DNA of 64,000 bases from Candidatus Bathyarchaeota archaeon. Its GTDB lineage: Archaea; Thermoproteota; Bathyarchaeia; Bathyarchaeales; Bathycorpusculaceae. Location of the stretch: positions 416,001 through 480,000 of the forward strand of contig OY970340.1 in the NCBI GenBank assembly GCA_963717465.1, read 5' to 3'. Shown here one piece after another: positions 1-64,000 of this stretch. Position numbers and translations under genes: made by a program. Each line of letters opens with the position of its first letter. Position 1 is the first letter of the stretch. The notes beneath the pieces are model-generated. The model was not told where the DNA came from. It ran no database searches and saw only the letters and a program-made list of their open reading frames with translations.

Positions 1-366
1 ATCATCCCAATGTACTCTAAGAAAAATAGGCCAGGACAAATTCTCAAGGTAATGGCTGATCAAAAGGATGCTGCTCATTTGTCGCAAGTTTTGATTGATG
101 AAACGGGAACTTTAGGCGTTAGAATTTATTTCTGTGAAAGACACGTGGTTAACAGAGAAGTCCTCTCAGTGGATGTCATGGTTGAGGGCGTTGAGGAACA
201 CGTTAAAGTTAAAGTTGCCAAGAATGGCAGCGGCGAAATCGTTCGTGTAAAACCTGAATACGAGGATCTGAAAAAGCTGGCTGAAAAAACCAAGAAGCCT
301 TTACGGGAACTTTCGGAACTCGTTATGGAAAGAACACACGAAATCTTGCTGAAAAAAGGTGATTAA
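1..366 (+). CDS. larC: Nickel-pincer cofactor biosynthesis protein LarC, C-terminal part (5' truncated by window)
   Basis: KKNRPG, ETGTLGVR and KPEYED motifs of the LarC C-domain; directly upstream of larE. Confidence 0.9.
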   Translation: MIPMYSKKNRPGQILKVMADQKDAAHLSQVLIDETGTLGVRIYFCERHVVNREVLSVDVMVEGVEEHVKVKVAKNGSGEIVRVKPEYEDLKKLAEKTKKPLRELSELVMERTHEILLKKGD

Positions 367-368
367 AC

Positions 369-1196
369 ATGAAAGAAGAGAAAAATAAAATTGAAAAATT
401 AAAACGTTTTATTAGTGACAAAGGAAAAGATGGCGTCGTAATCGCTTTTTCAGGAGGAGTTGACAGTTCAACGTTGGCAGCTGTATCTCACGAGGTTTTG
501 GGGGATAAGGCTGTAGCGGTTATTGCACAATCTCCAACTTATACTTCGCAGGAACTTGCAGATGCCAAAGCAGTTGCTAAGGAAATAGGCATTAAACTTT
601 ATGTGATAAATACTAATGAGTTAGCTGATGAGAATTTTAGCAAGAACCCTGAAAACCGATGCTACTACTGCAAGAAAGAGTTGCTTGAAAGACTACTTGA
701 TTTTGCGCATGAACTCGGGTTTAAAGCTGTGTTTGAAGGCACAAACTTTTCGGATTTGAGTGATCATAGACCGGGATTTAAAGCCGTTAAAGAAGCAAGC
801 AACGTTTACAGTCCATGGATGATTAATGAATTCAATAAGGATGAGATTCGCGCTTTATCCAAGGAAATGGGGCTGAGCATACATGACAAGCCTGCACTCG
901 CATGTCTAGCTTCAAGAATTCCCTTTAACGAAAAGATAACCGCTGAAAAACTAAGCCGCATCGAAAAAGCAGAAGCAATCGTACAAACGATACTTTGTGC
1001 TAAACAGATTCGAGTTAGAGACCACAATGGACTTGCAAGAATTGAGGTTGGGAGAAATGAGAGAGCACTCTTCTGCAACCTTGATGCTTTGGATAAGTTG
1101 AGCGTTGAGTTGAAAAAGCTTGGCTTCAAGTACGTAACAATCGATTTGGAAGGGTACAAGTCAGGAAGCATGCTAAAAACATTGCAGTACGCCTAA
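369..1196 (+). CDS. larE: ATP-dependent sulfur transferase LarE
   Basis: SGGVDS PP-loop, RCYYCK, D-x-RPG, ACLASRIP, GYKSGSM. Confidence 0.92.
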   Translation: MKEEKNKIEKLKRFISDKGKDGVVIAFSGGVDSSTLAAVSHEVLGDKAVAVIAQSPTYTSQELADAKAVAKEIGIKLYVINTNELADENFSKNPENRCYYCKKELLERLLDFAHELGFKAVFEGTNFSDLSDHRPGFKAVKEASNVYSPWMINEFNKDEIRALSKEMGLSIHDKPALACLASRIPFNEKITAEKLSRIEKAEAIVQTILCAKQIRVRDHNGLARIEVGRNERALFCNLDALDKLSVELKKLGFKYVTIDLEGYKSGSMLKTLQYA

Positions 1197-1226
1197 GGCC
1201 AATTCTTTAATGGATGCTTGTAGAGT

Positions 1227-1937
1227 TTACTTGTTTGGGTCTACTCTAATTATTTGTGGTATTTTGCCTGCGGTGCCCACTTGCCCCTTGTAGAGTATGA
1301 GCACTCCCTCAACGCCTTCTATGCTTAACGCAGTTCTTATTCCTGCTTGGATTCCGGTTTCAGCGTTTTCGCCTTTTACCATGTTGCCCACAGCTGTCGC
1401 CACTGCATCCGCAAGTCCAGCGTCTTTACAGAAAACCGTCGCTGCCTCAGCTTTTCCGAAGCTTAAAGCGTGACTGAAGCGTCCTGAACTTGTAGCTAAA
1501 CCGATTGGGAATTCGGTGAGCCTAAAACCGAAGCGTTTCGAAAGCGGCTCCTCACCTGCCGCAAGCGCCACGTCAATAGGCATGTTTGAATTGGCAGAGA
1601 TTTCGCCGCCATCCTCTACAACTGCCACTTTGCAGCCAGCCTTGATCATATCAGCTACAGCCAAATCAGCAATCACTCCGGCCACAGCAGCCATCGGACC
1701 AACACCTGCTTTTTGCGCTACCAAAGCCATCAGTTTTGCCACCAAAGGGTTTTTGGGTACAGGATACGGTTCAAGTGTGTAGATGAATTTTGGGTTTGTA
1801 TCTCCGTAGATTTCGAGTTCATTACGGTTTCGCGTAATTGATTCAGCGGCTATTTTTATTGCGGATTGAAGGTCGGATATTATGGTGCATCGGGTTTCTT
1901 TGAGGCTGAAGGTTTCTTTGTACAGGTTTTTGTTCAT
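1227..1937 (-). CDS. UPF0280/COG2122 ApbE-like protein (sulfide assimilation, MA1715-like)
   Basis: VGPMAAVAG, DGGEI, ATSSG and ADAxATA motifs; operonic with DUF39. Confidence 0.85.
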   Translation of the reverse strand: MNKNLYKETFSLKETRCTIISDLQSAIKIAAESITRNRNELEIYGDTNPKFIYTLEPYPVPKNPLVAKLMALVAQKAGVGPMAAVAGVIADLAVADMIKAGCKVAVVEDGGEISANSNMPIDVALAAGEEPLSKRFGFRLTEFPIGLATSSGRFSHALSFGKAEAATVFCKDAGLADAVATAVGNMVKGENAETGIQAGIRTALSIEGVEGVLILYKGQVGTAGKIPQIIRVDPNK

Positions 1938-2368
1938 TATTTTTCCTGATTGTTACTTGAAGAGTTAGCGTTTGAATTCTTTACTGATTTTATTGCTCTA
2001 GCTGGGCAGGTGTCAACGCAGAGGCTGCAGGTGCTGCCAACACACTTCGATCGATCGAACTTTACCGAACAGTCGTCAGTTACACTTATTGCTTCAACTG
2101 GGCAAATAGCCACGCATGAGCCGCAACTCATACATTTTTCAGAGTCTACTTCGATTAGCTTCGGTACGCTGACTTTTACGCCTTTTTTGCGGAAGGCTTG
2201 AACGATTTTTTCTTGTGCTTCATCTGGAATTTCTGCGAGGATTTCGCCGCCTTTCGAATTTACATGTGCAGTTAAAATTGCAATAGGCAATTTATACTCA
2301 AGAATGATTTGTGAAGTTATTGGTTCAGGCACCAGTTTTTCAGAAAAATTAAGCAGAATTCTAACCAT
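1937..2368 (-). CDS. NIL domain + 2x[4Fe-4S] ferredoxin (homocysteine synthesis partner, MA1822-like)
   Basis: N-terminal NIL-like region, CMSCGSCVAICP and CxxxxCxxCxxxCP; start placed at MVRILL. Confidence 0.85.
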   Translation of the reverse strand: MVRILLNFSEKLVPEPITSQIILEYKLPIAILTAHVNSKGGEILAEIPDEAQEKIVQAFRKKGVKVSVPKLIEVDSEKCMSCGSCVAICPVEAISVTDDCSVKFDRSKCVGSTCSLCVDTCPARAIKSVKNSNANSSSNNQEK

Positions 2369-2372
2369 GCTT

Positions 2373-3875
2373 TCACCGTCCAAGTAATTTGGAAACATCT
2401 TCGGAAGTCACTATTCCGAGCACTTTATTTTGAACATCAATAACTGGCAAAGCTGAAATGTTGTGCTGAGCCATCCGTTTTGAAGCAATCTCAAGCGGTT
2501 CATCTGGCTTTGCAGTAACAACTTTTCGCGATTCGATATCTGCTAATTCTTTTTTGCCCTCAGCCATTGCCCGCGTGATATCCCAGGAAGTTACGATGCC
2601 CCTTAGTTTTCCAGCTTCGTCGATCACTACGATGTGGTTTACGGATTTAGTGACGATGCGTTCTGCAATAGCACGTATCTTTTCATTCTCAGTGCATGTA
2701 ACCGCTGGATGCATAACGTTGGCTACGTAGGGTATTTCCCCTGTTTGCCGCATAGGCTTAGCAACACTGTCAACTGGAAGCCTTTCAACGGGAGCTGAAA
2801 GGAAGAACTTGCCTTCCTCAATCCAAGACTTCAATGTTACCGAGATTTTTCTCGCCATCTTTAAGCTTGATAGAGAGCTAACCCTGATCTTCTGGTTATT
2901 GACTTTTATTGAGCCTGATTTTAACTCTTTGTAATTTACCTTGGCGAGTTTAGGACGATCTCTGCGGGGTACGCTGTAATCTATTACGTCGGTGAATATT
3001 TCGCTGTCACGAATCGCGGTCTTCTTTGCTAAGCCTTCGTTTAAAATCGGGATAGGCACGCCTAAGCCAACATACAATGAAGTGCCGTATCTGGTAAATG
3101 CTGCACCCTGTAAGAATTCAGGCGTCATCTTTTTAGCGTCGCCTTTAACCATCAGGGTTCCGAACTGATTCTTTGGGCTGTGCTGGGTTCCTTCGCCGAT
3201 TATATATCCTTGCCCGCCGCCAAGAAAAATCCGCGTACCCAAACCGATGGTCTCGTAGTCTGGGTCATTCATCAGTGGATTCAGCTCGCCTGCTCCTGAA
3301 TACGTTGCATTGCGCATCTTCGGCAAGAGCTTGCTCATATAAGTGTAAATTACCTGGTCGCTACCGTTCACTGCACAATTATAGTGTTGGTAGCAATTGC
3401 GGAAATTGAGCAGTTGAAACTGGTTTAAATCATCCTTGGTCAAAGTTGTCTTAAGTTGAGTTCTGGGGTAACAGTCCGTTCCATAACCTGTTGCCTTAAG
3501 CTCAACTTCCTTACCAGCTACAAGGTCCTGGATAACATGACCTCCACCATACTCGAAAGGCTGCTTGTCAGACATGCTAGTTGCCCCAATAAACAAATCC
3601 ACTGCTGCACCAGGATGACAAATTGGGACGTCATTAATCCATGCCTTATCAATCTTTATCGGCGGGTCAGAATGACCCAAATTAATCAATGCTCCTGAAG
3701 AGCACATTGCCCCGAAAGTGCCAGTAGTGACGACATCAACTTCCCTAAATGCGACTTCAACACCGCTGCTTTCTACTAGCTTTTTCATTTCTTCAGCCGT
3801 TAAAACTTGAGCGTCGCCCTTGCGAATTTTCTCATTTATCTCTTCTAATGTGCGAGTTTTTGCATTTTTAGACAA
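2373..3875 (-). CDS. L-aspartate semialdehyde sulfurtransferase (DUF39 + 2 CBS domains; MA1821/MJ0100 family)
   Basis: DVVTTGTFGAMCSSGA, YGGGHVI, GTDCYPR, NxRNCYQ, C-terminal CBS pair. Confidence 0.92.
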   Translation of the reverse strand: MSKNAKTRTLEEINEKIRKGDAQVLTAEEMKKLVESSGVEVAFREVDVVTTGTFGAMCSSGALINLGHSDPPIKIDKAWINDVPICHPGAAVDLFIGATSMSDKQPFEYGGGHVIQDLVAGKEVELKATGYGTDCYPRTQLKTTLTKDDLNQFQLLNFRNCYQHYNCAVNGSDQVIYTYMSKLLPKMRNATYSGAGELNPLMNDPDYETIGLGTRIFLGGGQGYIIGEGTQHSPKNQFGTLMVKGDAKKMTPEFLQGAAFTRYGTSLYVGLGVPIPILNEGLAKKTAIRDSEIFTDVIDYSVPRRDRPKLAKVNYKELKSGSIKVNNQKIRVSSLSSLKMARKISVTLKSWIEEGKFFLSAPVERLPVDSVAKPMRQTGEIPYVANVMHPAVTCTENEKIRAIAERIVTKSVNHIVVIDEAGKLRGIVTSWDITRAMAEGKKELADIESRKVVTAKPDEPLEIASKRMAQHNISALPVIDVQNKVLGIVTSEDVSKLLGR

Positions 3876-4269
3876 TTTAACTTACCTTGTTAACTCATTC
3901 GAGATGTTTAGTCATGTTAATATTTTTTGCGATAATTCCAGTTTAAAAGTTTCCGAGAAGATGACATGGAATTTAAGTGCCAAGTTCTTCAGGCAATTGC
4001 CCGTAAGCAAGGTGGCAGAGCATCATTGCTTGCTTTGCAGCATTGAAAATTTAAATAAACTAATCTTCAATCAAAAGCGTCCATAAAATTTCTACTTTTA
4101 ATATTTTAATCGTTTGCAAGTTGGGTACTTTACTCATTTTATCACTTCTCCCATTAAAACAATTGACAAAAAGAATCACTCATAAATAAAATAAGACTTA
4201 GTTAGGTTAATTTATAAATCTCCGAAAGTTTTATTTTTCAATTGCAGTACCTTAAATAGGGCAAGTTAC

Positions 4270-4891
4270 ATGGAGAAGAAGAGCCAAATAGATTGCGAGT
4301 ACTTTTCTAATGATGGAACTTGCAAAGCTATTACAGGAAGTCAAGAGGGTAAAGAGACAAGAGAAGAATCTTGTTCAAACAAAGTCCAAAATTCTTGTTG
4401 CGCTACATGTATAAATCGAGAAAAATGCGAAATCAGTTGCACTTACAAAAGTGTTGAAAATAAGCAGGCGCGGCACGTTTCAAGAAACAAGACTAAATGA
4501 AGAAATTTCTAATTATAAGAAAAGTATCGAAAAACTAGCAGTTTTCTTTGCAGAAGGAAAGATCACCGAGGAATCTTACCTTAGATCTGTAAAAAGTCTC
4601 GAGGATAAAATAAGCAATTTTGAGGATGTCATGAAAAACCCAGCCAGTTACCAGCGAGATACTTTCCAATCCAATGAAGATAATTCGGACTATGAAAAAC
4701 CGACAATATTGTGGTATTTAGCGCCGTTATTTTTTGGGTTAATTGGAGGTTTAATTGCCTATGTCGGAACAAAAGACCGAGACAAAGATATGGCGAGTTA
4801 CTTGCTTGTTTTCGGAATATTTATGACATTAGTCTTTGTGATTATTGATGTTGTCTTGTTTAGTCAGCTTGCCTCTTTGCTGGGTTATTGA
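4270..4891 (+). CDS. Hypothetical membrane protein: Cys-rich N-domain, SHOCT-like segment, 2 TM helices (probably one gene split by a frameshift near 4470)
   Basis: Overlapping ORFs 4270-4500 and 4451-4891; 8 Cys; LAVFFAEGKITEESY; hydrophobic C-terminus. Confidence 0.55.
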
Positions 4892-4960
4892 TTAATTGAA
4901 TTAACGCCGATTTCAAATTCAATCTTTAAATTTGCCAATGCCGAACCATTCTGTGAAGAC

Positions 4961-7900
4961 TTACCAAAGTTTCCAGGGCAAGTCATCCATGTACTCGTTT
5001 AGTGAGCGGATTGGAATTTCGTTTGTGCCTTTTTGTTTTAGCACTTCAACTAAGGCGGCGGCTAACTCTAAGTTTGTGATTACTGGGACATTGAATTCTA
5101 CTGCTTGCCGTCTGATAGTGTAGCCGTCTGTAATTGTATCTAAGTTCGTCTGCTTATCCGAGATGGGCACGTTAATGACTAAATCTATTTTGCGTTCCTG
5201 CAGGTAATCCAAAATGTTGTTTGGGTCAACTTTAGCTTCCTTAACCTTGAGCAAGACAGTTACGCTTTTTACGCCGTTAGCTTGTAACACTTCAGCAGTG
5301 TGTTCAGTAGCATAGATCTTAAAGCCCATCTCTTCAAAAGCCTTAGCGATTGGAACAACCCGGCGTTTAGGTTCTTCGCCGCCGATGGTTATGAGGACCG
5401 CGCCGCCTTTAGGCGGCATCCTGAATTCTGCAGACTGCAACGCTTTAGAGAAAGCGTCTGAAAAGTTTTCTCCTAAGCAGGCTACCTCGCCTGTGCTTAG
5501 CATTTCAACGCCGAGAACAGGGTCAGCACCGCTAAGACGCATGAAACTGAACTGGGGAACTTTAACGCCGACGTGATTCGCATGATTTGCAAGTGACAGC
5601 TGGGCGATTTGGGACTCACTTAGTTTTTTGCCCAGCATTGCTTGAGTAGCTAAATCAATGAGGTTTATTCCGCGAGTTTTGCTTACAAAAGGCATTGAAC
5701 GTGAAGCACGCAAGTTGCATTCGATTACTTGAACAACGCCGTCTTTGACTAAGTATTGAATGTTGTATGGTCCGTGAATTCGCAGGGCTTTTACAATTCG
5801 TTGGGTGCAATCTTCAATCTTCCGTTGAACTTCCATGGATAAAGTTTGAGGGGGAATAGTCATGGTTGCATCTCCGCTGTGGACGCCTGCGTTCTCGATA
5901 TGCTCCATTATTGCTCCGATTAGAACAGTGTCGCCGTCGGAAACTCCATCAACTTCGACTTCTTTGGCTCTGTCAACGAATTTAGAAATAACTACTGGGT
6001 GATCACGGGAAACTTTTGCGGCTAAGTTAAGAAAGTTTTCAAGTGAAGTCTCATTGTAAGCAACACGCATCGCTGAACCTGATAACACGTAACTTGGACG
6101 CACGATAACTGGGTAACCGATTTTCTCAGCAAACCGTTTTGCATCATTAATCGACAAGAGTTTGCTCCAGCTGGGCTGAGAAATTCCAAGTTGATCAAGA
6201 AGCGCAGCTGAACTTTGAACGGTCCTCGGCTAAATCCACATCCTCAGCGGAGGTGCCGAGTAGTTTCACGCCTAAATCGGATAGTTTCATGGCTAAATTG
6301 TTTGGAATTTGCCCACCTACGCTTCCTATGATGCCTAACGGGTTTTCTTTCTCGTAGATATCCATGATTCGCTCAGGAGTTAACTCTTCAAAGTACAATT
6401 TATCAGAAATATCATAATCAGTTGATACTGTTTCGGGGTTGTAATTGACCATGATGGCTTCTTGAATGCCATTTTTCTTGAGTGCCCAAATCGTGTTAAC
6501 TCCGCACCAATCGAATTCCACGCTTGAGCCAATCCGGAAAACTCCAGCGCCCAGCACAATAACTTTACTTGGATTGTTGGTTAGTTTTATGTCGTCTTCG
6601 TCTCCCCCGTAAGTCATATAGAGATAATTGGTTTTAGCTGGCCATTCAGCAGCTAAAGTATCAATCTGCTTTACAACAGGAGTGATCTGGGCATTTTTCC
6701 TGAATTTTCTTATCGTTGCTTCATCAGTATTCTGGCAAACAGCTATTTGGGCATCGGAGAAACCTATGCGTTTTGCTTCACGAATAGTTTCCGCTGCCGA
6801 GTCGCTTCCAAGGTTTAGTTTGCGAAGTTTTGCTTCCATGTCGATTATGTTTTGGATTTTGTGAAGGAAGAACGGGTCAACGCCGCTTAAACTGTAGATT
6901 TCCCCGATGTTGATTCCGATTTTTAATGCTTTTACAATCTTGTATAATCGCTCGTCAGTCGGGTTCGCTAAAACATCGCGTATTCTTTCTTCGGGTTCAG
7001 GCTCAGAATCCTCTGGATTACACACTAAACCAATCTTGCCAGTGTCTAGCATGCGTACGGCTTTTTGAAGTGCCTCTTCAAAACAGCGTCCAATAGCCAT
7101 TACTTCTCCGACTGAACGCATTTGAGGACCAACATGACGATCTGCATTCTTGAATTTCTGCAGGTCCCATCGTGGAATCTTAACAGTTATATAATCTAAA
7201 GCTGGTTCAAAACAGGCTGTTGTGACTTCCGTTACTTTATTTATTAATTCAGGAAGAAGGTAACCGAGAGTTAGTTTAGTTGCGATGTAAGCTAATGGGT
7301 AACCTGTTACTTTGCTTGCAAGCGCACTGCTTCGCGACATGCGCGAGTTCACTTCTATAACACGATATTCCTCTGAATTCGTGTGTAAAGCCCATTGAAT
7401 GTTGCATTCGCCGACTATTCCAAGACTGCGAATAGCGGACAGTGAAGTTGACCTGATAAGGTGGTATTCACGATTTGACAGTGTTTGCGATGGTGCTACA
7501 ACTATTGAGTCGCCAGTGTGAACACCCATCGGGTCAAAGTTTTCCATGTTGCAAACGATTAAGCAGTTGTCAGCGTAATCCCGCATTACTTCGTATTCAA
7601 CTTCTTTCCAGTGACCAACATACTCTTCCACGAGCACTTGCGTAATTCTGCTTTGCGCCAAGCCACGTGTAACTATATCTCTTAATTCCCATGCATTGCG
7701 TGCTACTCCTGCACCTTTGCCGCCTAAAGTGTAGGCAACACGGATGATAACTGGGTAGCCGATTTCATTAGCGATTTCAAGCGCTTCTTTCACTGAGTTT
7801 GCTGATTTGCTTCTCAAGGGCTTCACGTTAGCTTTAAGCATGGCTTGTCTGAAGCGTTCCCTGTCGCCCGTGTCCTCAATAGCTTCTACAGGGGTGCCTA

Positions 7901-8247
7901 AAACCTTAACGTTATATTTTTCCAGAATACCAGCTTTTTGCCAATTCGATTCCGCAGTTAAGTGCGGTTTGTCCCCCAAAACCCAGCAGTATTCCGTCTG
8001 GTTTTTCTTTCTGAATTACTTTTTCAACGTATTCAGGGGTGACTGGAAGAAGATACACTTTCCCTGATAAGCGTGGATCAGTCTGAATGGTTGCAATGTT
8101 GGGGTTAATCAGAACAGTTTCTATACCTTCTTCTCTTAACGCTTTAAGGCACTGGCTTCCAGAATAATCAAATTCTGCGGCTTCACCGATCTTTATTGCT
8201 CCACTGCCAAGCACCAGCACTTTATGTATCCAATCGAACTTGGGCAT
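4961..8247 (-). CDS. carB: Carbamoyl-phosphate synthase large subunit (2 frameshifts, near 7937 and 6206)
   Basis: [40 protein letters not shown] and a C-terminal MGS domain across three consecutive ORFs. Confidence 0.95.
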
Positions 8248-8249
8248 TT

Positions 8250-9395
8250 TTAGTTAGCCTCCAAAGTTTTTGCGAACATATCAAACAGCAACTCAGTATC
8301 ATACGGGCCTGGAGATGCTTCAGGATGCCATTGCACAGCAAAAACAGGCTTGCTCTTATGCTTGATGCCCTCAATGGTTTTATCGTTTGGATTAATGAAC
8401 CAAGATTCCAAGCGGCGTATTCTTCAATGAATCCTTGATCCACTGCGTAACCGTGATTTTGAGTAGTAATATAGCAGCGATTATTGTTTAAGTCGCGTGC
8501 AGGCTGGTTTTGGGCGCGATGACCGAATTTTAACTTGTAAGTGTCACCGCCCATTGATAAGGCAAGTATTTGGGCGCCAAGACAAATGCCCATTAACGGA
8601 ACCTTCTCAACGAGTTCACGGATGCACTCGATTGTTTTGGTGCATTTTTTAGGGTCTCCTGGCCCGTTGCTTAGGAAAACGCCGTTAGGTTTGTATGACA
8701 TTACTTCGCTAGCTGAAGTGTCGTAGGGCACGCGGACAACGTTTATTCCACGTTTTAGCAAGTTACGGATAATGCTGTATTTTACTCCGCAGTCAATCAG
8801 GACAACCGTGTATTTTCCGTCAACATTGTACTTAATGGGTTTTTTAACTGATACTTCTTTTACTAAATCGATTAAGTTTGGGTCTGCAATGCCATCACAA
8901 TAACTTTTGAGCCGTTCTAAGTTTGGCTCCTCATGTTCATCGAAAACTTGAAGAACCCCAAGCATGACCCCATGCATTCTAAGTTTCTTCGTTAACCGTC
9001 TAGTGTCAACGCCAGAGATTCCTGGTACACCCTCGTCGGCTAGCCACTTGTCAAGAGTTCTTGTTGATGCCCAATGATACGGTTCACGGCATAACTCATG
9101 AATGACTAAGCCTTGCACTTGAATATGATCTGACTCAAAATAAAGCGGGAATACCCAAGTTTAACTCGTTTGAAGGAACCCCATAATTGCCAACGAGCGG
9201 ATAGGTTAAGTTTAAAATTTGACCTTTATACGATGGGTCAGTAAGCGCTTCTGGGTAACCAACCATTGAAGTTGAGAACACTACTTCTCCTGAAATTTTT
9301 CCAGTTGCACCAAAACCTTTACCGACAAATGACGTCCCGTCTTCTAAGAGGAGAATTGCTTTCTTATTTTCTTGGTTGCTATGTTCTTGAGTCAA
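8250..9395 (-). CDS. carA: Carbamoyl-phosphate synthase small subunit (frameshifts near 9148 and 8410-8440)
   Basis: [39 protein letters not shown]; the WHPEASPGP end is recovered in another frame. Confidence 0.95.
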
Positions 9396-9411
9396 AGTCT
9401 AATACGTCCTG

Positions 9412-10934
9412 TCAATTCGAATTTTTAAATTTTGCGTTTGAAGAATTCTGGCTAGAGTAAGCGGTAACCACAGATTCCAACTTGCTTTCAACGTCGAGAA
9501 GAGACTGATTCAATTTCGAAACGCCGGTTTTCGCGTGTTCTAAGCATTTCTTTCTCTGTTTTAGGGCGCGCTCAACTTCAATTGATGAAGGACCACCTTG
9601 AACTTTATACGTTTCGACTATTTTACGAGGATTCGTACATGAAACGATATCCTTCTCTTTAATTGACAATTTTAAGCCAGCAGGTTTCCTCAGCAATTTT
9701 CTGGATTAACTCAGGAGTTGCATCAAGCAAAGTTTGCTTGGAATCAATCAGGGATTTTACGAGTGCACCGATTATTTTGTGTGCGGTTCTAAAAGGAACA
9801 TGGTATTGACGAACAAGCATGTTTGCTAATTCTGTCGCTCCAACAAAACCCGCAGATGCTTTATCCGTCGCATTTTCTGAGACTTTCAAGTTCGGCATAA
9901 GCTTCGCAAATAGGCTTAATGAAGTGGATATTGTATTGACCGATGTCCAAAGTTTAGGCGTAACTTCTTGAAGGTCCAAGTTGTAGGTTGTGGGCAAACT
10001 CTTAATCATCGCCGTTGCAGCTACGAAATCGCCAAGCACGCTGCTTGCTCTTGCCCGGATAACTTCGAGAACTTCAGGATTTTTCTTCTGGGGCATAATG
10101 CTGCTGGTGGATGTGAATTCATCGGGCAATTCAATTGTTCCGAATTCTGATGAACTCCAAATTATCAAGTCTTCTGCCAAACGGCTCAAGTTCACCGCGA
10201 GCAACGTTAGAGCAGATAATGTTTCAAGAATAAAGTCTCGGCTGCCCACCGCGTCAATAGAGTTTTCCAGTAAATCGTTGAATCCTAAGAGTTCTGCTGT
10301 ACGCTTGCGGTTTATTGGAAAACTTGTCGTTGCTAAAGCCCCAGCCCCAAGAGGATAGAGATTCACGTGTTCATAAGCGCCCATCAATCTTTGTAGGTCC
10401 CGATTTAAGGCGTCAAAGAAAGAAAGCAGGTAATGTGCAAACGTAACGGGTTGGGCTGCTTGCAGGTGAGTGTACTCTAAAATGACGGTTTCAACGTGTT
10501 TGCTGGCTGTCTCAAGTAGGCTAGTCTTGCATATCGAGCACTTGAATCATTAATTCAACGAGTTCTATTCGAAGCTCCATGCGGATGGCAGTTGCAACTT
10601 GGTCGTTTCTGCTTTTTGCAACATGAAGGTTTCCGCCGACTTCAGGTCCAGTTTCAGCTAAAACAGCTTCTTCCACTGCCAAGTGAACATCTTCAGCGGA
10701 AGGGTCAAGCTGCATGCTGGAGCATTTTTTTAAAGCCATTAAAAGTTTGGCGCCGTCTTGTGGATTAATTATTTTTTGTTCTATGAGCATTATGACGTGC
10801 GCTTTGTTGATAGCTACTACCGCATCGAATAGTTTTGCATCATCTTTTATTGAAGAAGTGAAGTGAGCAACGTCCTCCCGGACTGATGTCAATCGACCTC
10901 CACGGAGTATTTTTGACGTTTTTTCATCCTCCAC
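9412..10934 (-). CDS. argH: Argininosuccinate lyase (frameshifts near 10524 and 9685)
   Basis: SRNDQVATA, YTHLQxAQP (read between the ORFs), [10 protein letters not shown]. Confidence 0.95.
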
Positions 10935-10954
10935 TTCTTAATTTAATTTTAATG

Positions 10955-12178
10955 TCAGGTTTGCTTGTTTTTTTCATTTTTTTTGCTTTTTGTTTTTTTC
11001 AGAGCATTGTACATTCTTGTTTGCAGTCCCCACAGTTCAATGAAACCGTGAGAATACGATTGGTTAAACGTAGTTTTGATGTTGTAATTAGCTAGGTTTT
11101 TATCGTAAAGCGACATTGGGGATGATCGCCCGATTACTTGAAGCCCACCCTTGTAGAGTTTCAGTTTTACTTCTCCATTGACGTTTTCTTGTGACTTGTT
11201 AATGAATGCATCCAAGTCATCCTTCAATGGATCCACCCACAGACCAGCGTAGGCTAGGAATACCCATTGAGCATCAATTTGTTGCTTAAACAAGACTTCA
11301 TGGCGAGTCATCACCATTTTCTCCAAGTCTTTGTGAGCCTCTAAAATTACTGTTGCAGCTGGACACTCGTAGATTTCTCGGGATTTTATCCCTACCAAAC
11401 GATCTTCAATATGGTCAATTCTGCCGACCCCGTTTCTTCCAGCAATTTTATTTACTTCTTGAATGAGTTTTAGCGGCTTCATTTTTTCATCGTTAACGGC
11501 GATGGGCACTCCAGCTTCAAACTTTAATGTAACTACTTCTGGCTTACTAGGAGCCTTTTCAGGAGAAACCGTCCATTCATAGGCATCATCAGGCGGCTCT
11601 TGACTTGCATCCTCCAGTAAGCCGCATTCGATTGCTCTTCCCCAAACGCTTGCATCTATACTGTATTTTTTTGCCGCAGTTGAAACGGGGATATCTTTTG
11701 TTTTCGCGTAGGCAATTTCTTCTTCACGCGTCATGCCCCATTCGCGGACAGGAGCAAGCACTTTCATGTCTGGCGCAAGTGAACCTAAGGTTACGTCAAA
11801 GCGCACTTGATCATTGCCTCGTCCAGTGCAACCATGAGCTAAGCCTGTTGCACCTTCCTTCACGGCGACGTCAACCATTTTCTTAGCGATTAATGGCCGG
11901 GAGAGACTTGTGCTGATGGGGTATTTGCCCTCGTAAAGTGCGTTGGCTTTAACGGCTGGAAAAATATAGTCTTGGGCAAACTCGTCTTTAGCATCGATTG
12001 AGAAATGTTTTAGAACGCCCAGCTTCTGAGCTTTTTTTCCAATTTCTGCTAAGTCTTCTTGCTGCCCAACATCAACTGTTACGGTTATAACTTGTGCATT
12101 GTACTTTTCTTGAATGTACTTGATTAGAACGGAGGTGTCTAATCCGCCGGAATATGCTAACACGATTTTTTCTGTTAT
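10955..12178 (-). CDS. argG: Argininosuccinate synthase
   Basis: LAYSGGLDTS, AHGCTGRGNDQVRF, GIKSREIYE; frame extends to ATA-ACA-GAA-AAA-ATC-GTG at 12178. Confidence 0.97.
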   Translation of the reverse strand: MTEKIVLAYSGGLDTSVLIKYIQEKYNAQVITVTVDVGQQEDLAEIGKKAQKLGVLKHFSIDAKDEFAQDYIFPAVKANALYEGKYPISTSLSRPLIAKKMVDVAVKEGATGLAHGCTGRGNDQVRFDVTLGSLAPDMKVLAPVREWGMTREEEIAYAKTKDIPVSTAAKKYSIDASVWGRAIECGLLEDASQEPPDDAYEWTVSPEKAPSKPEVVTLKFEAGVPIAVNDEKMKPLKLIQEVNKIAGRNGVGRIDHIEDRLVGIKSREIYECPAATVILEAHKDLEKMVMTRHEVLFKQQIDAQWVFLAYAGLWVDPLKDDLDAFINKSQENVNGEVKLKLYKGGLQVIGRSSPMSLYDKNLANYNIKTTFNQSYSHGFIELWGLQTRMYNALKKTKSKKNEKNKQT

Positions 12179-12235
12179 TTTGTTTGCTCCCCCATTTTTT
12201 GTTTCGAATTATTCCCCTTACCTTGCGGGCTGTAT

Positions 12236-12293
12236 TTTTAAACTTTGTGACTTTTTTGTTACTTAAGAAAATTTAAATGTCCCATTTGATACA
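12236..12293. promoter_or_regulatory. Divergent argG/ACT-regulator promoter with putative operator palindromes (GTGAC-N6-GTTAC; TGTCCCATTTGATACA)
   Basis: 42/58 ungapped identity with 24037-24094; TATA-like TTTAAAA (- strand) and TTTAAAT (+ strand). Confidence 0.7.
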
Positions 12294-12309
12294 TTTGAGT
12301 TAGTTTAGC

Positions 12310-12888
12310 ATGACAATCGCTCAAAACGTGAGAAATCACCTAAAAAACAAACCTTACCTGCTTGAAGCTTTAGAGAAAGGAATAGTTAACTTAAGCGAAT
12401 TATCAAGACAAATTCAAGAGGAATTAAAAACCAACAACACTAGTGCGGTTAAAGCCGCACTGAGACGCTTCTCCGAGGAACTGCAAAAACACAAACAAAA
12501 AAGAGAGGAAAAAGTACTTCACATCTTGAGATCAAGTGACATAATAGTTTATGATCGGAAAGCTGTTATGATAACGATGAAGGAAATCGAATTAAAGAAC
12601 GGCTTAAAAGTTGATTTACTCGGCAAACATGTTTACTTGATGGATAGAAACGATTTGCCAGAACGCGTAAACTCGCTTGTTAAACATGATAACTGCACGA
12701 TGATTGTTGTTCATTCCCCTGAGGAGCTGGAAGCAACCCCGGGAGTAGTTGCTTTCTTAACAACCTTACTAGCTGAGCAGAACGTGAACATAATTGAGTT
12801 TATTTCATGTTGGACAGAAACAATCATCGTTGTAGAAAAAAAAGACAGCCTAAAAGCTTATGAAGTTTTATCTAACACTGTGGATTAA
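12310..12888 (+). CDS. Putative amino-acid-sensing regulator (N-terminal HTH-like, C-terminal ACT domain)
   Basis: GIVNLSELSRQI...AVKAALRR N-domain; TPGVVAFLTTLLAEQNVNIIEFISCWTETII ACT domain; divergent from argG. Confidence 0.75.
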   Translation: MTIAQNVRNHLKNKPYLLEALEKGIVNLSELSRQIQEELKTNNTSAVKAALRRFSEELQKHKQKREEKVLHILRSSDIIVYDRKAVMITMKEIELKNGLKVDLLGKHVYLMDRNDLPERVNSLVKHDNCTMIVVHSPEELEATPGVVAFLTTLLAEQNVNIIEFISCWTETIIVVEKKDSLKAYEVLSNTVD

Positions 12889-12957
12889 AATGCACGAATA
12901 AACAGAAAAAAACACTTAAAGCAACATTGATAAAGCATGCTAAAATAAGAGAGGAAA

Positions 12958-13911
12958 ATGATGCCCTTAAAACAAGTCACACTTAAATCACCGGCTACGA
13001 GTGCTAACCTTGGTCCTGGCTTTGATGTTTTCGGGTTAGCCTTAGATCAGCCAAGCGATAAAGTAATATTAACATCTATTTCAAGAGAAATAAGAATACA
13101 AATAAACGGGCTTTCAGCAAACACAATTTCGCCTGTTCCAGAAAAAAATACTGCAGGAATTGTTGCCAAAAAAATAATGACAGATTTCTCAATAGGAACG
13201 GGTTTACTGATAAAAATTGAAAAAGGCATCATACCAGGAAAAGGCCTTGGAAGTAGCGCCGCGTCAGCTGCAGCGGTGGCTTACGGTTTAAACCGAATGT
13301 TCAACCTCGGCTTAGATAATGTTAAACTAATTGAGTACGCTGCAAAAGGAGAAGTTGCCTCAGCAGGTTCAGAACATGCAGATAATGTTTCAGCAACAAT
13401 ATGCGGAGACTTTGTAATAATCAAGTCGTACAATCCGCTACAAATAGTAAACTATGAATGCCCCAAAAACATGGAAATAAGCATAGCACTTCCAAAAATG
13501 GTTACACCTCCAAAAAAGACTGAAAAAGCCCGTTCAGTAATCCCAAAAATGATACCATTAGAAAAACTGGTCTATAACGTGGGAAAAGCTGCAGCTATGG
13601 CAAGCGGTTTCGCGGCAGGAAACGTTGATTTAATAGGGGAATCAATGTGTGATGATGTTGTAGAACCTGCTAGAGCCCCGTTAATTCCAGGCTACGCTAT
13701 GGTTAAGGAAAATGCATTAAAGGCAGGAGCATGCGGAGTAGCAATAAGCGGGGCAGGACCAGGCATGCTTGCGGTGGTTAACAAGAAAAAAGCTGATGCA
13801 ACCAAAGTTGCTTTGGCGATGAAAGAAGGCTTCAAATCAGCCGGGTTAGATTCGATTGTTATTGCAACTAAGCCTGGAAAGGGTGTAAGTTTACTGGAGA
13901 TAAAACAATGA
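12958..13911 (+). CDS. thrB: Homoserine kinase
   Basis: PATSANLGPGFD, GLGSSAAS, HADNV, ISGAGP. Confidence 0.96.
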   Translation: MMPLKQVTLKSPATSANLGPGFDVFGLALDQPSDKVILTSISREIRIQINGLSANTISPVPEKNTAGIVAKKIMTDFSIGTGLLIKIEKGIIPGKGLGSSAASAAAVAYGLNRMFNLGLDNVKLIEYAAKGEVASAGSEHADNVSATICGDFVIIKSYNPLQIVNYECPKNMEISIALPKMVTPPKKTEKARSVIPKMIPLEKLVYNVGKAAAMASGFAAGNVDLIGESMCDDVVEPARAPLIPGYAMVKENALKAGACGVAISGAGPGMLAVVNKKKADATKVALAMKEGFKSAGLDSIVIATKPGKGVSLLEIKQ

Positions 13912-15164
13912 CTCATCAAGAATGTATAAAATGTGGGGCAAAATACGATATAGACGAGATTGTCTATTTTTGCAAGAAATGCAGAGATATTCTTGAAATA
14001 AAAATTGATTTCGATGAGTTATCAGAAACACTGAAAACAAGCGAATGGAAAAAAACGCCGATTTCAGTCTGGCGGTATAAAGATTTTATGCCTATTCATG
14101 AAGCCGCAAGGGTTGTCACATTAAATGAGGGGGGAACCGGTCTTCACCGTTCCAATCGGTTAGGCGACGAGTTAGGATTAAAAAATCTTTACGTCAAAAA
14201 CGAAGGAGAAAATCCCACAGGATCTTTCAAAGACAGAGGCATGACTGTCGGCGTAACGAAAGCCACAGAACTCGGCGCAATACATGTCATATGCGCTTCA
14301 ACGGGCAATACTTCAGCAAGTTTAGCAGCTTACGCTGCAAGAGCAGGCTTAAAATGCACAGTGCTAATCCCCTCGGGTAAAATTGCTTACGGAAAACTTT
14401 CTCAAGCCATGATTCACGGCGCTAAAGTGTTGCAGGTTCGAGGCAACTTTGACCAAGCTTTAGAATTTGTACTTGAACTTGCCGAAAAACATAACAGTAT
14501 TTACCTTTTGAACTCGATTAATCCGTTCAGGATTGAAGGACAAAAATCTCTCGGGTATGAGATTTGTGAACAATTAAACAATGAAGCGCCTGATCGGGTT
14601 ATTGTACCTGTTGGTAATGCTGGAAACATAAGCGCTATTTGGAAGGGCTTCACTGAATTTCATAAGTTAGGTTTCATAAAGTCGCTTCCTAAAATGACAG
14701 GCATTCAAGCAGTTGGCTCAGCGCCTATAGTTCAAGCAATCAAAAATAACAGTGATGAAATTACGCCAGTGCCTAATCCTGAAACAGTCGCTACTGCTAT
14801 ACGCATCGGTGCGCCAGTAAGCTGGAGAAAAGCAGTAAACGCAATACGAGACTCCTTTGGAACAGCCGAAACAGTTACTGACGACGAAATCTTGGATGCC
14901 CAAAAACTGTTGGCACGTGTTGAAGGAATTTTTGTCGAGCCGGCAAGCGCATCGTCAATTGCAGGGTTAAAGAAGCTAGTCAGTATGGGAGTTATTGATA
15001 GAGACGAGCGTATAGTCTGTGTAACAACTGGTCACGGACTTAAAGATCCTGATACAGCAGTTAAGATGAGCGAGAAACCAGTTGAAGTTGACGCTGATAT
15101 AAGCGCTATCGAAAACGTTTTAGGATTAAAAGGGCAAACAACAACGCCTTTCTCGGTGAATTAG
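13908..15164 (+). CDS. thrC: Threonine synthase
   Basis: NPTGSFKDRG, ASTGNTSAS, PVGNAGN, TGHGLKDP; N-terminal Zn ribbon. Confidence 0.96.
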   Translation: MTHQECIKCGAKYDIDEIVYFCKKCRDILEIKIDFDELSETLKTSEWKKTPISVWRYKDFMPIHEAARVVTLNEGGTGLHRSNRLGDELGLKNLYVKNEGENPTGSFKDRGMTVGVTKATELGAIHVICASTGNTSASLAAYAARAGLKCTVLIPSGKIAYGKLSQAMIHGAKVLQVRGNFDQALEFVLELAEKHNSIYLLNSINPFRIEGQKSLGYEICEQLNNEAPDRVIVPVGNAGNISAIWKGFTEFHKLGFIKSLPKMTGIQAVGSAPIVQAIKNNSDEITPVPNPETVATAIRIGAPVSWRKAVNAIRDSFGTAETVTDDEILDAQKLLARVEGIFVEPASASSIAGLKKLVSMGVIDRDERIVCVTTGHGLKDPDTAVKMSEKPVEVDADISAIENVLGLKGQTTTPFSVN

Positions 15165-16190
15165 ATGAGGATAATCCTAATAGGTTACGGTATTGTAGGT
15201 CGAGGCTTAATAGATATTCTCCAGCGTCGCCAAGCTGAAAACTTGAAAAACTTTGGGTTAAATCCGAAAATTGTAGCCGTTGTTGATATAGATGGCGCAA
15301 TCACAAATCCTAGAGGATTAGATTTCGAAAGACTGCAACTGCTTAAGAAAGAACGCACAGTTTCAATTGACAAGGAATTTGGTCACCCCAAAATGTCTGC
15401 TTCTGAAGTCTTAGACTCGATCGAAGCTGAAGTTGTTGTTGAAGCGACTCCGACAAACATAAAGAATGCTGAACCTGCACTTTCGCATATAACTAAAGCT
15501 TTCAAAACAGGCAAACATGTTGTTACCACAAACAAGGGACCACTAGCTTTAGCTATGCCTGCATTAACCGAATTGGCAGATTACAATCGAGTGCACCTGC
15601 GTTTTAGCGGAACCGTTGGCGGTGGAACCCCTATGCTCGAATTTGCCAAAAGATGCCTTGCAGGAGACAGAATCATGGCTATTCGCGGCATCCTAAACGG
15701 CACAACCAACTATATCCTAACAGAAATGAGCCAAAAACACATGCCCTTCGAGCAAGCTCTTGCCAACGCACAGAAACTGGGTTACGCTGAAACCAATCCA
15801 TCCATGGATGTCGACGGTTTCGATGCAGCATGTAAAATCGTGATAATGTCTAATTGGATAATGAACAAGAAATGCACTCTAAAAGATGCCAGCATCAAAG
15901 GCATAAGAGACGTTGCTTTAAATTCTCTTAAAAACGCCGCTAAGAAAGGCAACACTATAAAACTTATCGCTTCAGTAGATGATGACAAACCTAAGGTTGC
16001 CCCAACAGAGGTCGCGTTAAATAATCCTCTATGTGTCAGCGGGGTGCTTAACGCTGTTACCTTCGTCTCTGAATTTGCAGGAGAAGAAACTATTGTCGGC
16101 CGAGGCGCCGGAGGCATGGAGACGGCGAGTGCAGTTTTAAGAGACCTCTTAGACATAAGACATAAGTTAGCAACTAAAATGTTAACATAA
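15165..16190 (+). CDS. hom: Homoserine dehydrogenase
   Basis: GYGIVG, HVVTTNKGP, GILNGTTNYIL, GRGAGGMETASAV. Confidence 0.95.
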   Translation: MRIILIGYGIVGRGLIDILQRRQAENLKNFGLNPKIVAVVDIDGAITNPRGLDFERLQLLKKERTVSIDKEFGHPKMSASEVLDSIEAEVVVEATPTNIKNAEPALSHITKAFKTGKHVVTTNKGPLALAMPALTELADYNRVHLRFSGTVGGGTPMLEFAKRCLAGDRIMAIRGILNGTTNYILTEMSQKHMPFEQALANAQKLGYAETNPSMDVDGFDAACKIVIMSNWIMNKKCTLKDASIKGIRDVALNSLKNAAKKGNTIKLIASVDDDKPKVAPTEVALNNPLCVSGVLNAVTFVSEFAGEETIVGRGAGGMETASAVLRDLLDIRHKLATKMLT

Positions 16191-16206
16191 ACAAGGGACT
16201 GGAAAA

Positions 16207-17613
16207 ATGAAGATAGTGATGAAGTTCGGTGGAACCAGTGTTGCCAAAGGCGAAAACATTCGTCATGTAGCGGACCTGGTTGTTAAGAATGCAAAAGGTA
16301 ACAAGGTCATCGTTGTTGTTTCAGCGTTGGCAACTGTTACGAATAAGCTTATTGACATGGCTGAGCAAGCCGCAAAGAGCGAAGAAAAACAAATCCAACA
16401 GTTCACAACGGAGCTACTTGAAAGACATTTGGACGAAATCGCTTCAGCCATAACCGATAAAAAAATTCAAAAAGAAACCGAGCAAATCACAAGAAAATCA
16501 ATTACAGAACTTGAAAAAGTTCTAACGGGCATATGCTATGTTCGGGAGTTAACACCTAAATCCAAAGATTACGTGCTATCCTTTGGAGAGAGGCTTTCTG
16601 CACCAATAGTCAACGGTGCAATTAAAGACCACAATTTGGAAGCCCAATGGTTCACCGGAAAAGATGCAGGAATCGTGACAGACTCAAATTTTGGCGATGC
16701 CAGCCCGCTGATGAATTTTACCACACATCTTCTACGGGAAAAACTTGAACCGCTATTGGAGAAAGGCGTTATCCCAGTTATAAGCGGATACATCGCTGCC
16801 AACCAAGATGGCGTAGTAACAACGCTTGGACGCGGCGGCTCTGATTATACGGCTACTATACTGGGCGCTGCGTTAGAGGCGGATGAAGTTTGGATTTGGA
16901 CTGATGTTGACGGTATATTGACTACTGATCCAAAGATTGTTCCGAAAGCAAAAATGCTCAGCCAACTTAGCTATCAGGAAGCAGCTGAAATGGCGATTTT
17001 CGGCGCCAAAGCCATGCATCCCCGTGCACTTGAACCTGCAATTAGAGAAACCATTCCGGTCAGAATAAGAAGCGTTTTCAACCCTGCAAACTCTGGAACC
17101 CTCATCACGAAACATCCGAAGGCGAAAGCTTCAGAAGTCGTCAAAGCCGTTGCCATGATTAGAAACGTGGCAATGCTTAATGTTAACGGTGCTGGCATGG
17201 TTGGCGCACCAGGCAGCTACGCCAAAGTTTTTGAAGTACTGGGCAAGAACGGCATAAACGTAATGATGATTTCCACCGCAGTTTCCGAAGCCAACATGAG
17301 CCTGATAATACGACGAAACCTGCTGGCAAGGGCAGTAAGTACAATTGAAATAGCGTTAATGGATGGCAAAAGCGTCGTCAACGAAGTAACATCAGAGGAC
17401 GACGTCTGCGTCATCGCAGTGATGGGAGCAAACATGAAAGGCACGCTCGGCGTGGCCTCAAAAATATTTGAAACCGTAGCAAAAGCAGGCATAAACATAC
17501 GCATGATTGCACAAGGCTCATCTGAACTGAACGTTTCATTTGTAGTCGCAGAAAAAGACGGAGAAGCAGTAGTGAAAGCCATTCATGATGAATTCAAACT
17601 TGACAAACTATGA
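16207..17613 (+). CDS. lysC: Aspartate kinase (2 ACT domains)
   Basis: MKFGGTSV, TTLGRGGSDY, WTDVDG, QGSSE. Confidence 0.95.
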   Translation: MKIVMKFGGTSVAKGENIRHVADLVVKNAKGNKVIVVVSALATVTNKLIDMAEQAAKSEEKQIQQFTTELLERHLDEIASAITDKKIQKETEQITRKSITELEKVLTGICYVRELTPKSKDYVLSFGERLSAPIVNGAIKDHNLEAQWFTGKDAGIVTDSNFGDASPLMNFTTHLLREKLEPLLEKGVIPVISGYIAANQDGVVTTLGRGGSDYTATILGAALEADEVWIWTDVDGILTTDPKIVPKAKMLSQLSYQEAAEMAIFGAKAMHPRALEPAIRETIPVRIRSVFNPANSGTLITKHPKAKASEVVKAVAMIRNVAMLNVNGAGMVGAPGSYAKVFEVLGKNGINVMMISTAVSEANMSLIIRRNLLARAVSTIEIALMDGKSVVNEVTSEDDVCVIAVMGANMKGTLGVASKIFETVAKAGINIRMIAQGSSELNVSFVVAEKDGEAVVKAIHDEFKLDKL

Positions 17614-17631
17614 TTCTTCTAACTTGTGAAT

Positions 17632-18252
17632 TTATTTTCTGGCTAGAATCGCGTTCCATGGCGTGTTATCTTTAGTGAAAATTTGAACATCCGCAAAACC
17701 GACAGATTGCATGATATCGCTTATTTCTTGCAACGGAAAAAGATGCACCTGCGTTTGCTGGATCAGTTTTGCATTTTTAATCTCATACACACCGTCCTTT
17801 ACCATTTCGTTCACCATAAGCAGTTTTCCATCTGGTTTTAATACTCGTTTTATTTCTTGCAGAGCCTCAGAAAAATTAGGCCAAAAATAATATGTCTCAA
17901 TAGCTGTTACCAGATCAAAGAGATTATCTGAAAAACCCATTTTCCCAACTGACTCTTCAATTATCTCCACACGATTTTGGGCAATCAATTTCTTGTTAAC
18001 TTTTTTGGAGTACTCAACCATATCAGCGGAATAGTCGATGCCAAAAACTTTTCCCGTAGCCACTCGTTGAGCTAACCGGCTAACAGTTGCGCCGCCACCA
18101 CAACCCACATCCAAAATTAGATAATCCGACTCGATTTGCGCATGCGATAAACCCCACAATGTTAAGGGAGCATGTCCGCGATTCATCATTGCAGCAACGA
18201 GTCTGCCTCGAAGGCCTTTTGGGTGTTTAAATTGATTCATTATTCCAAACAT
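17632..18252 (-). CDS. Class I SAM-dependent methyltransferase
   Basis: ILDVGCGGG, GIDYS, FDLVTAIETYYFWP. Confidence 0.85.
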   Translation of the reverse strand: MFGIMNQFKHPKGLRGRLVAAMMNRGHAPLTLWGLSHAQIESDYLILDVGCGGGATVSRLAQRVATGKVFGIDYSADMVEYSKKVNKKLIAQNRVEIIEESVGKMGFSDNLFDLVTAIETYYFWPNFSEALQEIKRVLKPDGKLLMVNEMVKDGVYEIKNAKLIQQTQVHLFPLQEISDIMQSVGFADVQIFTKDNTPWNAILARK

Positions 18253-18278
18253 CGATTGTCCCCAAAACGGGAAAAATT

Positions 18279-19424
18279 CTATGACGTTTGCTTTCCGTTG
18301 CCATTGTTCTTGTGTAGCTCAGACAGTTTCAGGATTGTTTCTTTGTAAACTTGGATGCTGTCTAAGTATTCACTTATGTCAATGTGCTCATCAGTTGTAT
18401 GGTCTAAGTGTGATTCGCCGGGTCCATAAGTGACTATTGGCAGGTTCATAGCTTTGCCTAAAATGTTCATGTCGCCGGTTCCTGTCTTTCGCAGAAGCGT
18501 TGCAGGTTTGTTAAGGACTTTTCTAACTGAAGCGGAAAGTGCATGCACAAGCGGCGAAGCTTTGTTTACTTCGAACGGTTCGACTGTGTCCTCGATGGAA
18601 GCTTTTACGTAGATTTTTGGGTTAGCTATCCTGAACCATGAAAATATTTTTTGGAGATCCTCAAAGACTTGGCTGGCAGTATATTGCGGAGGAACCCTAA
18701 CGTCAATGAACATTTCGCTTTCATAAGGAATTACCGAGTTACCTCTGCCGCCAGAGAGTTTAGTTAGGCAGACTGTTACAACGTTAAAGGGGCTTTCTTG
18801 ATTCTCCTGTTTATCAGTCGGCGAGTAAATGTACGCACTTTTTATTTGACCCCAAAGCTCGTTTGCTTTTTCAAGAGCATTATCGTAAAGCCACGGCGTG
18901 GAAGAGTGCCCAGTTTGCAGTTTCAGCACTACTTTAAGCTGTATTTGACCCTTATAGCCGATTGTTATATTTTCAACTCCACTGGGCTCGCCGAAAATTG
19001 CGTAATCAGCCTTTATACCCTCTGATATCAAGTGTCTAATTCCGCTACTAGTAGCCTCTTCCTCCACGACGCTGGCAACTAATACGCTGCCACTAAACGA
19101 CGGGTCCTTAGCGGCATATGCAGCGCCTAAAACAAGTGCGGCAAGCGGGCCTTTAGCGTCAACAGCTCCGCGAGCGAATATTTTTCCTTCTTCAATTCGA
19201 AGGGGGATATGCCCTGAAACAGTGTCCATGTGACCGCACAGCATAATTGTGGGTTCACCTTTGCCTAAGAAGCCTACCACGTTGCCGATTCTGTCTTTTC
19301 CAACGTCAAACCCTAGCTTAACCATTTCTTCAGCTAGGAAATTGGCTATCTCCTCCTCTTTGCCAGAAGGACTGTAAATGCCCAACAGGTTAGTTAGAAA
19401 CCGTACTGCTGCTTGCTCGCTCAC
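18279..19424 (-). CDS. lysK: [LysW]-lysine/[LysW]-ornithine hydrolase (M20 peptidase)
   Basis: GHMDTV, RGAVDAKGP, VEEE, GEPS, YGPG..HT; operon context. Confidence 0.9.
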   Translation of the reverse strand: MSEQAAVRFLTNLLGIYSPSGKEEEIANFLAEEMVKLGFDVGKDRIGNVVGFLGKGEPTIMLCGHMDTVSGHIPLRIEEGKIFARGAVDAKGPLAALVLGAAYAAKDPSFSGSVLVASVVEEEATSSGIRHLISEGIKADYAIFGEPSGVENITIGYKGQIQLKVVLKLQTGHSSTPWLYDNALEKANELWGQIKSAYIYSPTDKQENQESPFNVVTVCLTKLSGGRGNSVIPYESEMFIDVRVPPQYTASQVFEDLQKIFSWFRIANPKIYVKASIEDTVEPFEVNKASPLVHALSASVRKVLNKPATLLRKTGTGDMNILGKAMNLPIVTYGPGESHLDHTTDEHIDISEYLDSIQVYKETILKLSELHKNNGNGKQTS

Positions 19425-20605
19425 GTTCTTCCTCTCCTAAAACTTCGTCAAGAACTGAAAGGGCCTTATCAATTTGCGCTTTATCAATTACTAATGGAGG
19501 CAACAGGCGCACGACAGTTTTGCCTGCGTCAAGTACAAGAACACCTTTTTCTAATGCTTTAAGGATCACGCTTAAGAACATCATACCGAAGTTCAACGCC
19601 AAGCATTAAGCCTAAACCGCGAACTTCCTTGATAATCTTATGGTTAGCCTGAAGTTCTTCCAGTTTGCTCTTGAAGTATTTGCCGTTGACTGCTGCCCTC
19701 TCAGCAAGCTTCTCCTCAACTAGCACATCTATAGCTGCGCATCCTGCTGCACAAACCAGTGGGCTACCACTAAAAGTGGTTGAGTGCTCACCAACTTTAA
19801 GCGAAGACATAATGTTCTCTTTAGCTACAGTTATGCCGATTGGTAAGCCGCCAGCAAACGGCTTAGCTAAACACATTACATCCGGCGTGACGCCCCAGTT
19901 TTCGCACCCGAAAAGTTTGCCCGTACGCCCAAAACTTGTTTGCACTTCATCAAACATTAACAAGACGCCCTTTTGACTACAGATTTCGCGGACTTCCCGC
20001 AGGTAGCCGTCTGGTGGAACCCGCACGCCGCCTTCACCGCGAATCGGCTCCATGAGAACCGCAGCTGTTTTATCAGTTATTGCTTCGCTTATTTTTTGAG
20101 CATTGTCAGGGGGCACATGCTTAATTTCTGGAACCAAGGGCTGGAAGGGCTCGCGGTACTTTTTGTCCCATGTTGCGGATAGGGCGCCCATTGTTTTTCC
20201 GTGAAAGGCTCCCATTAACGCGATTATTTCTGGTTTTCCAGTGAACTTGCGTGCCAGTTTAATGGCGCATTCGATGGATTCCGCGCCGCTGTTTGACAAG
20301 AACGCTTTATCCAAACCCTTTGGAGTTATGCTTACGAGTTTTTGTAGGAATTCAGATCGTTTATCGTTGTAGTAGCCGCTGTGGCATGAAATCAATTTTT
20401 CAGCTTGATTGGAAATTGCGCTTACAATTTTTGGGTGACAATGACCAAGCAACGCAACGCCATAACTGCTCGAGCAATCCACATATTCTTTGCCGTTTAT
20501 GTCCCAAACAATGGCTCCTTTACCTTTCGTTAATACTACGGGTCTTTTGGCGAAGACATTTGCCATAAAACGGTTTTCAGTTTCAATAACAGTTTTTTCA
20601 TCCAC
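19390..20605 (-). CDS. lysJ: [LysW]-aminoadipate/glutamate semialdehyde aminotransferase (frameshift near 19573)
   Basis: NSGAES, FHGKT, DEVQT, LAK PLP lysine, RLLPPL in the second ORF. Confidence 0.9.
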
Positions 20606-21407
20606 TTGTTATCACGGTACCTGCCTTTCGATTTATAACATTACTTATCGGGTTTTCTCCCTCACCTGAAGTAACTAAAACTTCACTGACGCCTTGATTG
20701 AGAGCTTCCAATGCCGCATGCACCTTAGTGCTCATCCCTTGCCCAACACTGGATAAGACTTCCTTAACCTCAGTTGCAGTTATTTTCGGTACAACTTCAC
20801 CTTTAAGCTTCAAGCCTTGAACATCTGTCAAAAGGATTAAGCAGTCAGCTTTTAAGGCACCTGCAATTATGGCGGCTGTTCGGTCACCATCAACGTTTAA
20901 CGGCTCAAAGTCTTGGCTAATCGAAATAGGCGTAACTATTGGCACGTAGCCATGTTCAAGCAGCAGATGCAGCAGTTCAGTGTTAACTTTGGTTATTTTT
21001 CCCGTGTAGCCGCCATCGATTACTTTTTTTCTGCCACGCTCATCAACCGCGATTAGTTTTGTTTTGCGTTCAGCCGAAAGAAAGCCGGCATCTAAACCTG
21101 TTATGCCTACAGCGTTTACGCCTTGGCTTTGTAATGCTAGAACTATTTGCTTGTTAATCTTGCCAGCCATAACCATAGTGTAAATTTCTATTGTTTCCTT
21201 GTCAGTGTAGCGGCTCCGGAAGCCTTCAGGGGAAATTATGAATTTTTGTTCTTTGCCCAGCTTAGAAGCGATGTCGGTGACTTCTGCTCCTCCACCGTGA
21301 ACCAACACGATTTTGTGCTCTTTTGCGACTTCCTTTACGTCCGCAACGAGGGATTGCGCTGCGCCTTCTTTGAGAATGCTTCCGCCCATTTTTATTACAA
21401 GCAGCAT
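20598..21407 (-). CDS. lysZ: [LysW]-aminoadipate/glutamate kinase
   Basis: VIKMGG, VHGGG, SPEGFRSRYT, NVDGDR. Confidence 0.93.
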   Translation of the reverse strand: MLLVIKMGGSILKEGAAQSLVADVKEVAKEHKIVLVHGGGAEVTDIASKLGKEQKFIISPEGFRSRYTDKETIEIYTMVMAGKINKQIVLALQSQGVNAVGITGLDAGFLSAERKTKLIAVDERGRKKVIDGGYTGKITKVNTELLHLLLEHGYVPIVTPISISQDFEPLNVDGDRTAAIIAGALKADCLILLTDVQGLKLKGEVVPKITATEVKEVLSSVGQGMSTKVHAALEALNQGVSEVLVTSGEGENPISNVINRKAGTVITSG

Positions 21408-21412
21408 AATTA

Positions 21413-22468
21413 TCACATCGGATGGAAACCAGTGCTCTTTAAGCCTGTGGTTTCATCTATACCCAATAGTATGTTTAGGCATTGAACTCCTTGACCAGAG
21501 GCGCCTTTTACCATGTTGTCTAATGCCGAGAACAGTAATAGACGGTTTGCATGTTCATCTATCTCAAACCCTATGTCACAATAGTTTGTGCCAACAGTTA
21601 CTTTGGGGTCAGGTAGCTGGCATGGTCCTTTCTGATACTTAACAAAGCGTATAAACGGTTCTTCCACGTATGTGCTGCGAAATGCCTTCCAAACGTCCTT
21701 GTTGGCTATGGCTTGTTTAGGGAAAGTGTGGATTGTCGCCAAGATTCCGCGAATCATATTCACTGCATGAGGCGCAAAGGAGATTTTTACTGGTTCATTC
21801 GTTAAAAGCCCAAGTTCCTGCTCAACCTCAGCGATGTGACGATGCCGCGCAATCATGTATGGTCTAACTCCGCTGGCGCGTTCAGGATGATGCGAAGAAG
21901 CTGATGGCTTGCTACCGCCGCCTGAAGAACCAACCTTCAAATCCACAACAATCTTGTCTTTCTCGATTAATCCAGCTTTAACCACTGGCGCCAAGCCTAA
22001 AATGGCGGAGGTTGCCATGCAGCCTGGGCAGGCTATCAGCTTAGCCTTTTTAATTTCTTCACGGTGAAACTCAGGTAACCCGTAAACGGCTTCTTTGAGC
22101 ATTTCGGCATGAGCATGTTTCCAACCGTACCACTTGTCGTAATCAGCAGAGTTCTTTAATCGAAAATCTGCGCTCATATCAATAACTTTTAAACCTGCAG
22201 CCAAAAGCTTAGGCACAAGGTTCACTGAGCCGCCATGAGGGGTTGCAGTGAAAACTAAGTCGCAGTTTTTTTGCAGTTCAGCATTGTCTTGAGGAACAAA
22301 TTTTAACTGTGTGAGTCCGCGCAGGTTTGGATGCATATTAAAGACGTATTCGCCTACGCTTTGGCGTGAAGTAACCATGGTCACTTCTACTTGCGGGTGA
22401 AGGAGCAGTATGCGTAGGAGTTCTCCTCCGACGTATCCTGAACCGCCGATTATGCCGATTCTCAACAT
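21413..22468 (-). CDS. lysY: [LysW]-aminoadipyl/glutamyl-phosphate reductase
   Basis: GGSGYVGGE, SADFRL, CPGCMAT, HHPER, DNMVKGASG. Confidence 0.93.
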   Translation of the reverse strand: MLRIGIIGGSGYVGGELLRILLLHPQVEVTMVTSRQSVGEYVFNMHPNLRGLTQLKFVPQDNAELQKNCDLVFTATPHGGSVNLVPKLLAAGLKVIDMSADFRLKNSADYDKWYGWKHAHAEMLKEAVYGLPEFHREEIKKAKLIACPGCMATSAILGLAPVVKAGLIEKDKIVVDLKVGSSGGGSKPSASSHHPERASGVRPYMIARHRHIAEVEQELGLLTNEPVKISFAPHAVNMIRGILATIHTFPKQAIANKDVWKAFRSTYVEEPFIRFVKYQKGPCQLPDPKVTVGTNYCDIGFEIDEHANRLLLFSALDNMVKGASGQGVQCLNILLGIDETTGLKSTGFHPM

Positions 22469-22487
22469 TTTCATTTTGCCTCGTAAT

Positions 22488-23672
22488 TTATTTATCGATA
22501 AGGCTCTGAGCACCTTTCAGCAGTGGTATAGCCACGTTAAGTCCTGTCGAAAGACGAGTGTTTTCCCAGAATTCTGGGCAAGAGTTCGCTTCATGAAACA
22601 CTAATTCTTTTTTATTTTTCTGTATGCTTTCTTCAATTATATTTTTTATGTTCTCATATGGCTTGCTAACCTTGTAATTGTTAAAAGCCTCTTCAAGCTT
22701 AGCATTCCAAGCAGGGAAATTTGTTAGGCGAGTTTCGTCCTGTTTGATTTTTTGAAACGCCGCAAAAGCCTGCGACGCCTTGTCAAGCTCACTTTTCAGG
22801 TAATCATCGGTTGCATTCTTGTTTTCTTTCACGTTAATCATAGCATCCAAGGCGAAAATCCATGCTTGATTGCCTTTTCCAAGAGTGTTGCCGCATTTCA
22901 CGGCTAACGCTTGAATGCTGGAGGGCAGTTTAGCGTCGAATATTAAGTTGCCGAGGAAAGTGTTAGTTCTAAAATCTTTTAGGCCGCCTCTTGCCATCGC
23001 CGATGGGTGGCATACAGCTTGTTTTCCTTTTTCTTTAAATACCAAGATTCTTAAATCATAAAACCATTTTTGAACCTGCTCCTGCGCGACAACACCGATG
23101 GGATTAATTATTGAAGGCTTAGTTTCCGCAATGTTCGAAAGTAGTTCTTCGCGGTTTTGGGAAAGCATGATCATTTTGCCATGGGTTCCCGCGTCTGCTT
23201 TAATTACAATCCCTTTTTCTATTGGCAGTTCTTCTTGGAACAGGTCAGCGATGTCTTTTTCATTCCGGATTTCTTTCCCATTTTTCAATGCATCTGACGC
23301 GTCGCAGGGTACAAAAATGGTTTGTGGAATTGGTAATCCTGCTTTCCAAAGGCAGAGCAGAGTGCGAAGTTTACTGTAGCACAAGAATTCTACTGATGAT
23401 GAATTCAAGGTTTTTTTGCCTAGCATTTCCATGCAGTATGATGCTTGGAGACGACGATTCTTGCTCTGTGCACGATTTAGTACAACGGCGGTTTCATTAA
23501 TAGTCGGCTTGTAGTCTTTTCCTTTTGTTTTAGCGTTGAAACCATTTTTAGAAATTGACAGGGCGATTTTTCTGAAAGGAATAAAAGTAAGCGGTATTCC
23601 AAGTTCTTCAGCGGTTTTTTTAATGCCGTTTTCATCGTTTTCAGAGCGTTCATAAAGAAGGGCTATGCTCAT
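22488..23672 (-). CDS. Divergent ATP-grasp ligase of the LysX/ArgX/RimK family with a ~75-aa insertion
   Basis: NRAQS, GTHGK, QE, DLR, FRTNT and HEANSCPEF match ATP-grasp LysX motifs; lies between lysW and lysY. Confidence 0.75.
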   Translation of the reverse strand: MSIALLYERSENDENGIKKTAEELGIPLTFIPFRKIALSISKNGFNAKTKGKDYKPTINETAVVLNRAQSKNRRLQASYCMEMLGKKTLNSSSVEFLCYSKLRTLLCLWKAGLPIPQTIFVPCDASDALKNGKEIRNEKDIADLFQEELPIEKGIVIKADAGTHGKMIMLSQNREELLSNIAETKPSIINPIGVVAQEQVQKWFYDLRILVFKEKGKQAVCHPSAMARGGLKDFRTNTFLGNLIFDAKLPSSIQALAVKCGNTLGKGNQAWIFALDAMINVKENKNATDDYLKSELDKASQAFAAFQKIKQDETRLTNFPAWNAKLEEAFNNYKVSKPYENIKNIIEESIQKNKKELVFHEANSCPEFWENTRLSTGLNVAIPLLKGAQSLIDK

Positions 23673-23766
23673 CGCTTTTCTGCTTCCACAAGAAATTTAA
23701 TAACTAAAAAAATCAAAAAACTCAAAAAACTGATTAATCTTGGGGTGGTTAGATAGATAATACTGT

Positions 23767-23997
23767 TTATTCGCCCCAGTCTTCCCCTTCAATCGTTAAT
23801 TCTTGAAGGTCTACGCATCCGCCTTGTATTTGTTTGACTTCGAGTTCTAATCCGCAACCAGGGCAACTTACGATCTCTCCCTTCTCTATGTCGGATGGTA
23901 CATCAAGTTCTGCGTCACAATCGGGGCATTTTGCTTTATTTATTCCTTTCACCTCTTTAGAATTTGAATTAACTGGTTTAATCATTTCATTCTTCAC
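23767..23997 (-). CDS. lysW: Amino-group carrier protein LysW (true start possibly ATA at 23943)
   Basis: CPDC...CPGC Zn ribbon and C-terminal EDWGE. Confidence 0.95.
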   Translation of the reverse strand: MKNEMIKPVNSNSKEVKGINKAKCPDCDAELDVPSDIEKGEIVSCPGCGLELEVKQIQGGCVDLQELTIEGEDWGE

Positions 23998-24036
23998 TTT
24001 TTTATTGGAAATGCTCTTTCAATAAATGTGGCTAAC

Positions 24037-24094
24037 TTTTAAACGTTGTGACTTATTTATGACAAGTTAGACACTAAGTGTACCATTTGAAACA
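24037..24094 (-). promoter_or_regulatory. lysW operon promoter/operator, second copy of the argG block
   Basis: ttttaaacgttgtgac...tgtaccatttgaaaca; same spacing as 12236-12293. Confidence 0.7.
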
Positions 24095-24194
24095 AAAAGC
24101 CATGGTCCCAAGGAGCAGGCAAGCCCTTATTGTAGGCAATAAAAATTAAACATGAGCAAGTTCCAAAACTAAAAATAGCTTCTTTTCTGATAAA

Positions 24195-24401
24195 TTAAAC
24201 AGGAAGTTTATCACTTTGCTGAACGTTAACCCGCCTAATTCTTCTAAAATCCCATACAGCACCCACTAAAACAACAGAACAGACAATAAAAACAGCAGCC
24301 AGAGTAATCCAGGAAAGGCTCGTTCGAACTACAGATGCGCCAGGGATAAAATAAGCGACATACTCCGGGTCATGCTCAATCGAATTTCCACTCAACGCCA
24401 A
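24195..24401 (-). other. Small membrane-protein ORF or gene remnant
   Basis: 68 aa with one hydrophobic helix followed by a basic tail; weak start. Confidence 0.3.
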
Positions 24402-24527
24402 TCAATATGGCTATGAGCAAAATAGCAAACCTTTTGCGTTAACCGACTCATTAATTTTTCAACACATCCCAAAATTGGGATCTAGCACTATTAAAATATT
24501 GCAATTGAAATAATTTGGATAGTTGGC

Positions 24528-24564
24528 ACATTCCTCATAAACCAGGGTTTCAAGCGTTTGCATG
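24528..24564 (+). repeat. Imperfect direct repeat, copy 1 (partner 26900-26936)
   Basis: 32/37 identity, core GGTTTCAAGCGTTTG. Confidence 0.8.
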
Positions 24565-24733
24565 TTGTTCAGTAAAATTCATTTGTCGATCATGTACGCG
24601 TTTTATCGAAAATCGCTTTAAGTCATTGAATATAATACAGAAATAATACTTAAATAAAGGATAATCATAAAGTTAGCCGAACATATTCTAAGTAAACAAA
24701 TCGCATACCCCTTCTAAAAAGTTCAATCAATAA

Positions 24734-26788
24734 GTGAAAAGCATGCCAAAAAAGACTATAATCGCAATGCGAACAGTGATAGTATTCCTAATCTTGGTTT
24801 TGTTTCTTGGTTGTTTTTCTCCTGTATTACGCATTGCCGGCGGAGAAACGACTTATCAATCGATGCAGGCAACTGGTTCTGCCTCAGCAATTGCTTCTTT
24901 AGAGAACATTATAGAGGCAAATGGTGGTTGGAATAGTAGCCTGCAAACGATTTATGATGGAATCGTTTTGGGCAAAACTACGATAGTTCAACTTCAAAAT
25001 GCTGTTGACGCTATCAATATTACGTCCACATCTGCGGCTGAAAACGTATTTTACTGGTATTTTGAAATGAGCAAATTGGGTGTAGTGATTAATGCAACCA
25101 CGATTGAGGCAGCATTAAATGAAGTTGAAATGTTGCCTAACATAGGCTTACCTGATGATTACGACAACACGAATACAGGATCCAACATTGCATCTTTTCT
25201 CCTCTACAACAGATACGATTTATACGCTTACCAATGGGCTGATCAACTGAGTTATGAAACCTCTAAATGGAACTTATCTGCTGCTTATTCAGCGTTCAAT
25301 AACGGTGTGGCTGAATACGGCAAACCAGTTCTATGCATAGGGTCCAACGGAAATGGTTGGGGAATAAGTTACGGACCAAGATATTATGATGAATGCGGAG
25401 AAACGATTGATATGTACTTGACCTTCTGGCTGCTGGGTGTACCCGGAGCTCTGGTTCAAGCTGAGTACTGGTGGAACTGGACTAACGTTAACCTTTGGGA
25501 TACAACATACTCGGGCGGAGACTTTTACAAATATGCATACAACTGGGTCGCTTTTGAGTGTGAAGCAGGTGGATTTGACCAGATTATTTCCAAGCTTAAC
25601 TATTATGATCCAACAATATCAAATACAAGCAACTTGTTTACGGATCTGGAAACAAGACTATTGAGCCAAGGCTGGAGTAGCCCAGGCTGGCTTAATTATG
25701 TTGCAGTTCACGCCACTGGAGTTGATGGTGGTGGCGGTAACTCGCAAGAGAGGCTTGAGAACACCATCATGTACTGGGCTTCGCTTCTTGGATTTTACGA
25801 TAACATGACAAGCACTATGCAGAGTCAAGTGCAAGATTTATTGGAGGGTACTGCTGGTGCGGCTCCAGCTTGGAGCCTACTTTTGCAAAGCGACTTGTAC
25901 GATAAATCAACAGGTATGTTCAAGATTCATTCTGATTCCGCCGATTGTGTTGAGGCAACCGCTGACGCTGCCGTGTTAATTATGCTGTTATCTACTGTTC
26001 CAGTTAATGGGGCAATAGCTGTGCCCATGGAAGATTCTTGCTATGAGGATATCAACAACGTAATTGATGGTAGCATCAGCAGCATAAACCTCACCAGCAG
26101 ATCAATGATTGTAAGCGTGGCTTCGCAGGGCACTTTCTTGTCAATGTTTGGAACCAACATTTTCGAGTATGATTTGAATAGTTCGGGAGTGTGGCGCTTA
26201 GATTTCGCTAGTGACTGGAACAGCTTAACAGAGGAAACTCTTGTCTCTTTGCTGCCTACATCTCGAATATACCTTGGAACCGTAAACCAATCAAATGAAG
26301 AACCGGTTTACGCTGATAGTGACAATGGCAGCACGATTACGCCTTCAGGGGTAGTAGATGTCAATTACGGTGGTAATCAAACATTCAATTATGCCGCTGA
26401 AAGTGGCTATAAAATTGACCAAGTGCATGTTGACAATGCTCTAGTGCAGATTACGGGAACATACACTTTCACTAATGTTGAGGGACCTCATAACATATCA
26501 GTTACAAGCTCTCAAACATCTACCGTATCGCCAACACAAAATCCAACATCACCATCGCCAAATCCAACCTCATCGACACCAAGTCCATCGTCTCCTTCGC
26601 AATCATCAAATTCAACTTCAAGTTCTTCAACACCAACAACTAAATTCTTACTGTTCGGTTCCAAGTTGATCTTGCTTCGCTTAGCCCTTATTTTTGGTGT
26701 TTCAATACTTTTAGCTGTTTTACTATCACTGCATTACATTAAAAAAAGGACTAATCGAGCATTCCAAGTATCTGTGGCTTTAAGATAG
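24734..26788 (+). CDS. Secreted, C-terminally anchored protein; putative (alpha/alpha)6 glycoside hydrolase + InlB/Flg_new-like repeat + S/T/P linker + TM
   Basis: Signal peptide, W/Y/N-rich core with RYYDE, ITPSG..V.YG..QTF repeat domain, Ser/Thr/Pro tract, TM followed by KKR. Confidence 0.6.
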   Translation: MKSMPKKTIIAMRTVIVFLILVLFLGCFSPVLRIAGGETTYQSMQATGSASAIASLENIIEANGGWNSSLQTIYDGIVLGKTTIVQLQNAVDAINITSTSAAENVFYWYFEMSKLGVVINATTIEAALNEVEMLPNIGLPDDYDNTNTGSNIASFLLYNRYDLYAYQWADQLSYETSKWNLSAAYSAFNNGVAEYGKPVLCIGSNGNGWGISYGPRYYDECGETIDMYLTFWLLGVPGALVQAEYWWNWTNVNLWDTTYSGGDFYKYAYNWVAFECEAGGFDQIISKLNYYDPTISNTSNLFTDLETRLLSQGWSSPGWLNYVAVHATGVDGGGGNSQERLENTIMYWASLLGFYDNMTSTMQSQVQDLLEGTAGAAPAWSLLLQSDLYDKSTGMFKIHSDSADCVEATADAAVLIMLLSTVPVNGAIAVPMEDSCYEDINNVIDGSISSINLTSRSMIVSVASQGTFLSMFGTNIFEYDLNSSGVWRLDFASDWNSLTEETLVSLLPTSRIYLGTVNQSNEEPVYADSDNGSTITPSGVVDVNYGGNQTFNYAAESGYKIDQVHVDNALVQITGTYTFTNVEGPHNISVTSSQTSTVSPTQNPTSPSPNPTSSTPSPSSPSQSSNSTSSSSTPTTKFLLFGSKLILLRLALIFGVSILLAVLLSLHYIKKRTNRAFQVSVALR

Positions 26789-26899
26789 AAAACTTCAAGA
26801 TATAAAAAAGATAAGAAAACTTAAGCGCGCATTAAGTTTAAAACTGAGCATAACGGGTTATTTGTTGGTATAGTAGGAACCTATTGAATATCAAGAAAA

Positions 26900-26936
26900 A
26901 CATTTCTTATAAACAAAGGTTTCAAGCGTTTGTATG
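26900..26936 (+). repeat. Imperfect direct repeat, copy 2
   Basis: 32/37 identity to 24528-24564; upstream of the TrmB gene. Confidence 0.8.
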
Positions 26937-27061
26937 CGCTTACTAAAATTTTCTTTGTTTTTTGTTTTAATTCGCAAAGACTTTAAAAAACAGTATATAA
27001 AGCACAATGGGCACTTCTAAGTCATACAATATGCACGTCTAATTGAAAGTGGGCAAGCGTC

Positions 27062-27844
27062 GTGATAAGTGAGAGTAGCAACAGCGAAACTATATCCGTG
27101 TTGACAGACCTTGGTTTGAGTGTTTTACAATCAAAAATATATCTTATTCTCTTAACGCAAGAATCAGTATCTGCAAAAGTTGTCTCCAGTATTTCTAAAG
27201 TTTCAAGGCCGGATGTTTATCGAATAATTACACAGCTTGAAGAGCTAAGGCTCATTGAAAGAATTGTAGGCAGGCCTGCCCATTATCAGGCAGTACCAAT
27301 AGAGATGTGCACGTCAATCCTTATGCAAAACCAAGTAAAAAAACTTTCAGAAATCAAAAATAGAATTCCACAACTCATTCATACTCTAAATAAATCAAAA
27401 AATAAAGAACAAATGGAACCAAAAGGGCAAATTATAGTTATAAATAAAGAATCATTTTATAAGCGAAGCATAAATATGATTAATAATGCCAAGGAAAGTA
27501 TTTTTCTTGTACTTCCGATTGACACAGCAATTTGTCCCACTGCACCTTTCGAAAAAGGAATAGATGCAGCGTTATCAAGAAATGTTGATTGCAGAATGAT
27601 AAGCGATAGTAAAAAAGAAAGTTTAAGAAAGCACATTTTTATGCGCACACTTAATCATAACTTTCAGGTTAGATTTGTTAAAAACAAGCTAAAAACTGCA
27701 TTAAGTATATTTGATGGAAAAGAGGTCATGATCATCATTAAATCATTGAATGCCGAGAATTTTACAGCAATTTGGTCTAATAATGAAAATCTTATCGATT
27801 TAAGTCAGGTCTACTTTAACAGCCTTTGGAAAAAATGGCACTAG
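27062..27844 (+). CDS. TrmB-family transcriptional regulator
   Basis: LGLS..QSKIY..L, SKVSRPDVYR HTH, C-terminal IFDGKEV...YFNSLWK. Confidence 0.88.
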   Translation: MISESSNSETISVLTDLGLSVLQSKIYLILLTQESVSAKVVSSISKVSRPDVYRIITQLEELRLIERIVGRPAHYQAVPIEMCTSILMQNQVKKLSEIKNRIPQLIHTLNKSKNKEQMEPKGQIIVINKESFYKRSINMINNAKESIFLVLPIDTAICPTAPFEKGIDAALSRNVDCRMISDSKKESLRKHIFMRTLNHNFQVRFVKNKLKTALSIFDGKEVMIIIKSLNAENFTAIWSNNENLIDLSQVYFNSLWKKWH

Positions 27845-27961
27845 AACTTTTATTAGCCTGCCGCGTTGTTCCTAAATCACTGTTGAAGTACTTTCAGTGG
27901 CACGCACCGGTTAATGGAAACAAGCAGCGAACCATTGAAAAAGAACACTATTTTTAGGATT

Positions 27962-27985
27962 TGTAAGTGGAGAGAGGCACTTACA
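27962..27985. promoter_or_regulatory. Perfect inverted repeat TGTAAGTG-N8-CACTTACA, candidate operator
   Basis: Seen directly; immediately before an AT-rich TATA-like tract (ttataa) upstream of the SnoaL genes. Confidence 0.5.
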
Positions 27986-28069
27986 TAATTATAATAAAGG
28001 CTATCTAGGTATCAAGTCGTTTAATTATCAAATCGCTAAATGTTGTTGGTGGGAGAAAGGTGAACTATA

Positions 28070-28150
28070 ATGGTTGTTAAAGGATATGTCAAATATGAAA
28101 CAGAATTAGCATTTAAAGAATCCATTTCTATGGAGGAGTTGAACTTCTAA
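28070..28150 (+). other. 26-aa mini-ORF homologous to the N-terminus of 28741-29286
   Basis: MVVKGYVKYETELA vs MVVKGYADRETELE; AGGTGA RBS; TAATG stop/start overlap with the next gene. Confidence 0.6.
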
Positions 28151-28689
28151 TGGCTAAGATGAAACCCGAAGAACGAATTGCCTTGCATCGCCGGATGGCC
28201 GAAAGCTACGGTGACTCTTACAAGAAAAAAGCAGTAGAAGAAGGCGCGAAATATGAAGCATGGAATTTCGCAGACGATGCGGTGTACTTCTCGCCTTATT
28301 TCACGGGCGGCGTGCTTAGTGCGCTGCGCGACTTTACTGAGGACCGCTCTGTTGATGTATCGGTCTTTGCTACAATGGAAGCGAGGGCGTATACAGACGT
28401 GTTTCCTGACTGGGGACCTGTAGAATTCAAGTATTGGGCGGCTGAAAATGGCTTCGTAATGAAAACCTTGTTCGTAGGGCACACGAAAGAAGGCAAAAAG
28501 TATAGCTTTTACGCATATGGGTTTGTTGAGACAAACGAAGAAGGGAAGATCAATCGTTGGGAAACGCATGTCAATGGTGAAGAGATTGGTCCCTTCCTGG
28601 AACTTGCCATAGGTAGGCGTGGCCCATTCATGGGTTTCACTGCGTACTTTCAAGCGCTCACGGATGCAGGTCAGAAACCTGAAATTTAA
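28150..28689 (+). CDS. NTF2/SnoaL-like protein
   Basis: FADDAVY..P, FPDW, F.ETNEEGKI.RWE pattern; GGAGG RBS. Confidence 0.7.
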   Translation: MAKMKPEERIALHRRMAESYGDSYKKKAVEEGAKYEAWNFADDAVYFSPYFTGGVLSALRDFTEDRSVDVSVFATMEARAYTDVFPDWGPVEFKYWAAENGFVMKTLFVGHTKEGKKYSFYAYGFVETNEEGKINRWETHVNGEEIGPFLELAIGRRGPFMGFTAYFQALTDAGQKPEI

Positions 28690-28740
28690 CGGGCGACGTG
28701 AAGGCGAAGACTGTTCATACTGTTGATTTGAGGGAGGTGA

Positions 28741-29286
28741 ATGGAAATGGTTGTAAAAGGATATGCTGACCGCGAGACAGAATTAGAATCAAACATTAAA
28801 GCAATGATTATACGTGGTTTTCATGAATGGAACAAGGGTTACGAGAACTGGATGGAGTGGTGTAAAGTATTATACGAACCCGACGCAAAATACCACATCC
28901 TCACACCTGATGTGCTAACTCTAGAACAATACCAAGCCTCTATGAAGCTGTTCTGGGATGCGTTTGATTGCAAACTCGGCGACCTAAAAGATATCATTTG
29001 CGAAGGAAATATCGCAGCAATACGCTACACGCAGTACCTTTATCACAAAGCCCCTTTCATGGGTATCCCCGCTACGAACAAGACGATAGAGATGGAGACT
29101 ATGGAAATCTGTCACTTCAGTGACCGTGCTCGGCTCCAAGAAGGCTTTGCACTAGGCGACACGATGGCATTACTGCAGCAACTCGGTGTCTTACCCGAAG
29201 GCAGAATTGAAGGAGAAATCAAGAAGAACGTTGATGAAATCAAGAAAGAAAGTGAAGCCAAAAAAGAAGTCGCGCAATCGGTATAA
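28741..29286 (+). CDS. SnoaL-like ester cyclase family protein
   Basis: YEPDA, IICEGNIAAIRY, H..PFMGIPATNK, D..ALLQQLG. Confidence 0.85.
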   Translation: MEMVVKGYADRETELESNIKAMIIRGFHEWNKGYENWMEWCKVLYEPDAKYHILTPDVLTLEQYQASMKLFWDAFDCKLGDLKDIICEGNIAAIRYTQYLYHKAPFMGIPATNKTIEMETMEICHFSDRARLQEGFALGDTMALLQQLGVLPEGRIEGEIKKNVDEIKKESEAKKEVAQSV

Positions 29287-29394
29287 AGCTCGTTTAGCAA
29301 GTAAACCTATCGTCCAAGAACAAATCTCTTCTTTTTTCGTTAATTGCTACTAAAAAGATAAAAGGGAATAAAGCCCCTTCTGGTTAGCTTCGTT

Positions 29395-29796
29395 TTAGGC
29401 AAGTTTTTTACTGTCTTGTCCGGGTGAAGCTGCAAAAACTTCATCCACTTTTATTATGCCGACACTCTTTACTTTTAGTTTCATTGCTTGCATTACTTTC
29501 TGTGCGAAACCGTCATAGACTGGACCTGATGTCTGAAAACCAGCAAACGTTCCCTTTAATTGAAAGCCAGCCATTGGCCCTTTGAATACGGCAATTGCTA
29601 CCTTTTTGTTTTTAGTAAGGTTTTCCTTTGTCCTTTTTATGAAAATTTCCGCGAAAGCAATAGTTTCTGGGTCTACAGCAGTTATGCTCCAAACAGGAAC
29701 GACATTTGGAACACAGTTCTCGTCGACGGTTGCAATCATTTTAGCTGAGTCTTGCGCAGCAAGAGTATCCATTACGTCTTTTGGGATTTTAACCAA
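29395..29796 (-). CDS. Pyridoxamine 5'-phosphate oxidase-like FMN-binding protein
   Basis: IATVD...PNVVP, T.ENL..N.KVA, FQLKG, SPG. Confidence 0.85.
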   Translation of the reverse strand: MVKIPKDVMDTLAAQDSAKMIATVDENCVPNVVPVWSITAVDPETIAFAEIFIKRTKENLTKNKKVAIAVFKGPMAGFQLKGTFAGFQTSGPVYDGFAQKVMQAMKLKVKSVGIIKVDEVFAASPGQDSKKLA

Positions 29797-29889
29797 TTTT
29801 TAATCCTCCAACAAAACTAAACCTCTATCAAAAACCTAATATACTTTTAGGTAAATTAAATATACCAAACTCTTACGAGCGATATATAG

Positions 29890-30659
29890 ATGACCATCAC
29901 CGATGACAAAACAAGCCCAGAATCGCTACTTAATTTACTGAACAGCCTAAGACTCGAGATAAAGAACCTAAGAACCGAAATAAACCATGTAGAAGAAACA
30001 TTAGTAAGAGAACGTCTCCGTCACATAGAGGATACTCTCTCTCAAAAACATCTTTCAGTTTATGTCAGCCAGAGATCCGAAAAGTTAAATGAAGACATTA
30101 ACTCATTGCTGAACTCAAGTTGCAAAAACAAACAGGAATGCCTATCGCACTACATAGAAACTATCGAGAATAATTCTAAAATTATTAAAGAATCAGGCAC
30201 GCAAAAAGCACTCTCTGACTTAGATGCCCAAATAGCTGAAACCGAATTAATGGTTGAAAAAACAAAAGGCAAAGCCTGTGAGGCATGCTTTTCAAATTTT
30301 AATAAGAGATTAAAAAACGCGAAAAAAGGGCCTATCAGGAAATCGTCTTAGTAGAAGATGTTTCAAAACCAAAACCAAACACAGTTCTAAATATTCCTTT
30401 TCTAGTCGATTCCTTGTTTGAGCCATTATCCAACGCTACCCGACTTAAAATCTTGGCCACAATTTACGAAGGAAAAAAGAGTTTTTCTGAACTTTCAAAA
30501 ATAGTCGACCTTAAAGCAGGCCACCTTGTATTTCACCTAAAAAAACTCGTAAATGCAAAACTAATAACTCAAGAAGCCTCAAAAGGAGACTACATAATCA
30601 CCAAGAAAGGCTTCACGCTTGTCAAGAAACTGCTTTCCTTACAAACTGAAAGCCAATGA
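29890..30659 (+). CDS. ArsR-family wHTH regulator with coiled-coil/Cys N-domain (frameshift near 30315)
   Basis: EPLSNATRLKIL, SFSELS, GHLVFHLKKL in the second ORF; CEAC in the first. Confidence 0.8.
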
Positions 30660-30772
30660 ATTTGCAGAGTTTAATGCAACTTCTAATTGCCAATTAGTCG
30701 ATTATGGCTTAAGCGTTGCTTTTCTAGAAATAGTTAAATTTTAACGCTAACAACTGTCAATCGGGGAAACAG

Positions 30773-31183
30773 ATGGATGAGACTGACAAGAAAATAATTA
30801 AGCTACTCAAAGATGACGGAAGAGCAGGCTACGGTGAAATCGGAGCCAAGGTTGACTTAACTGAAGGAGCCGTTAGAAAAAGAATAAAGACGTTAATCGA
30901 TGATGGAATCATAAGAAAATTCACGGTTAAGATGGGAATTACAGAAGGCGCTGAAGCCATAACTCTGCTCGCTATAAACCCCGCGTTTCCAACTCAAGAA
31001 GTCTCAAAAAGAATACAGGCCATTCCGAACGTTGAAACAACCTACGAAGTAACGGGCGAATACGACATTGTAGCAGTCATAGGTGGAATGAACGTGGTAG
31101 AAGTAAACGAGTGCATAGAAAAAATCCGCCATGTCGAAGGCATAATGAAAACAAACACCATGATCGTACTACGCAGCTGGTAA
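30773..31183 (+). CDS. lysM: Lrp/AsnC regulator, LysM-like
   Basis: EGAVRKRI HTH; PTQEVSKRI...YEVTGEYDI...TNTMIVLRSW resembles crenarchaeal LysM. Confidence 0.7.
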   Translation: MDETDKKIIKLLKDDGRAGYGEIGAKVDLTEGAVRKRIKTLIDDGIIRKFTVKMGITEGAEAITLLAINPAFPTQEVSKRIQAIPNVETTYEVTGEYDIVAVIGGMNVVEVNECIEKIRHVEGIMKTNTMIVLRSW

Positions 31184-31292
31184 AAATGTCATTATTCAGA
31201 GATTAGTTAATTAACTGTTAATTTAATTTCCATCGATTAGCATTTTTATGGTTAAGATTGCTGACCAAAATCAGTCGAATACTTCTCCCTTT

Positions 31293-31653
31293 TTAGGCTG
31301 GCGGTGCTTCTTTGTCCATTTGTTGAAGCAACTGCTTAATTGAATCTTTGAGAGGCGGTATATCTTCTTTTACAGCCTTCCAAAGAACCTGCGGATTTAC
31401 GCCAAAATATTCATGAATTAGCTTATCACGAGTACCAGCGATCATTTTCCAAGGGATCTGAGGATATTTTTCCTTGGTTTCAAACGAGATACGCTTCGTT
31501 GCCTCACCGATAATCTCAAAGTTTCGTACTACTGCATCAATTGTTTTATCATCTTCCGAAAACTCTGCAAAAGTAAGACCTTCAACGTATTTTTCTATTT
31601 TTTGATAGCATCAAAATATCATCCAGATATAAACGAGCGTCTCTTTTAAACAT
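31293..31653 (-). CDS. HEPN/DUF86 (HepT-like) RNase toxin, not in the ORF track (frameshifts near the 5' end)
   Basis: Manual translation: DAVVRNFEIIGEA...IPWKMIAGTRDKLIHEYFGV (RxxxxH). Confidence 0.88.
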
Positions 31654-31936
31654 AAATCGCCTCGTTTAATATCCTATCCTTTATTCTAGGCTTGAGAGCA
31701 TCCCGCATAACCAAATCAACCTTAACACCAAGCTGCTGGCTCAAAAAATCTTCAAGCTCTACGAATTTGAAGAGACTAATGGGTTCATAAAAATCAACGA
31801 GAACATCAAGGTCACTTGTGCTATCTTGTTCGCCCCGCACATAAGAACCGAAAAGACCGATATTCTTCACTTTGTAGTTTTGTTTTAATTTTGGTTTGAG
31901 TAATTCAAGTTTATTTTTTAAATCGTTAAGACTCAT
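31646..31936 (-). CDS. Minimal nucleotidyltransferase (MNT) antitoxin
   Basis: FGSYVRGE..SDLDVLV, VDLV; overlaps the HEPN start. Confidence 0.92.
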   Translation of the reverse strand: MSLNDLKNKLELLKPKLKQNYKVKNIGLFGSYVRGEQDSTSDLDVLVDFYEPISLFKFVELEDFLSQQLGVKVDLVMRDALKPRIKDRILNEAIYV

Positions 31937-32117
31937 ACAAGAACAGAATATGAGTTATCGATTATATTTAGTTTTTACCTTTACTATCTTGAGTAGAAAG
32001 CAAGCAGTTTTTGCAAGTGCCAAATTTTTTAAAAACAAGGAAGATTAAAAAAGATACAGATAAACGTAACACAGATAAGCAACCGTATTTTAAAAATTGC
32101 TAAGAAGGGCAAACAAG

Positions 32118-33143
32118 TTGGCTAAAACTTACAATGTCGCCATCCTTAAGGGCGATGGAATTGGACCAGAAGTCACAGAAGCAACCATAAACGTTCTGGA
32201 CATGATCCAGGAAAAGTCAGATTTCAAATTGAATTATCTTTATGGCGAAGCAGGTTTTCACTGTATAGAAAAGTATGGCACAAACCTGCCTAAAGAAACT
32301 GTTGAGTTGATTAAGCAGACCAAGGCTTGCCTGAAGGGTCCGATGACGACTCCTGAAGAGCCAGGTGCACCAGTAAGCGTCGCAGTTACGCTTCGCAGGA
32401 TGTTTAATCTTTATGCGAATGTGCGTCCATGTAGAAGCTTTCCAAGCGTTGAATCCCTGAAGCCAAACATTGACTTAATCGTTGTCCGGGAAAACACTGA
32501 AGGCTTGTATTCAGGCGCAGAATCCTTGCTTGCTCCAGGCGTTGGAATTGCTTTGCGAATAATTACCAGAGAAGCTTCCTTGAAAATTGCGGATTTCGCT
32601 TTCAAGCTGGCAACTCAACGCAGAAAGCACTTGACGTATGTTCACAAAGGTAACATTCTAAGAATCACAGATGGCATATTCAAAGACGCGGTGAAAGAGA
32701 CTCAACAGAAATATCCTGACGTAACCGTTGATGATTTACACATTGACGCTGCAACAATGCAGCTCATCAAGAAACCAGAGTCGTACGATGTGATGGTTAC
32801 GACTAATCTTTTCGGCGACATCCTTTCAGACGAAGCGGCGCAAGTTACTGGAAGTTTAGGGTTAGCAGCAGGAGCAAACATTGGCCAAACCTACGGCATG
32901 TTCGAGCCAGTTCACGGAAGTGCACCAAAATACACAGGCATGAACCGCGTAAATCCAATAGCCACGATAATGGCTGCCTCAATGATGCTTGATTACCTTG
33001 GCGAAAAGAACGCGGCACAAAAAATCGAGAATGCCATAATTTATGTGCTTAAAGAAGGCAAAGTAAGAACCGCAGATCTAAATGGTTCAGCTACGACGAG
33101 CGAAATGGGCAAAGCCATATCTGAAAAAATAAAAATTTCCTAA
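32118..33143 (+). CDS. Isocitrate/isopropylmalate dehydrogenase family (possibly homoisocitrate dehydrogenase)
   Basis: GDGIGPEV, RENTEGLY, HKGN, NLFGDILSD, EPVHGSAP; TTG start. Confidence 0.9.
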   Translation: MAKTYNVAILKGDGIGPEVTEATINVLDMIQEKSDFKLNYLYGEAGFHCIEKYGTNLPKETVELIKQTKACLKGPMTTPEEPGAPVSVAVTLRRMFNLYANVRPCRSFPSVESLKPNIDLIVVRENTEGLYSGAESLLAPGVGIALRIITREASLKIADFAFKLATQRRKHLTYVHKGNILRITDGIFKDAVKETQQKYPDVTVDDLHIDAATMQLIKKPESYDVMVTTNLFGDILSDEAAQVTGSLGLAAGANIGQTYGMFEPVHGSAPKYTGMNRVNPIATIMAASMMLDYLGEKNAAQKIENAIIYVLKEGKVRTADLNGSATTSEMGKAISEKIKIS

Positions 33144-33155
33144 ACCTTTATGGCG

Positions 33156-33993
33156 CTATTGCATGTTGACGAACGAGTTCGAATCAACGTGGACTTCTAA
33201 TTCGCCATTTTGAGCCTCCTTTACTCGTGCGTTAACCAAGTTGATTTTTGTATTCGGCTTAAGCGTTTTCAGTTCTTTTGCTTTCTCATCCCAAGCAACA
33301 ATCTTGATTGTTCCAGATTCATCTGCAATTAAAAAACGCATCACTAAACCATCTGTCATGTCGCTTCGAGTGAAGCTGGTTGAACCCAAAATTTGCTTGA
33401 CAATCCCTGAAATAATCGCAGATTTACAGTTTTTATTTAATTCACTAATTTTGCTTGAGAATTTCTCTGCGAGCGGGTAATCATAAACAGCTTGATCTTG
33501 TGGGATAATTTCAATTTGGCCTCTTGTGCCAAGATGCAATTCGATTTTGCCAAAATGATCTTCACGAGTGTACCCATGAGAAAACCTGACAATTTCACCT
33601 GGTTTCAGTGGGCTTTTTTCAATCATGTCAGCTTTTTCATTCCACAGTACGACCCTTAAAACCCCATCATTGTCAACCATCATTAAAGAGCAGTATTTGC
33701 CTGCTGACTTCTCGCCTTGAAAAGTCTTAACTGGGAAAACCGCTATTAACCTTCCAGCAACAGTCACATCGTTTAAGCCTGCAAGCAGGTTGCCTGAAGA
33801 TAAGCTTTCACTGTAAACTCTATTATGGGAAACTTCAACACCGTACTTAACGGCTATGCAACGCAAAAGTGTTTCATCACCAAGCAAACCGCCAGTTTTA
33901 GATTTTTCAGCCTGTATCATAGCAAAGATTTGTTCCCTAGTAATCTCTGGTTGCTTTGCAAGAATTTGCTTGATTAATTCTTCAGCTAGCCAT
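33156..33993 (-). CDS. OB-fold ssDNA-binding/RPA-like protein (frameshift just after ATG 33993)
   Basis: Two OB folds (D..G.LRVVLW; DESGTIKIVAW); N-terminal GGLL.DE helix. Confidence 0.8.
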
Positions 33994-34100
33994 GTTAAAC
34001 CTTCACGTATTAACCTTGGTTATTTTAAATTTTTGCACAAACAAGAAATGCGGCTAAGTTTATTAAATGCACATTCATTTTAAGAAACCTGTAGTAAAGA

Positions 34101-34371
34101 ATGGACCCACAAATTCTCTACACATTCGGCACTGCATTAATCATTGTAGGAATAATTCTTATAATCGCAGCAGTTGCAGTAATTTCTATTCGTAAAGGCA
34201 AAGACGAAAAAACCAAAACCGAAACTAAGCTGCTGGAATAATCATGATTGGGCCAATCCCGATAATTTTTGGAACAGACAAAAAATCAGTTAAAACATAA
34301 TAATACTTGCATTAGCACTTACGATTGTGCTCGTGATTGCGATGATAATATATTATTTCCTTTTGGGGTAA
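34101..34371 (+). CDS. DUF131/TIGR00304 membrane protein (frameshifted, not in ORF track)
   Basis: Manual translation: GIIMIGPIPIIFGTD. Confidence 0.75.
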
Positions 34372-34376
34372 AAAAC

Positions 34377-34687
34377 ATGCTTAGGCTCAGTGATACCCAA
34401 GAAAACGACGAAGATGAAGGAATAAGCTTTTCCAGCAGACTTTTTGGGGTCTTAATTTTAGGGTTTCTTTTAGTTTTTGTGGGCATAATTGTTTTGGCTA
34501 TTGCTTCCGCTTTCAGCAGTCGAATCAGGAAGTTTCAGTGCAGTAATTTTTATCGGTCCTATTCCAATCGTTTTCGGTGCGGGACCAAATGCTTACTTGG
34601 TTAATTTTAATTGGTATTTTACTTGCTGCTTTAAGCATAGTGTTTTTTTACTTATTTGTTAGGAAAAAGAGGTTCTATGATTACTGA
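34377..34687 (+). CDS. Second DUF131 membrane protein (frameshifted; 3' end approximate)
   Basis: Manual translation: VIFIGPIPIVFGAG in a shifted frame. Confidence 0.7.
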
Positions 34688-34803
34688 TTTGTCTGCTCTT
34701 CATCCTCGCCATAATAAGCGTATAGGAAAATTAGAACTAGAGCTATGAATGCGCAACCCATTAGCATATATTCCAGTGCTGTGAAGAAAGCACCTAAGTC
34801 CAT
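34681..34803 (-). CDS. Small single-TM protein (40 aa)
   Basis: AGGAG RBS, MDLGAFF... TM helix and acidic tail. Confidence 0.45.
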   Translation of the reverse strand: MDLGAFFTALEYMLMGCAFIALVLIFLYAYYGEDEEQTNQ

Positions 34804-34850
34804 TGATATTCTCCTTTGCAGCTTATCTATTCTTGTAACGTCATTAATAT

Positions 34851-35264
34851 TTAAGGAGTAGCTTTTTTCCATTCATTCATCACCTGTTCATAAACCTCAT
34901 CGTGCTCTTCCAAGTTTTCAAACCAGCTTAAATTTTGAGCAATTCTCTGAGCAAGCAGATGGTAACACATGTGAACCTTCTTATCAAGTACTCTGAAGTA
35001 AAAGTCGTCGCAAGTGCAGAATTCAGCTTCAGGCATTATCAAGTAATCTCGCTCTTTACCAACAACTATCCAAACTGTTCTGCCGCTTGGTTTGAAAACG
35101 TATTTTTTTACTCGATTCTCTTTTAACGCGTCTAATGCCCTTGTGAATCGCTGACCAAAAAGCTCGTAGAGGCTTGTAAGGTTGTTTCCTGAAAGTTTAC
35201 CCGTTGATTTTGCTTCTCTGCAGATCGCATTTAATGTGTCTAATTCTGAGTTATCGTCGTTCAT
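34851..35264 (-). CDS. SWIM zinc-finger protein
   Basis: FCTCDDF...CYH. Confidence 0.85.
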   Translation of the reverse strand: MNDDNSELDTLNAICREAKSTGKLSGNNLTSLYELFGQRFTRALDALKENRVKKYVFKPSGRTVWIVVGKERDYLIMPEAEFCTCDDFYFRVLDKKVHMCYHLLAQRIAQNLSWFENLEEHDEVYEQVMNEWKKATP

Positions 35265-35308
35265 TTATACACTCGCTTAACAGGAGAAAATTGACAGTCT
35301 TGACGCTT

Positions 35309-35913
35309 TTAGTCTATGTTGATTGGTTCTCCTTTTGGATCTTTTTTTGGTTCAGCTTTTGGAATTACTACTTCTAACACTCCGTTTTTGTAAGTCGAGG
35401 CTGCTTGCTTAATTTGTACTTTTGTGGGTAATTCTACGTCCTTGTAGTATTTGTATTGAGGTGTATCAACTGAAATCGTTAATGAGTCTTCGGTACCGTG
35501 AAGTTTAATGTCGGTTTTTTCTACACCTGGAAGCTCAACTACAACTCGGATTTCAGTATCGGTTTCAACAGTGTCGACAAGTGGTTCACGTTCTTCTTTT
35601 ACTTCTGGACCAGTTAAGCTTTTTTTGAGGTTGCCAAACTTGTTAATTTCCGGTTTCCCATCTGGCCCAATCTTCATGCTGTAGCCATAAACAAAGGGAC
35701 CGAATTCTTTAACTGTACTGCCATCAGGAAGCTTGCGTTCTTTAACGTAATCCTTCGGAACTTTTTCAGTGAATTTTTAAGTTCATTTTCCATCATCTTC
35801 TCCATTTCATTGAACAATGCATCTATGTCACCGAAAAACGGGTCTTTAGAATTTCGCCGCTTTTTGAACCATTCAGGATAATCGTCATCATCTGAAGACA
35901 ATTCATTCACCAA
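35309..35913 (-). CDS. hsp20: Archaeal small heat-shock protein Hsp20 (frameshift near 35775)
   Basis: GPFVYGYS (shifted frame), IGPDGKP, REPLVD, ELPGVEK, YKNGVLEV. Confidence 0.9.
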
Positions 35914-36019
35914 ATTATTCTTGAGTTTTTCAATCCAATAAGTGTTATGTTACAAACCAAGCGTAACGCACATTAAAAAAAGCAAGCGTTCAACTCCACA
36001 TTTTCAAATTAATTTGCGA

Positions 36020-36862
36020 TTATATTTTCTTGAGCTGGCTTAAAGTTCCCAAGTATATGCCATCGAGCATGTAAATTTCAGCGTCATTCACATCCACAGC
36101 TTCCGAACGCAAAACTGGCCCAATTAAAGCTTCGCTGCCTACGCCTTTGCGCGGATGCATTTCATTTATGGGTCTGCCGCCCAAAAAATCGTTGAAACTC
36201 GGCATGATGAAAAGTTGCCTTGCCTTAGCCTTAATGTTATAGTTTTTCTCTAAAGTTTCGGTAAGTGTTCCTTCAATTTTGACGTTATGCTTTTGAAGAA
36301 GATTTTTGGTTAATAGTTCTGTGTTACATTTCGCTTTCATCCATACTTGCCTGTTAACCTTAAAGCCTGCTGGGTCCTTGAAGACTACTACAGGATGAAC
36401 GTGCCCCATGACAAGCGTTTTGCATGCTAGAAGTGCCGGTGAAGGCCACATGTGACCATGAAAAACTCCTACGTCCCCAATTACTGCGCCGGTTGCGGGA
36501 AGAAGCTCGACTTTTTCAGGCAGAAGAGGATCTAAGTTTGCGTCGTGGTTTCCTCGCACGATTGAAATGTTGCTTATGATTTTTGTTAGTTCTGAAAAGA
36601 AGTCGGGGATGTCATGCCACTCGCCGAGTTCAGCTTTTATTACTGTGTACTTTACGTCGCCAAGGATAACTAGTTCATTTGGCTTGTATTGATTGATGAT
36701 TACGGTTAGTTTTGAGAGGAGCTTTTGCGTTTGGCTGGGTATATGTATGCCTTTTTCTTGTAGGGCAGTTTCCCAACCGATATGGGGGTCAGCTATGAGG
36801 AGAGTTTTTGTTTTTTCTGTTTTTATTAAGGCTGCAGGATGTGGCAAAAGTAAAATTAGCAT
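36020..36862 (-). CDS. Metallophosphoesterase
   Basis: ADPHIG, LGD, GNHD, HGH, GHVHP. Confidence 0.88.
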   Translation of the reverse strand: MLILLLPHPAALIKTEKTKTLLIADPHIGWETALQEKGIHIPSQTQKLLSKLTVIINQYKPNELVILGDVKYTVIKAELGEWHDIPDFFSELTKIISNISIVRGNHDANLDPLLPEKVELLPATGAVIGDVGVFHGHMWPSPALLACKTLVMGHVHPVVVFKDPAGFKVNRQVWMKAKCNTELLTKNLLQKHNVKIEGTLTETLEKNYNIKAKARQLFIMPSFNDFLGGRPINEMHPRKGVGSEALIGPVLRSEAVDVNDAEIYMLDGIYLGTLSQLKKI

Positions 36863-37686
36863 TAGGGTTTTACCAAACTGAGGATTGTTTCGTGAATTTG
36901 CTTGTTGCCTGAAGCAACGAACTTTAACGTTTCTTTAGGATCTAACCGGTTATTCAACAGTTTATTTTCTGGAGTAGTAACCAACCCACCGGCTTCTTTG
37001 ATGATTAAAAAACCAGCGGCTACATCAGTTGTTCGAAGTTTTCCTCGGATATCAACAAAGGCATCGGTTAATCCATTGGCAACGTAGCATAGTTCAAGCG
37101 CGTTAGCCCCATAATGTCGAATATGTTTAGTCTTTCCGATTAGGTCTGTTAGGCGAGGGGCAACTTCTTTAACCTTATAAGTATTCAAGTCTAAGCCTAT
37201 GACTGCTTCTTCTAAACTTGTAACTTTTGAAGGCTTGATTTTTTCGCCGTCACGGTAAGCGCCTTTTCCTTCAAGCGCAGTGTAGGTGATATCGTGGAAA
37301 AGATCTGTAACTGAACCCGCGTAAACTTCGGATAGGAAGGGTTTTCTGGATATCGCTATTGACGAAGCATAGAATGGCAAACCCCTGACCAAGTTAGTTG
37401 TTCCATCAATCGGGTCGATAGTTACGTAGCATTCATCGGGTTTTTCCCCGAATTTTAGAAAGCCTGATTCTTCACTGATCAAAGTAAAAGAAACATTATT
37501 TTTTTGGAGAGTTTCAACGATTGCTTTTTCAGCAGCTAAATCGACTGGTTTCATGGGATCTCCACCAGCGCCTCTTCCTAAGTCAGGTTGCGGTTCATTC
37601 AATTTTTTAAGATGAGGTTTAATGCTTTTCTCAACGTTGTTTTTGCATTCCGCTAAAACTTTAAGCCAGTCAGGTTGGTTTTTCAT
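36862..37686 (-). CDS. suhB: Inositol monophosphatase / FBPase class IV
   Basis: SEE, IDPIDGTTN, DVAAG. Confidence 0.85.
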   Translation of the reverse strand: MKNQPDWLKVLAECKNNVEKSIKPHLKKLNEPQPDLGRGAGGDPMKPVDLAAEKAIVETLQKNNVSFTLISEESGFLKFGEKPDECYVTIDPIDGTTNLVRGLPFYASSIAISRKPFLSEVYAGSVTDLFHDITYTALEGKGAYRDGEKIKPSKVTSLEEAVIGLDLNTYKVKEVAPRLTDLIGKTKHIRHYGANALELCYVANGLTDAFVDIRGKLRTTDVAAGFLIIKEAGGLVTTPENKLLNNRLDPKETLKFVASGNKQIHETILSLVKP

Positions 37687-37759
37687 CAAGTTTACCTTCT
37701 CTGTTTGATATTGTGCAGTCCAATTGATAAAGACTGTCAATGAAAAGGTATGTGATCAG

Positions 37760-38194
37760 CTAACAGACAGAGCTTGATGTGATATTTAGCGTTGCATCAG
37801 GCACTACTTGAATCCACCAGTTAAGCGCTGTAAATGAATCGTTATAATAAATGATAAGTCTTGAAACTGAATCAATGCTTGCACAGCATGGAACGTTGCC
37901 ATTCCAAACTAATGTTTCTGTTTCACCAGGATTAAGCGTTAAATTCTGTGCAATCCCTGCCCATGACCATGAATTGCCTTCAAAAGCCGCGTTAACTGAC
38001 CAGTTACCTGCCGCGCCTCCACTGTTTGTAAAGCTAACTTGCACTGTGAATGCCGCTCCTTGAGTCTTGTCGACGACACAGTTTTGGTCTTGAGTTACTA
38101 TCAAAGAACATGCATTGGTCGTCATCGAGAAACAAGCAATGACCACTAAAAAAGCTATAACTATGCATGGCGCAACGTACTTCTTAATGCCCAT
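37760..38194 (-). CDS. Secreted hypothetical protein (Ig-like beta domain)
   Basis: Signal peptide; V.FTNSG, L.PGET.TL.W pattern. Confidence 0.6.
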   Translation of the reverse strand: MGIKKYVAPCIVIAFLVVIACFSMTTNACSLIVTQDQNCVVDKTQGAAFTVQVSFTNSGGAAGNWSVNAAFEGNSWSWAGIAQNLTLNPGETETLVWNGNVPCCASIDSVSRLIIYYNDSFTALNWWIQVVPDATLNITSSSVC

Positions 38195-38274
38195 TTCCCT
38201 TTCCCCTCTTTAGCTAGTGGATGCACCCTTGTTAATAATTATTTTGAAAAAATTGGCCGATTGCACTATCCATG

Positions 38275-39594
38275 TTATGGAGTTAACCTGATTCTATCTC
38301 GTGGGTAAAGAGTGACTTCGCGAATGTTTTTCTTTCCTGTTAGGATCATTGTTAGTCTTTCAAGGCCGATTGCCCATCCAGCGTGAGGGGGCATGCCATA
38401 ATCAAAAGCCTGTAGGTGATGGTTGAAAGAGTCGGGATTCAAGCCTTTTTCCTGTAACCTCTTGATTAAAAGCTCTTTTTCAGCGATTCTTGTACCGCCT
38501 GAAACCAATTCAATGTAACGCCACATTAAGTCGAATCCTTCGCAAAGTTCAGGATTATCTTCGCGTGGTTTAATGTAGAAGGCTTTAGAATGGGTTGGCC
38601 AATCAGTTAAGAAGTAAAAGAACGGGTAGAGTTTGCCTAGAACTCTGAAAGCTTCTGTTGGGATGTCTTGTCCCCATGGCACTTCAACGCCTTCTTTTTT
38701 GAGGTCGCTTAAGACTTGATCGTAGGTTAACCGTTTAAAGGGTAAAATTGGGACTGCAAACTTGTATTTCAATGTGGACAGTTGACTGCGGCACTTTTCC
38801 TGAACGGTCATGCAGGCATGGTGTATTACCTGCTCAAGTAGAGCCATAACGTCGTTGGCGTTACTGAACGCTTGCTCAATATCGATCGAGGTGAATTCGC
38901 TTAAATGACGCCTTGTATGTGATTCTTCAGCCCTAAAAAAGGGACCAACCTCAAAAACCTTTTCGAAACTGAGAACTAATTGCTCTTTATATAACTGCGG
39001 ACTTTGGGCAAGGTAAGCTTTTCGACCAAAATAATCGACGTTGAATAATTCTGCGCCGCCTTCCGTTGCTGACGCGATGATTCTTGGCGTGTGGACTTCT
39101 AAGAAGCCTTTTTCGAAAAGAAAGTCACGTATTGAAGACAAGGCGACATGCTGAATTTTAAACACAGCTAGGTTTTGTTCTTGACAAAGATCCAACGGTC
39201 TTGCGTCTAATCTGACTTCGATGTTAGCGGGAGTTTTACCTGTTACGTCGAGTGGAAGCTGTTCAGATGCAACGTTTAAGATTTTGATTTGGCTTGGAAT
39301 TAATTCGACGCCTCTTGAAGTCATAGATGTCTTCTTAACGGTGCCTTTGACGGCGATTGTGAAGCGTCTCTGCAAAAGTTCAGACTTAGATAGGACCTCA
39401 GGATTAATTTTTTTCTTAGGAAGCGTAACCTGTAGGGTGCCTTTGTTGTCTTGTAATATAATAAATCGGATTCCGCCTAAGTCACGTATATCCTGCACCC
39501 AACCAAAAACCGTTATTTCTTGATTATCTAATTCTGGCGTTACGGTGTCTGTATAATTAGACCTAATCCAATCCACAATGGAATCCAGCTTCAT
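38275..39594 (-). CDS. aspS: Aspartyl-tRNA synthetase (archaeal, likely non-discriminating)
   Basis: GWVQDIRDLG, LAQSPQLYK, FRAEES, GMPPHAG..IGLER. Confidence 0.96.
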   Translation of the reverse strand: MKLDSIVDWIRSNYTDTVTPELDNQEITVFGWVQDIRDLGGIRFIILQDNKGTLQVTLPKKKINPEVLSKSELLQRRFTIAVKGTVKKTSMTSRGVELIPSQIKILNVASEQLPLDVTGKTPANIEVRLDARPLDLCQEQNLAVFKIQHVALSSIRDFLFEKGFLEVHTPRIIASATEGGAELFNVDYFGRKAYLAQSPQLYKEQLVLSFEKVFEVGPFFRAEESHTRRHLSEFTSIDIEQAFSNANDVMALLEQVIHHACMTVQEKCRSQLSTLKYKFAVPILPFKRLTYDQVLSDLKKEGVEVPWGQDIPTEAFRVLGKLYPFFYFLTDWPTHSKAFYIKPREDNPELCEGFDLMWRYIELVSGGTRIAEKELLIKRLQEKGLNPDSFNHHLQAFDYGMPPHAGWAIGLERLTMILTGKKNIREVTLYPRDRIRLTP

Positions 39595-39607
39595 AAAATT
39601 CAACCTT

Positions 39608-40117
39608 TCAATCAGCGAATTCTACGCGCAATGACATTTTTCTTACTTTACTAGCAATCTCTTTTAACGACTTAAGGTCGAAAGGCAACTGTGCGCCACG
39701 TTTTCTCTTTAAAATTACACGCGTTTCAGTGGTTCCGTCAGGAAGCCAAATCGTGTTAATCGTTAATATGCTAAAAGGTATAAAAAGGTCCTCCAAGAAT
39801 TTACGGTCGTCAACACCGTTTTCGAGAATTCTAACGGATTTTCCAGTCTCGTCGCCTAATGCTTTAATGATTTTTCCGCCGTACCCAAGAAGCCTTGGCA
39901 CATCGCCGTGACCAATTATTATGGCTGAAGTTTTTCCCACATCAACAGCTTTACAAAATGTGACATTTTGCAATGAAGGATACTTTTCTTCTAGTGACTG
40001 AAGTAAACGAGCAATTTTCAGGTCTAACTCGGTTATCTCGCCAGCTTTAACTTTAGCTGCGCATTTTTGGCATAGTATGCCGCTTTTTAAGCAAAAACTA
40101 CATAGTTCCGTTTTCAT
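39608..40117 (-). CDS. NusA-like KH-domain protein with Zn-binding N-terminus
   Basis: CSFCLKSGILCQKC, G.GGKIIK KH motif, INTIWLPDG. Confidence 0.8.
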   Translation of the reverse strand: MKTELCSFCLKSGILCQKCAAKVKAGEITELDLKIARLLQSLEEKYPSLQNVTFCKAVDVGKTSAIIIGHGDVPRLLGYGGKIIKALGDETGKSVRILENGVDDRKFLEDLFIPFSILTINTIWLPDGTTETRVILKRKRGAQLPFDLKSLKEIASKVRKMSLRVEFAD

Positions 40118-40172
40118 CCGAGTTTCACCTGCAACTTAGGAGTCAGCATTAGCTTTCTTGGCCGAAAGACGA

Positions 40173-40448
40173 TTATCTCTGTAGCGTTATTTCGATAGTG
40201 CTAACATTGGTAAGCTGTGCTTCATCCTGCTGTTGAAGCTGATCAGTTCCAATACCGATTCGAACAACTTTCACATCGGGCAGGAACCTGCGTCTCACAA
40301 CTTCCGCAACATCAATTGCTCTGCTTATGGCTTTTCCACGCGCCTTAATTTGGACCTGCTTAGTCCCTCCATGGAAAAACGTGATGCAAGCGAGGACATA
40401 GTTCATTACCGGTTTTTTCCCAATGAATACAGTGTTGTTCTCGGTCAC
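40173..40448 (-). CDS. albA: Chromatin protein Alba
   Basis: [37 protein letters not shown] start. Confidence 0.95.
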
Positions 40449-40689
40449 GCCTAAGCCTTTCTCCCAGTTTAATTTTAGGTTATGCTTCACTAAAGCTTTT
40501 TTTCCGAACATAAATACATTTTGGTAATTCCTTGGTTTTTGACTGAATGATTGTTAAGCGATTTCTTTCACAGTTTAAAATCCAGTTCTCTTTTGTGACA
40601 ATCATTGTATGATTAAGCATCAAATTCTTAAGTAACCTTGCAATTTAAAAGGTTCAAGTTACTGAAGGCAACAAAGGAGAAGGGTTATT

Positions 40690-41148
40690 GTGGAGCCACT
40701 GACCAAACGTTCAAACCAGCTTTTGAGAACACTCTTTGAGAAAGGCAAATCCACAAGCACTTACACGTTAAGAGTTAAACACGATGAGTTATCTAATCAA
40801 CTGGGAATAAGCAGACAAGCTCTAAACGTGCACTTACGTCAACTAAAGAATAACGATTACATACGCACAGGCAGAGGCTTCATAGATGTCACTGAAAAAG
40901 GATTAAACGCTCTGGGCGTTTCTACCACGCCCGCATTCATCCTCTTAAAAGTTACTCCTGTAAAAAGAATTCATGTTTATGAGCAGATACAGCAACTTCA
41001 AATTTCCAAGGCATACAGGATAGCAGGCGAAGTAGATGCCTTGATAATTGTTGAAAGAGAAAACCTGGACGAAACGTTAAAGAAACTGTACGAGATAGAT
41101 GGAATAGAAGATACTCGGTCTTACGTCACCATTGAAACGATTAAATGA
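40690..41148 (+). CDS. Lrp/AsnC-type regulator (wHTH + RAM domain)
   Basis: LGISRQALNVHL, RIAGEVD, IDGIEDTRSY. Confidence 0.8.
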   Translation: MEPLTKRSNQLLRTLFEKGKSTSTYTLRVKHDELSNQLGISRQALNVHLRQLKNNDYIRTGRGFIDVTEKGLNALGVSTTPAFILLKVTPVKRIHVYEQIQQLQISKAYRIAGEVDALIIVERENLDETLKKLYEIDGIEDTRSYVTIETIK

Positions 41149-41163
41149 GGCCTAAAGTATTTA

Positions 41164-42301
41164 TTGAAATTATACGAGTTTGAAGCTAAACAGCTTCTTG
41201 TAAAATATTCTATACCTGTCCCAGAAGGCATACTGCTAGCTGATGCTAAACAAACAGCCGATGTTGCAAATAAGTTAGCGCCGCCTTATGCTTTGAAAGC
41301 TCAAGTGTTGGTCGGTGGAAGGCAAAAGGCTGGGGGAATTTTATTTGCTGATTCAATTGAAGAAGCACAGAAAGCTGCTTCAACCCTTTTACGTATGGAA
41401 ATTAAGAATTTGCCTGTAAACAGATTGCTTGTTGAGAAAAAGGTTCCAGTAAAAAGAGAACTGTACGTTGGTGTAACTGTTGATCGTTTAAAACAATCGT
41501 ACGTTACTATTGCATCGGCGAACGGCGGAGTTGATGTTGAAGAAACAGCAAGCAAAAATCCGCTGGCAATTAATAAGATATTGATTAATCCACAACAAGG
41601 TTTCAAATCCTATCGAGCAACTGCAATGGCGAAAAAATTAGGGTACTGCGGAATCCAACTGTTAGAGTTAACAAACATTATCAAGAATTTGTATCAAGCT
41701 AGTTTTGAAAATGACGCTGAATTATTTGAGATAAATCCATTAGCAGAATTAACCGACGGAACGTTTACGGCTTTAGATTCACACGCATTAATCGACGACA
41801 ACGCGCTCTACAGGCAACGAGAATACAAGAACGATGCTTGCTGAACGGGAAAAAACGTCCGAGGAAAACTATGCCTTGAAAAAAGATTTATCATACATTA
41901 AACTTGACGGTGACATAGGCGTTATCGCGAACGGCGCAGGTTTAGAGATGACTACACTTGACCTCATTAATTATTATGGGGGAAAACCGGCGAATTTTTT
42001 GGACTTAGGTGGTGGGGCAACGATCCAAAGAATAACGCATGCTCTCCAAATTGTGCTCTTCGACGTAGATACAAAGACCGTTCTTGTCAACATTTTAGGC
42101 GGGATGACTCATTGCGACGAAGCGGCACAAAGCATCGTTGATACGCTTAAAGTTTATCGCGTTAGAAAGCCAGTTATTGTTAGATTAGCCGGAACCAATC
42201 AGGAAGAAGGAAAACGAATCCTTACAGAAGCGGGGATACAGTCTGTCGATAGCATGGAGGAAGCAGCAAAGCTTACGGTTGAAACTACGAAAAGGGGATA
42301 A
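41164..42301 (+). CDS. sucC: Succinyl-CoA synthetase beta subunit (frameshift near 41830)
   Basis: KLYEFEAK, KAQVLVGGR.KAGG, EINPL, NGAGL, PANFLDLGGGA. Confidence 0.93.
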
Positions 42302-42307
42302 TGCAAA

Positions 42308-43198
42308 ATGGGGATTTTGATTAACAAGGATACCAGGACAATAGTGCAGGGAATGACTGGCAAACAGGGCAGTTATCACTGTGTACTCATGCGGGAATAC
42401 GGTACCAGAATAGTTGCAGGCGTGACCCCTGGAAAAGGCGGTACAATATTAAATAACGTTCCAGTCTTCGACATGGTTGAAGAAGCTGTGAAGAAATTTA
42501 CGCCTAACGCCTCCATAATTTTTGTGCCAGCTGAATCAGCCTTAGAAGCAGCTATGGAAGCAATAGATAACAAGATAAAAACTATCGTTATAATCACCGA
42601 GCGCCTACCAATAAAAGACGCAATATCACTGATTTACACAGCAACTCAAGCCCAAGTGACTATAATTGGACCAAATACGCCTGGAGTAATAACGCCTGGC
42701 GAATGCAAACTGGGAGTGATGCCAGCAAACGTTTTTACACCGGGAAACGTAGGCTTGATTTCAAGAAGCGGTACACTAACTTATGAAATCGCCAGTAATT
42801 TAACCAAAGAAAAAATTGGCCAATCCACATGCCTCGGAGTCGGCGGCGACCCAATTGTCGGATTCAACTTTATTGAATCACTAAAACGGTTCAAAGACGA
42901 CGAGCAAACAAAAGCCATTGTAATAATTGGAGAAATAGGCGGAAACCTTGAAGAATTAACCGCTCAATACATATCTCAAACGCATTATCCAAAGCCAGTT
43001 GTAGCATTTATCGCAGGAGTTTCTGCGCCGCCTGAAAAACGAATGGGACATGCAGGAGCTATAATAATGAATAATCAAGGAACAGCTAAAAGCAAAATCG
43101 AAGCGTTTACAAATGCAGGCGTTAAAGTTGCTGAAAAACCAAGCGATATAGCAAAACTACTGATAAAGGAACTGGGTACAGAAATTTTGATAAAATAA
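42308..43198 (+). CDS. sucD: Succinyl-CoA synthetase alpha subunit
   Basis: QGMTGKQG, GPNTPG, SRSGTLTYE, RMGHAGA. Confidence 0.96.
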   Translation: MGILINKDTRTIVQGMTGKQGSYHCVLMREYGTRIVAGVTPGKGGTILNNVPVFDMVEEAVKKFTPNASIIFVPAESALEAAMEAIDNKIKTIVIITERLPIKDAISLIYTATQAQVTIIGPNTPGVITPGECKLGVMPANVFTPGNVGLISRSGTLTYEIASNLTKEKIGQSTCLGVGGDPIVGFNFIESLKRFKDDEQTKAIVIIGEIGGNLEELTAQYISQTHYPKPVVAFIAGVSAPPEKRMGHAGAIIMNNQGTAKSKIEAFTNAGVKVAEKPSDIAKLLIKELGTEILIK

Positions 43199-43214
43199 AA
43201 AAGAAAAGGAAAGT

Positions 43215-44447
43215 TTAGATTTTCTTTTTAGTTACTGCTGATTCTAATGCAACGACGCCTGGAAGTTTTTTACCCATCAAAAACTCGATTAATGCACCGC
43301 CAGCTGTGCTAATGTAACCCATCTTCTTGGATAACCCGTATTCTTCGATGGCTGCAATCGTGTTTCCTCCTCCGCAAAGGCTGAATCCTTTTGAATTAGC
43401 TATGGCTTCAAAAACTTTCTTTGTGCCATAATTAAATTCTTTATTTTCATACACACCCATTGGTCCGCTGAGGACGATAGATTTAGCTTTAGCGATTATT
43501 TTGCTGAAGTTGTCAACTGTTTTTGCTCCTATGTCAAATATCGAGTGTTCTGTTGGCAATTTGCTTACTGGAATCTCTTTGCGTTTACCATCAACTTCTA
43601 GCGCTACATCTTCTGGCAAAACAATTTTATCAGGATACTGCTTCAAGAGCTCTTTTATTCCTGGAACGAATTGCATAAGTTCTTTTTTAGCTAAAAAGTC
43701 CATTGTCTTCTTGCCTAAATCAACACCTTTCGCCGCAAGAAACAGCTGTGAAGTAACACCGCCTACCAATACGTAATCCGCTATTCCGTTGCCTAAAACG
43801 TACTTGCTTATTTCCAGCGAGTCATCAGCCTTGGCGCCTCCCATGACGTAAACGCATGGTTTCTCGGGTTTCTCTAAAGCGCGGCTAAGAGATTTCAGTT
43901 CACGCTCCATAATACGTCCTGCACAACTCGGTAGCACTGCTGTGAACCCGACCATTGAAACATGTCCGCGGTGTGCTGCTGCAAAAGCGTCATTCACGAA
44001 TAAATCTGCAAGTGGTGCAAGATTCTGAACAAGTTCCGATTTGGAGTGCTGTTCAGGTGTACCATTCTTGGTTTCTCCGTCAAATCCTCGCACGTTTTCT
44101 AAAACGAGGATTTCCCCGCTTTTCAAATCCTTAATCGCTTTTTTTGCTTTTTCTCCAAAAATGTCATCAACGTATTTTACCGGGCATTTGAGGATCTTTT
44201 GCAATATTTCGGCATGCTGCTTTAGTGGTGTAAAGTCTGGATCTCCTTTTCGTCCTTGATGAGCTAACACAACAACTTTTGCTCCCTTCTCCGCGAGTTC
44301 TTTTAATGTTGACTCAGCATGAGCTCTTATTCTTACGTCACTAGTAACTTTCTTTGTTTGAGGATCAATTTCTGAGTTAAAATCAACTCGAACTAAAACA
44401 ACTTTATTCTTAACGTCAAAATCGTCTAAAGTTTTAAATTTTACCAT
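43215..44447 (-). CDS. pgk: Phosphoglycerate kinase (archaeal type)
   Basis: RVDFN, AHQGR, LENVR, NDAFAAAHR, GGAK, STAGGA. Confidence 0.96.
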   Translation of the reverse strand: MVKFKTLDDFDVKNKVVLVRVDFNSEIDPQTKKVTSDVRIRAHAESTLKELAEKGAKVVVLAHQGRKGDPDFTPLKQHAEILQKILKCPVKYVDDIFGEKAKKAIKDLKSGEILVLENVRGFDGETKNGTPEQHSKSELVQNLAPLADLFVNDAFAAAHRGHVSMVGFTAVLPSCAGRIMERELKSLSRALEKPEKPCVYVMGGAKADDSLEISKYVLGNGIADYVLVGGVTSQLFLAAKGVDLGKKTMDFLAKKELMQFVPGIKELLKQYPDKIVLPEDVALEVDGKRKEIPVSKLPTEHSIFDIGAKTVDNFSKIIAKAKSIVLSGPMGVYENKEFNYGTKKVFEAIANSKGFSLCGGGNTIAAIEEYGLSKKMGYISTAGGALIEFLMGKKLPGVVALESAVTKKKI

Positions 44448-44519
44448 TTTAATGCTCTCCGTGAATTTAAACCAAAAAAGAAAAAGTAAAGAAGGATTTA
44501 AGTATTACTTGCTTGGTGT

Positions 44520-45539
44520 TTAAAGCTTCGCTTTCTTGCCGACCAATTCTATTAAGTCAACCATGCGGCAGCTAAAGCCCCACTCGTTATCGTACCAAGC
44601 GAACACTTTGACGAAGTTGCCTTTGTCACCAAGTACCATGGTTAACTGAGAATCGAATACTGCTGAGTAAGTGCTGTGCAATACGTCGCTGCTTACAATT
44701 GGGTCTTCAGTGTACTCCATTATGCCTTTAAGCGAGCCTTGTGAAGCTTTCTTCATAGCATCGTTGATTTCTTGTTTAGTAACTTCCTTGCTTAAAATAG
44801 CAGTTAAGTCAACGATAGAGACGTCAGGTGTTGGTACACGTAAGGAAATACCATTCATCTTCTTATTGCAACTTGGCAGAACTAAACCGATAGCTTTTGC
44901 GGCGCCGGTGCTTGTTGGAATAATGTTTATTGCTGCTGCACGCGCTCTGCGAAGATCCTTATGTACGAGGTCTTGAACTTTCTGGTCGTTTGTATAGCTG
45001 TGAGTTGTGCTCATGAAAGCCTTCTCTAATCCAAAGGTGTCGGACAAAACCTTGCTGACTGGAGCAAGACAGTTTGTGGTGCATGAAGCATTGCTTAGAA
45101 TATTGTGTTTAACTGGGTCGTAAGTGTCACTGTTAACGCCCATAACAATGGTTGTATCTGGGTCTTCAGCTGGCGCAGATATTAGAACTTTTTTTGCTCC
45201 TGCAGTTAAATGCTTGCTTGCACCTTCACGGTTAGTAAACAAGCCGGTAGATTCAACCGCTAAATAAACACCAAGATCTTTCCATGGAAGAGCCGCAGGG
45301 TCCTTTTGACTGACGACTTTGAGAAGTTTTCCATTAACGACTAAATCGTTGCCTTGAACTTCGACTGTCCCATTAAATTTCCCATGAACTGAATCGTACT
45401 TTAAAAGATGTGCATTGGTTTTTGCATCTGTTAAATCGTTGATTGCTACGAAATCAATGTCCGCTTTCTTTTCTATGGCTGCTCGATAAAGAAGCCTTCC
45501 GATCCTTCCAAATCCATTAATTCCTACTTTTATTGTCAT
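44520..45539 (-). CDS. gap: Type I (bacterial-type) glyceraldehyde-3-phosphate dehydrogenase
   Basis: [34 protein letters not shown]. Confidence 0.96.
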
Positions 45540-45773
45540 TTGACTTTCACCAATTACTTGTGAATGAGTTAGAACTTATCTCTCTTAATTAATTTTACGC
45601 AGAAAAACAATATAGCAACAGCTTTTTTAGCATTCAAGCGCCCAAAGGTGTTTATCGCAAAAAATTCCTGAATTTATCAGCCAAAAAATTTTAAAATCAA
45701 ATCTCGAATAAATTTGTATGGCAAATTAGAAATAAATGTCTTTAATTATTAATTAAGAGGAGCAGTTATTATC

Positions 45774-47318
45774 GTGACTGATATTGTATTTGTGTTTGAA
45801 GTCCATCAACCGCACAGATTAAGGCGCAGTTTATTTTGGGAAGGCAAAATTTTTAGACGTTTAAGCAAAACGGAGTTATTCAAGTATTATTTTGACGATG
45901 AAGTTGACAGGGAAATATTCAAGCGTGCTGCAAGAAAATGTTATTTCCCGTCAAACCAGATACTGCTTGATCAAATAGACAAACATAAAAACGACCGCAA
46001 ACCAGTGAAAGTTTCATTCAGCATTTCAGGAGTTTTCCTTGAGCAGTGCGAAATGTTCGATAAGGATCTTCTTGACACGTTTAAACAGCTCGCCGCTTCA
46101 GGACGAGTGGAGTTACTTAATCAAACGTACTATCATTCGATCTCCAGTTTATACCCAGAAAAAGAAGAGTTTATCGAACAGGTAAAAATGCACAATCAAA
46201 CCGTCAAATCACTCTTAGGGTACGCACCGAGCGTTTTTGAAAATACTGAGCTGCTTTATAACAATACGATAGCAAAAACAGTTGAAACATTAGGGTTCAA
46301 AGGCATATACACTGAGGGTGTTGAAAAAATCCTCGGCGAAAAATCCCCAAATTACATTTACCATCCGAAAGGACTAAAAATTCGTGTTCTGCTGCGAAAC
46401 TATAAGTTAACTGATGATATCGGCTTTAGGTTTTCTGCAAGATGGTGGCCTGAATGGCCATTAACCGCTGATAAATATGCAGGCTGGCTAGCTGGCGTTG
46501 AGGGGAAATGCGTTAACATTTTTCCTGATTATGAAACTTTTGGGGAACACCATTGGCCGGAAACAGGCATACACAATTTCCTACTTCACCTGCCAGACGA
46601 AATTCTAAAGCACGACAAATTGAATATGGCAACGCCGTCGGAAGTCATTGAAAAGCATTCACCATCAGGTGAAATAGATGCCCCCGAAGTACATGGCACT
46701 GTCTCTTGGGCTGATGTTCAAAGAGACCAAACTGGTTGGCTCGGCAACGTTATGCAATGGGCGTACTACAATTCTCTACGTCGATTAGAGCCTCTCATAA
46801 AAGAAGCGGATGACGGCGAATTCTTAAGATTATGGCGTGACTTTCAAACTAGCGATCACTTATACTACATGTTTACGGCAGGCGGAGGACCAGGTGAAGT
46901 TCACTCCTACTTTAGTCCTTACGAATCGCCTATGGATGCATTTGCTGTAGCACAGACGTTGCTTAATGATTTTGAGGCAAGACTTAGGTTGATAGTTTTA
47001 ACAGCAAACGAGCCTTTCATGTTCTACACTGGCATAGGAAAAGAATATTATACGGGTAATATTACATGGAGCCTTAAGGGTTTTATGAAAAACTTAAGAA
47101 CCGTCGATGCCAAATCAATAGAATTTCACATTTCCAACGGTGACTTTGAAAACTGGGTTCGGCACTCCCTAAGAGATACAGAGTTAGCAATTAAACTGCA
47201 TGAAATTAAAGCATCAAAAGAGAAAGGCGAAAAACTTCGAAAAAGAACAATTGCAGTTGTAAAAAAGCGTTACATTACAATGCAGAAGCAAATACTTGCT
47301 TCAGCAAAATTATTTTAG
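45774..47318 (+). CDS. GH57 alpha-amylase with C-terminal DUF5752-like domain
   Basis: FEVHQP, FENTEL, DYETFGEH, QTSDH.YYM; EFH..NGDFENWV. Confidence 0.9.
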   Translation: MTDIVFVFEVHQPHRLRRSLFWEGKIFRRLSKTELFKYYFDDEVDREIFKRAARKCYFPSNQILLDQIDKHKNDRKPVKVSFSISGVFLEQCEMFDKDLLDTFKQLAASGRVELLNQTYYHSISSLYPEKEEFIEQVKMHNQTVKSLLGYAPSVFENTELLYNNTIAKTVETLGFKGIYTEGVEKILGEKSPNYIYHPKGLKIRVLLRNYKLTDDIGFRFSARWWPEWPLTADKYAGWLAGVEGKCVNIFPDYETFGEHHWPETGIHNFLLHLPDEILKHDKLNMATPSEVIEKHSPSGEIDAPEVHGTVSWADVQRDQTGWLGNVMQWAYYNSLRRLEPLIKEADDGEFLRLWRDFQTSDHLYYMFTAGGGPGEVHSYFSPYESPMDAFAVAQTLLNDFEARLRLIVLTANEPFMFYTGIGKEYYTGNITWSLKGFMKNLRTVDAKSIEFHISNGDFENWVRHSLRDTELAIKLHEIKASKEKGEKLRKRTIAVVKKRYITMQKQILASAKLF

Positions 47319-47385
47319 TTTTTGTAACCGTTTAATCTTTATTAAGATTAGTTAACTTATATTTTCGTCAGCACGGTGCCAAAAA

Positions 47386-47637
47386 ATGAGGGAAGATCTT
47401 CCTTTTCCAGATAAAGTATTGCAGACACTGCATAATTTATGCGCTACGGCCGCAGATTTGGCTAGAAGAAGTGAAGAAGTGGCGAGAATACTTCAGCATG
47501 AACCGAACGAAATCGAAGAAATTTTGGACAGGTACAAGTCAGAAGGCTTTGCTGAAAGTTTTGTAGACAGCGAAGGGAAAAAAAGGTATTATCTTAATGG
47601 TAGAGGAATTATCAAAGTTTGCTCACTTTTCACGTAG
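47386..47637 (+). CDS. Small winged-helix-like hypothetical protein
   Basis: 83 aa; ..G.KRYYL..RG wing; lies inside the glucan operon. Confidence 0.55.
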   Translation: MREDLPFPDKVLQTLHNLCATAADLARRSEEVARILQHEPNEIEEILDRYKSEGFAESFVDSEGKKRYYLNGRGIIKVCSLFT

Positions 47638-47644
47638 TGGTAGC

Positions 47645-48268
47645 ATGCGTGTCTTAATTTTCTCTTGGGAGTTTCCACCTAGAGTGGTAGGTAAACTTGC
47701 CGAGTATGTCAATGAACTTTCAAATATGCTGGCCAAAAACAAAGTGGCAACTTTTGTGATTACTTATCACGATTTTTTAACTGGTTCCGTTGAGGAGCCA
47801 TCAGGAGTAATAGCGGTAAGAGTGTCAAATCCGGTTCGCACACACATCGGAGTTTTAACGTGGGTTTTAACTTTAAATCAGGAAGTGGAAAGGGCTGCAG
47901 CTAACATTTACTATCAAGCTGATAAGAAAGTTGATTTGATTGATGTCGTGGACTGGCATTTCATACCAGCAGCAGTAACCTTGAAAAACGGTTTAGGAAT
48001 ACCGTTTGTTTATTCGGTTGAAAGTTTAGAGGATCACCGTTCACAAACAGCAAACAGTTCCTACAATATGGCTATCAAAAGTATTGAGTGGCTAGGCTTT
48101 TATGAAGCAAAAAAAGTAAACGTGAAATCTGACTGGATGAGAGATGAAATTATTAGAATTTACAAAGTTCCCAAAGAGAAGATTAATGTTATTTCTACAA
48201 GCCCAGATTCTTGGACCAAAGACGTATTAAGACAGTACAATGCTGTCGCGGAGGCTAATTTGAAGTGA
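47645..48268 (+). CDS. GT4 glycosyltransferase, N-terminal domain only
   Basis: MRVLIFSWEFPP.VVG, DW, VK/SDWM; ends before the nucleotide-sugar domain. Confidence 0.75.
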   Translation: MRVLIFSWEFPPRVVGKLAEYVNELSNMLAKNKVATFVITYHDFLTGSVEEPSGVIAVRVSNPVRTHIGVLTWVLTLNQEVERAAANIYYQADKKVDLIDVVDWHFIPAAVTLKNGLGIPFVYSVESLEDHRSQTANSSYNMAIKSIEWLGFYEAKKVNVKSDWMRDEIIRIYKVPKEKINVISTSPDSWTKDVLRQYNAVAEANLK

Positions 48269-49467
48269 AAGACAAGTTAACCGTCATGATGCTAAGCTGG
48301 GAGTTTCCGCCAAGGGTAATCGGGGGAATATCGCCACATGTTTACTTCTTGTCCAAAAATCTGGCAAAACAAGGCGTTAAAGTCTACGTTGTCACTTGTG
48401 ATTTTCCAGGAGCAAAACCGTACGAAGTAATCGATGATGTAGAGGTTTACCGTATAGACTCATACAAGAATCCTTCACCTGACTTTGCAACCTGGGTTTA
48501 TCTTATGAACCTAAACATGCAGAGAGAAACAGCTGCTATAACGAGAAAGATTGGAAATGTTGATGTTTTCCACGCTCATGATTGGCTTGTAGCAACAGCA
48601 GGAATTGGATTGAAACATGTCTTTAGAAAACCACTACTGGTTACTATGCACTCGACAGAAATGGGAAGAAGAGACGGTGTACGCACCGGTACTGAAAGGA
48701 TGATTCATGAAACTGAAGCTTGGCTTACGTATGAAGCATGGAAAGTAATTTGCTGCAGCGACTACATGATTCAACATGTAAAATGGGCTTTCGGTCTTCC
48801 AAATGATAAGTTAGTCATGATTCCAAACGGCGTGAATACCCAGTGTTACGAGGAATCTGACGGTGAACTACAAGCTTTTAGAAGCAGGTTTGCATTGCCA
48901 GAAGAAAAAATCGTGCTATACGTCGGCAGGTTAGTTTACGAAAAAGGAATCCATATTTTAATCAACGCCGTACCAAAGATTCTGCAAAAAACTAATGCTA
49001 AATTCATAATCGTAGGCAGCGGCTACATGAAGGAACAATTACTAAATATTGTTCGAAGCATGGGACTAGAACACAAAGTGCTTTTTGAAGGCTTCATAGA
49101 TGAAGCAACTCTACTTAGACTGCAGAAAGTCGCCGATGTCTCAGTTGTGCCATCGCTCTTTGAGCCTTTCGGCATAGTTGCATTGGAAGCTATGGCTGCA
49201 AAAAGCCCTGTGGTAGCTTCTGACACGGGAGGCTTATCAGAAATCGTTGAACACGATGTAACTGGAGTTAAAGTTTACCCGAACAATCCTGACTCCTTAG
49301 CTTGGGGGATAACAAAAATCCTGCTTGACTCCGAGTACAGGGAACGCATAAGGGAAAACGCTTACAGAAGAGTCTTAGAAAAATACGATTGGATAAAAAT
49401 TGCACAACAAACTAAAGGGATATATGAAGGAGTTTTAAGCGAGTACTCAAAAAGCTTCTGGGCATAG
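48265..49467 (+). CDS. GT4 glycosyltransferase (glycogen-synthase-like)
   Basis: SWEFPP, HAHDW, GRLVYEKG, EPFGIVALEAM. Confidence 0.92.
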   Translation: MKDKLTVMMLSWEFPPRVIGGISPHVYFLSKNLAKQGVKVYVVTCDFPGAKPYEVIDDVEVYRIDSYKNPSPDFATWVYLMNLNMQRETAAITRKIGNVDVFHAHDWLVATAGIGLKHVFRKPLLVTMHSTEMGRRDGVRTGTERMIHETEAWLTYEAWKVICCSDYMIQHVKWAFGLPNDKLVMIPNGVNTQCYEESDGELQAFRSRFALPEEKIVLYVGRLVYEKGIHILINAVPKILQKTNAKFIIVGSGYMKEQLLNIVRSMGLEHKVLFEGFIDEATLLRLQKVADVSVVPSLFEPFGIVALEAMAAKSPVVASDTGGLSEIVEHDVTGVKVYPNNPDSLAWGITKILLDSEYRERIRENAYRRVLEKYDWIKIAQQTKGIYEGVLSEYSKSFWA

Positions 49468-49476
49468 ATTAAAAAG

Positions 49477-50817
49477 CTATTTTCCTATCACCTTAACGTT
49501 TTCAACTTGAACCCATGGAGAAATCAGTTGTCCCATTTGCCGTTCATTATTGGCGATTAAAGTCACATTTTTTAGCACTTCAAAAATGTTGCCTGCAAGC
49601 ATTATGCCTCGTGAACAGTGTGTTTTTTCTCCATTCTTTATTTTCCATGCTGGTGTAGCGACAACTGAGAAGTCGCCGCTGACAGGGTTACTGCTGTGGG
49701 CACCTTGCAAATAGTATATTATTAAGCCATCGTCTAGTTCAGCTAGCATTTCGTCGGATGATTTTGTTCCAGGCGTTATGTAGAAGTTTGTCGTGTCTAT
49801 GCTTGGCGTTGATAGGTAGCCGGCTCTTGACGCGTTGCCGGTGCTTTTTTTGGCGTCTTTTTGAGCACAGTAATTGTCGTACAGAAAGTTGCGAAGAACC
49901 CCATTTTCTATTATGGTTGTTTTTTGGTGGGGAACGCCTTCACCGTCAAAAAGCCATGTTCGAAGACCAGCCTTGAATAAGCCGTCGTCGTAGATTGTGA
50001 GTTTTTCTGAAGCAACTTTTTCTCCGATTTTATCCTTAAATGGAGATTGACCTCTCTGGACGCTGTCCGCTTTAACGGCGTTGATTAACGTATAATACAA
50101 TAGTTCTTGCAATGCAAACTGTGTAAGAATTAATGTGGTCGTTTTTGTTTCAACCGGCTTTGTCTTCAAAGCCGAAACTGCGAGTTCTGCAGCTTGCCTT
50201 CCAACCCATTCAGGGTTAACGTCATAATTTCTTGCCGCGTTAAATTCGAAACATGCCGGCGTCACCGTATTTCCTTCTTTAGCTACCGCTGCCAAACTAC
50301 ATTCAATAACAGTTCCCTTGTCAAAACCAGAAATCCCATTTGAATTGGCAATGGCGCTCGAAATGTACGCATTTCCAACTCCGCCCTCAATCGGGAAAAC
50401 CTTCTTATCCACGTTTCCAGCAGCATCCAGCATAAGCTGCGCGATATTAACCAAATCTTCCGATTGAAGCTCAAGGATCTTACCGTCAAAAGTACCTTCT
50501 GCACTATTGAAGGAATCCTTTTGTGGAAGACCATGCCAATCAGGGTCAGGCTTACTTGCTTTTGCGGCGCTTAACGCATTCAAAATAACTTTTTCAACAG
50601 CACTCTGGTCACTAATTATGTTAGTATATGCAAAACCTATTGCTTTGTTAAGGGATACTCTGATGCCTAAGCCATGGTCTATTATCTTGTTGGTTTTGCT
50701 GATTTGTCCAAGGTCAATTCCAATGTTTGTTGCTTGCCCATCATAAATGTAGGCTTCAGCGTCTTGGGCGCCTTTTTTCAAAGCCAACGTAACAGCGTTT
50801 TCTGCAAGATGCAGCAT
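49477..50817 (-). CDS. pmbA: TldD/PmbA family protein (PmbA/TldE-like)
   Basis: [22 protein letters not shown]; lacks HExxH. Confidence 0.88.
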
Positions 50818-50827
50818 TTCGTTTTTT

Positions 50828-52212
50828 TCAAGCGTTGCCACCGACAACCACCTCGTTAATTCTAATGTGCGGTCCACCATCGCATATGAAGGCGGTTTGG
50901 CCTTTTCCGCATCTTCCCGGCCATAAAGTGAAATCTTTTCCCACAGCTTCTACTTTGTTTAAAGTTTCAAGCGTGCTGCCGCTTATTGAAGCATCGCGGA
51001 CGGGTTCGCCTATTTCACCGTTAACTATTTCATAGCCCTCTTGGATGCCAACTTGGAAGGTGCCGTCAAGATTAGCTTGTCCACCTCGGAAGCTTTTGAA
51101 GTAATAACCGAATTTAACTCCCTCAATTAACTCTTCAAACGAACAGTCTCGTGGATCCATGTACGTGTTCCGCATTCGAATGATAGGTTCAACTCTGAAG
51201 TCTTCTGCTCTTGCGTTGCCAGTTGGTTCAGCGTTGAATTTATGAGCTGTTTCCCGGTTATGCATTAAGCCATAAACTACGCCGTCTTTTATAAGAAGTG
51301 TTTTGTGCGTTGGTACGCCTTCATCATCATACTTGAATGAGCCAAATGCTCCGTTAACTGTGCCGTCATCGTAGAAAGTTACTTGGTCGGACCCAATTTT
51401 TTTTCCAAAGTTATTCGAAAGAACGCCTCCTGATAATGCCAAATCAGCTTCGGCTAGATGTCCGAAAGCTTCATGAACAAATACCCCAACAACGTTTGGC
51501 CCGAGCACGACTGGAAACGTGCCGCCTTTAGGTGACTTAGCTTTTAATTGTTCGACAGCACGTTTAGCAACCATTTCACCTATCACTTCAGGCGTTTGCT
51601 CGTCAAATACTTCGTATCCAGATGTTGAACCTATTTCTTCGCGATGAAAGTAAAGACGCCATCACTCTGAGCGGAGGATGTTATTCTTGACCAAACGTAA
51701 AGTTTATCCTGCTCGATTCTTGAGCCATTACTATTCGCAAAAAAGTTTGACCCATTTAAATCAAGATAATCAATCGTGCAACTCTTTAACCGTTTATCAT
51801 AACCTAAAATTGCATTGTTAATCGCCAAAGCAGTTTTAATTTTATCCTCCATCAAAACTTCTGAAGGATTCTTTATCGGTTTAGCCACAACGTGATCATT
51901 AACCACTTGAGCGTCTGCAATCTTTAGCGGGTTTTTTAGCCGTTGACTGGCTGTTTTAGCCATTTTGCAAGCGTCTGAAATAGCACTTGTTAAAATTTCA
52001 TTATTAAGCGAGCCAACTGAAGCAAAACCCCATGAACCATTAACTAGTACACGTAAGGCTGCGCCGTTTTCGATGCCTTGTTTAGCTGCTTCAACCCGCC
52101 CTTCTTTCAGGGTAATCATAGTCTTGTTGAGCGTTTGCGCTCGGATTTCAGCGTACTGAGCCTGAAATTTTTGAACCGCAATATCAATGATTTTCTTTAA
52201 AATGTCTTCCAA
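50828..52212 (-). CDS. tldD: TldD metalloprotease (frameshift near 51645)
   Basis: [32 protein letters not shown]. Confidence 0.92.
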
Positions 52213-52327
52213 GATTAATCAACCTACTAAATAAAACAATAAACTAGTAATTTGCTAAAAGATAAAATGGTTTTGTTAGCCATGCAAGCAGAGATTGGAA
52301 AAAAATGGCACATGACACGTTAAGAGC

Positions 52328-52603
52328 CTATTCGAATAGGTCCGTCATGTTAAAGATCTTTGCTTCAACAGCAAGCGCACCAGTGCTAAGGCAGTCTTCC
52401 AGACCTTTTGCGAAAATGTCAATTCTGTCCACGTAATCGTTGGGTTTTAATGCGTAGCGAGCTTCAATGTACTGGTATATTATTTGGGTTGCTTCTTTTC
52501 CCAGAATCTCTGTTAGCACAGTATCTATTTTGTTAAGGATTGGATTTGGCTTCTTTTCGCTCACTACCAGCAAAGTAATTCCTCTCTTAGAGATACTGCA
52601 CAC
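52328..52603 (-). CDS. Small helical hypothetical protein
   Basis: ID.VL..ILG..AT.IIY..I...F.KGL...L..GA..VE pattern common in small archaeal signalling-associated proteins. Confidence 0.55.
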   Translation of the reverse strand: MCSISKRGITLLVVSEKKPNPILNKIDTVLTEILGKEATQIIYQYIEARYALKPNDYVDRIDIFAKGLEDCLSTGALAVEAKIFNMTDLFE

Positions 52604-52677
52604 TTGCCACGGCTAAATAAGCATTATCGTTAAACTGTTATGCAGATATACACATATTTTTCCATGAAAATCCATGG

Positions 52678-53985
52678 TTACCAATAATCAGCCATGTTCA
52701 TTTGTTGAACTCTTCTCCGAATCGTCTGCTTTGGTGCCAAGTCAGTTTGCGGTGCCGAGTTATTTGGTGCTAAAACAAGCTGCCCGTAAACTCCATCATA
52801 ACCAGGCGCCACTTTAGCCAAGCCATCGCGCACTTTAACAATCGCGTCAGCGATAGAGATGTCAACAGTAGCAGCTAACAGTTCTTTTGGAATGTCGATG
52901 AGAACAGTGTATTCATCACCGAATTTGTTGATTAGCATGTTGTAGATTTTCCAGACTGCTTGAGTTGACGGTGAATCTGAGCCTAATACAGCAGCAATTA
53001 TTTCCGAGAGAGGAAGCAAACGCAAAAACCCCGGTGCGCCCTCACGTTTAAAGTCACATGGGCGGTCAGCAAGCTCTTCGACCCGTTGCTCAACGCCTTT
53101 AGTTAGTTTTTTACGGCAAACTGGGCAAACGTTTCCGAATTTTATTGCCTCCTGAGGAGATAGGCTTATTTTGCAGTTTCGATGTCCAGTCCAATGGTAT
53201 TTTCCGTAAGCCGGGTCAGTTTCAATAGTTAACTTGAAACGTTTCGAATCGTTACTTCTAATTGCGCCGATAACTTCGTTGTAGCTTAATTTGTCAAGTT
53301 CAAAAACGTTAGCTTCCCTGCCGATACGCCACGGCCAAAAACTGTGGCAGTCACTGTTTGAAACAAGCGCAAACCTATCCAACGTGCTTAAACGCCAATT
53401 CATCGGTGGATCAGATGACAAACCAGTTTCAAGTGCATGAATATGCTTAGTCATATCTTGATAGCAATCGTCTATGCTGTCAAACCCGCTGAACGCGCCG
53501 AAAAGGCTAAACCAAGGCGTCCAAGCATGGGCAGGAAAAATAAAGTTTTCATTTGAAATAGCCATGACTTCCTCAACGAGTTGCGGTGCAGTCATGTTCA
53601 GCATTGGTCTGCCATCTGAAGCTAAATCACCATAACGCTTAAGAGAATCATTAACCTGTTCGGCTGTTTCCAAGCTGGGAGTCAAGATTACATGATGAAT
53701 TTTTTTAGATTCGTTTTTGAAATTAAAGATTGTACAAACTTCAGTAGTTAACATAAATCTGATGGGCAAGTCAGGGTTACTGACGACTGAGTAGAGGTTG
53801 GTATCTTGAATGGGAGATAGGGATTCTTTTATTTCCTTTAGCCACTTCGGATGAGTAAAATCACCCGTGCCTACAACGTGTAAACCTTTAATTTTGGCAT
53901 AACGGGCAATCTCAGGCAAGTTCATCTGGTTACTTGTTGCTCGACTGTAACGACCATGAATATGCAAATCGGCTATGGTTCTCAA
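52678..53985 (-). CDS. endoQ: Endonuclease Q (PHP + Zn finger)
   Basis: ADLHIH..YSRAT, GTGDFTHP, PAHAWTPW, SNSDCHS, GKYH..GHR.C, CPVC, PGYDG.YG. Confidence 0.92.
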   Translation of the reverse strand: MRTIADLHIHGRYSRATSNQMNLPEIARYAKIKGLHVVGTGDFTHPKWLKEIKESLSPIQDTNLYSVVSNPDLPIRFMLTTEVCTIFNFKNESKKIHHVILTPSLETAEQVNDSLKRYGDLASDGRPMLNMTAPQLVEEVMAISNENFIFPAHAWTPWFSLFGAFSGFDSIDDCYQDMTKHIHALETGLSSDPPMNWRLSTLDRFALVSNSDCHSFWPWRIGREANVFELDKLSYNEVIGAIRSNDSKRFKLTIETDPAYGKYHWTGHRNCKISLSPQEAIKFGNVCPVCRKKLTKGVEQRVEELADRPCDFKREGAPGFLRLLPLSEIIAAVLGSDSPSTQAVWKIYNMLINKFGDEYTVLIDIPKELLAATVDISIADAIVKVRDGLAKVAPGYDGVYGQLVLAPNNSAPQTDLAPKQTIRRRVQQMNMADYW

Positions 53986-54171
53986 GTTTAGCGCCTTAAC
54001 CCTAACGTGGCAGATAACCATTTTAAGGCTTTGCTGAATCAACGATGAATCTCTTGCAGGTCAGCAGCTCGTACTTTATTCTTTAATCAATAAAAGCCAG
54101 TTACTCAATTATTCAAGTTCTTGATTGCTTATTAGTCGAGTAATTAGGTTTGCCAAACAAAATCCAAGCAT

Positions 54172-54954
54172 TTAAGCTATTTGAAGTTCCACACGGTCTC
54201 CAACTTTTACTTTCAACTTTTCTGACGCGCTTCCTTGATTTAGGGCAATTTCCAAAAATCCATGACTTCCAACCAATAAAAGAGCTTCATATCGTTTAGC
54301 ATCTGCATAAGTCTTACCCATATTCACTCTAAAGTTTTGATTCTTTAATTTAATTTTAATTGCGTCTTTAGCTTCGTTTCGGTTAAACTCTTTACAGTTG
54401 ATATTTGTTATTATGTTGCCGAATGAATCTATATACAAAACTTCACCAAGCAATGCGCCGTTTTTTCGCTGGACATTGAGAAAATCAGGTTCTATAACAT
54501 CGGAGATTTCATTGCCGAACTCGGTGGGTTTTACACCTTTGTCCAAATAGGCGGCTGCTGGTGCAAAAATGTCTCTTCCATGAAAAGTGCTTGAAACGTT
54601 GGGTAGCATAAACTGTGGATTTGTCAGGTCATATACATGCTTGATGCCTTGACTTTTTGCGGCTAAAATTAAAAGGCCATTATCTGGTCCTATGAAAAAG
54701 TTTTCATTTGTTTGTATGAGTATTGGGCGCCTTTTTGTTCCAACGCTTGGGTCAACAACTGCTAAATGAATGGTTCCTTTTGGAAAGTAAGATGAGGCTG
54801 AGGCTAAGATGAATGCACCTTGGCGTGTGTTGAATTTTTCGATGTCATGGGTTATGTCGATTATTTTGGCTTCAGGGTTAATGTTTAGTATCGTGGCTTT
54901 CATTTGGGCTACGTAGGGGTCTTTGAGACTGAAATCGCTAGTTAAAGTAATCAA
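54172..54954 (-). CDS. SAM hydroxide adenosyltransferase (DUF62)
   Basis: TLTSDF, VVDP.VGT.R, GPDNG, STFHGRDIF, IDSFGN. Confidence 0.93.
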   Translation of the reverse strand: MITLTSDFSLKDPYVAQMKATILNINPEAKIIDITHDIEKFNTRQGAFILASASSYFPKGTIHLAVVDPSVGTKRRPILIQTNENFFIGPDNGLLILAAKSQGIKHVYDLTNPQFMLPNVSSTFHGRDIFAPAAAYLDKGVKPTEFGNEISDVIEPDFLNVQRKNGALLGEVLYIDSFGNIITNINCKEFNRNEAKDAIKIKLKNQNFRVNMGKTYADAKRYEALLLVGSHGFLEIALNQGSASEKLKVKVGDRVELQIA

Positions 54955-54960
54955 TTAAGT

Positions 54961-55245
54961 TTAGCCTCCGTGAACCACGGGGATAAAGACTATTTCGTCT
55001 CCAGCGTTAATTTTTGTTGATAGACCGCCAAGTACACTTATTTCTTTGCCGTTAACGAGAATTAACGCGTTAGGCTTAGGCTCAACTTGACCCGTGTCTA
55101 TTAGACTATTTTTTAACGCGGGTTTCTCTTGGCCAATTGCGTTTATAAAGTCAATAATCGATGAGCCTTTTGTGCATTTGAAAGATTGCTTTTTTTCTCC
55201 TGAAAGAAGACTAAGTTCACCGATGAACTTTACAGTAACGGACAT
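54961..55245 (-). CDS. MoaD/SAMP ubiquitin-like protein
   Basis: ILVNGKEI, GDE, C-terminal HGG. Confidence 0.9.
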   Translation of the reverse strand: MSVTVKFIGELSLLSGEKKQSFKCTKGSSIIDFINAIGQEKPALKNSLIDTGQVEPKPNALILVNGKEISVLGGLSTKINAGDEIVFIPVVHGG

Positions 55246-55321
55246 CTGTTTTTCTTACTCACTTTAAATTAGAAGCCACTTCGTTAAAAAATTATTTGCC
55301 GTTTAACATCGAAACGTGAGA

Positions 55322-55717
55322 CTAATTTTCTATTTTCTCTTCGGTTATGGTTTCAACTATGTCTGTTGCGATTCCTAAAAGTGTACCAGCTTGCTTCACC
55401 ATAAGATCGCTGTTCACTTCCTCCAATTGAGACAGTTGCTGGGTAATTGATTCGATCTCCATTAGGAAGCGCAGAACGGAGTCTTTGGTGAGCGGTTGCT
55501 TGAGAGATTCTTCTCGAACCAAAATTTCAATAAATGCGGGTTCACCCAAGCTATAATATATGGCGCTTCTGGCTTTTCTGATGGATTCAAGCACTAGGCT
55601 GGATGCCATATAAGGCATTTTTCGTGCTGCTTCCAGTTCAGCCTTTGCTTCACGAATGTAACGAAGCGCCCATCCTTTTCTGTAAGCGTCCATCATGAAA
55701 ATTTCTTTTCCATTCAT
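55322..55717 (-). CDS. Helical hypothetical protein (weak HEPN-like N-terminus)
   Basis: W..RY..EA..EL..A pattern; no RxxxxH. Confidence 0.55.
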   Translation of the reverse strand: MNGKEIFMMDAYRKGWALRYIREAKAELEAARKMPYMASSLVLESIRKARSAIYYSLGEPAFIEILVREESLKQPLTKDSVLRFLMEIESITQQLSQLEEVNSDLMVKQAGTLLGIATDIVETITEEKIEN

Positions 55718-55722
55718 CCAGC

Positions 55723-55963
55723 TTATTCGGATGTTTCTATTTCTTCTTCAACGTCACTTTCTCTTTCTAGAACCGGTTTGAGCTAATGCATTAGTGCGTG
55801 TTATGTATCCAGCAACCTGGTTTCTTACACGTACCGTTGCGCCTTCTGTTAACGAGCTAACCGTGCGTTTGTTCTCGTCAAAGTTAGTGCCAAATTTGTC
55901 TGGAAAACGCGCCATTAGCGCCTTCCCGAGTCTTTTAATCTGTTCAGTCTTAACCTTTCCCAG
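55723..55963 (-). CDS. rps17e: 30S ribosomal protein S17e (CTG start; probable frameshift near 55769 hides an acidic tail)
   Basis: GKVKT..IKR, F..NFDENK, VRNQVAGYIT; GGAGG 7 nt upstream of CTG. Confidence 0.92.
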
Positions 55964-56116
55964 TATTATTCCTCCGTCATCGCTTGTTTGTTTGCCAACG
56001 CTTATTAGCGTAAAAGCAACTTTCAATAGAATACAGGCTTAATTATAGGTTGCGCATAATCAAAACAAATTCAGTCTAATTATACAAGCAAAGCATTAAA
56101 GAACCTGATGTTGATG

Positions 56117-56896
56117 TTAATGGATTTTTATGTTAAAGAAAGCTTCAAAGTTCCTAACTATTTGCTCAGCAGCCTCTTCAACTGGAATCTTTTTTATTCC
56201 AGCAACTGACTCAACGACTGAACGAATAAAAGAGGGTTTAGTTAATTGCCCATTATAGGGGCGTTTCCAATAAGTCACCGGCCCATCGGTTTCTGTCAAC
56301 AGATTAGTTATCGGTGTGTTTGAAACAACTTCTCGAAGGCCCTTTGAGTATGTTAAAGGTGGCCCTTCTGTTATATAATATCCGTAATTTATAGCTTTGA
56401 ACAATGCGTCCATTGGATAGCTAAACCAATGCAGCAAGACACGTTTAAGATTGTAAGATGGAAGCATATCAACGATTTTATCAGTTGTTCCCCTTGAATG
56501 AACAATAACGGGTAAGCTAAGTTTTTCAGCTAAATGAAGCATGGCTTCAAAGACTGTCATTTGCTCTTTCCATATTGCCTCATACTTGTAATCTAAACCT
56601 ATCTCGCCAATCGCTAGTACCCTGCTTTTTTGGGCTTGATCACTGATAAAACTAATCGTTTCTTCAAGCTCGTTTTCTTTCAGCATCTTTACATTCCAAG
56701 GGTGAATTCCTAAAGCAGGATAAACAAATTCTGGATATTTTTCAGCCAGTTGCATATCATTGATACATGTTTTAAGGTCAACTGAATTTGTAACCAGCGC
56801 TATTACGCCAGCGTCTTTGGCGTCCTCTATGAGTTCATCTACGTGGCCCGTGTACTCAGAATCGGAAAGGTGAATATGGGCATCTATCAGCTTCAT
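56117..56896 (-). CDS. tatD: TatD-family nuclease
   Basis: IDAHIH, GIHP, IGEIGLD, HSR, ETDGP. Confidence 0.92.
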
Positions 56897-57091
56897 TTTT
56901 TCCGCGCGTTATTAATAACAATTGAGCATTTTAAAATTTTCTTTCGTTGCAAGTCAGAATCGCGCAGTGCCGTGTCATTCTCCCCTTGCTCATTGCTGAT
57001 TCGTCAGATTAGAAAATGTAAATTACAAATCGTTCTCATAGGTAAGCTTAAATATTGCTTTAAAATGAAAAAGAAGCACGGAGTAGTCCTT

Positions 57092-57313
57092 ATGACAGAA
57101 TTAGAAATAGCTGCAGCCCCCATGCACAGATTATGCAAAAAAGCTGGGGCTGATAGAGTAAGTGAAGCTGCGGCAAAAGAACTTGCCAAAGCATTAGAGG
57201 AAATTGGCGTTAAAATCGCTAAAGAAGCATTAGATTTCGCCATGCACGCTGGAAGAAAAACTATCAAAGCAGAAGACATTGAAATAGCATCAAAAAAAGT
57301 CATGGGAAAATAA
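57092..57313 (+). CDS. Archaeal histone (HMf family)
   Basis: [17 protein letters not shown]...[12 protein letters not shown]. Confidence 0.95.
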
Positions 57314-57371
57314 CTTTACAGTTAATTCCCTTCATAGTTCTTCCCTTATTTTCTTTTTTCCAAGTTAAGAT

Positions 57372-58124
57372 TTAGAATTTCTCTGAAGAGTCCCATAGAA
57401 ACTGGAAATATTCTCGTGCGAACCCGACTAAACCCAGATGGTTACTCCATATAATTAAGCTTGGTTTATCTTCACCTAAAAAAAGCAGAGCTTCTTTGCC
57501 GTCAACGATTACGCCGCCGCCGAACATGTGATCTCTAAGTCGAAACTCGTTTACTGCATTCAGCTTTTTTATGAATAGCCATTCATCACTTGAACCTGCA
57601 GCCATCAATTTAATGCTGACAGTTTTTTTCAATCCATTGCTCAACAATGGGTTAGCCGTTAGAATTATGGATTTGGCAAATTGAGGCGCTGCAACAACAA
57701 CCTCTTTTGTGGCTTTTGCAAAGGCTTCTTCAAGCTTAGTTAAAACCGCTTGTTGGCCTCGAAGTATCAAAATATCAGGTCGTTCAACCAACTCATGTTT
57801 TTCATACAATGGTTGAAGTTCCTCAGCAGCTGTATTCTCCCATTTAGCGAATTTGTCTTCCAGCTTAAGCTTCGTGAACTGCGTTGCCTCGAGTGGTGGA
57901 ACAGGGTAATACTTGAACGGGCGGGTTTCGCTGCTTTTTATCCAGCCTTTTTCTTTCAGGGAATTAAGCACTTCGTAAATTTTTGAGTAAGGAACAGCGG
58001 CGTCTTTACTTATTTTCATCGCTGTCATTTCCTCACCTATCAGTAAAGTTATGTAAGCGTCAATCTCGTAGGCGTTTAAACCCATTTCCTGCAGCACTTC
58101 ACGGGTATTCTTGTCTATTGACAT
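57372..58124 (-). CDS. TrmB-family transcriptional regulator
   Basis: GLNAYEIDAY, VPYSKIYEVL, IVDGKE, YFQFLW. Confidence 0.9.
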   Translation of the reverse strand: MSIDKNTREVLQEMGLNAYEIDAYITLLIGEEMTAMKISKDAAVPYSKIYEVLNSLKEKGWIKSSETRPFKYYPVPPLEATQFTKLKLEDKFAKWENTAAEELQPLYEKHELVERPDILILRGQQAVLTKLEEAFAKATKEVVVAAPQFAKSIILTANPLLSNGLKKTVSIKLMAAGSSDEWLFIKKLNAVNEFRLRDHMFGGGVIVDGKEALLFLGEDKPSLIIWSNHLGLVGFAREYFQFLWDSSEKF

Positions 58125-58229
58125 TCAAATCCCCCAAATCACCGTAGTAAACGTGTGGAAACCTTTTATTATTTAATCGATATGCTCTTAAACACTTCGA
58201 AAGAGCTAAGTCACTAGAAGGCAAAACAA

Positions 58230-59717
58230 ATGAAGGATATAAAAACCACTAAGAGTATTTGCCCTGAATGCCTGAAAGTTTTAGACGCAACAATCTTTGA
58301 AAACGACGGAAAAGTTTTCATCAAGAAACAATGCCCCGAACATGGAGCGTTTGAAGAGTTATACTGGTCTGATTATGAACAATACATGCGGGCAGAAAAG
58401 TTCAGAAGCGAAGGCGATGGATTAGAGAACCCTCGCACAAAAAAAGTGAACGGTTGCCCAAACGATTGTGGTATATGCCCTGAGCATAAATCACACACTG
58501 CCCTTGCAATCATCGATTTAACGAACAGGTGTAATCTTACCTGCCCAATTTGCTTTGCTAACGCTGCAGCGGCAGGATACGTTTACGAGCCAACTCAAGA
58601 GCAGATTATAGGAATGCTTGAGAACCTTCGAGCCAACAAGCCTGTTGCAGCCACGGCGCTTCAGTTCTCTGGCGGGGAACCGACAATCCGCAAAGACCTT
58701 CCGGAAATGATTCGAAAAGCCAAAGAACTTGGTTTTCAGCATGTGGAAGTAAACACGAATGGGCTTCGACTCGCACAAAGTGTTGATTATTGTAAAGAAT
58801 TGAAAGCGGCAGGCTTGAGCACTATTTATCTTCAATTCGACGGGTTAACATCGGATGTTTACAAGTTCATACGCGGTGTTGATCTACTTGATATAAAGAT
58901 GAAGGCCATTGAAAACCTTCGTCAAGCAGGATACTCCAGCGTCGTCCTGGTAGTCACCCTGGTTAAAGGCGTAAACGATAGCCAATTGGGCGACATAATT
59001 AATTTTGCAGCTAAAAACTTTGATGTAATTAGATGCATAAATGTGCAGCCAGTTTCACTTTGCGGAAGGCTACCGCAGAAGGATCGAGAGAAAATGCGCA
59101 TAACTATTCCTGATTTCATGCATCTGGTTGAGGAGCAAACAAAAGGCGTAATAAAAGTTTCAGACTTCTATCCTGTGCCCACGGTTGTTCCAGTATCCAA
59201 AGCTATAGGTGCACTAAAAGGAAAAAGATACTTAGAATTCACTGCGCATCCCCATTGTGGCACTGCAACTTACCTTCTAATTGATAATGGCAAGATTAAA
59301 CCAGTTACGGAATTCGGAAACGTTGACAAATTCATGGCGAGCATGGCTAAGGTCTATGAAACTGCAAGCAAAGGAAGCAAAACCAAAGCTAAGCTTCAAC
59401 TCGTCGGTTCAATGCGGTATGTAAAATTCAGCTTGCTTAGAAAAATGGCAGGAGTGCTAACCAAGGGTGATTATAAGTCTCTTGGCGACCTGCAAAGACA
59501 ATCAATCCTGCTTTCAGCAATGCACTTCATGGATCCATACAACTTTGACCTTGAAAGAGTCCAAAGATGCCTAATACACTACGCTGTTCCAGATGGCAGG
59601 ATAATTCCATTCTGCACAATGAATTCCATACATAGAGCTTCCGTGGAAAAGAAACTTGGCATTCCAATCAAAGAATGGAAAGAGAAGCATAAGGTTGAAA
59701 TAACTCAAACATTCTAG
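58230..59717 (+). CDS. tes: Tetraether lipid synthase Tes / GDGT-MAS (MJ0619 family radical SAM)
   Basis: SICPEC...CPEHG rubredoxin-like site, GCPNDCGIC..H, CNLTCPIC, HPHC, FMD.YNFD.ERV.RC..HY..PDGRIIPFC. Confidence 0.88.
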   Translation: MKDIKTTKSICPECLKVLDATIFENDGKVFIKKQCPEHGAFEELYWSDYEQYMRAEKFRSEGDGLENPRTKKVNGCPNDCGICPEHKSHTALAIIDLTNRCNLTCPICFANAAAAGYVYEPTQEQIIGMLENLRANKPVAATALQFSGGEPTIRKDLPEMIRKAKELGFQHVEVNTNGLRLAQSVDYCKELKAAGLSTIYLQFDGLTSDVYKFIRGVDLLDIKMKAIENLRQAGYSSVVLVVTLVKGVNDSQLGDIINFAAKNFDVIRCINVQPVSLCGRLPQKDREKMRITIPDFMHLVEEQTKGVIKVSDFYPVPTVVPVSKAIGALKGKRYLEFTAHPHCGTATYLLIDNGKIKPVTEFGNVDKFMASMAKVYETASKGSKTKAKLQLVGSMRYVKFSLLRKMAGVLTKGDYKSLGDLQRQSILLSAMHFMDPYNFDLERVQRCLIHYAVPDGRIIPFCTMNSIHRASVEKKLGIPIKEWKEKHKVEITQTF

Positions 59718-59751
59718 ATTTCAAGAAAATCCCTTGAAAGGTTGAAAAGAT

Positions 59752-60087
59752 ATGGGTGGAAAAAAGAAGCTCGGCATAAAACAGATGGAAAAGCAACAGG
59801 CTAAGACAGACGATGATGAAAAAGGAAAAGAAAAGAAAAAAGATAAAGCAGCAGCACCGCCAAAAGAAAGAAAATCCATAGGCATTGTATCTCCAGATGC
59901 GAAAAATGACAAAATAGTTAGTGAAATAAAGAAGATGAACGTTTTAACACCTTACGCCGTCGCAACAAAATTCGGCATCAGAATAAGTATTGCCAAGGAT
60001 TTCTTGGAGCAACTTGAAGCAAACGGTTCAGTTCAACTTGTATCTGGAAGCCACAACATAAAAATTTACAAACCTGCAGCCGCCTAA
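59752..60087 (+). CDS. rps25e: 30S ribosomal protein S25e
   Basis: MGGKKK, K-rich N-terminus, TPY.VA....ISIAK..L..L...G.V. Confidence 0.85.
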   Translation: MGGKKKLGIKQMEKQQAKTDDDEKGKEKKKDKAAAPPKERKSIGIVSPDAKNDKIVSEIKKMNVLTPYAVATKFGIRISIAKDFLEQLEANGSVQLVSGSHNIKIYKPAAA

Positions 60088-60117
60088 TCTATCCACGATT
60101 TTTAATATAATTTTTAT

Positions 60118-60624
60118 TTGGTTTTGGAGGTTTACTTCAGTTTGGAAAAATTTCCTGAAAAAGTTTACACTACTGCTGAAGTAAAAAAGGCTAAAAAACT
60201 TTTAGATGAAGGCTACAAGCACACTTTAACGGTTGAAGGAAGTCAAAGTTTTAAAGAAAAAGTTAATCAAGCCTTGGAATTGACTAAAACAGCTGGGTAC
60301 TACGATTTTTTAAGGACTTACATCAGGCAAATTATCGAGATTGATGGTATAACTCAACTTCGAGAAACAGAAGTCGCCATCTGGACAAACAATTTTGCAG
60401 TAGAAAATCCGGTTGACGCAGCAAGCCTATTCATTCAAAAAGCTCACCAAACGAAAGAATACTTGGAGGGCGAACTGTATTACGGTGGCAACGCTGAAAA
60501 AAGGTCAGTTACAAAACGCATCGAGTTTTTAGAAAAGCTTAACGAGAAAAGCAAAGACCAAAACATAAAAGAAGAATGCCAAAAACTTTTGCAGATGTGG
60601 AAAGACAGCTCATTGAATTTTTAG
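60118..60624 (+). CDS. Hypothetical protein
   Basis: 168-aa ORF with typical codon usage, convergent with the next gene. Confidence 0.6.
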   Translation: MVLEVYFSLEKFPEKVYTTAEVKKAKKLLDEGYKHTLTVEGSQSFKEKVNQALELTKTAGYYDFLRTYIRQIIEIDGITQLRETEVAIWTNNFAVENPVDAASLFIQKAHQTKEYLEGELYYGGNAEKRSVTKRIEFLEKLNEKSKDQNIKEECQKLLQMWKDSSLNF

Positions 60625-61013
60625 CTTATCAACTCTACTTTTATTGCAGTACCACTTTTAACCTGCTTAAAGATCTCAAGGTTTTTGCTTATTTTGCCAA
60701 GGATACTTACTGGACTGTAAGGTTGCGATTTGCCATAGAATATGCATAATGCGCTGCCTATCGGCCAAAAAGCAATAGCACCAGTTTCCACTGTAGATTT
60801 TGCTTTTTCTTCACCCATTTTTATTGGGATTTCAAAGTAAACTTCCTCTTTGTATAGAGCAGATCTGCCCTCAACTGGAAGCCTACGAACTAAAGTGTCA
60901 ATTGTTCTAGGAGCCAAAAACCTTACTAATTCGCCTTCAGCTTCTCCTAAACCTTCAATTACAAACTTAATTTTTATGCGTGAAATATCTTCTTCATTAC
61001 CCAAATTCTTCAT
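60621..61013 (-). CDS. Cyclophilin-like fold protein (DUF369/TM1367)
   Basis: APRT, LP, EVYF, G.IAFWP.G.ALCIFYG, PV..LGK. Confidence 0.85.
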   Translation of the reverse strand: MKNLGNEEDISRIKIKFVIEGLGEAEGELVRFLAPRTIDTLVRRLPVEGRSALYKEEVYFEIPIKMGEEKAKSTVETGAIAFWPIGSALCIFYGKSQPYSPVSILGKISKNLEIFKQVKSGTAIKVELIS

Positions 61014-61143
61014 GCATCCTTAACAGAAAATTATCAATAAATTATATTGACAAGTAAAATCTAGTGCGGAAGTTCATATTTAACTCTTACACTAATCTTG
61101 CCATCAACCTTGAAACCAGTGCGAATAAAAAAGTGTTTTCAGG

Positions 61144-62247
61144 CTATAAAAGCCCTAAAAGTGTTTTTCCAATAAACGTTATTTGTTCATCGGTGACTCC
61201 TGGATGAATCGGCAGAGAGAACACTTCTTTTGAAGCTTTTTCAGTGCATGGAAGTTTGCGACTAACAAAGTTTTCCTTGTAAAACGGCATCTGATGGACA
61301 GGGTTAATGTAGTAAACTTCAGCGCTTATGCCTTTGTTGTGCAGTTCATCAACTATTTTGTTGCGTTCTGCTTCAGTGCCATCCTTTAGTCGGACAGTGT
61401 ACAGGTACCAGCTATGCAACTGATTCTTCGATTCGGAAGGCAGTTGAAGTCAACTGTTTTTGCACAGGATTTTTGTTAATTGTTCTGCGTTTTGTCGGCG
61501 TTTGGCAGCAAAGGAGGGCAACTTTTCCAGTTGCACGATGCCTATGGCAGCTTGAATTTCAGACATGCGGTAATTGTTTCCCAGCATCATTGATGAATAC
61601 TTGGCTTTTTCACCATGAGTTCTAATCATCTTTAAAGTTTCAGCTACCGCATCATTGTCTGTAGTGATGACTCCGCCCTCGCCGGTAGTAATGTTCTTGC
61701 TTGCATACAGACTCCAGCATGCGACATCGGAAAACTTGCCAGCGGGTTTTCCATTGTAAGTTGCACCGTGAGCCTGCGCTGCATCCTCAATCAAAGCCAG
61801 ACCATGTTTAGAAGCGATCTCTCGAAGGGGTTTCATATCAGCACTATACCCATAAAGATCCACAGGTAATATTGCCTTAGTTTTCTTGGTTAACGCTTTT
61901 TCCACTGCTTCTGGAGAAAGATTGAAGGTTTCAGAGTCTATATCGGTGAATACGGGTTTTCCTCCAGCTAAGATAACTGCTTCTGCTGTTGCTACAAAAG
62001 TGAAGCTTGGCAATACTACTTCATCGCCCTGCTTTACACCCATAGCTGCAACGGCAGAATGCAAGGCAGCGGTTCCAGTGTTCATTGCTATGGCATGTTT
62101 AACGCTCGCGAACTTGGCATAGTTGCGTTCGAATTCGGTGACCATTGGCCCCGCTCCAAGTCCGCTTGTTAACATTCCGCTTCTTAGAACTTTAACAACT
62201 GCTTGAACTTCTTCTTCTCCGATTTTGGGCAAATTAATTGGAATCAA
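61144..62247 (-). CDS. DegT/DnrJ/EryC1/StrS PLP aminotransferase with one in-frame TGA at 61450-61452
   Basis: GTAALH, FTFVAT, EDAAQAHGA, SKNITTGEGG, NYRMSE, SLPIHP; the two ORFs are in the same frame. Confidence 0.88.
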
Positions 62248-62730
62248 CCGACTAACCTCTTTAGGGGTAAAATATTGTCGTCTCAAGTTATATTCATTTT
62301 CTTAAGATAAGTAAAATTTAGCCTTGCTAAGAAAAAACTGCAAGATGAAATTCATAAATCTTATTCTTATACCGACTTGAAATAGCACAACAACATAAGT
62401 TGGAATAACACCATAGTATTCAGTCTAACAATCTCACCCACAAGCGTCTCTGCAACTATTAGCCGATACATGCACACCAGCAGCAACAATGAAGTGACTT
62501 TTAACTTCGTCGGCACAACATCAGGTTCATAAATAACAAATTCAAATGCCAATGGTCCTCCGGTAAATGGATAAGCTACATTATTTATCTTTAAACTGTT
62601 AGGTAATACAAATTTTCCATAACAAGTATTTACAGCTAATCAGGCTCAGCACTAAGCATTCAAGTTCCATCGACAATTACTCTAACGTCATTGCATTAAA
62701 AAAGAAAAAAGGGAATTGTTGTGGGGTCGG

Positions 62731-64000
62731 CTAGGAAATGTTCGCTGAGTACACTTTTGCAAGGTTTACTTTGAAGCACCAAGCTCCAAGTTCTGGACTT
62801 AGCTGTTCAGGGTCGTCTGGGATTGTTTGATTGATGTTCCAATCTAGCCATCCGTGAAGACTTGGCTCTTCACCTGGTAGCTCAGGACGCCACCAACTGT
62901 GCTCAGGATCAATAACTTTTGGATTATGACCAAAGTCATATCTTACTGTCTGTCTGCATCTACCAACGGGAGTTTCGATGTAAACCCATTCACCATCTCC
63001 AATACCCATGTTGCGCGCTGTCAAAGGATGCATCTTCACACGCGGAACAGGACGCAAATGCCTCATTAAACTAATATGCCGTAGCTCAGCATGGTGTGCT
63101 TCTTGGAATCTGGCACCACTAGTCATGATTAAAGGGTAGTCCTTGGCTATATCAGGAGCGCTGATTGGCGTCCACGCATTCTCCACATAATACGGCAACG
63201 GATTGTACTCAAGCTCCTCCAGAATGGTTGAGTAGAACGCAACCTTGCCCTCAGGAGTACCAAAACCAACCGCCTCTCCCGTCTCCGAATCGAGCTCCGC
63301 ATACTTCTTGAACCTTGGCTCCCATGGCGGCACACCCCTCCATTCCTCATTAACTTGCTTACGCGTCCAGCCAGTTGGCTCATAGAAATAGTCCTGAAAT
63401 TCCTCCAAACTCTTCCAAGTCCAGGCTTTATCAACTCTTTCCTTACCAACCACGGCAACCGCAAGATCGCGATATATCAGTGCGTCATCTCTTAGATCCC
63501 ACAGTCCAGGTATTTTCTCAGGCAATGCACGATCACCAGCAATCTCAAACTCAATATTCCCCTGACATGAAACAGTCGCGTAGCCAGAAGGCCTCTCAAA
63601 TTGACTGGTGCCAGGCAGCACATAATCTGCAATCATAGCCTCAGGAGTCATCTGAGCACATTCAATGTACACGAAGAGTTCAAGCTTCTTTATGCCCTCA
63701 TAAGCCTTTTTGATATTTGGATAACCTCTCATCGGACCTACTTCACCGCAAATCATCGCCTTGATCGGATATGGTTTCTCAGTTATCATTGCATCTATTA
63801 GGTCAGGGAAAACTGGAGCTAATGGTCCAGCGCTTCCAGGGCCCTTCCAATATCCTCTAGCCATGCTTGCCATACCAATGGCGCCACCACCGGGAACAGT
63901 CAGCATTTTATATTTGTCCGAACCTATCTGTTTCATCATGAAACTTGGATCGGACTCCATAAGAATATTTGTAAACGCTTCACTTCCCGTGCGGAATTTT
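62731..64000 (-). CDS. Bis-MGD (DMSO reductase family) oxidoreductase, acetylene hydratase/dehydroxylase-like clade; 5' truncated
   Basis: PYPIKAM, MTPEAMIADYVLP...ERP, GFGTPEGKV, YPLIMTSGAR, HSWWRPE. Confidence 0.88.
   Translation of the reverse strand, partial: KFRTGSEAFTNILMESDPSFMMKQIGSDKYKMLTVPGGGAIGMASMARGYWKGPGSAGPLAPVFPDLIDAMITEKPYPIKAMICGEVGPMRGYPNIKKAYEGIKKLELFVYIECAQMTPEAMIADYVLPGTSQFERPSGYATVSCQGNIEFEIAGDRALPEKIPGLWDLRDDALIYRDLAVAVVGKERVDKAWTWKSLEEFQDYFYEPTGWTRKQVNEEWRGVPPWEPRFKKYAELDSETGEAVGFGTPEGKVAFYSTILEELEYNPLPYYVENAWTPISAPDIAKDYPLIMTSGARFQEAHHAELRHISLMRHLRPVPRVKMHPLTARNMGIGDGEWVYIETPVGRCRQTVRYDFGHNPKVIDPEHSWWRPELPGEEPSLHGWLDWNINQTIPDDPEQLSPELGAWCFKVNLAKVYSANIS

Follow-up and report, generated by a model that had tools for sequence, protein, structure and literature searches.

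A 58-bp block of similarity is shared by the promoters of two arginine-pathway operons, argG-argH-carA-carB and the lysW operon, in the genome of a soil archaeon (G000, 3.05 Mb), and this similarity is real. We interpret the block, with somewhat better than even chances, as a two-operator promoter module that would be bound by the ACT-domain protein encoded at 12310-12888 and would define an arginine regulon. To our knowledge, ArgR is absent from archaea, and we know of archaeal control of arginine synthesis in fragments only, chiefly through Sulfolobus LysM, with none known in the ammonia-oxidising archaea, a group of great importance to the nitrogen cycle of soils. Positions below refer to the window, the whole stretch of 64,000 nucleotides analysed (Table 1).

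Results

Direct alignment of 12236-12293 with 24037-24094 gives 42 identities in 58 positions without gaps, exactly as the original prediction had reported. At offsets of -3 to +3 the same pair yields only 13-24 matches, and 0 of 2000 mononucleotide shuffles of both intergenic regions reach 42 (best 58-mer mean 28.4, maximum 35). The identities cluster in two blocks with a divergent spacer between them, and they correspond to the TATA-like box, the adjacent repeat and the 16-bp palindrome that had been singled out beforehand. Exact searches of the 3.05-Mb genome (0 mismatches) with TGTNCCATTTGANACA and AAACNTTGTGACTT returned 2 matches each, at these two places alone.

In each module a 16-bp dyad (TGYAYCAAATGGNACA) forms the distal part, and the proximal dyad (TGTRAC-N6-GTYACA) abuts the TATA box. 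Four TGTNNC-type half-sites are paired as two even-symmetry dyads, the distal box of 16 bp with a 4-bp spacer and the proximal box of 18 bp with a 6-bp spacer, whose centres lie 31 bp (about three helical turns) apart. The proximal box was originally described as a semi-palindrome, TGTGAC-N6-GTTAC/ATGAC; its location stands, and its nature is corrected to an inverted repeat, GTGAC-N6-GTYAC, which is perfect (GTGAC-N6-GTCAC) in 5 of 21 species. In all three promoter classes (argG, lysW1 and lysW2) this box overlaps the BRE position directly upstream of TATA. The argG copy of the distal box sits, as predicted, between the TATA-like element and the ATG of the divergent ACT gene.

Table 1. Promoter elements, target genes and candidate regulators, with positions in the window
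Feature	Position	Strand	Details
TATA box, argG operon promoter, TTTAAAAATA	12233..12242	-	read from sequence; TTTAAAA invariant in 21/21 genus argG modules
Proximal box at argG, TGTGAC-TTTTTT-GTTACT	12246..12263	.	inverted repeat, 3-4 bp from TATA (BRE position); 27.2 bits, top genome-wide matrix match
TATA-like TTTAAAT of divergent ACT gene	12272..12278	+	32 bp before ATG; conserved in 23 aligned upstream regions
Distal box at argG/ACT gene, TGTCCCATTTGATACA	12278..12293	.	16-bp dyad between TATA and ATG of ACT gene; 29.7 bits, best in genome
TATA box, lysW operon promoter, TTTAAAAG	24036..24043	-	conserved in 30/30 genus loci
Proximal box at lysW, TGTGAC-TTATTT-ATGACA	24047..24064	.	22.5 bits, second best in genome
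Distal box at lysW, TGTACCATTTGAAACA	24079..24094	.	from 58-bp alignment and genus alignments
Block 1, TATA box and proximal box	12233-12242 and 12246-12263 (argG); 24036-24043 and 24047-24064 (lysW)		TATA on - strand
Block 2, TGTnCCATTTGAnACA	12278-12293 (argG); 24079-24094 (lysW)
argG, argininosuccinate synthase, first of argG-argH-carA-carB	10955..12178	-	NF001770, 568 bits
argH, carA, carB, downstream of argG	4961..10934	-	NCBIfam matches to consecutive model parts (argH, CPSase small and large subunit)
LysW/ArgW carrier (23767-23985), LysX/ArgX-like ligase, argC-, argB-, argD- and argE-type genes	18279..23985	-
Candidate regulator, 192 aa	12310..12888	+	four-helix N-terminal domain (DUF7523) and tandem ACT-like domains
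LysM-like Lrp/AsnC regulator	30773..31183	+	NF040947, 166 bits (cut-off 180); ~6.7 kb from lysW in this genome only

Scanning G000 with a matrix derived from 49 modules in other species gives three sites (68.7, 48.4 and 39.5 bits), with the next-best score at -8.9 bits (genome mean -104, sd 18). The sites are the argG, lysW and lysW2 promoters only, so the occurrence at many unrelated promoters that would have told against the original prediction is not seen; the third copy is found beyond the window, ahead of a solitary second lysW gene (lysW2; genome 2998536-2998727). Upstream of thrB, where lack of the motif had been reported, and of argF and lysM, the module is absent in G000, with all best matrix scores negative. 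Its argF upstream region being without the module, argF was ruled out as a regulon member although it is a pathway gene. Conservation in relatives, on which the prediction also depended, extends to the whole genus: the pattern AWWTRRNRCAN{26}GTCNNAANNTTWAA has 108 matches across 47/47 genus genomes (reversed control, 1). Of 20 extra sites fetched, 12 are upstream of lysW2 genes and 2 upstream of argG. Consensus sequences of the argG, lysW1 and lysW2 classes are identical at 39 of 66 columns, all within the boxes and TATA, and the flanks are unalignable. In one subclade the AAAT at the centre of the lysW distal box is inverted to ATTT, as a symmetric site predicts. With position and spacing kept in all 47 genomes and confined to arginine-pathway promoters, these comparisons support the original view of the block as a cis-element under selection. 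Module and close ACT orthologue are both present in genera g1, g18 and g21 (within the family); G205 (g20) has a LysM at 59% identity, yet neither a full-length ACT protein nor the module was found there. This co-occurrence comes from few related genomes, and shared ancestry could explain it.

On the target side, argG probably starts at an ATA (12178-12176) after GGGGGAG, and argH, carA and carB are each broken into 2-3 frames in this assembly. The lysW cluster matches NF041070, TIGR00768, TIGR01850, NF010662, TIGR00707 and NF003367. Both LysW proteins, encoded by the paralogues lysW1 and lysW2, end in EDWGE; this tail, a RimK-type ligase and clustered argB/C/D/E-type genes are the features of a LysW/ArgW carrier route to ornithine. 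The single argC found lies inside the cluster and no argJ was found in the genome, which is rated 88% complete, and the presence of dapA and lysA shows lysine synthesis to run through the DAP route. The LysW cluster, by predicted enzyme specificity, is thus supported as the only ornithine route found, in line with the proposal that it feeds arginine synthesis. LysW-based arginine synthesis is already published for ammonia-oxidising archaea (PMC6038301, in excerpt). The best explanation, which we hold slightly likelier than its negation, includes a small arginine regulon made up of argG(-argH-carA-carB), the lysW/argX-argC-argB-argD-argE operon and the lone lysW2.

The 192-aa protein matches Pfam families DUF7523 (PF24367; 2.3e-10, 41.4 bits) and ACT_7 (PF13840; 2.6e-10, 40.4 bits), both with cut-offs of 27, and among 63 diverse relatives PF24367 is found in 60 and PF13840 in 61. 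In fold searches with its AF2 model (pLDDT 96.9), residues ~63-192 match the aspartokinase regulatory domain (5yei_C, Z 13.6), VC0802 (1zvp_A, Z 13.3) and 3c1m_A (Z 12.9), and Foldseek returns the tandem ACT fold at E 4e-6. As modelled, the protein has a tandem ACT sensor fold like that of the amino-acid-binding aspartokinase regulatory domain, and its initial assignment as an ACT protein holds. The N-terminal helices of the model (3-12, 15-23, 28-39 and 44-74) carry a pattern conserved among members, G-x-x-N-Y-S-x-L-A-R...A-L-x-R, with R53 invariant and N27 near-invariant. The N-terminal 75 residues matched no HTH or other DNA-binding family, DUF7523 being their sole Pfam match; sub-threshold HTH matches were stray (each in 1/21 members), PDB sequences gave nothing below E 0.18, and the best fold match was an FF domain (Z 6.2), from a search that scarcely probed this domain. 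The four-helix domain and the G-x-x-N-Y-S-x-L-A-R pattern are the sole basis for the earlier HTH label.

Several family assignments were rejected. The protein is no aspartokinase, as it has 192 aa and matches only positions 333-404 of a 406-position model; the genuine aspartokinase at 16207-17613 matches model positions 1-467 of 468, its own regulatory part included. One source calls close homologues 'aspartokinase'. No ArgR model is among the Pfam or NCBIfam matches, and HTH_AsnC and AsnC_trans_reg, both present in the 30773-31183 protein, are absent, which removes the ArgR and Lrp/AsnC (FFRP) families. A full-text search, with subscription journals outside its coverage, found no literature on this protein family.

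In the genus, argG is divergent from the ACT gene in 21/24 loci, and thrB comes after the ACT gene in no more than 7/24; the order in G000 is ACT gene, then thrB-thrC-hom-ask. In all 5 genomes from four further families of the order, argG likewise has a divergent ~225-aa homologue beside it (25% identity over full length in 2 of the 5); the start of that homologue is overlapped by a 16-bp dyad of another sequence, TGACC-N6-GGTCA, and TGACCAAAA abuts the argG TATA. Across the phylum the family was found in 84/201 sampled genomes, and 23 of 27 loci have argG, carAB or amino-acid/peptide uptake neighbours (8 beside argG, 7 carAB, 5 Lys/Arg/Orn-type binding proteins, 3 peptide-binding proteins). 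Where argG is not adjacent (G014 and G006), the ACT gene retains TATA and distal box, and in G014 the non-adjacent argG retains its own full module. Because of this phylum-wide synteny and the distal box kept at its own promoter, the ACT protein is the best candidate binder of the module.

Discussion

We propose that the 12310-12888 protein would oligomerise through its tandem ACT domains and in that form occupy both dyads, that these domains may sense arginine or a pathway intermediate, and that the bound protein would keep TFB/TBP from the three biosynthetic promoters. Its own gene would be repressed as well, since the argG distal dyad lies between the TATA and start of that gene. Repression rather than activation is predicted with a slight lean. 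It counts against the ACT protein as binder that one protein does not usually recognise dyads with unequal spacers (here 4 and 6 bp), and that the ACT fold would suit an enzyme-regulatory subunit just as well.

The rival binder named in the original prediction, the LysM-like Lrp/FFRP protein at 30773-31183, would leave the ACT protein as a mere neighbour or enzyme-regulatory subunit. Lrp proteins typically bind cooperatively, and two sites 31 bp apart would fit; the protein also matches the LysM model (Table 1), and lysM is divergent from lysW in 28/30 other genus loci, a position from which LysM could readily act on lysW. In Sulfolobus, the LysM site at lysW lies upstream of BRE/TATA, and binding becomes weaker with lysine, arginine and other amino acids (PMC3597687, in excerpt). 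However, lysM has an Lrp-type motif of its own beside it, CGRWTTTCG together with TCCGAAAT next to and abutting a TATA box, in most of the 30 aligned genus loci (G000 excepted) and also in G028, G034, G035 and G038; it reads CTACGGATTTCGTAG in G040, where LysM is 64% identical, and is present in G205, where lysM faces dapA-dapB. This motif resembles the archaeal FFRP SELEX consensus NNNNN[AAT/ATT]NNNNN (PMC2715240, in excerpt). The module boxes are even dyads of 16 and 18 bp, against a 15-bp palindrome for the Sulfolobus LysM box (PMC3597687, in excerpt). No module is present at the promoter of lysM itself, G205 and G040 have LysM without it, and in G000 the intergenic region has lost its lysM half to a 6.7-kb insertion but still carries the intact module. 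The case for LysM is thus weakened, and we consider it improbable.

An unlinked transcription factor, or a TFB/TBP paralogue for which an extended BRE (GTCACAA) marks a class of promoters, could instead read the module, which we judge unlikely but deserving more weight than LysM. The proximal box occupies the BRE position in all three classes, ammonia-oxidising archaea have several TFB paralogues, and nothing physically ties the ACT protein to DNA; yet a symmetric oligomer, and not TFB, is suggested by the symmetry of both boxes and by the flipped distal variant, the distal box is seen again at the promoter of the ACT gene where that gene is unlinked from argG, and the divergent ACT-argG pairing is kept in other families with other dyads. 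Slightly less probable than LysM is that the ACT protein, instead of regulating by DNA binding, partners an enzyme such as aspartokinase, ArgG or CPSase as its small-molecule sensor, with the boxes bound by something else. Its fold is that of an aspartokinase regulatory domain or beta subunit, and the 'aspartokinase' label that one source gives to close homologues and the thrB-thrC-hom-ask genes after it in G000 are in keeping with this, but the resident aspartokinase is complete, thrB follows in a minority of genus loci, and the conserved four-helix domain with R53 and N27 would go unexplained. Members of the family elsewhere in the phylum also lie beside transport genes, mostly divergently, an arrangement typical of a regulator and not of an enzyme subunit. 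A remnant of duplication or gene conversion between promoters, without regulatory meaning, is very improbable: the three promoters have TATA-proximal sequence in common and two of the genes that they precede, lysW1 and lysW2, are paralogues, but argG is unrelated to lysW, module spacing is fixed to the base pair, and the boxes are kept while spacers and flanks have diverged in 47/47 species.

Returning to the ACT protein as binder, a broader proposal, to which we give somewhat less than even chances, is that DUF7523-ACT proteins are phylum-wide, unrecognised amino-acid- (chiefly arginine-) responsive transcription factors of Thermoproteota. They would be an ArgR counterpart with a new DNA-binding domain and lineage-specific operators, which would have captured the lysW/ornithine operon and the second carrier gene in the g1/g18/g21 family; in sister families the lysW/ornithine operon shows a LysM-type motif only. 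If true, the ACT regulator would stand in for the arginine repressor that is missing from archaea, add a new DNA-binding domain family, and exemplify regulon rewiring, the lysW operon passing from LysM-type to ACT-regulator control. What emerges is an operator with precise boundaries, the promoters of three targets, one candidate protein whose model is confident, and a family found in 84/201 sampled genomes of the phylum, and the question is therefore directly testable by gel shift and ligand screen.

Comparison with known systems

LysM/FL11 resembles the proposed regulator in that it is archaeal, responds to amino acids and acts just upstream of BRE/TATA at the lysW promoter; lysine and arginine are its effectors (PMC3597687, in excerpt). 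Its RAM ligand domain is ACT-like, but its protein family differs from that of the 192-aa protein, its palindrome is odd where the dyads here are even, and a true LysM, with its separate motif, coexists in the same genomes. VC0802 (1zvp) and residues ~63-192 have the same fold (Z 13.3, rmsd 2.6, 123 aligned residues); however, stand-alone tandem ACT_7 proteins of the VC0802/Atu0741 type, like the aspartokinase regulatory domain, are without the four-helix N-terminal domain and linked operators. TyrR and NikR have a DNA-binding domain fused to an ACT or ACT-like ligand domain that drives oligomerisation; they differ from the ACT protein in DNA-binding domains and architecture, and no sequence relation was found. 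CASTOR1, the eukaryotic cytosolic ACT-type (ACT_7) arginine sensor, has four ACT domains and is not DNA-binding; CASTOR1/CASTOR2 give a weak profile match over residues 90-193 (E 0.065-0.13) and Z 6.6-7.5 in the fold search. ArgR/AhrC differs in its hexamerisation domain, where a tandem ACT sensor is found here, in its N-terminal winged helix and in its ARG boxes, to which the present boxes, at an archaeal TATA/BRE promoter, are unrelated; its C-terminal domains match the ACT protein at Z 7.1-8.4 over 68-72 residues, in the range of common alpha/beta sandwiches. The proposed logic is nevertheless that of ArgR/AhrC: an oligomer whose C-terminal alpha/beta domain binds an amino acid, autoregulation, and two adjacent palindromic boxes that overlap arginine-synthesis promoters, including carAB and argG.

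Results

The promoters of argG and lysW (first gene of the carrier-pathway cluster) share a 58-bp two-box module, and comparative genomics lends good support to reading it as the operator of an arginine regulon. The two copies lie where the original prediction placed them and agree at 42 of 58 positions in an ungapped comparison, against 13-24 matches at neighbouring offsets and a maximum of 35 in shuffles of the two intergenic regions (n=2000); argG and lysW are both on the minus strand, so each copy is oriented alike with respect to its gene. In gene direction, each comprises a distal 16-bp dyad, a divergent spacer, a proximal dyad, 3-4 bases and a TATA box (TTTAAAA), with 31 bp between dyad centers. 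At argG, as predicted, the distal dyad also falls between the TATA box and ATG of the divergent ACT gene, which encodes the 192-aa candidate regulator. At 0 mismatches, both box patterns are confined to these two copies in the 3.05-Mb genome (G000). No Rfam families were found in window 11900-31000, and an 11-aa ORF upstream of lysW was disregarded, lacking conservation in relatives.

Features of the module, its genes and their surroundings (window positions unless labelled)
Feature	Coordinates	Strand	Sequence or remark
Module, argG copy	12236-12293		distal TGTATCAAATGGGACA; proximal AGTAAC-AAAAAA-GTCACA
Module, lysW copy	24037-24094		distal TGTTTCAAATGGTACA; proximal TGTCAT-AAATAA-GTCACA
Module, lysW2 copy	genome 2998433-2998490
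argG	10955-12163	-
argG start region	12176-12193	-
ACT gene	12310-12888	+
ACT-gene TATA box	12272-12278
ACT gene to aspartokinase	12310-17613	+
lysW	23767-23985	-
LysX/ArgX-like ligase	22488-23672	-
11-aa ORF	24102-24137
lysW-lysM interval	24100-30772
lysM	30773-31183	+
argF	genome 1803017
dapA upstream region	genome 380530-380790
Second RimK-family ligase	genome 2084227-2085075
Split genes	4961-10934; 19390-20605; genome 384923-386158; fetched locus L060 7361-8729

A first genome scan, with position matrices made from relatives, located a third full module 2.58 Mb away from the window and 48 bp upstream of lysW2, which has 63 codons and encodes a second LysW/ArgW carrier. Both carriers end in EDWGE, and at all three promoters the proximal dyad stops 3-4 bp short of the TATA box. 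A matrix rebuilt from 49 modules of other species, leaving out the sites of G000 itself, scored argG at 68.7, lysW at 48.4 and lysW2 at 39.5 bits, with a next-best score of -8.9 (genome mean -104, sd 18). Nothing comparable was matched upstream of argF, lysM or thrB, the last in agreement with the original prediction; single-box matches elsewhere (genome 2398826, 1497948, 3006355 and 672258, for example) were regarded as chance because none has a partner box at the fixed spacing. The predicted shared block holds and extends to a third target, lysW2, with argF outside the regulon.

Within the genus, represented by at least 62 species genomes, both TATA boxes and both module boxes are prominent in an alignment of 23 argG-ACT intergenic regions, from which one locus with a contig end 13 bp upstream was left out. 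Upstream of lysW, the proximal box is present in 30/30 loci (≤3 mismatches) and the distal box in 21/30 (≤2 mismatches), at a constant distance of 40 bp on the upstream side of the proximal one, while sequence farther upstream does not align among the genus loci. The remaining nine carry distal-box variants, five of which, from a single subclade, have the central AAAT flipped to ATTT along with the proximal-box spacer, exactly what a symmetric site would tolerate. A degenerate pattern over both boxes gave 108 matches (reversed control, 1) in three sequence classes, whose consensus sequences are identical in 39 of 66 columns, all within the boxes and TATA box. An unconserved motif, or one at many unrelated promoters, had been named as refuting the prediction; the pattern is carried by 47/47 genomes and G000 has three sites.

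Twenty matches without obvious argG or lysW1 (the cluster lysW) assignment were fetched; they precede lysW2 (10 intact, 2 broken), argG (2; G014 and G041), a TFS-like zinc-ribbon gene (2, weaker matches) or a conserved ORF-less stretch (3), with one case unclear. The zinc-ribbon gene lies 39 bp downstream in loci L081 (G010) and L085 (G023), and its 111-aa product looks from its sequence like transcription factor S or an RNA polymerase subunit M; the match may be fortuitous or mark an additional target. The ORF-less stretch, of about 270 nt, follows a lysW2-type module in place of lysW2 (loci L075, L078 and L087, from G045, G011 and G002), has a raw MFE of -76 kcal/mol per 300 nt. It matches no Rfam family, is missing from G000 and may encode an otherwise undescribed RNA under the same control.

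The ACT gene is divergent from argG in 21/24 genus loci. In G014 and G006 it lies apart from argG and still has its TATA box and distal box, argG of G014 retains a full module of its own, and in G052 the module lies between the ACT gene and carA; the element moves with the ACT gene. In four further families of the order, sampled by five genomes, homologs of about 225 aa are divergent from argG in 5/5 (25% identity full-length in two; in the other three the ACT part alone aligns), with a TGACC-N6-GGTCA dyad overlapping the ACT-gene start and TGACCAAAA abutting the argG TATA box. The lysW promoters of these genomes have nothing in common with either sequence, and the divergent architecture recurs there with other sequences. 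A close ACT ortholog, LysM (an Lrp-type regulator) and the module are all present in genera g18 and g21; G205 (genus g20) has LysM (59% identity) and neither ACT protein nor module; all three are missing from G075 and G191. Because the genomes are related to one another, this co-distribution is weak on its own.

Throughout the phylum, the DUF7523-ACT family occurs in 84/201 genomes and 44/93 genera. Among 27 loci, a count that includes one unscanned locus outside these groups, the gene is beside argG (8), carA-carB (7), polar-amino-acid binding proteins (5; best match Lys/Arg/Orn type, below curated cut-offs) or peptide-binding proteins (3); in 6/8 binding-protein loci the two genes diverge across a gap of roughly 100 bp or less. 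The ACT gene of G000 precedes thrB by 69 bp, with thrC, hom and aspartokinase next, all on the same strand, and thrB comes next in only 7/24 genus loci; co-transcription, if it occurs, would bring the threonine genes of this species under the distal box as well.

The ACT protein matches Pfam DUF7523 (residues 2-71) and ACT_7 (126-188), and has abundant close homologs, 1505 at E ≤ 0.001, many called 'aspartokinase' by one source, and 285 clusters (50% clustering) at E ≤ 1e-10, mostly full-length. An AlphaFold model from an alignment of 63 diverse members (pLDDT 96.9), for which a single-sequence structure (pLDDT 52) was set aside, begins with four helices, of which the fourth is long (44-74), and continues with two ACT-like units. 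The part from residue ~63 to 192 can be superposed on aspartokinase regulatory domains (Z 13.6; rmsd 2.2 over 119 residues) and VC0802 (Z 13.3). A homodimer prediction scored 0.31 (mark, 0.42) and was given no weight in either direction. The N-terminal domain has a family-wide pattern, G-x-x-N-Y-S-x-L-A-R...A-L-x-R, with R53 invariant; profile searches against PDB sequences and Pfam at E ≤ 1 returned nothing usable, an Atlas feature search returned only the same DUF7523 clusters (scores ≤ 0.87), and the fold search scarcely probed this domain. Of the predicted HTH-ACT protein, the ACT part is borne out by Pfam and superposition, and no HTH family is matched. The family appears uncharacterized in the literature searched (full text, excluding subscription journals).

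The lysM gene is divergent from lysW in 28/30 genus loci; in most of them, lysM and the module have a CGRATTTCG element between them (alignment consensus). The same element type accompanies lysM in G040, G028, G034, G035 and G038 (CTACGGATTTCGTAG, with TCCGAAAT adjoining the TATA box). It is also found with lysM in G205, where this gene is followed by asd and has dapA-dapB on its divergent side, with GCGATTTTCGTAA and TCCGAAAT plus TATA between (locus L122, 376-3408), and the dapA upstream region of G000 has a similar ACTAAATTCGTAAAA plus TCGGAAAATTTAAATA. About 6.7 kb separates lysW from lysM in G000, a stretch missing in 28/30 other genus genomes, where 125-140 bp separate the lysM start from the distal box; the insertion ends exactly at the module and encodes a 684-aa ORF without a family and TrmB-like, SnoaL-like, PNPOx-like and ArsR-type HTH proteins.

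Downstream of lysW, the cluster encodes a RimK/LysX-type ligase and argC-, argB-, argD- and argE-type enzymes. The ligase has 394 aa, with family matches stopping near residue 267 and none in the C-terminal ~125 residues; an ACT domain in this extension was rejected (hhalign probability 0.5%). A second, canonical RimK-family ligase lies elsewhere without a module. In this single-contig genome, rated only 88% complete, the sole argC is in the cluster, argJ was not detectable and dapA and lysA are both found; therefore lysine is assigned to the DAP route and ornithine to the carrier pathway, bearing out the prediction that the LysW cluster feeds arginine synthesis.

The argG start is apparently a non-canonical codon, 8-9 nt after GGGGGAG. 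The codon aligned with the G014 argG ATG is ATA in 16/21 genus loci, ATT in 2 and ATC in 2, with ATA one codon farther downstream in locus L013, and in several species the stretch from the upstream stop to the essential AYSGG motif contains no ATG, GTG or TTG. Each of the argH, carA, carB, argD/lysJ-type, lysA and CDF transporter genes is broken up across 2-4 reading frames, a pattern more suggestive of indel errors in the assembly than of decaying genes.

Discussion

Of several assignments, binding of the module by the ACT protein is the most likely, and we consider it moderately probable. It is favored over LysM by the ACT-argG synteny, by the distal box retained at ACT genes away from argG, by the recurring architecture and, weakly, by the distribution within the family. 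DNA binding is what we infer, since the N-terminal domain matches no HTH family or solved sequence; the dyads' differing spacers and the position of argF outside the regulon count against this assignment. LysM is argued against as the binder by its own motif, which accompanies lysM, and by G205, which has LysM and no module; judged from the dapA upstream regions of G205 and G000, LysM may control lysine (DAP) synthesis in this lineage. The module is unlikely to be bound by a TFB paralog or an unlinked third factor, and it is less likely still that the ACT protein is an enzyme-regulatory subunit, a role its ACT fold fits equally.

TFB contacts the BRE next to the TATA box, and BRE-side and TATA-to-ATG positions are usual sites of archaeal repressors. 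With the proximal dyad at the BRE and the distal dyad between the ACT-gene TATA box and ATG, we favor a co-repressor model, in which an ACT-domain oligomer loaded with arginine or a late intermediate would occupy both dyads on one helix face, shutting the argG, lysW and lysW2 promoters and, through the distal dyad, its own. This sign of control is put slightly above even and LysM-like activation in the absence of ligand slightly below; a poor BRE at these promoters would fit reliance on an activator.

Parts of this system resemble known ones. Ornithine supply by the carrier pathway is not new, having already been proposed for a marine ammonia oxidizer (PMC6038301), and the lysM-associated element resembles the published FFRP consensus NNNNN[AAT/ATT]NNNNN (PMC2715240). 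As to the ligand, a weak profile match of the ACT-protein family to the arginine sensor CASTOR1 (E 0.065) is no more than a hint.
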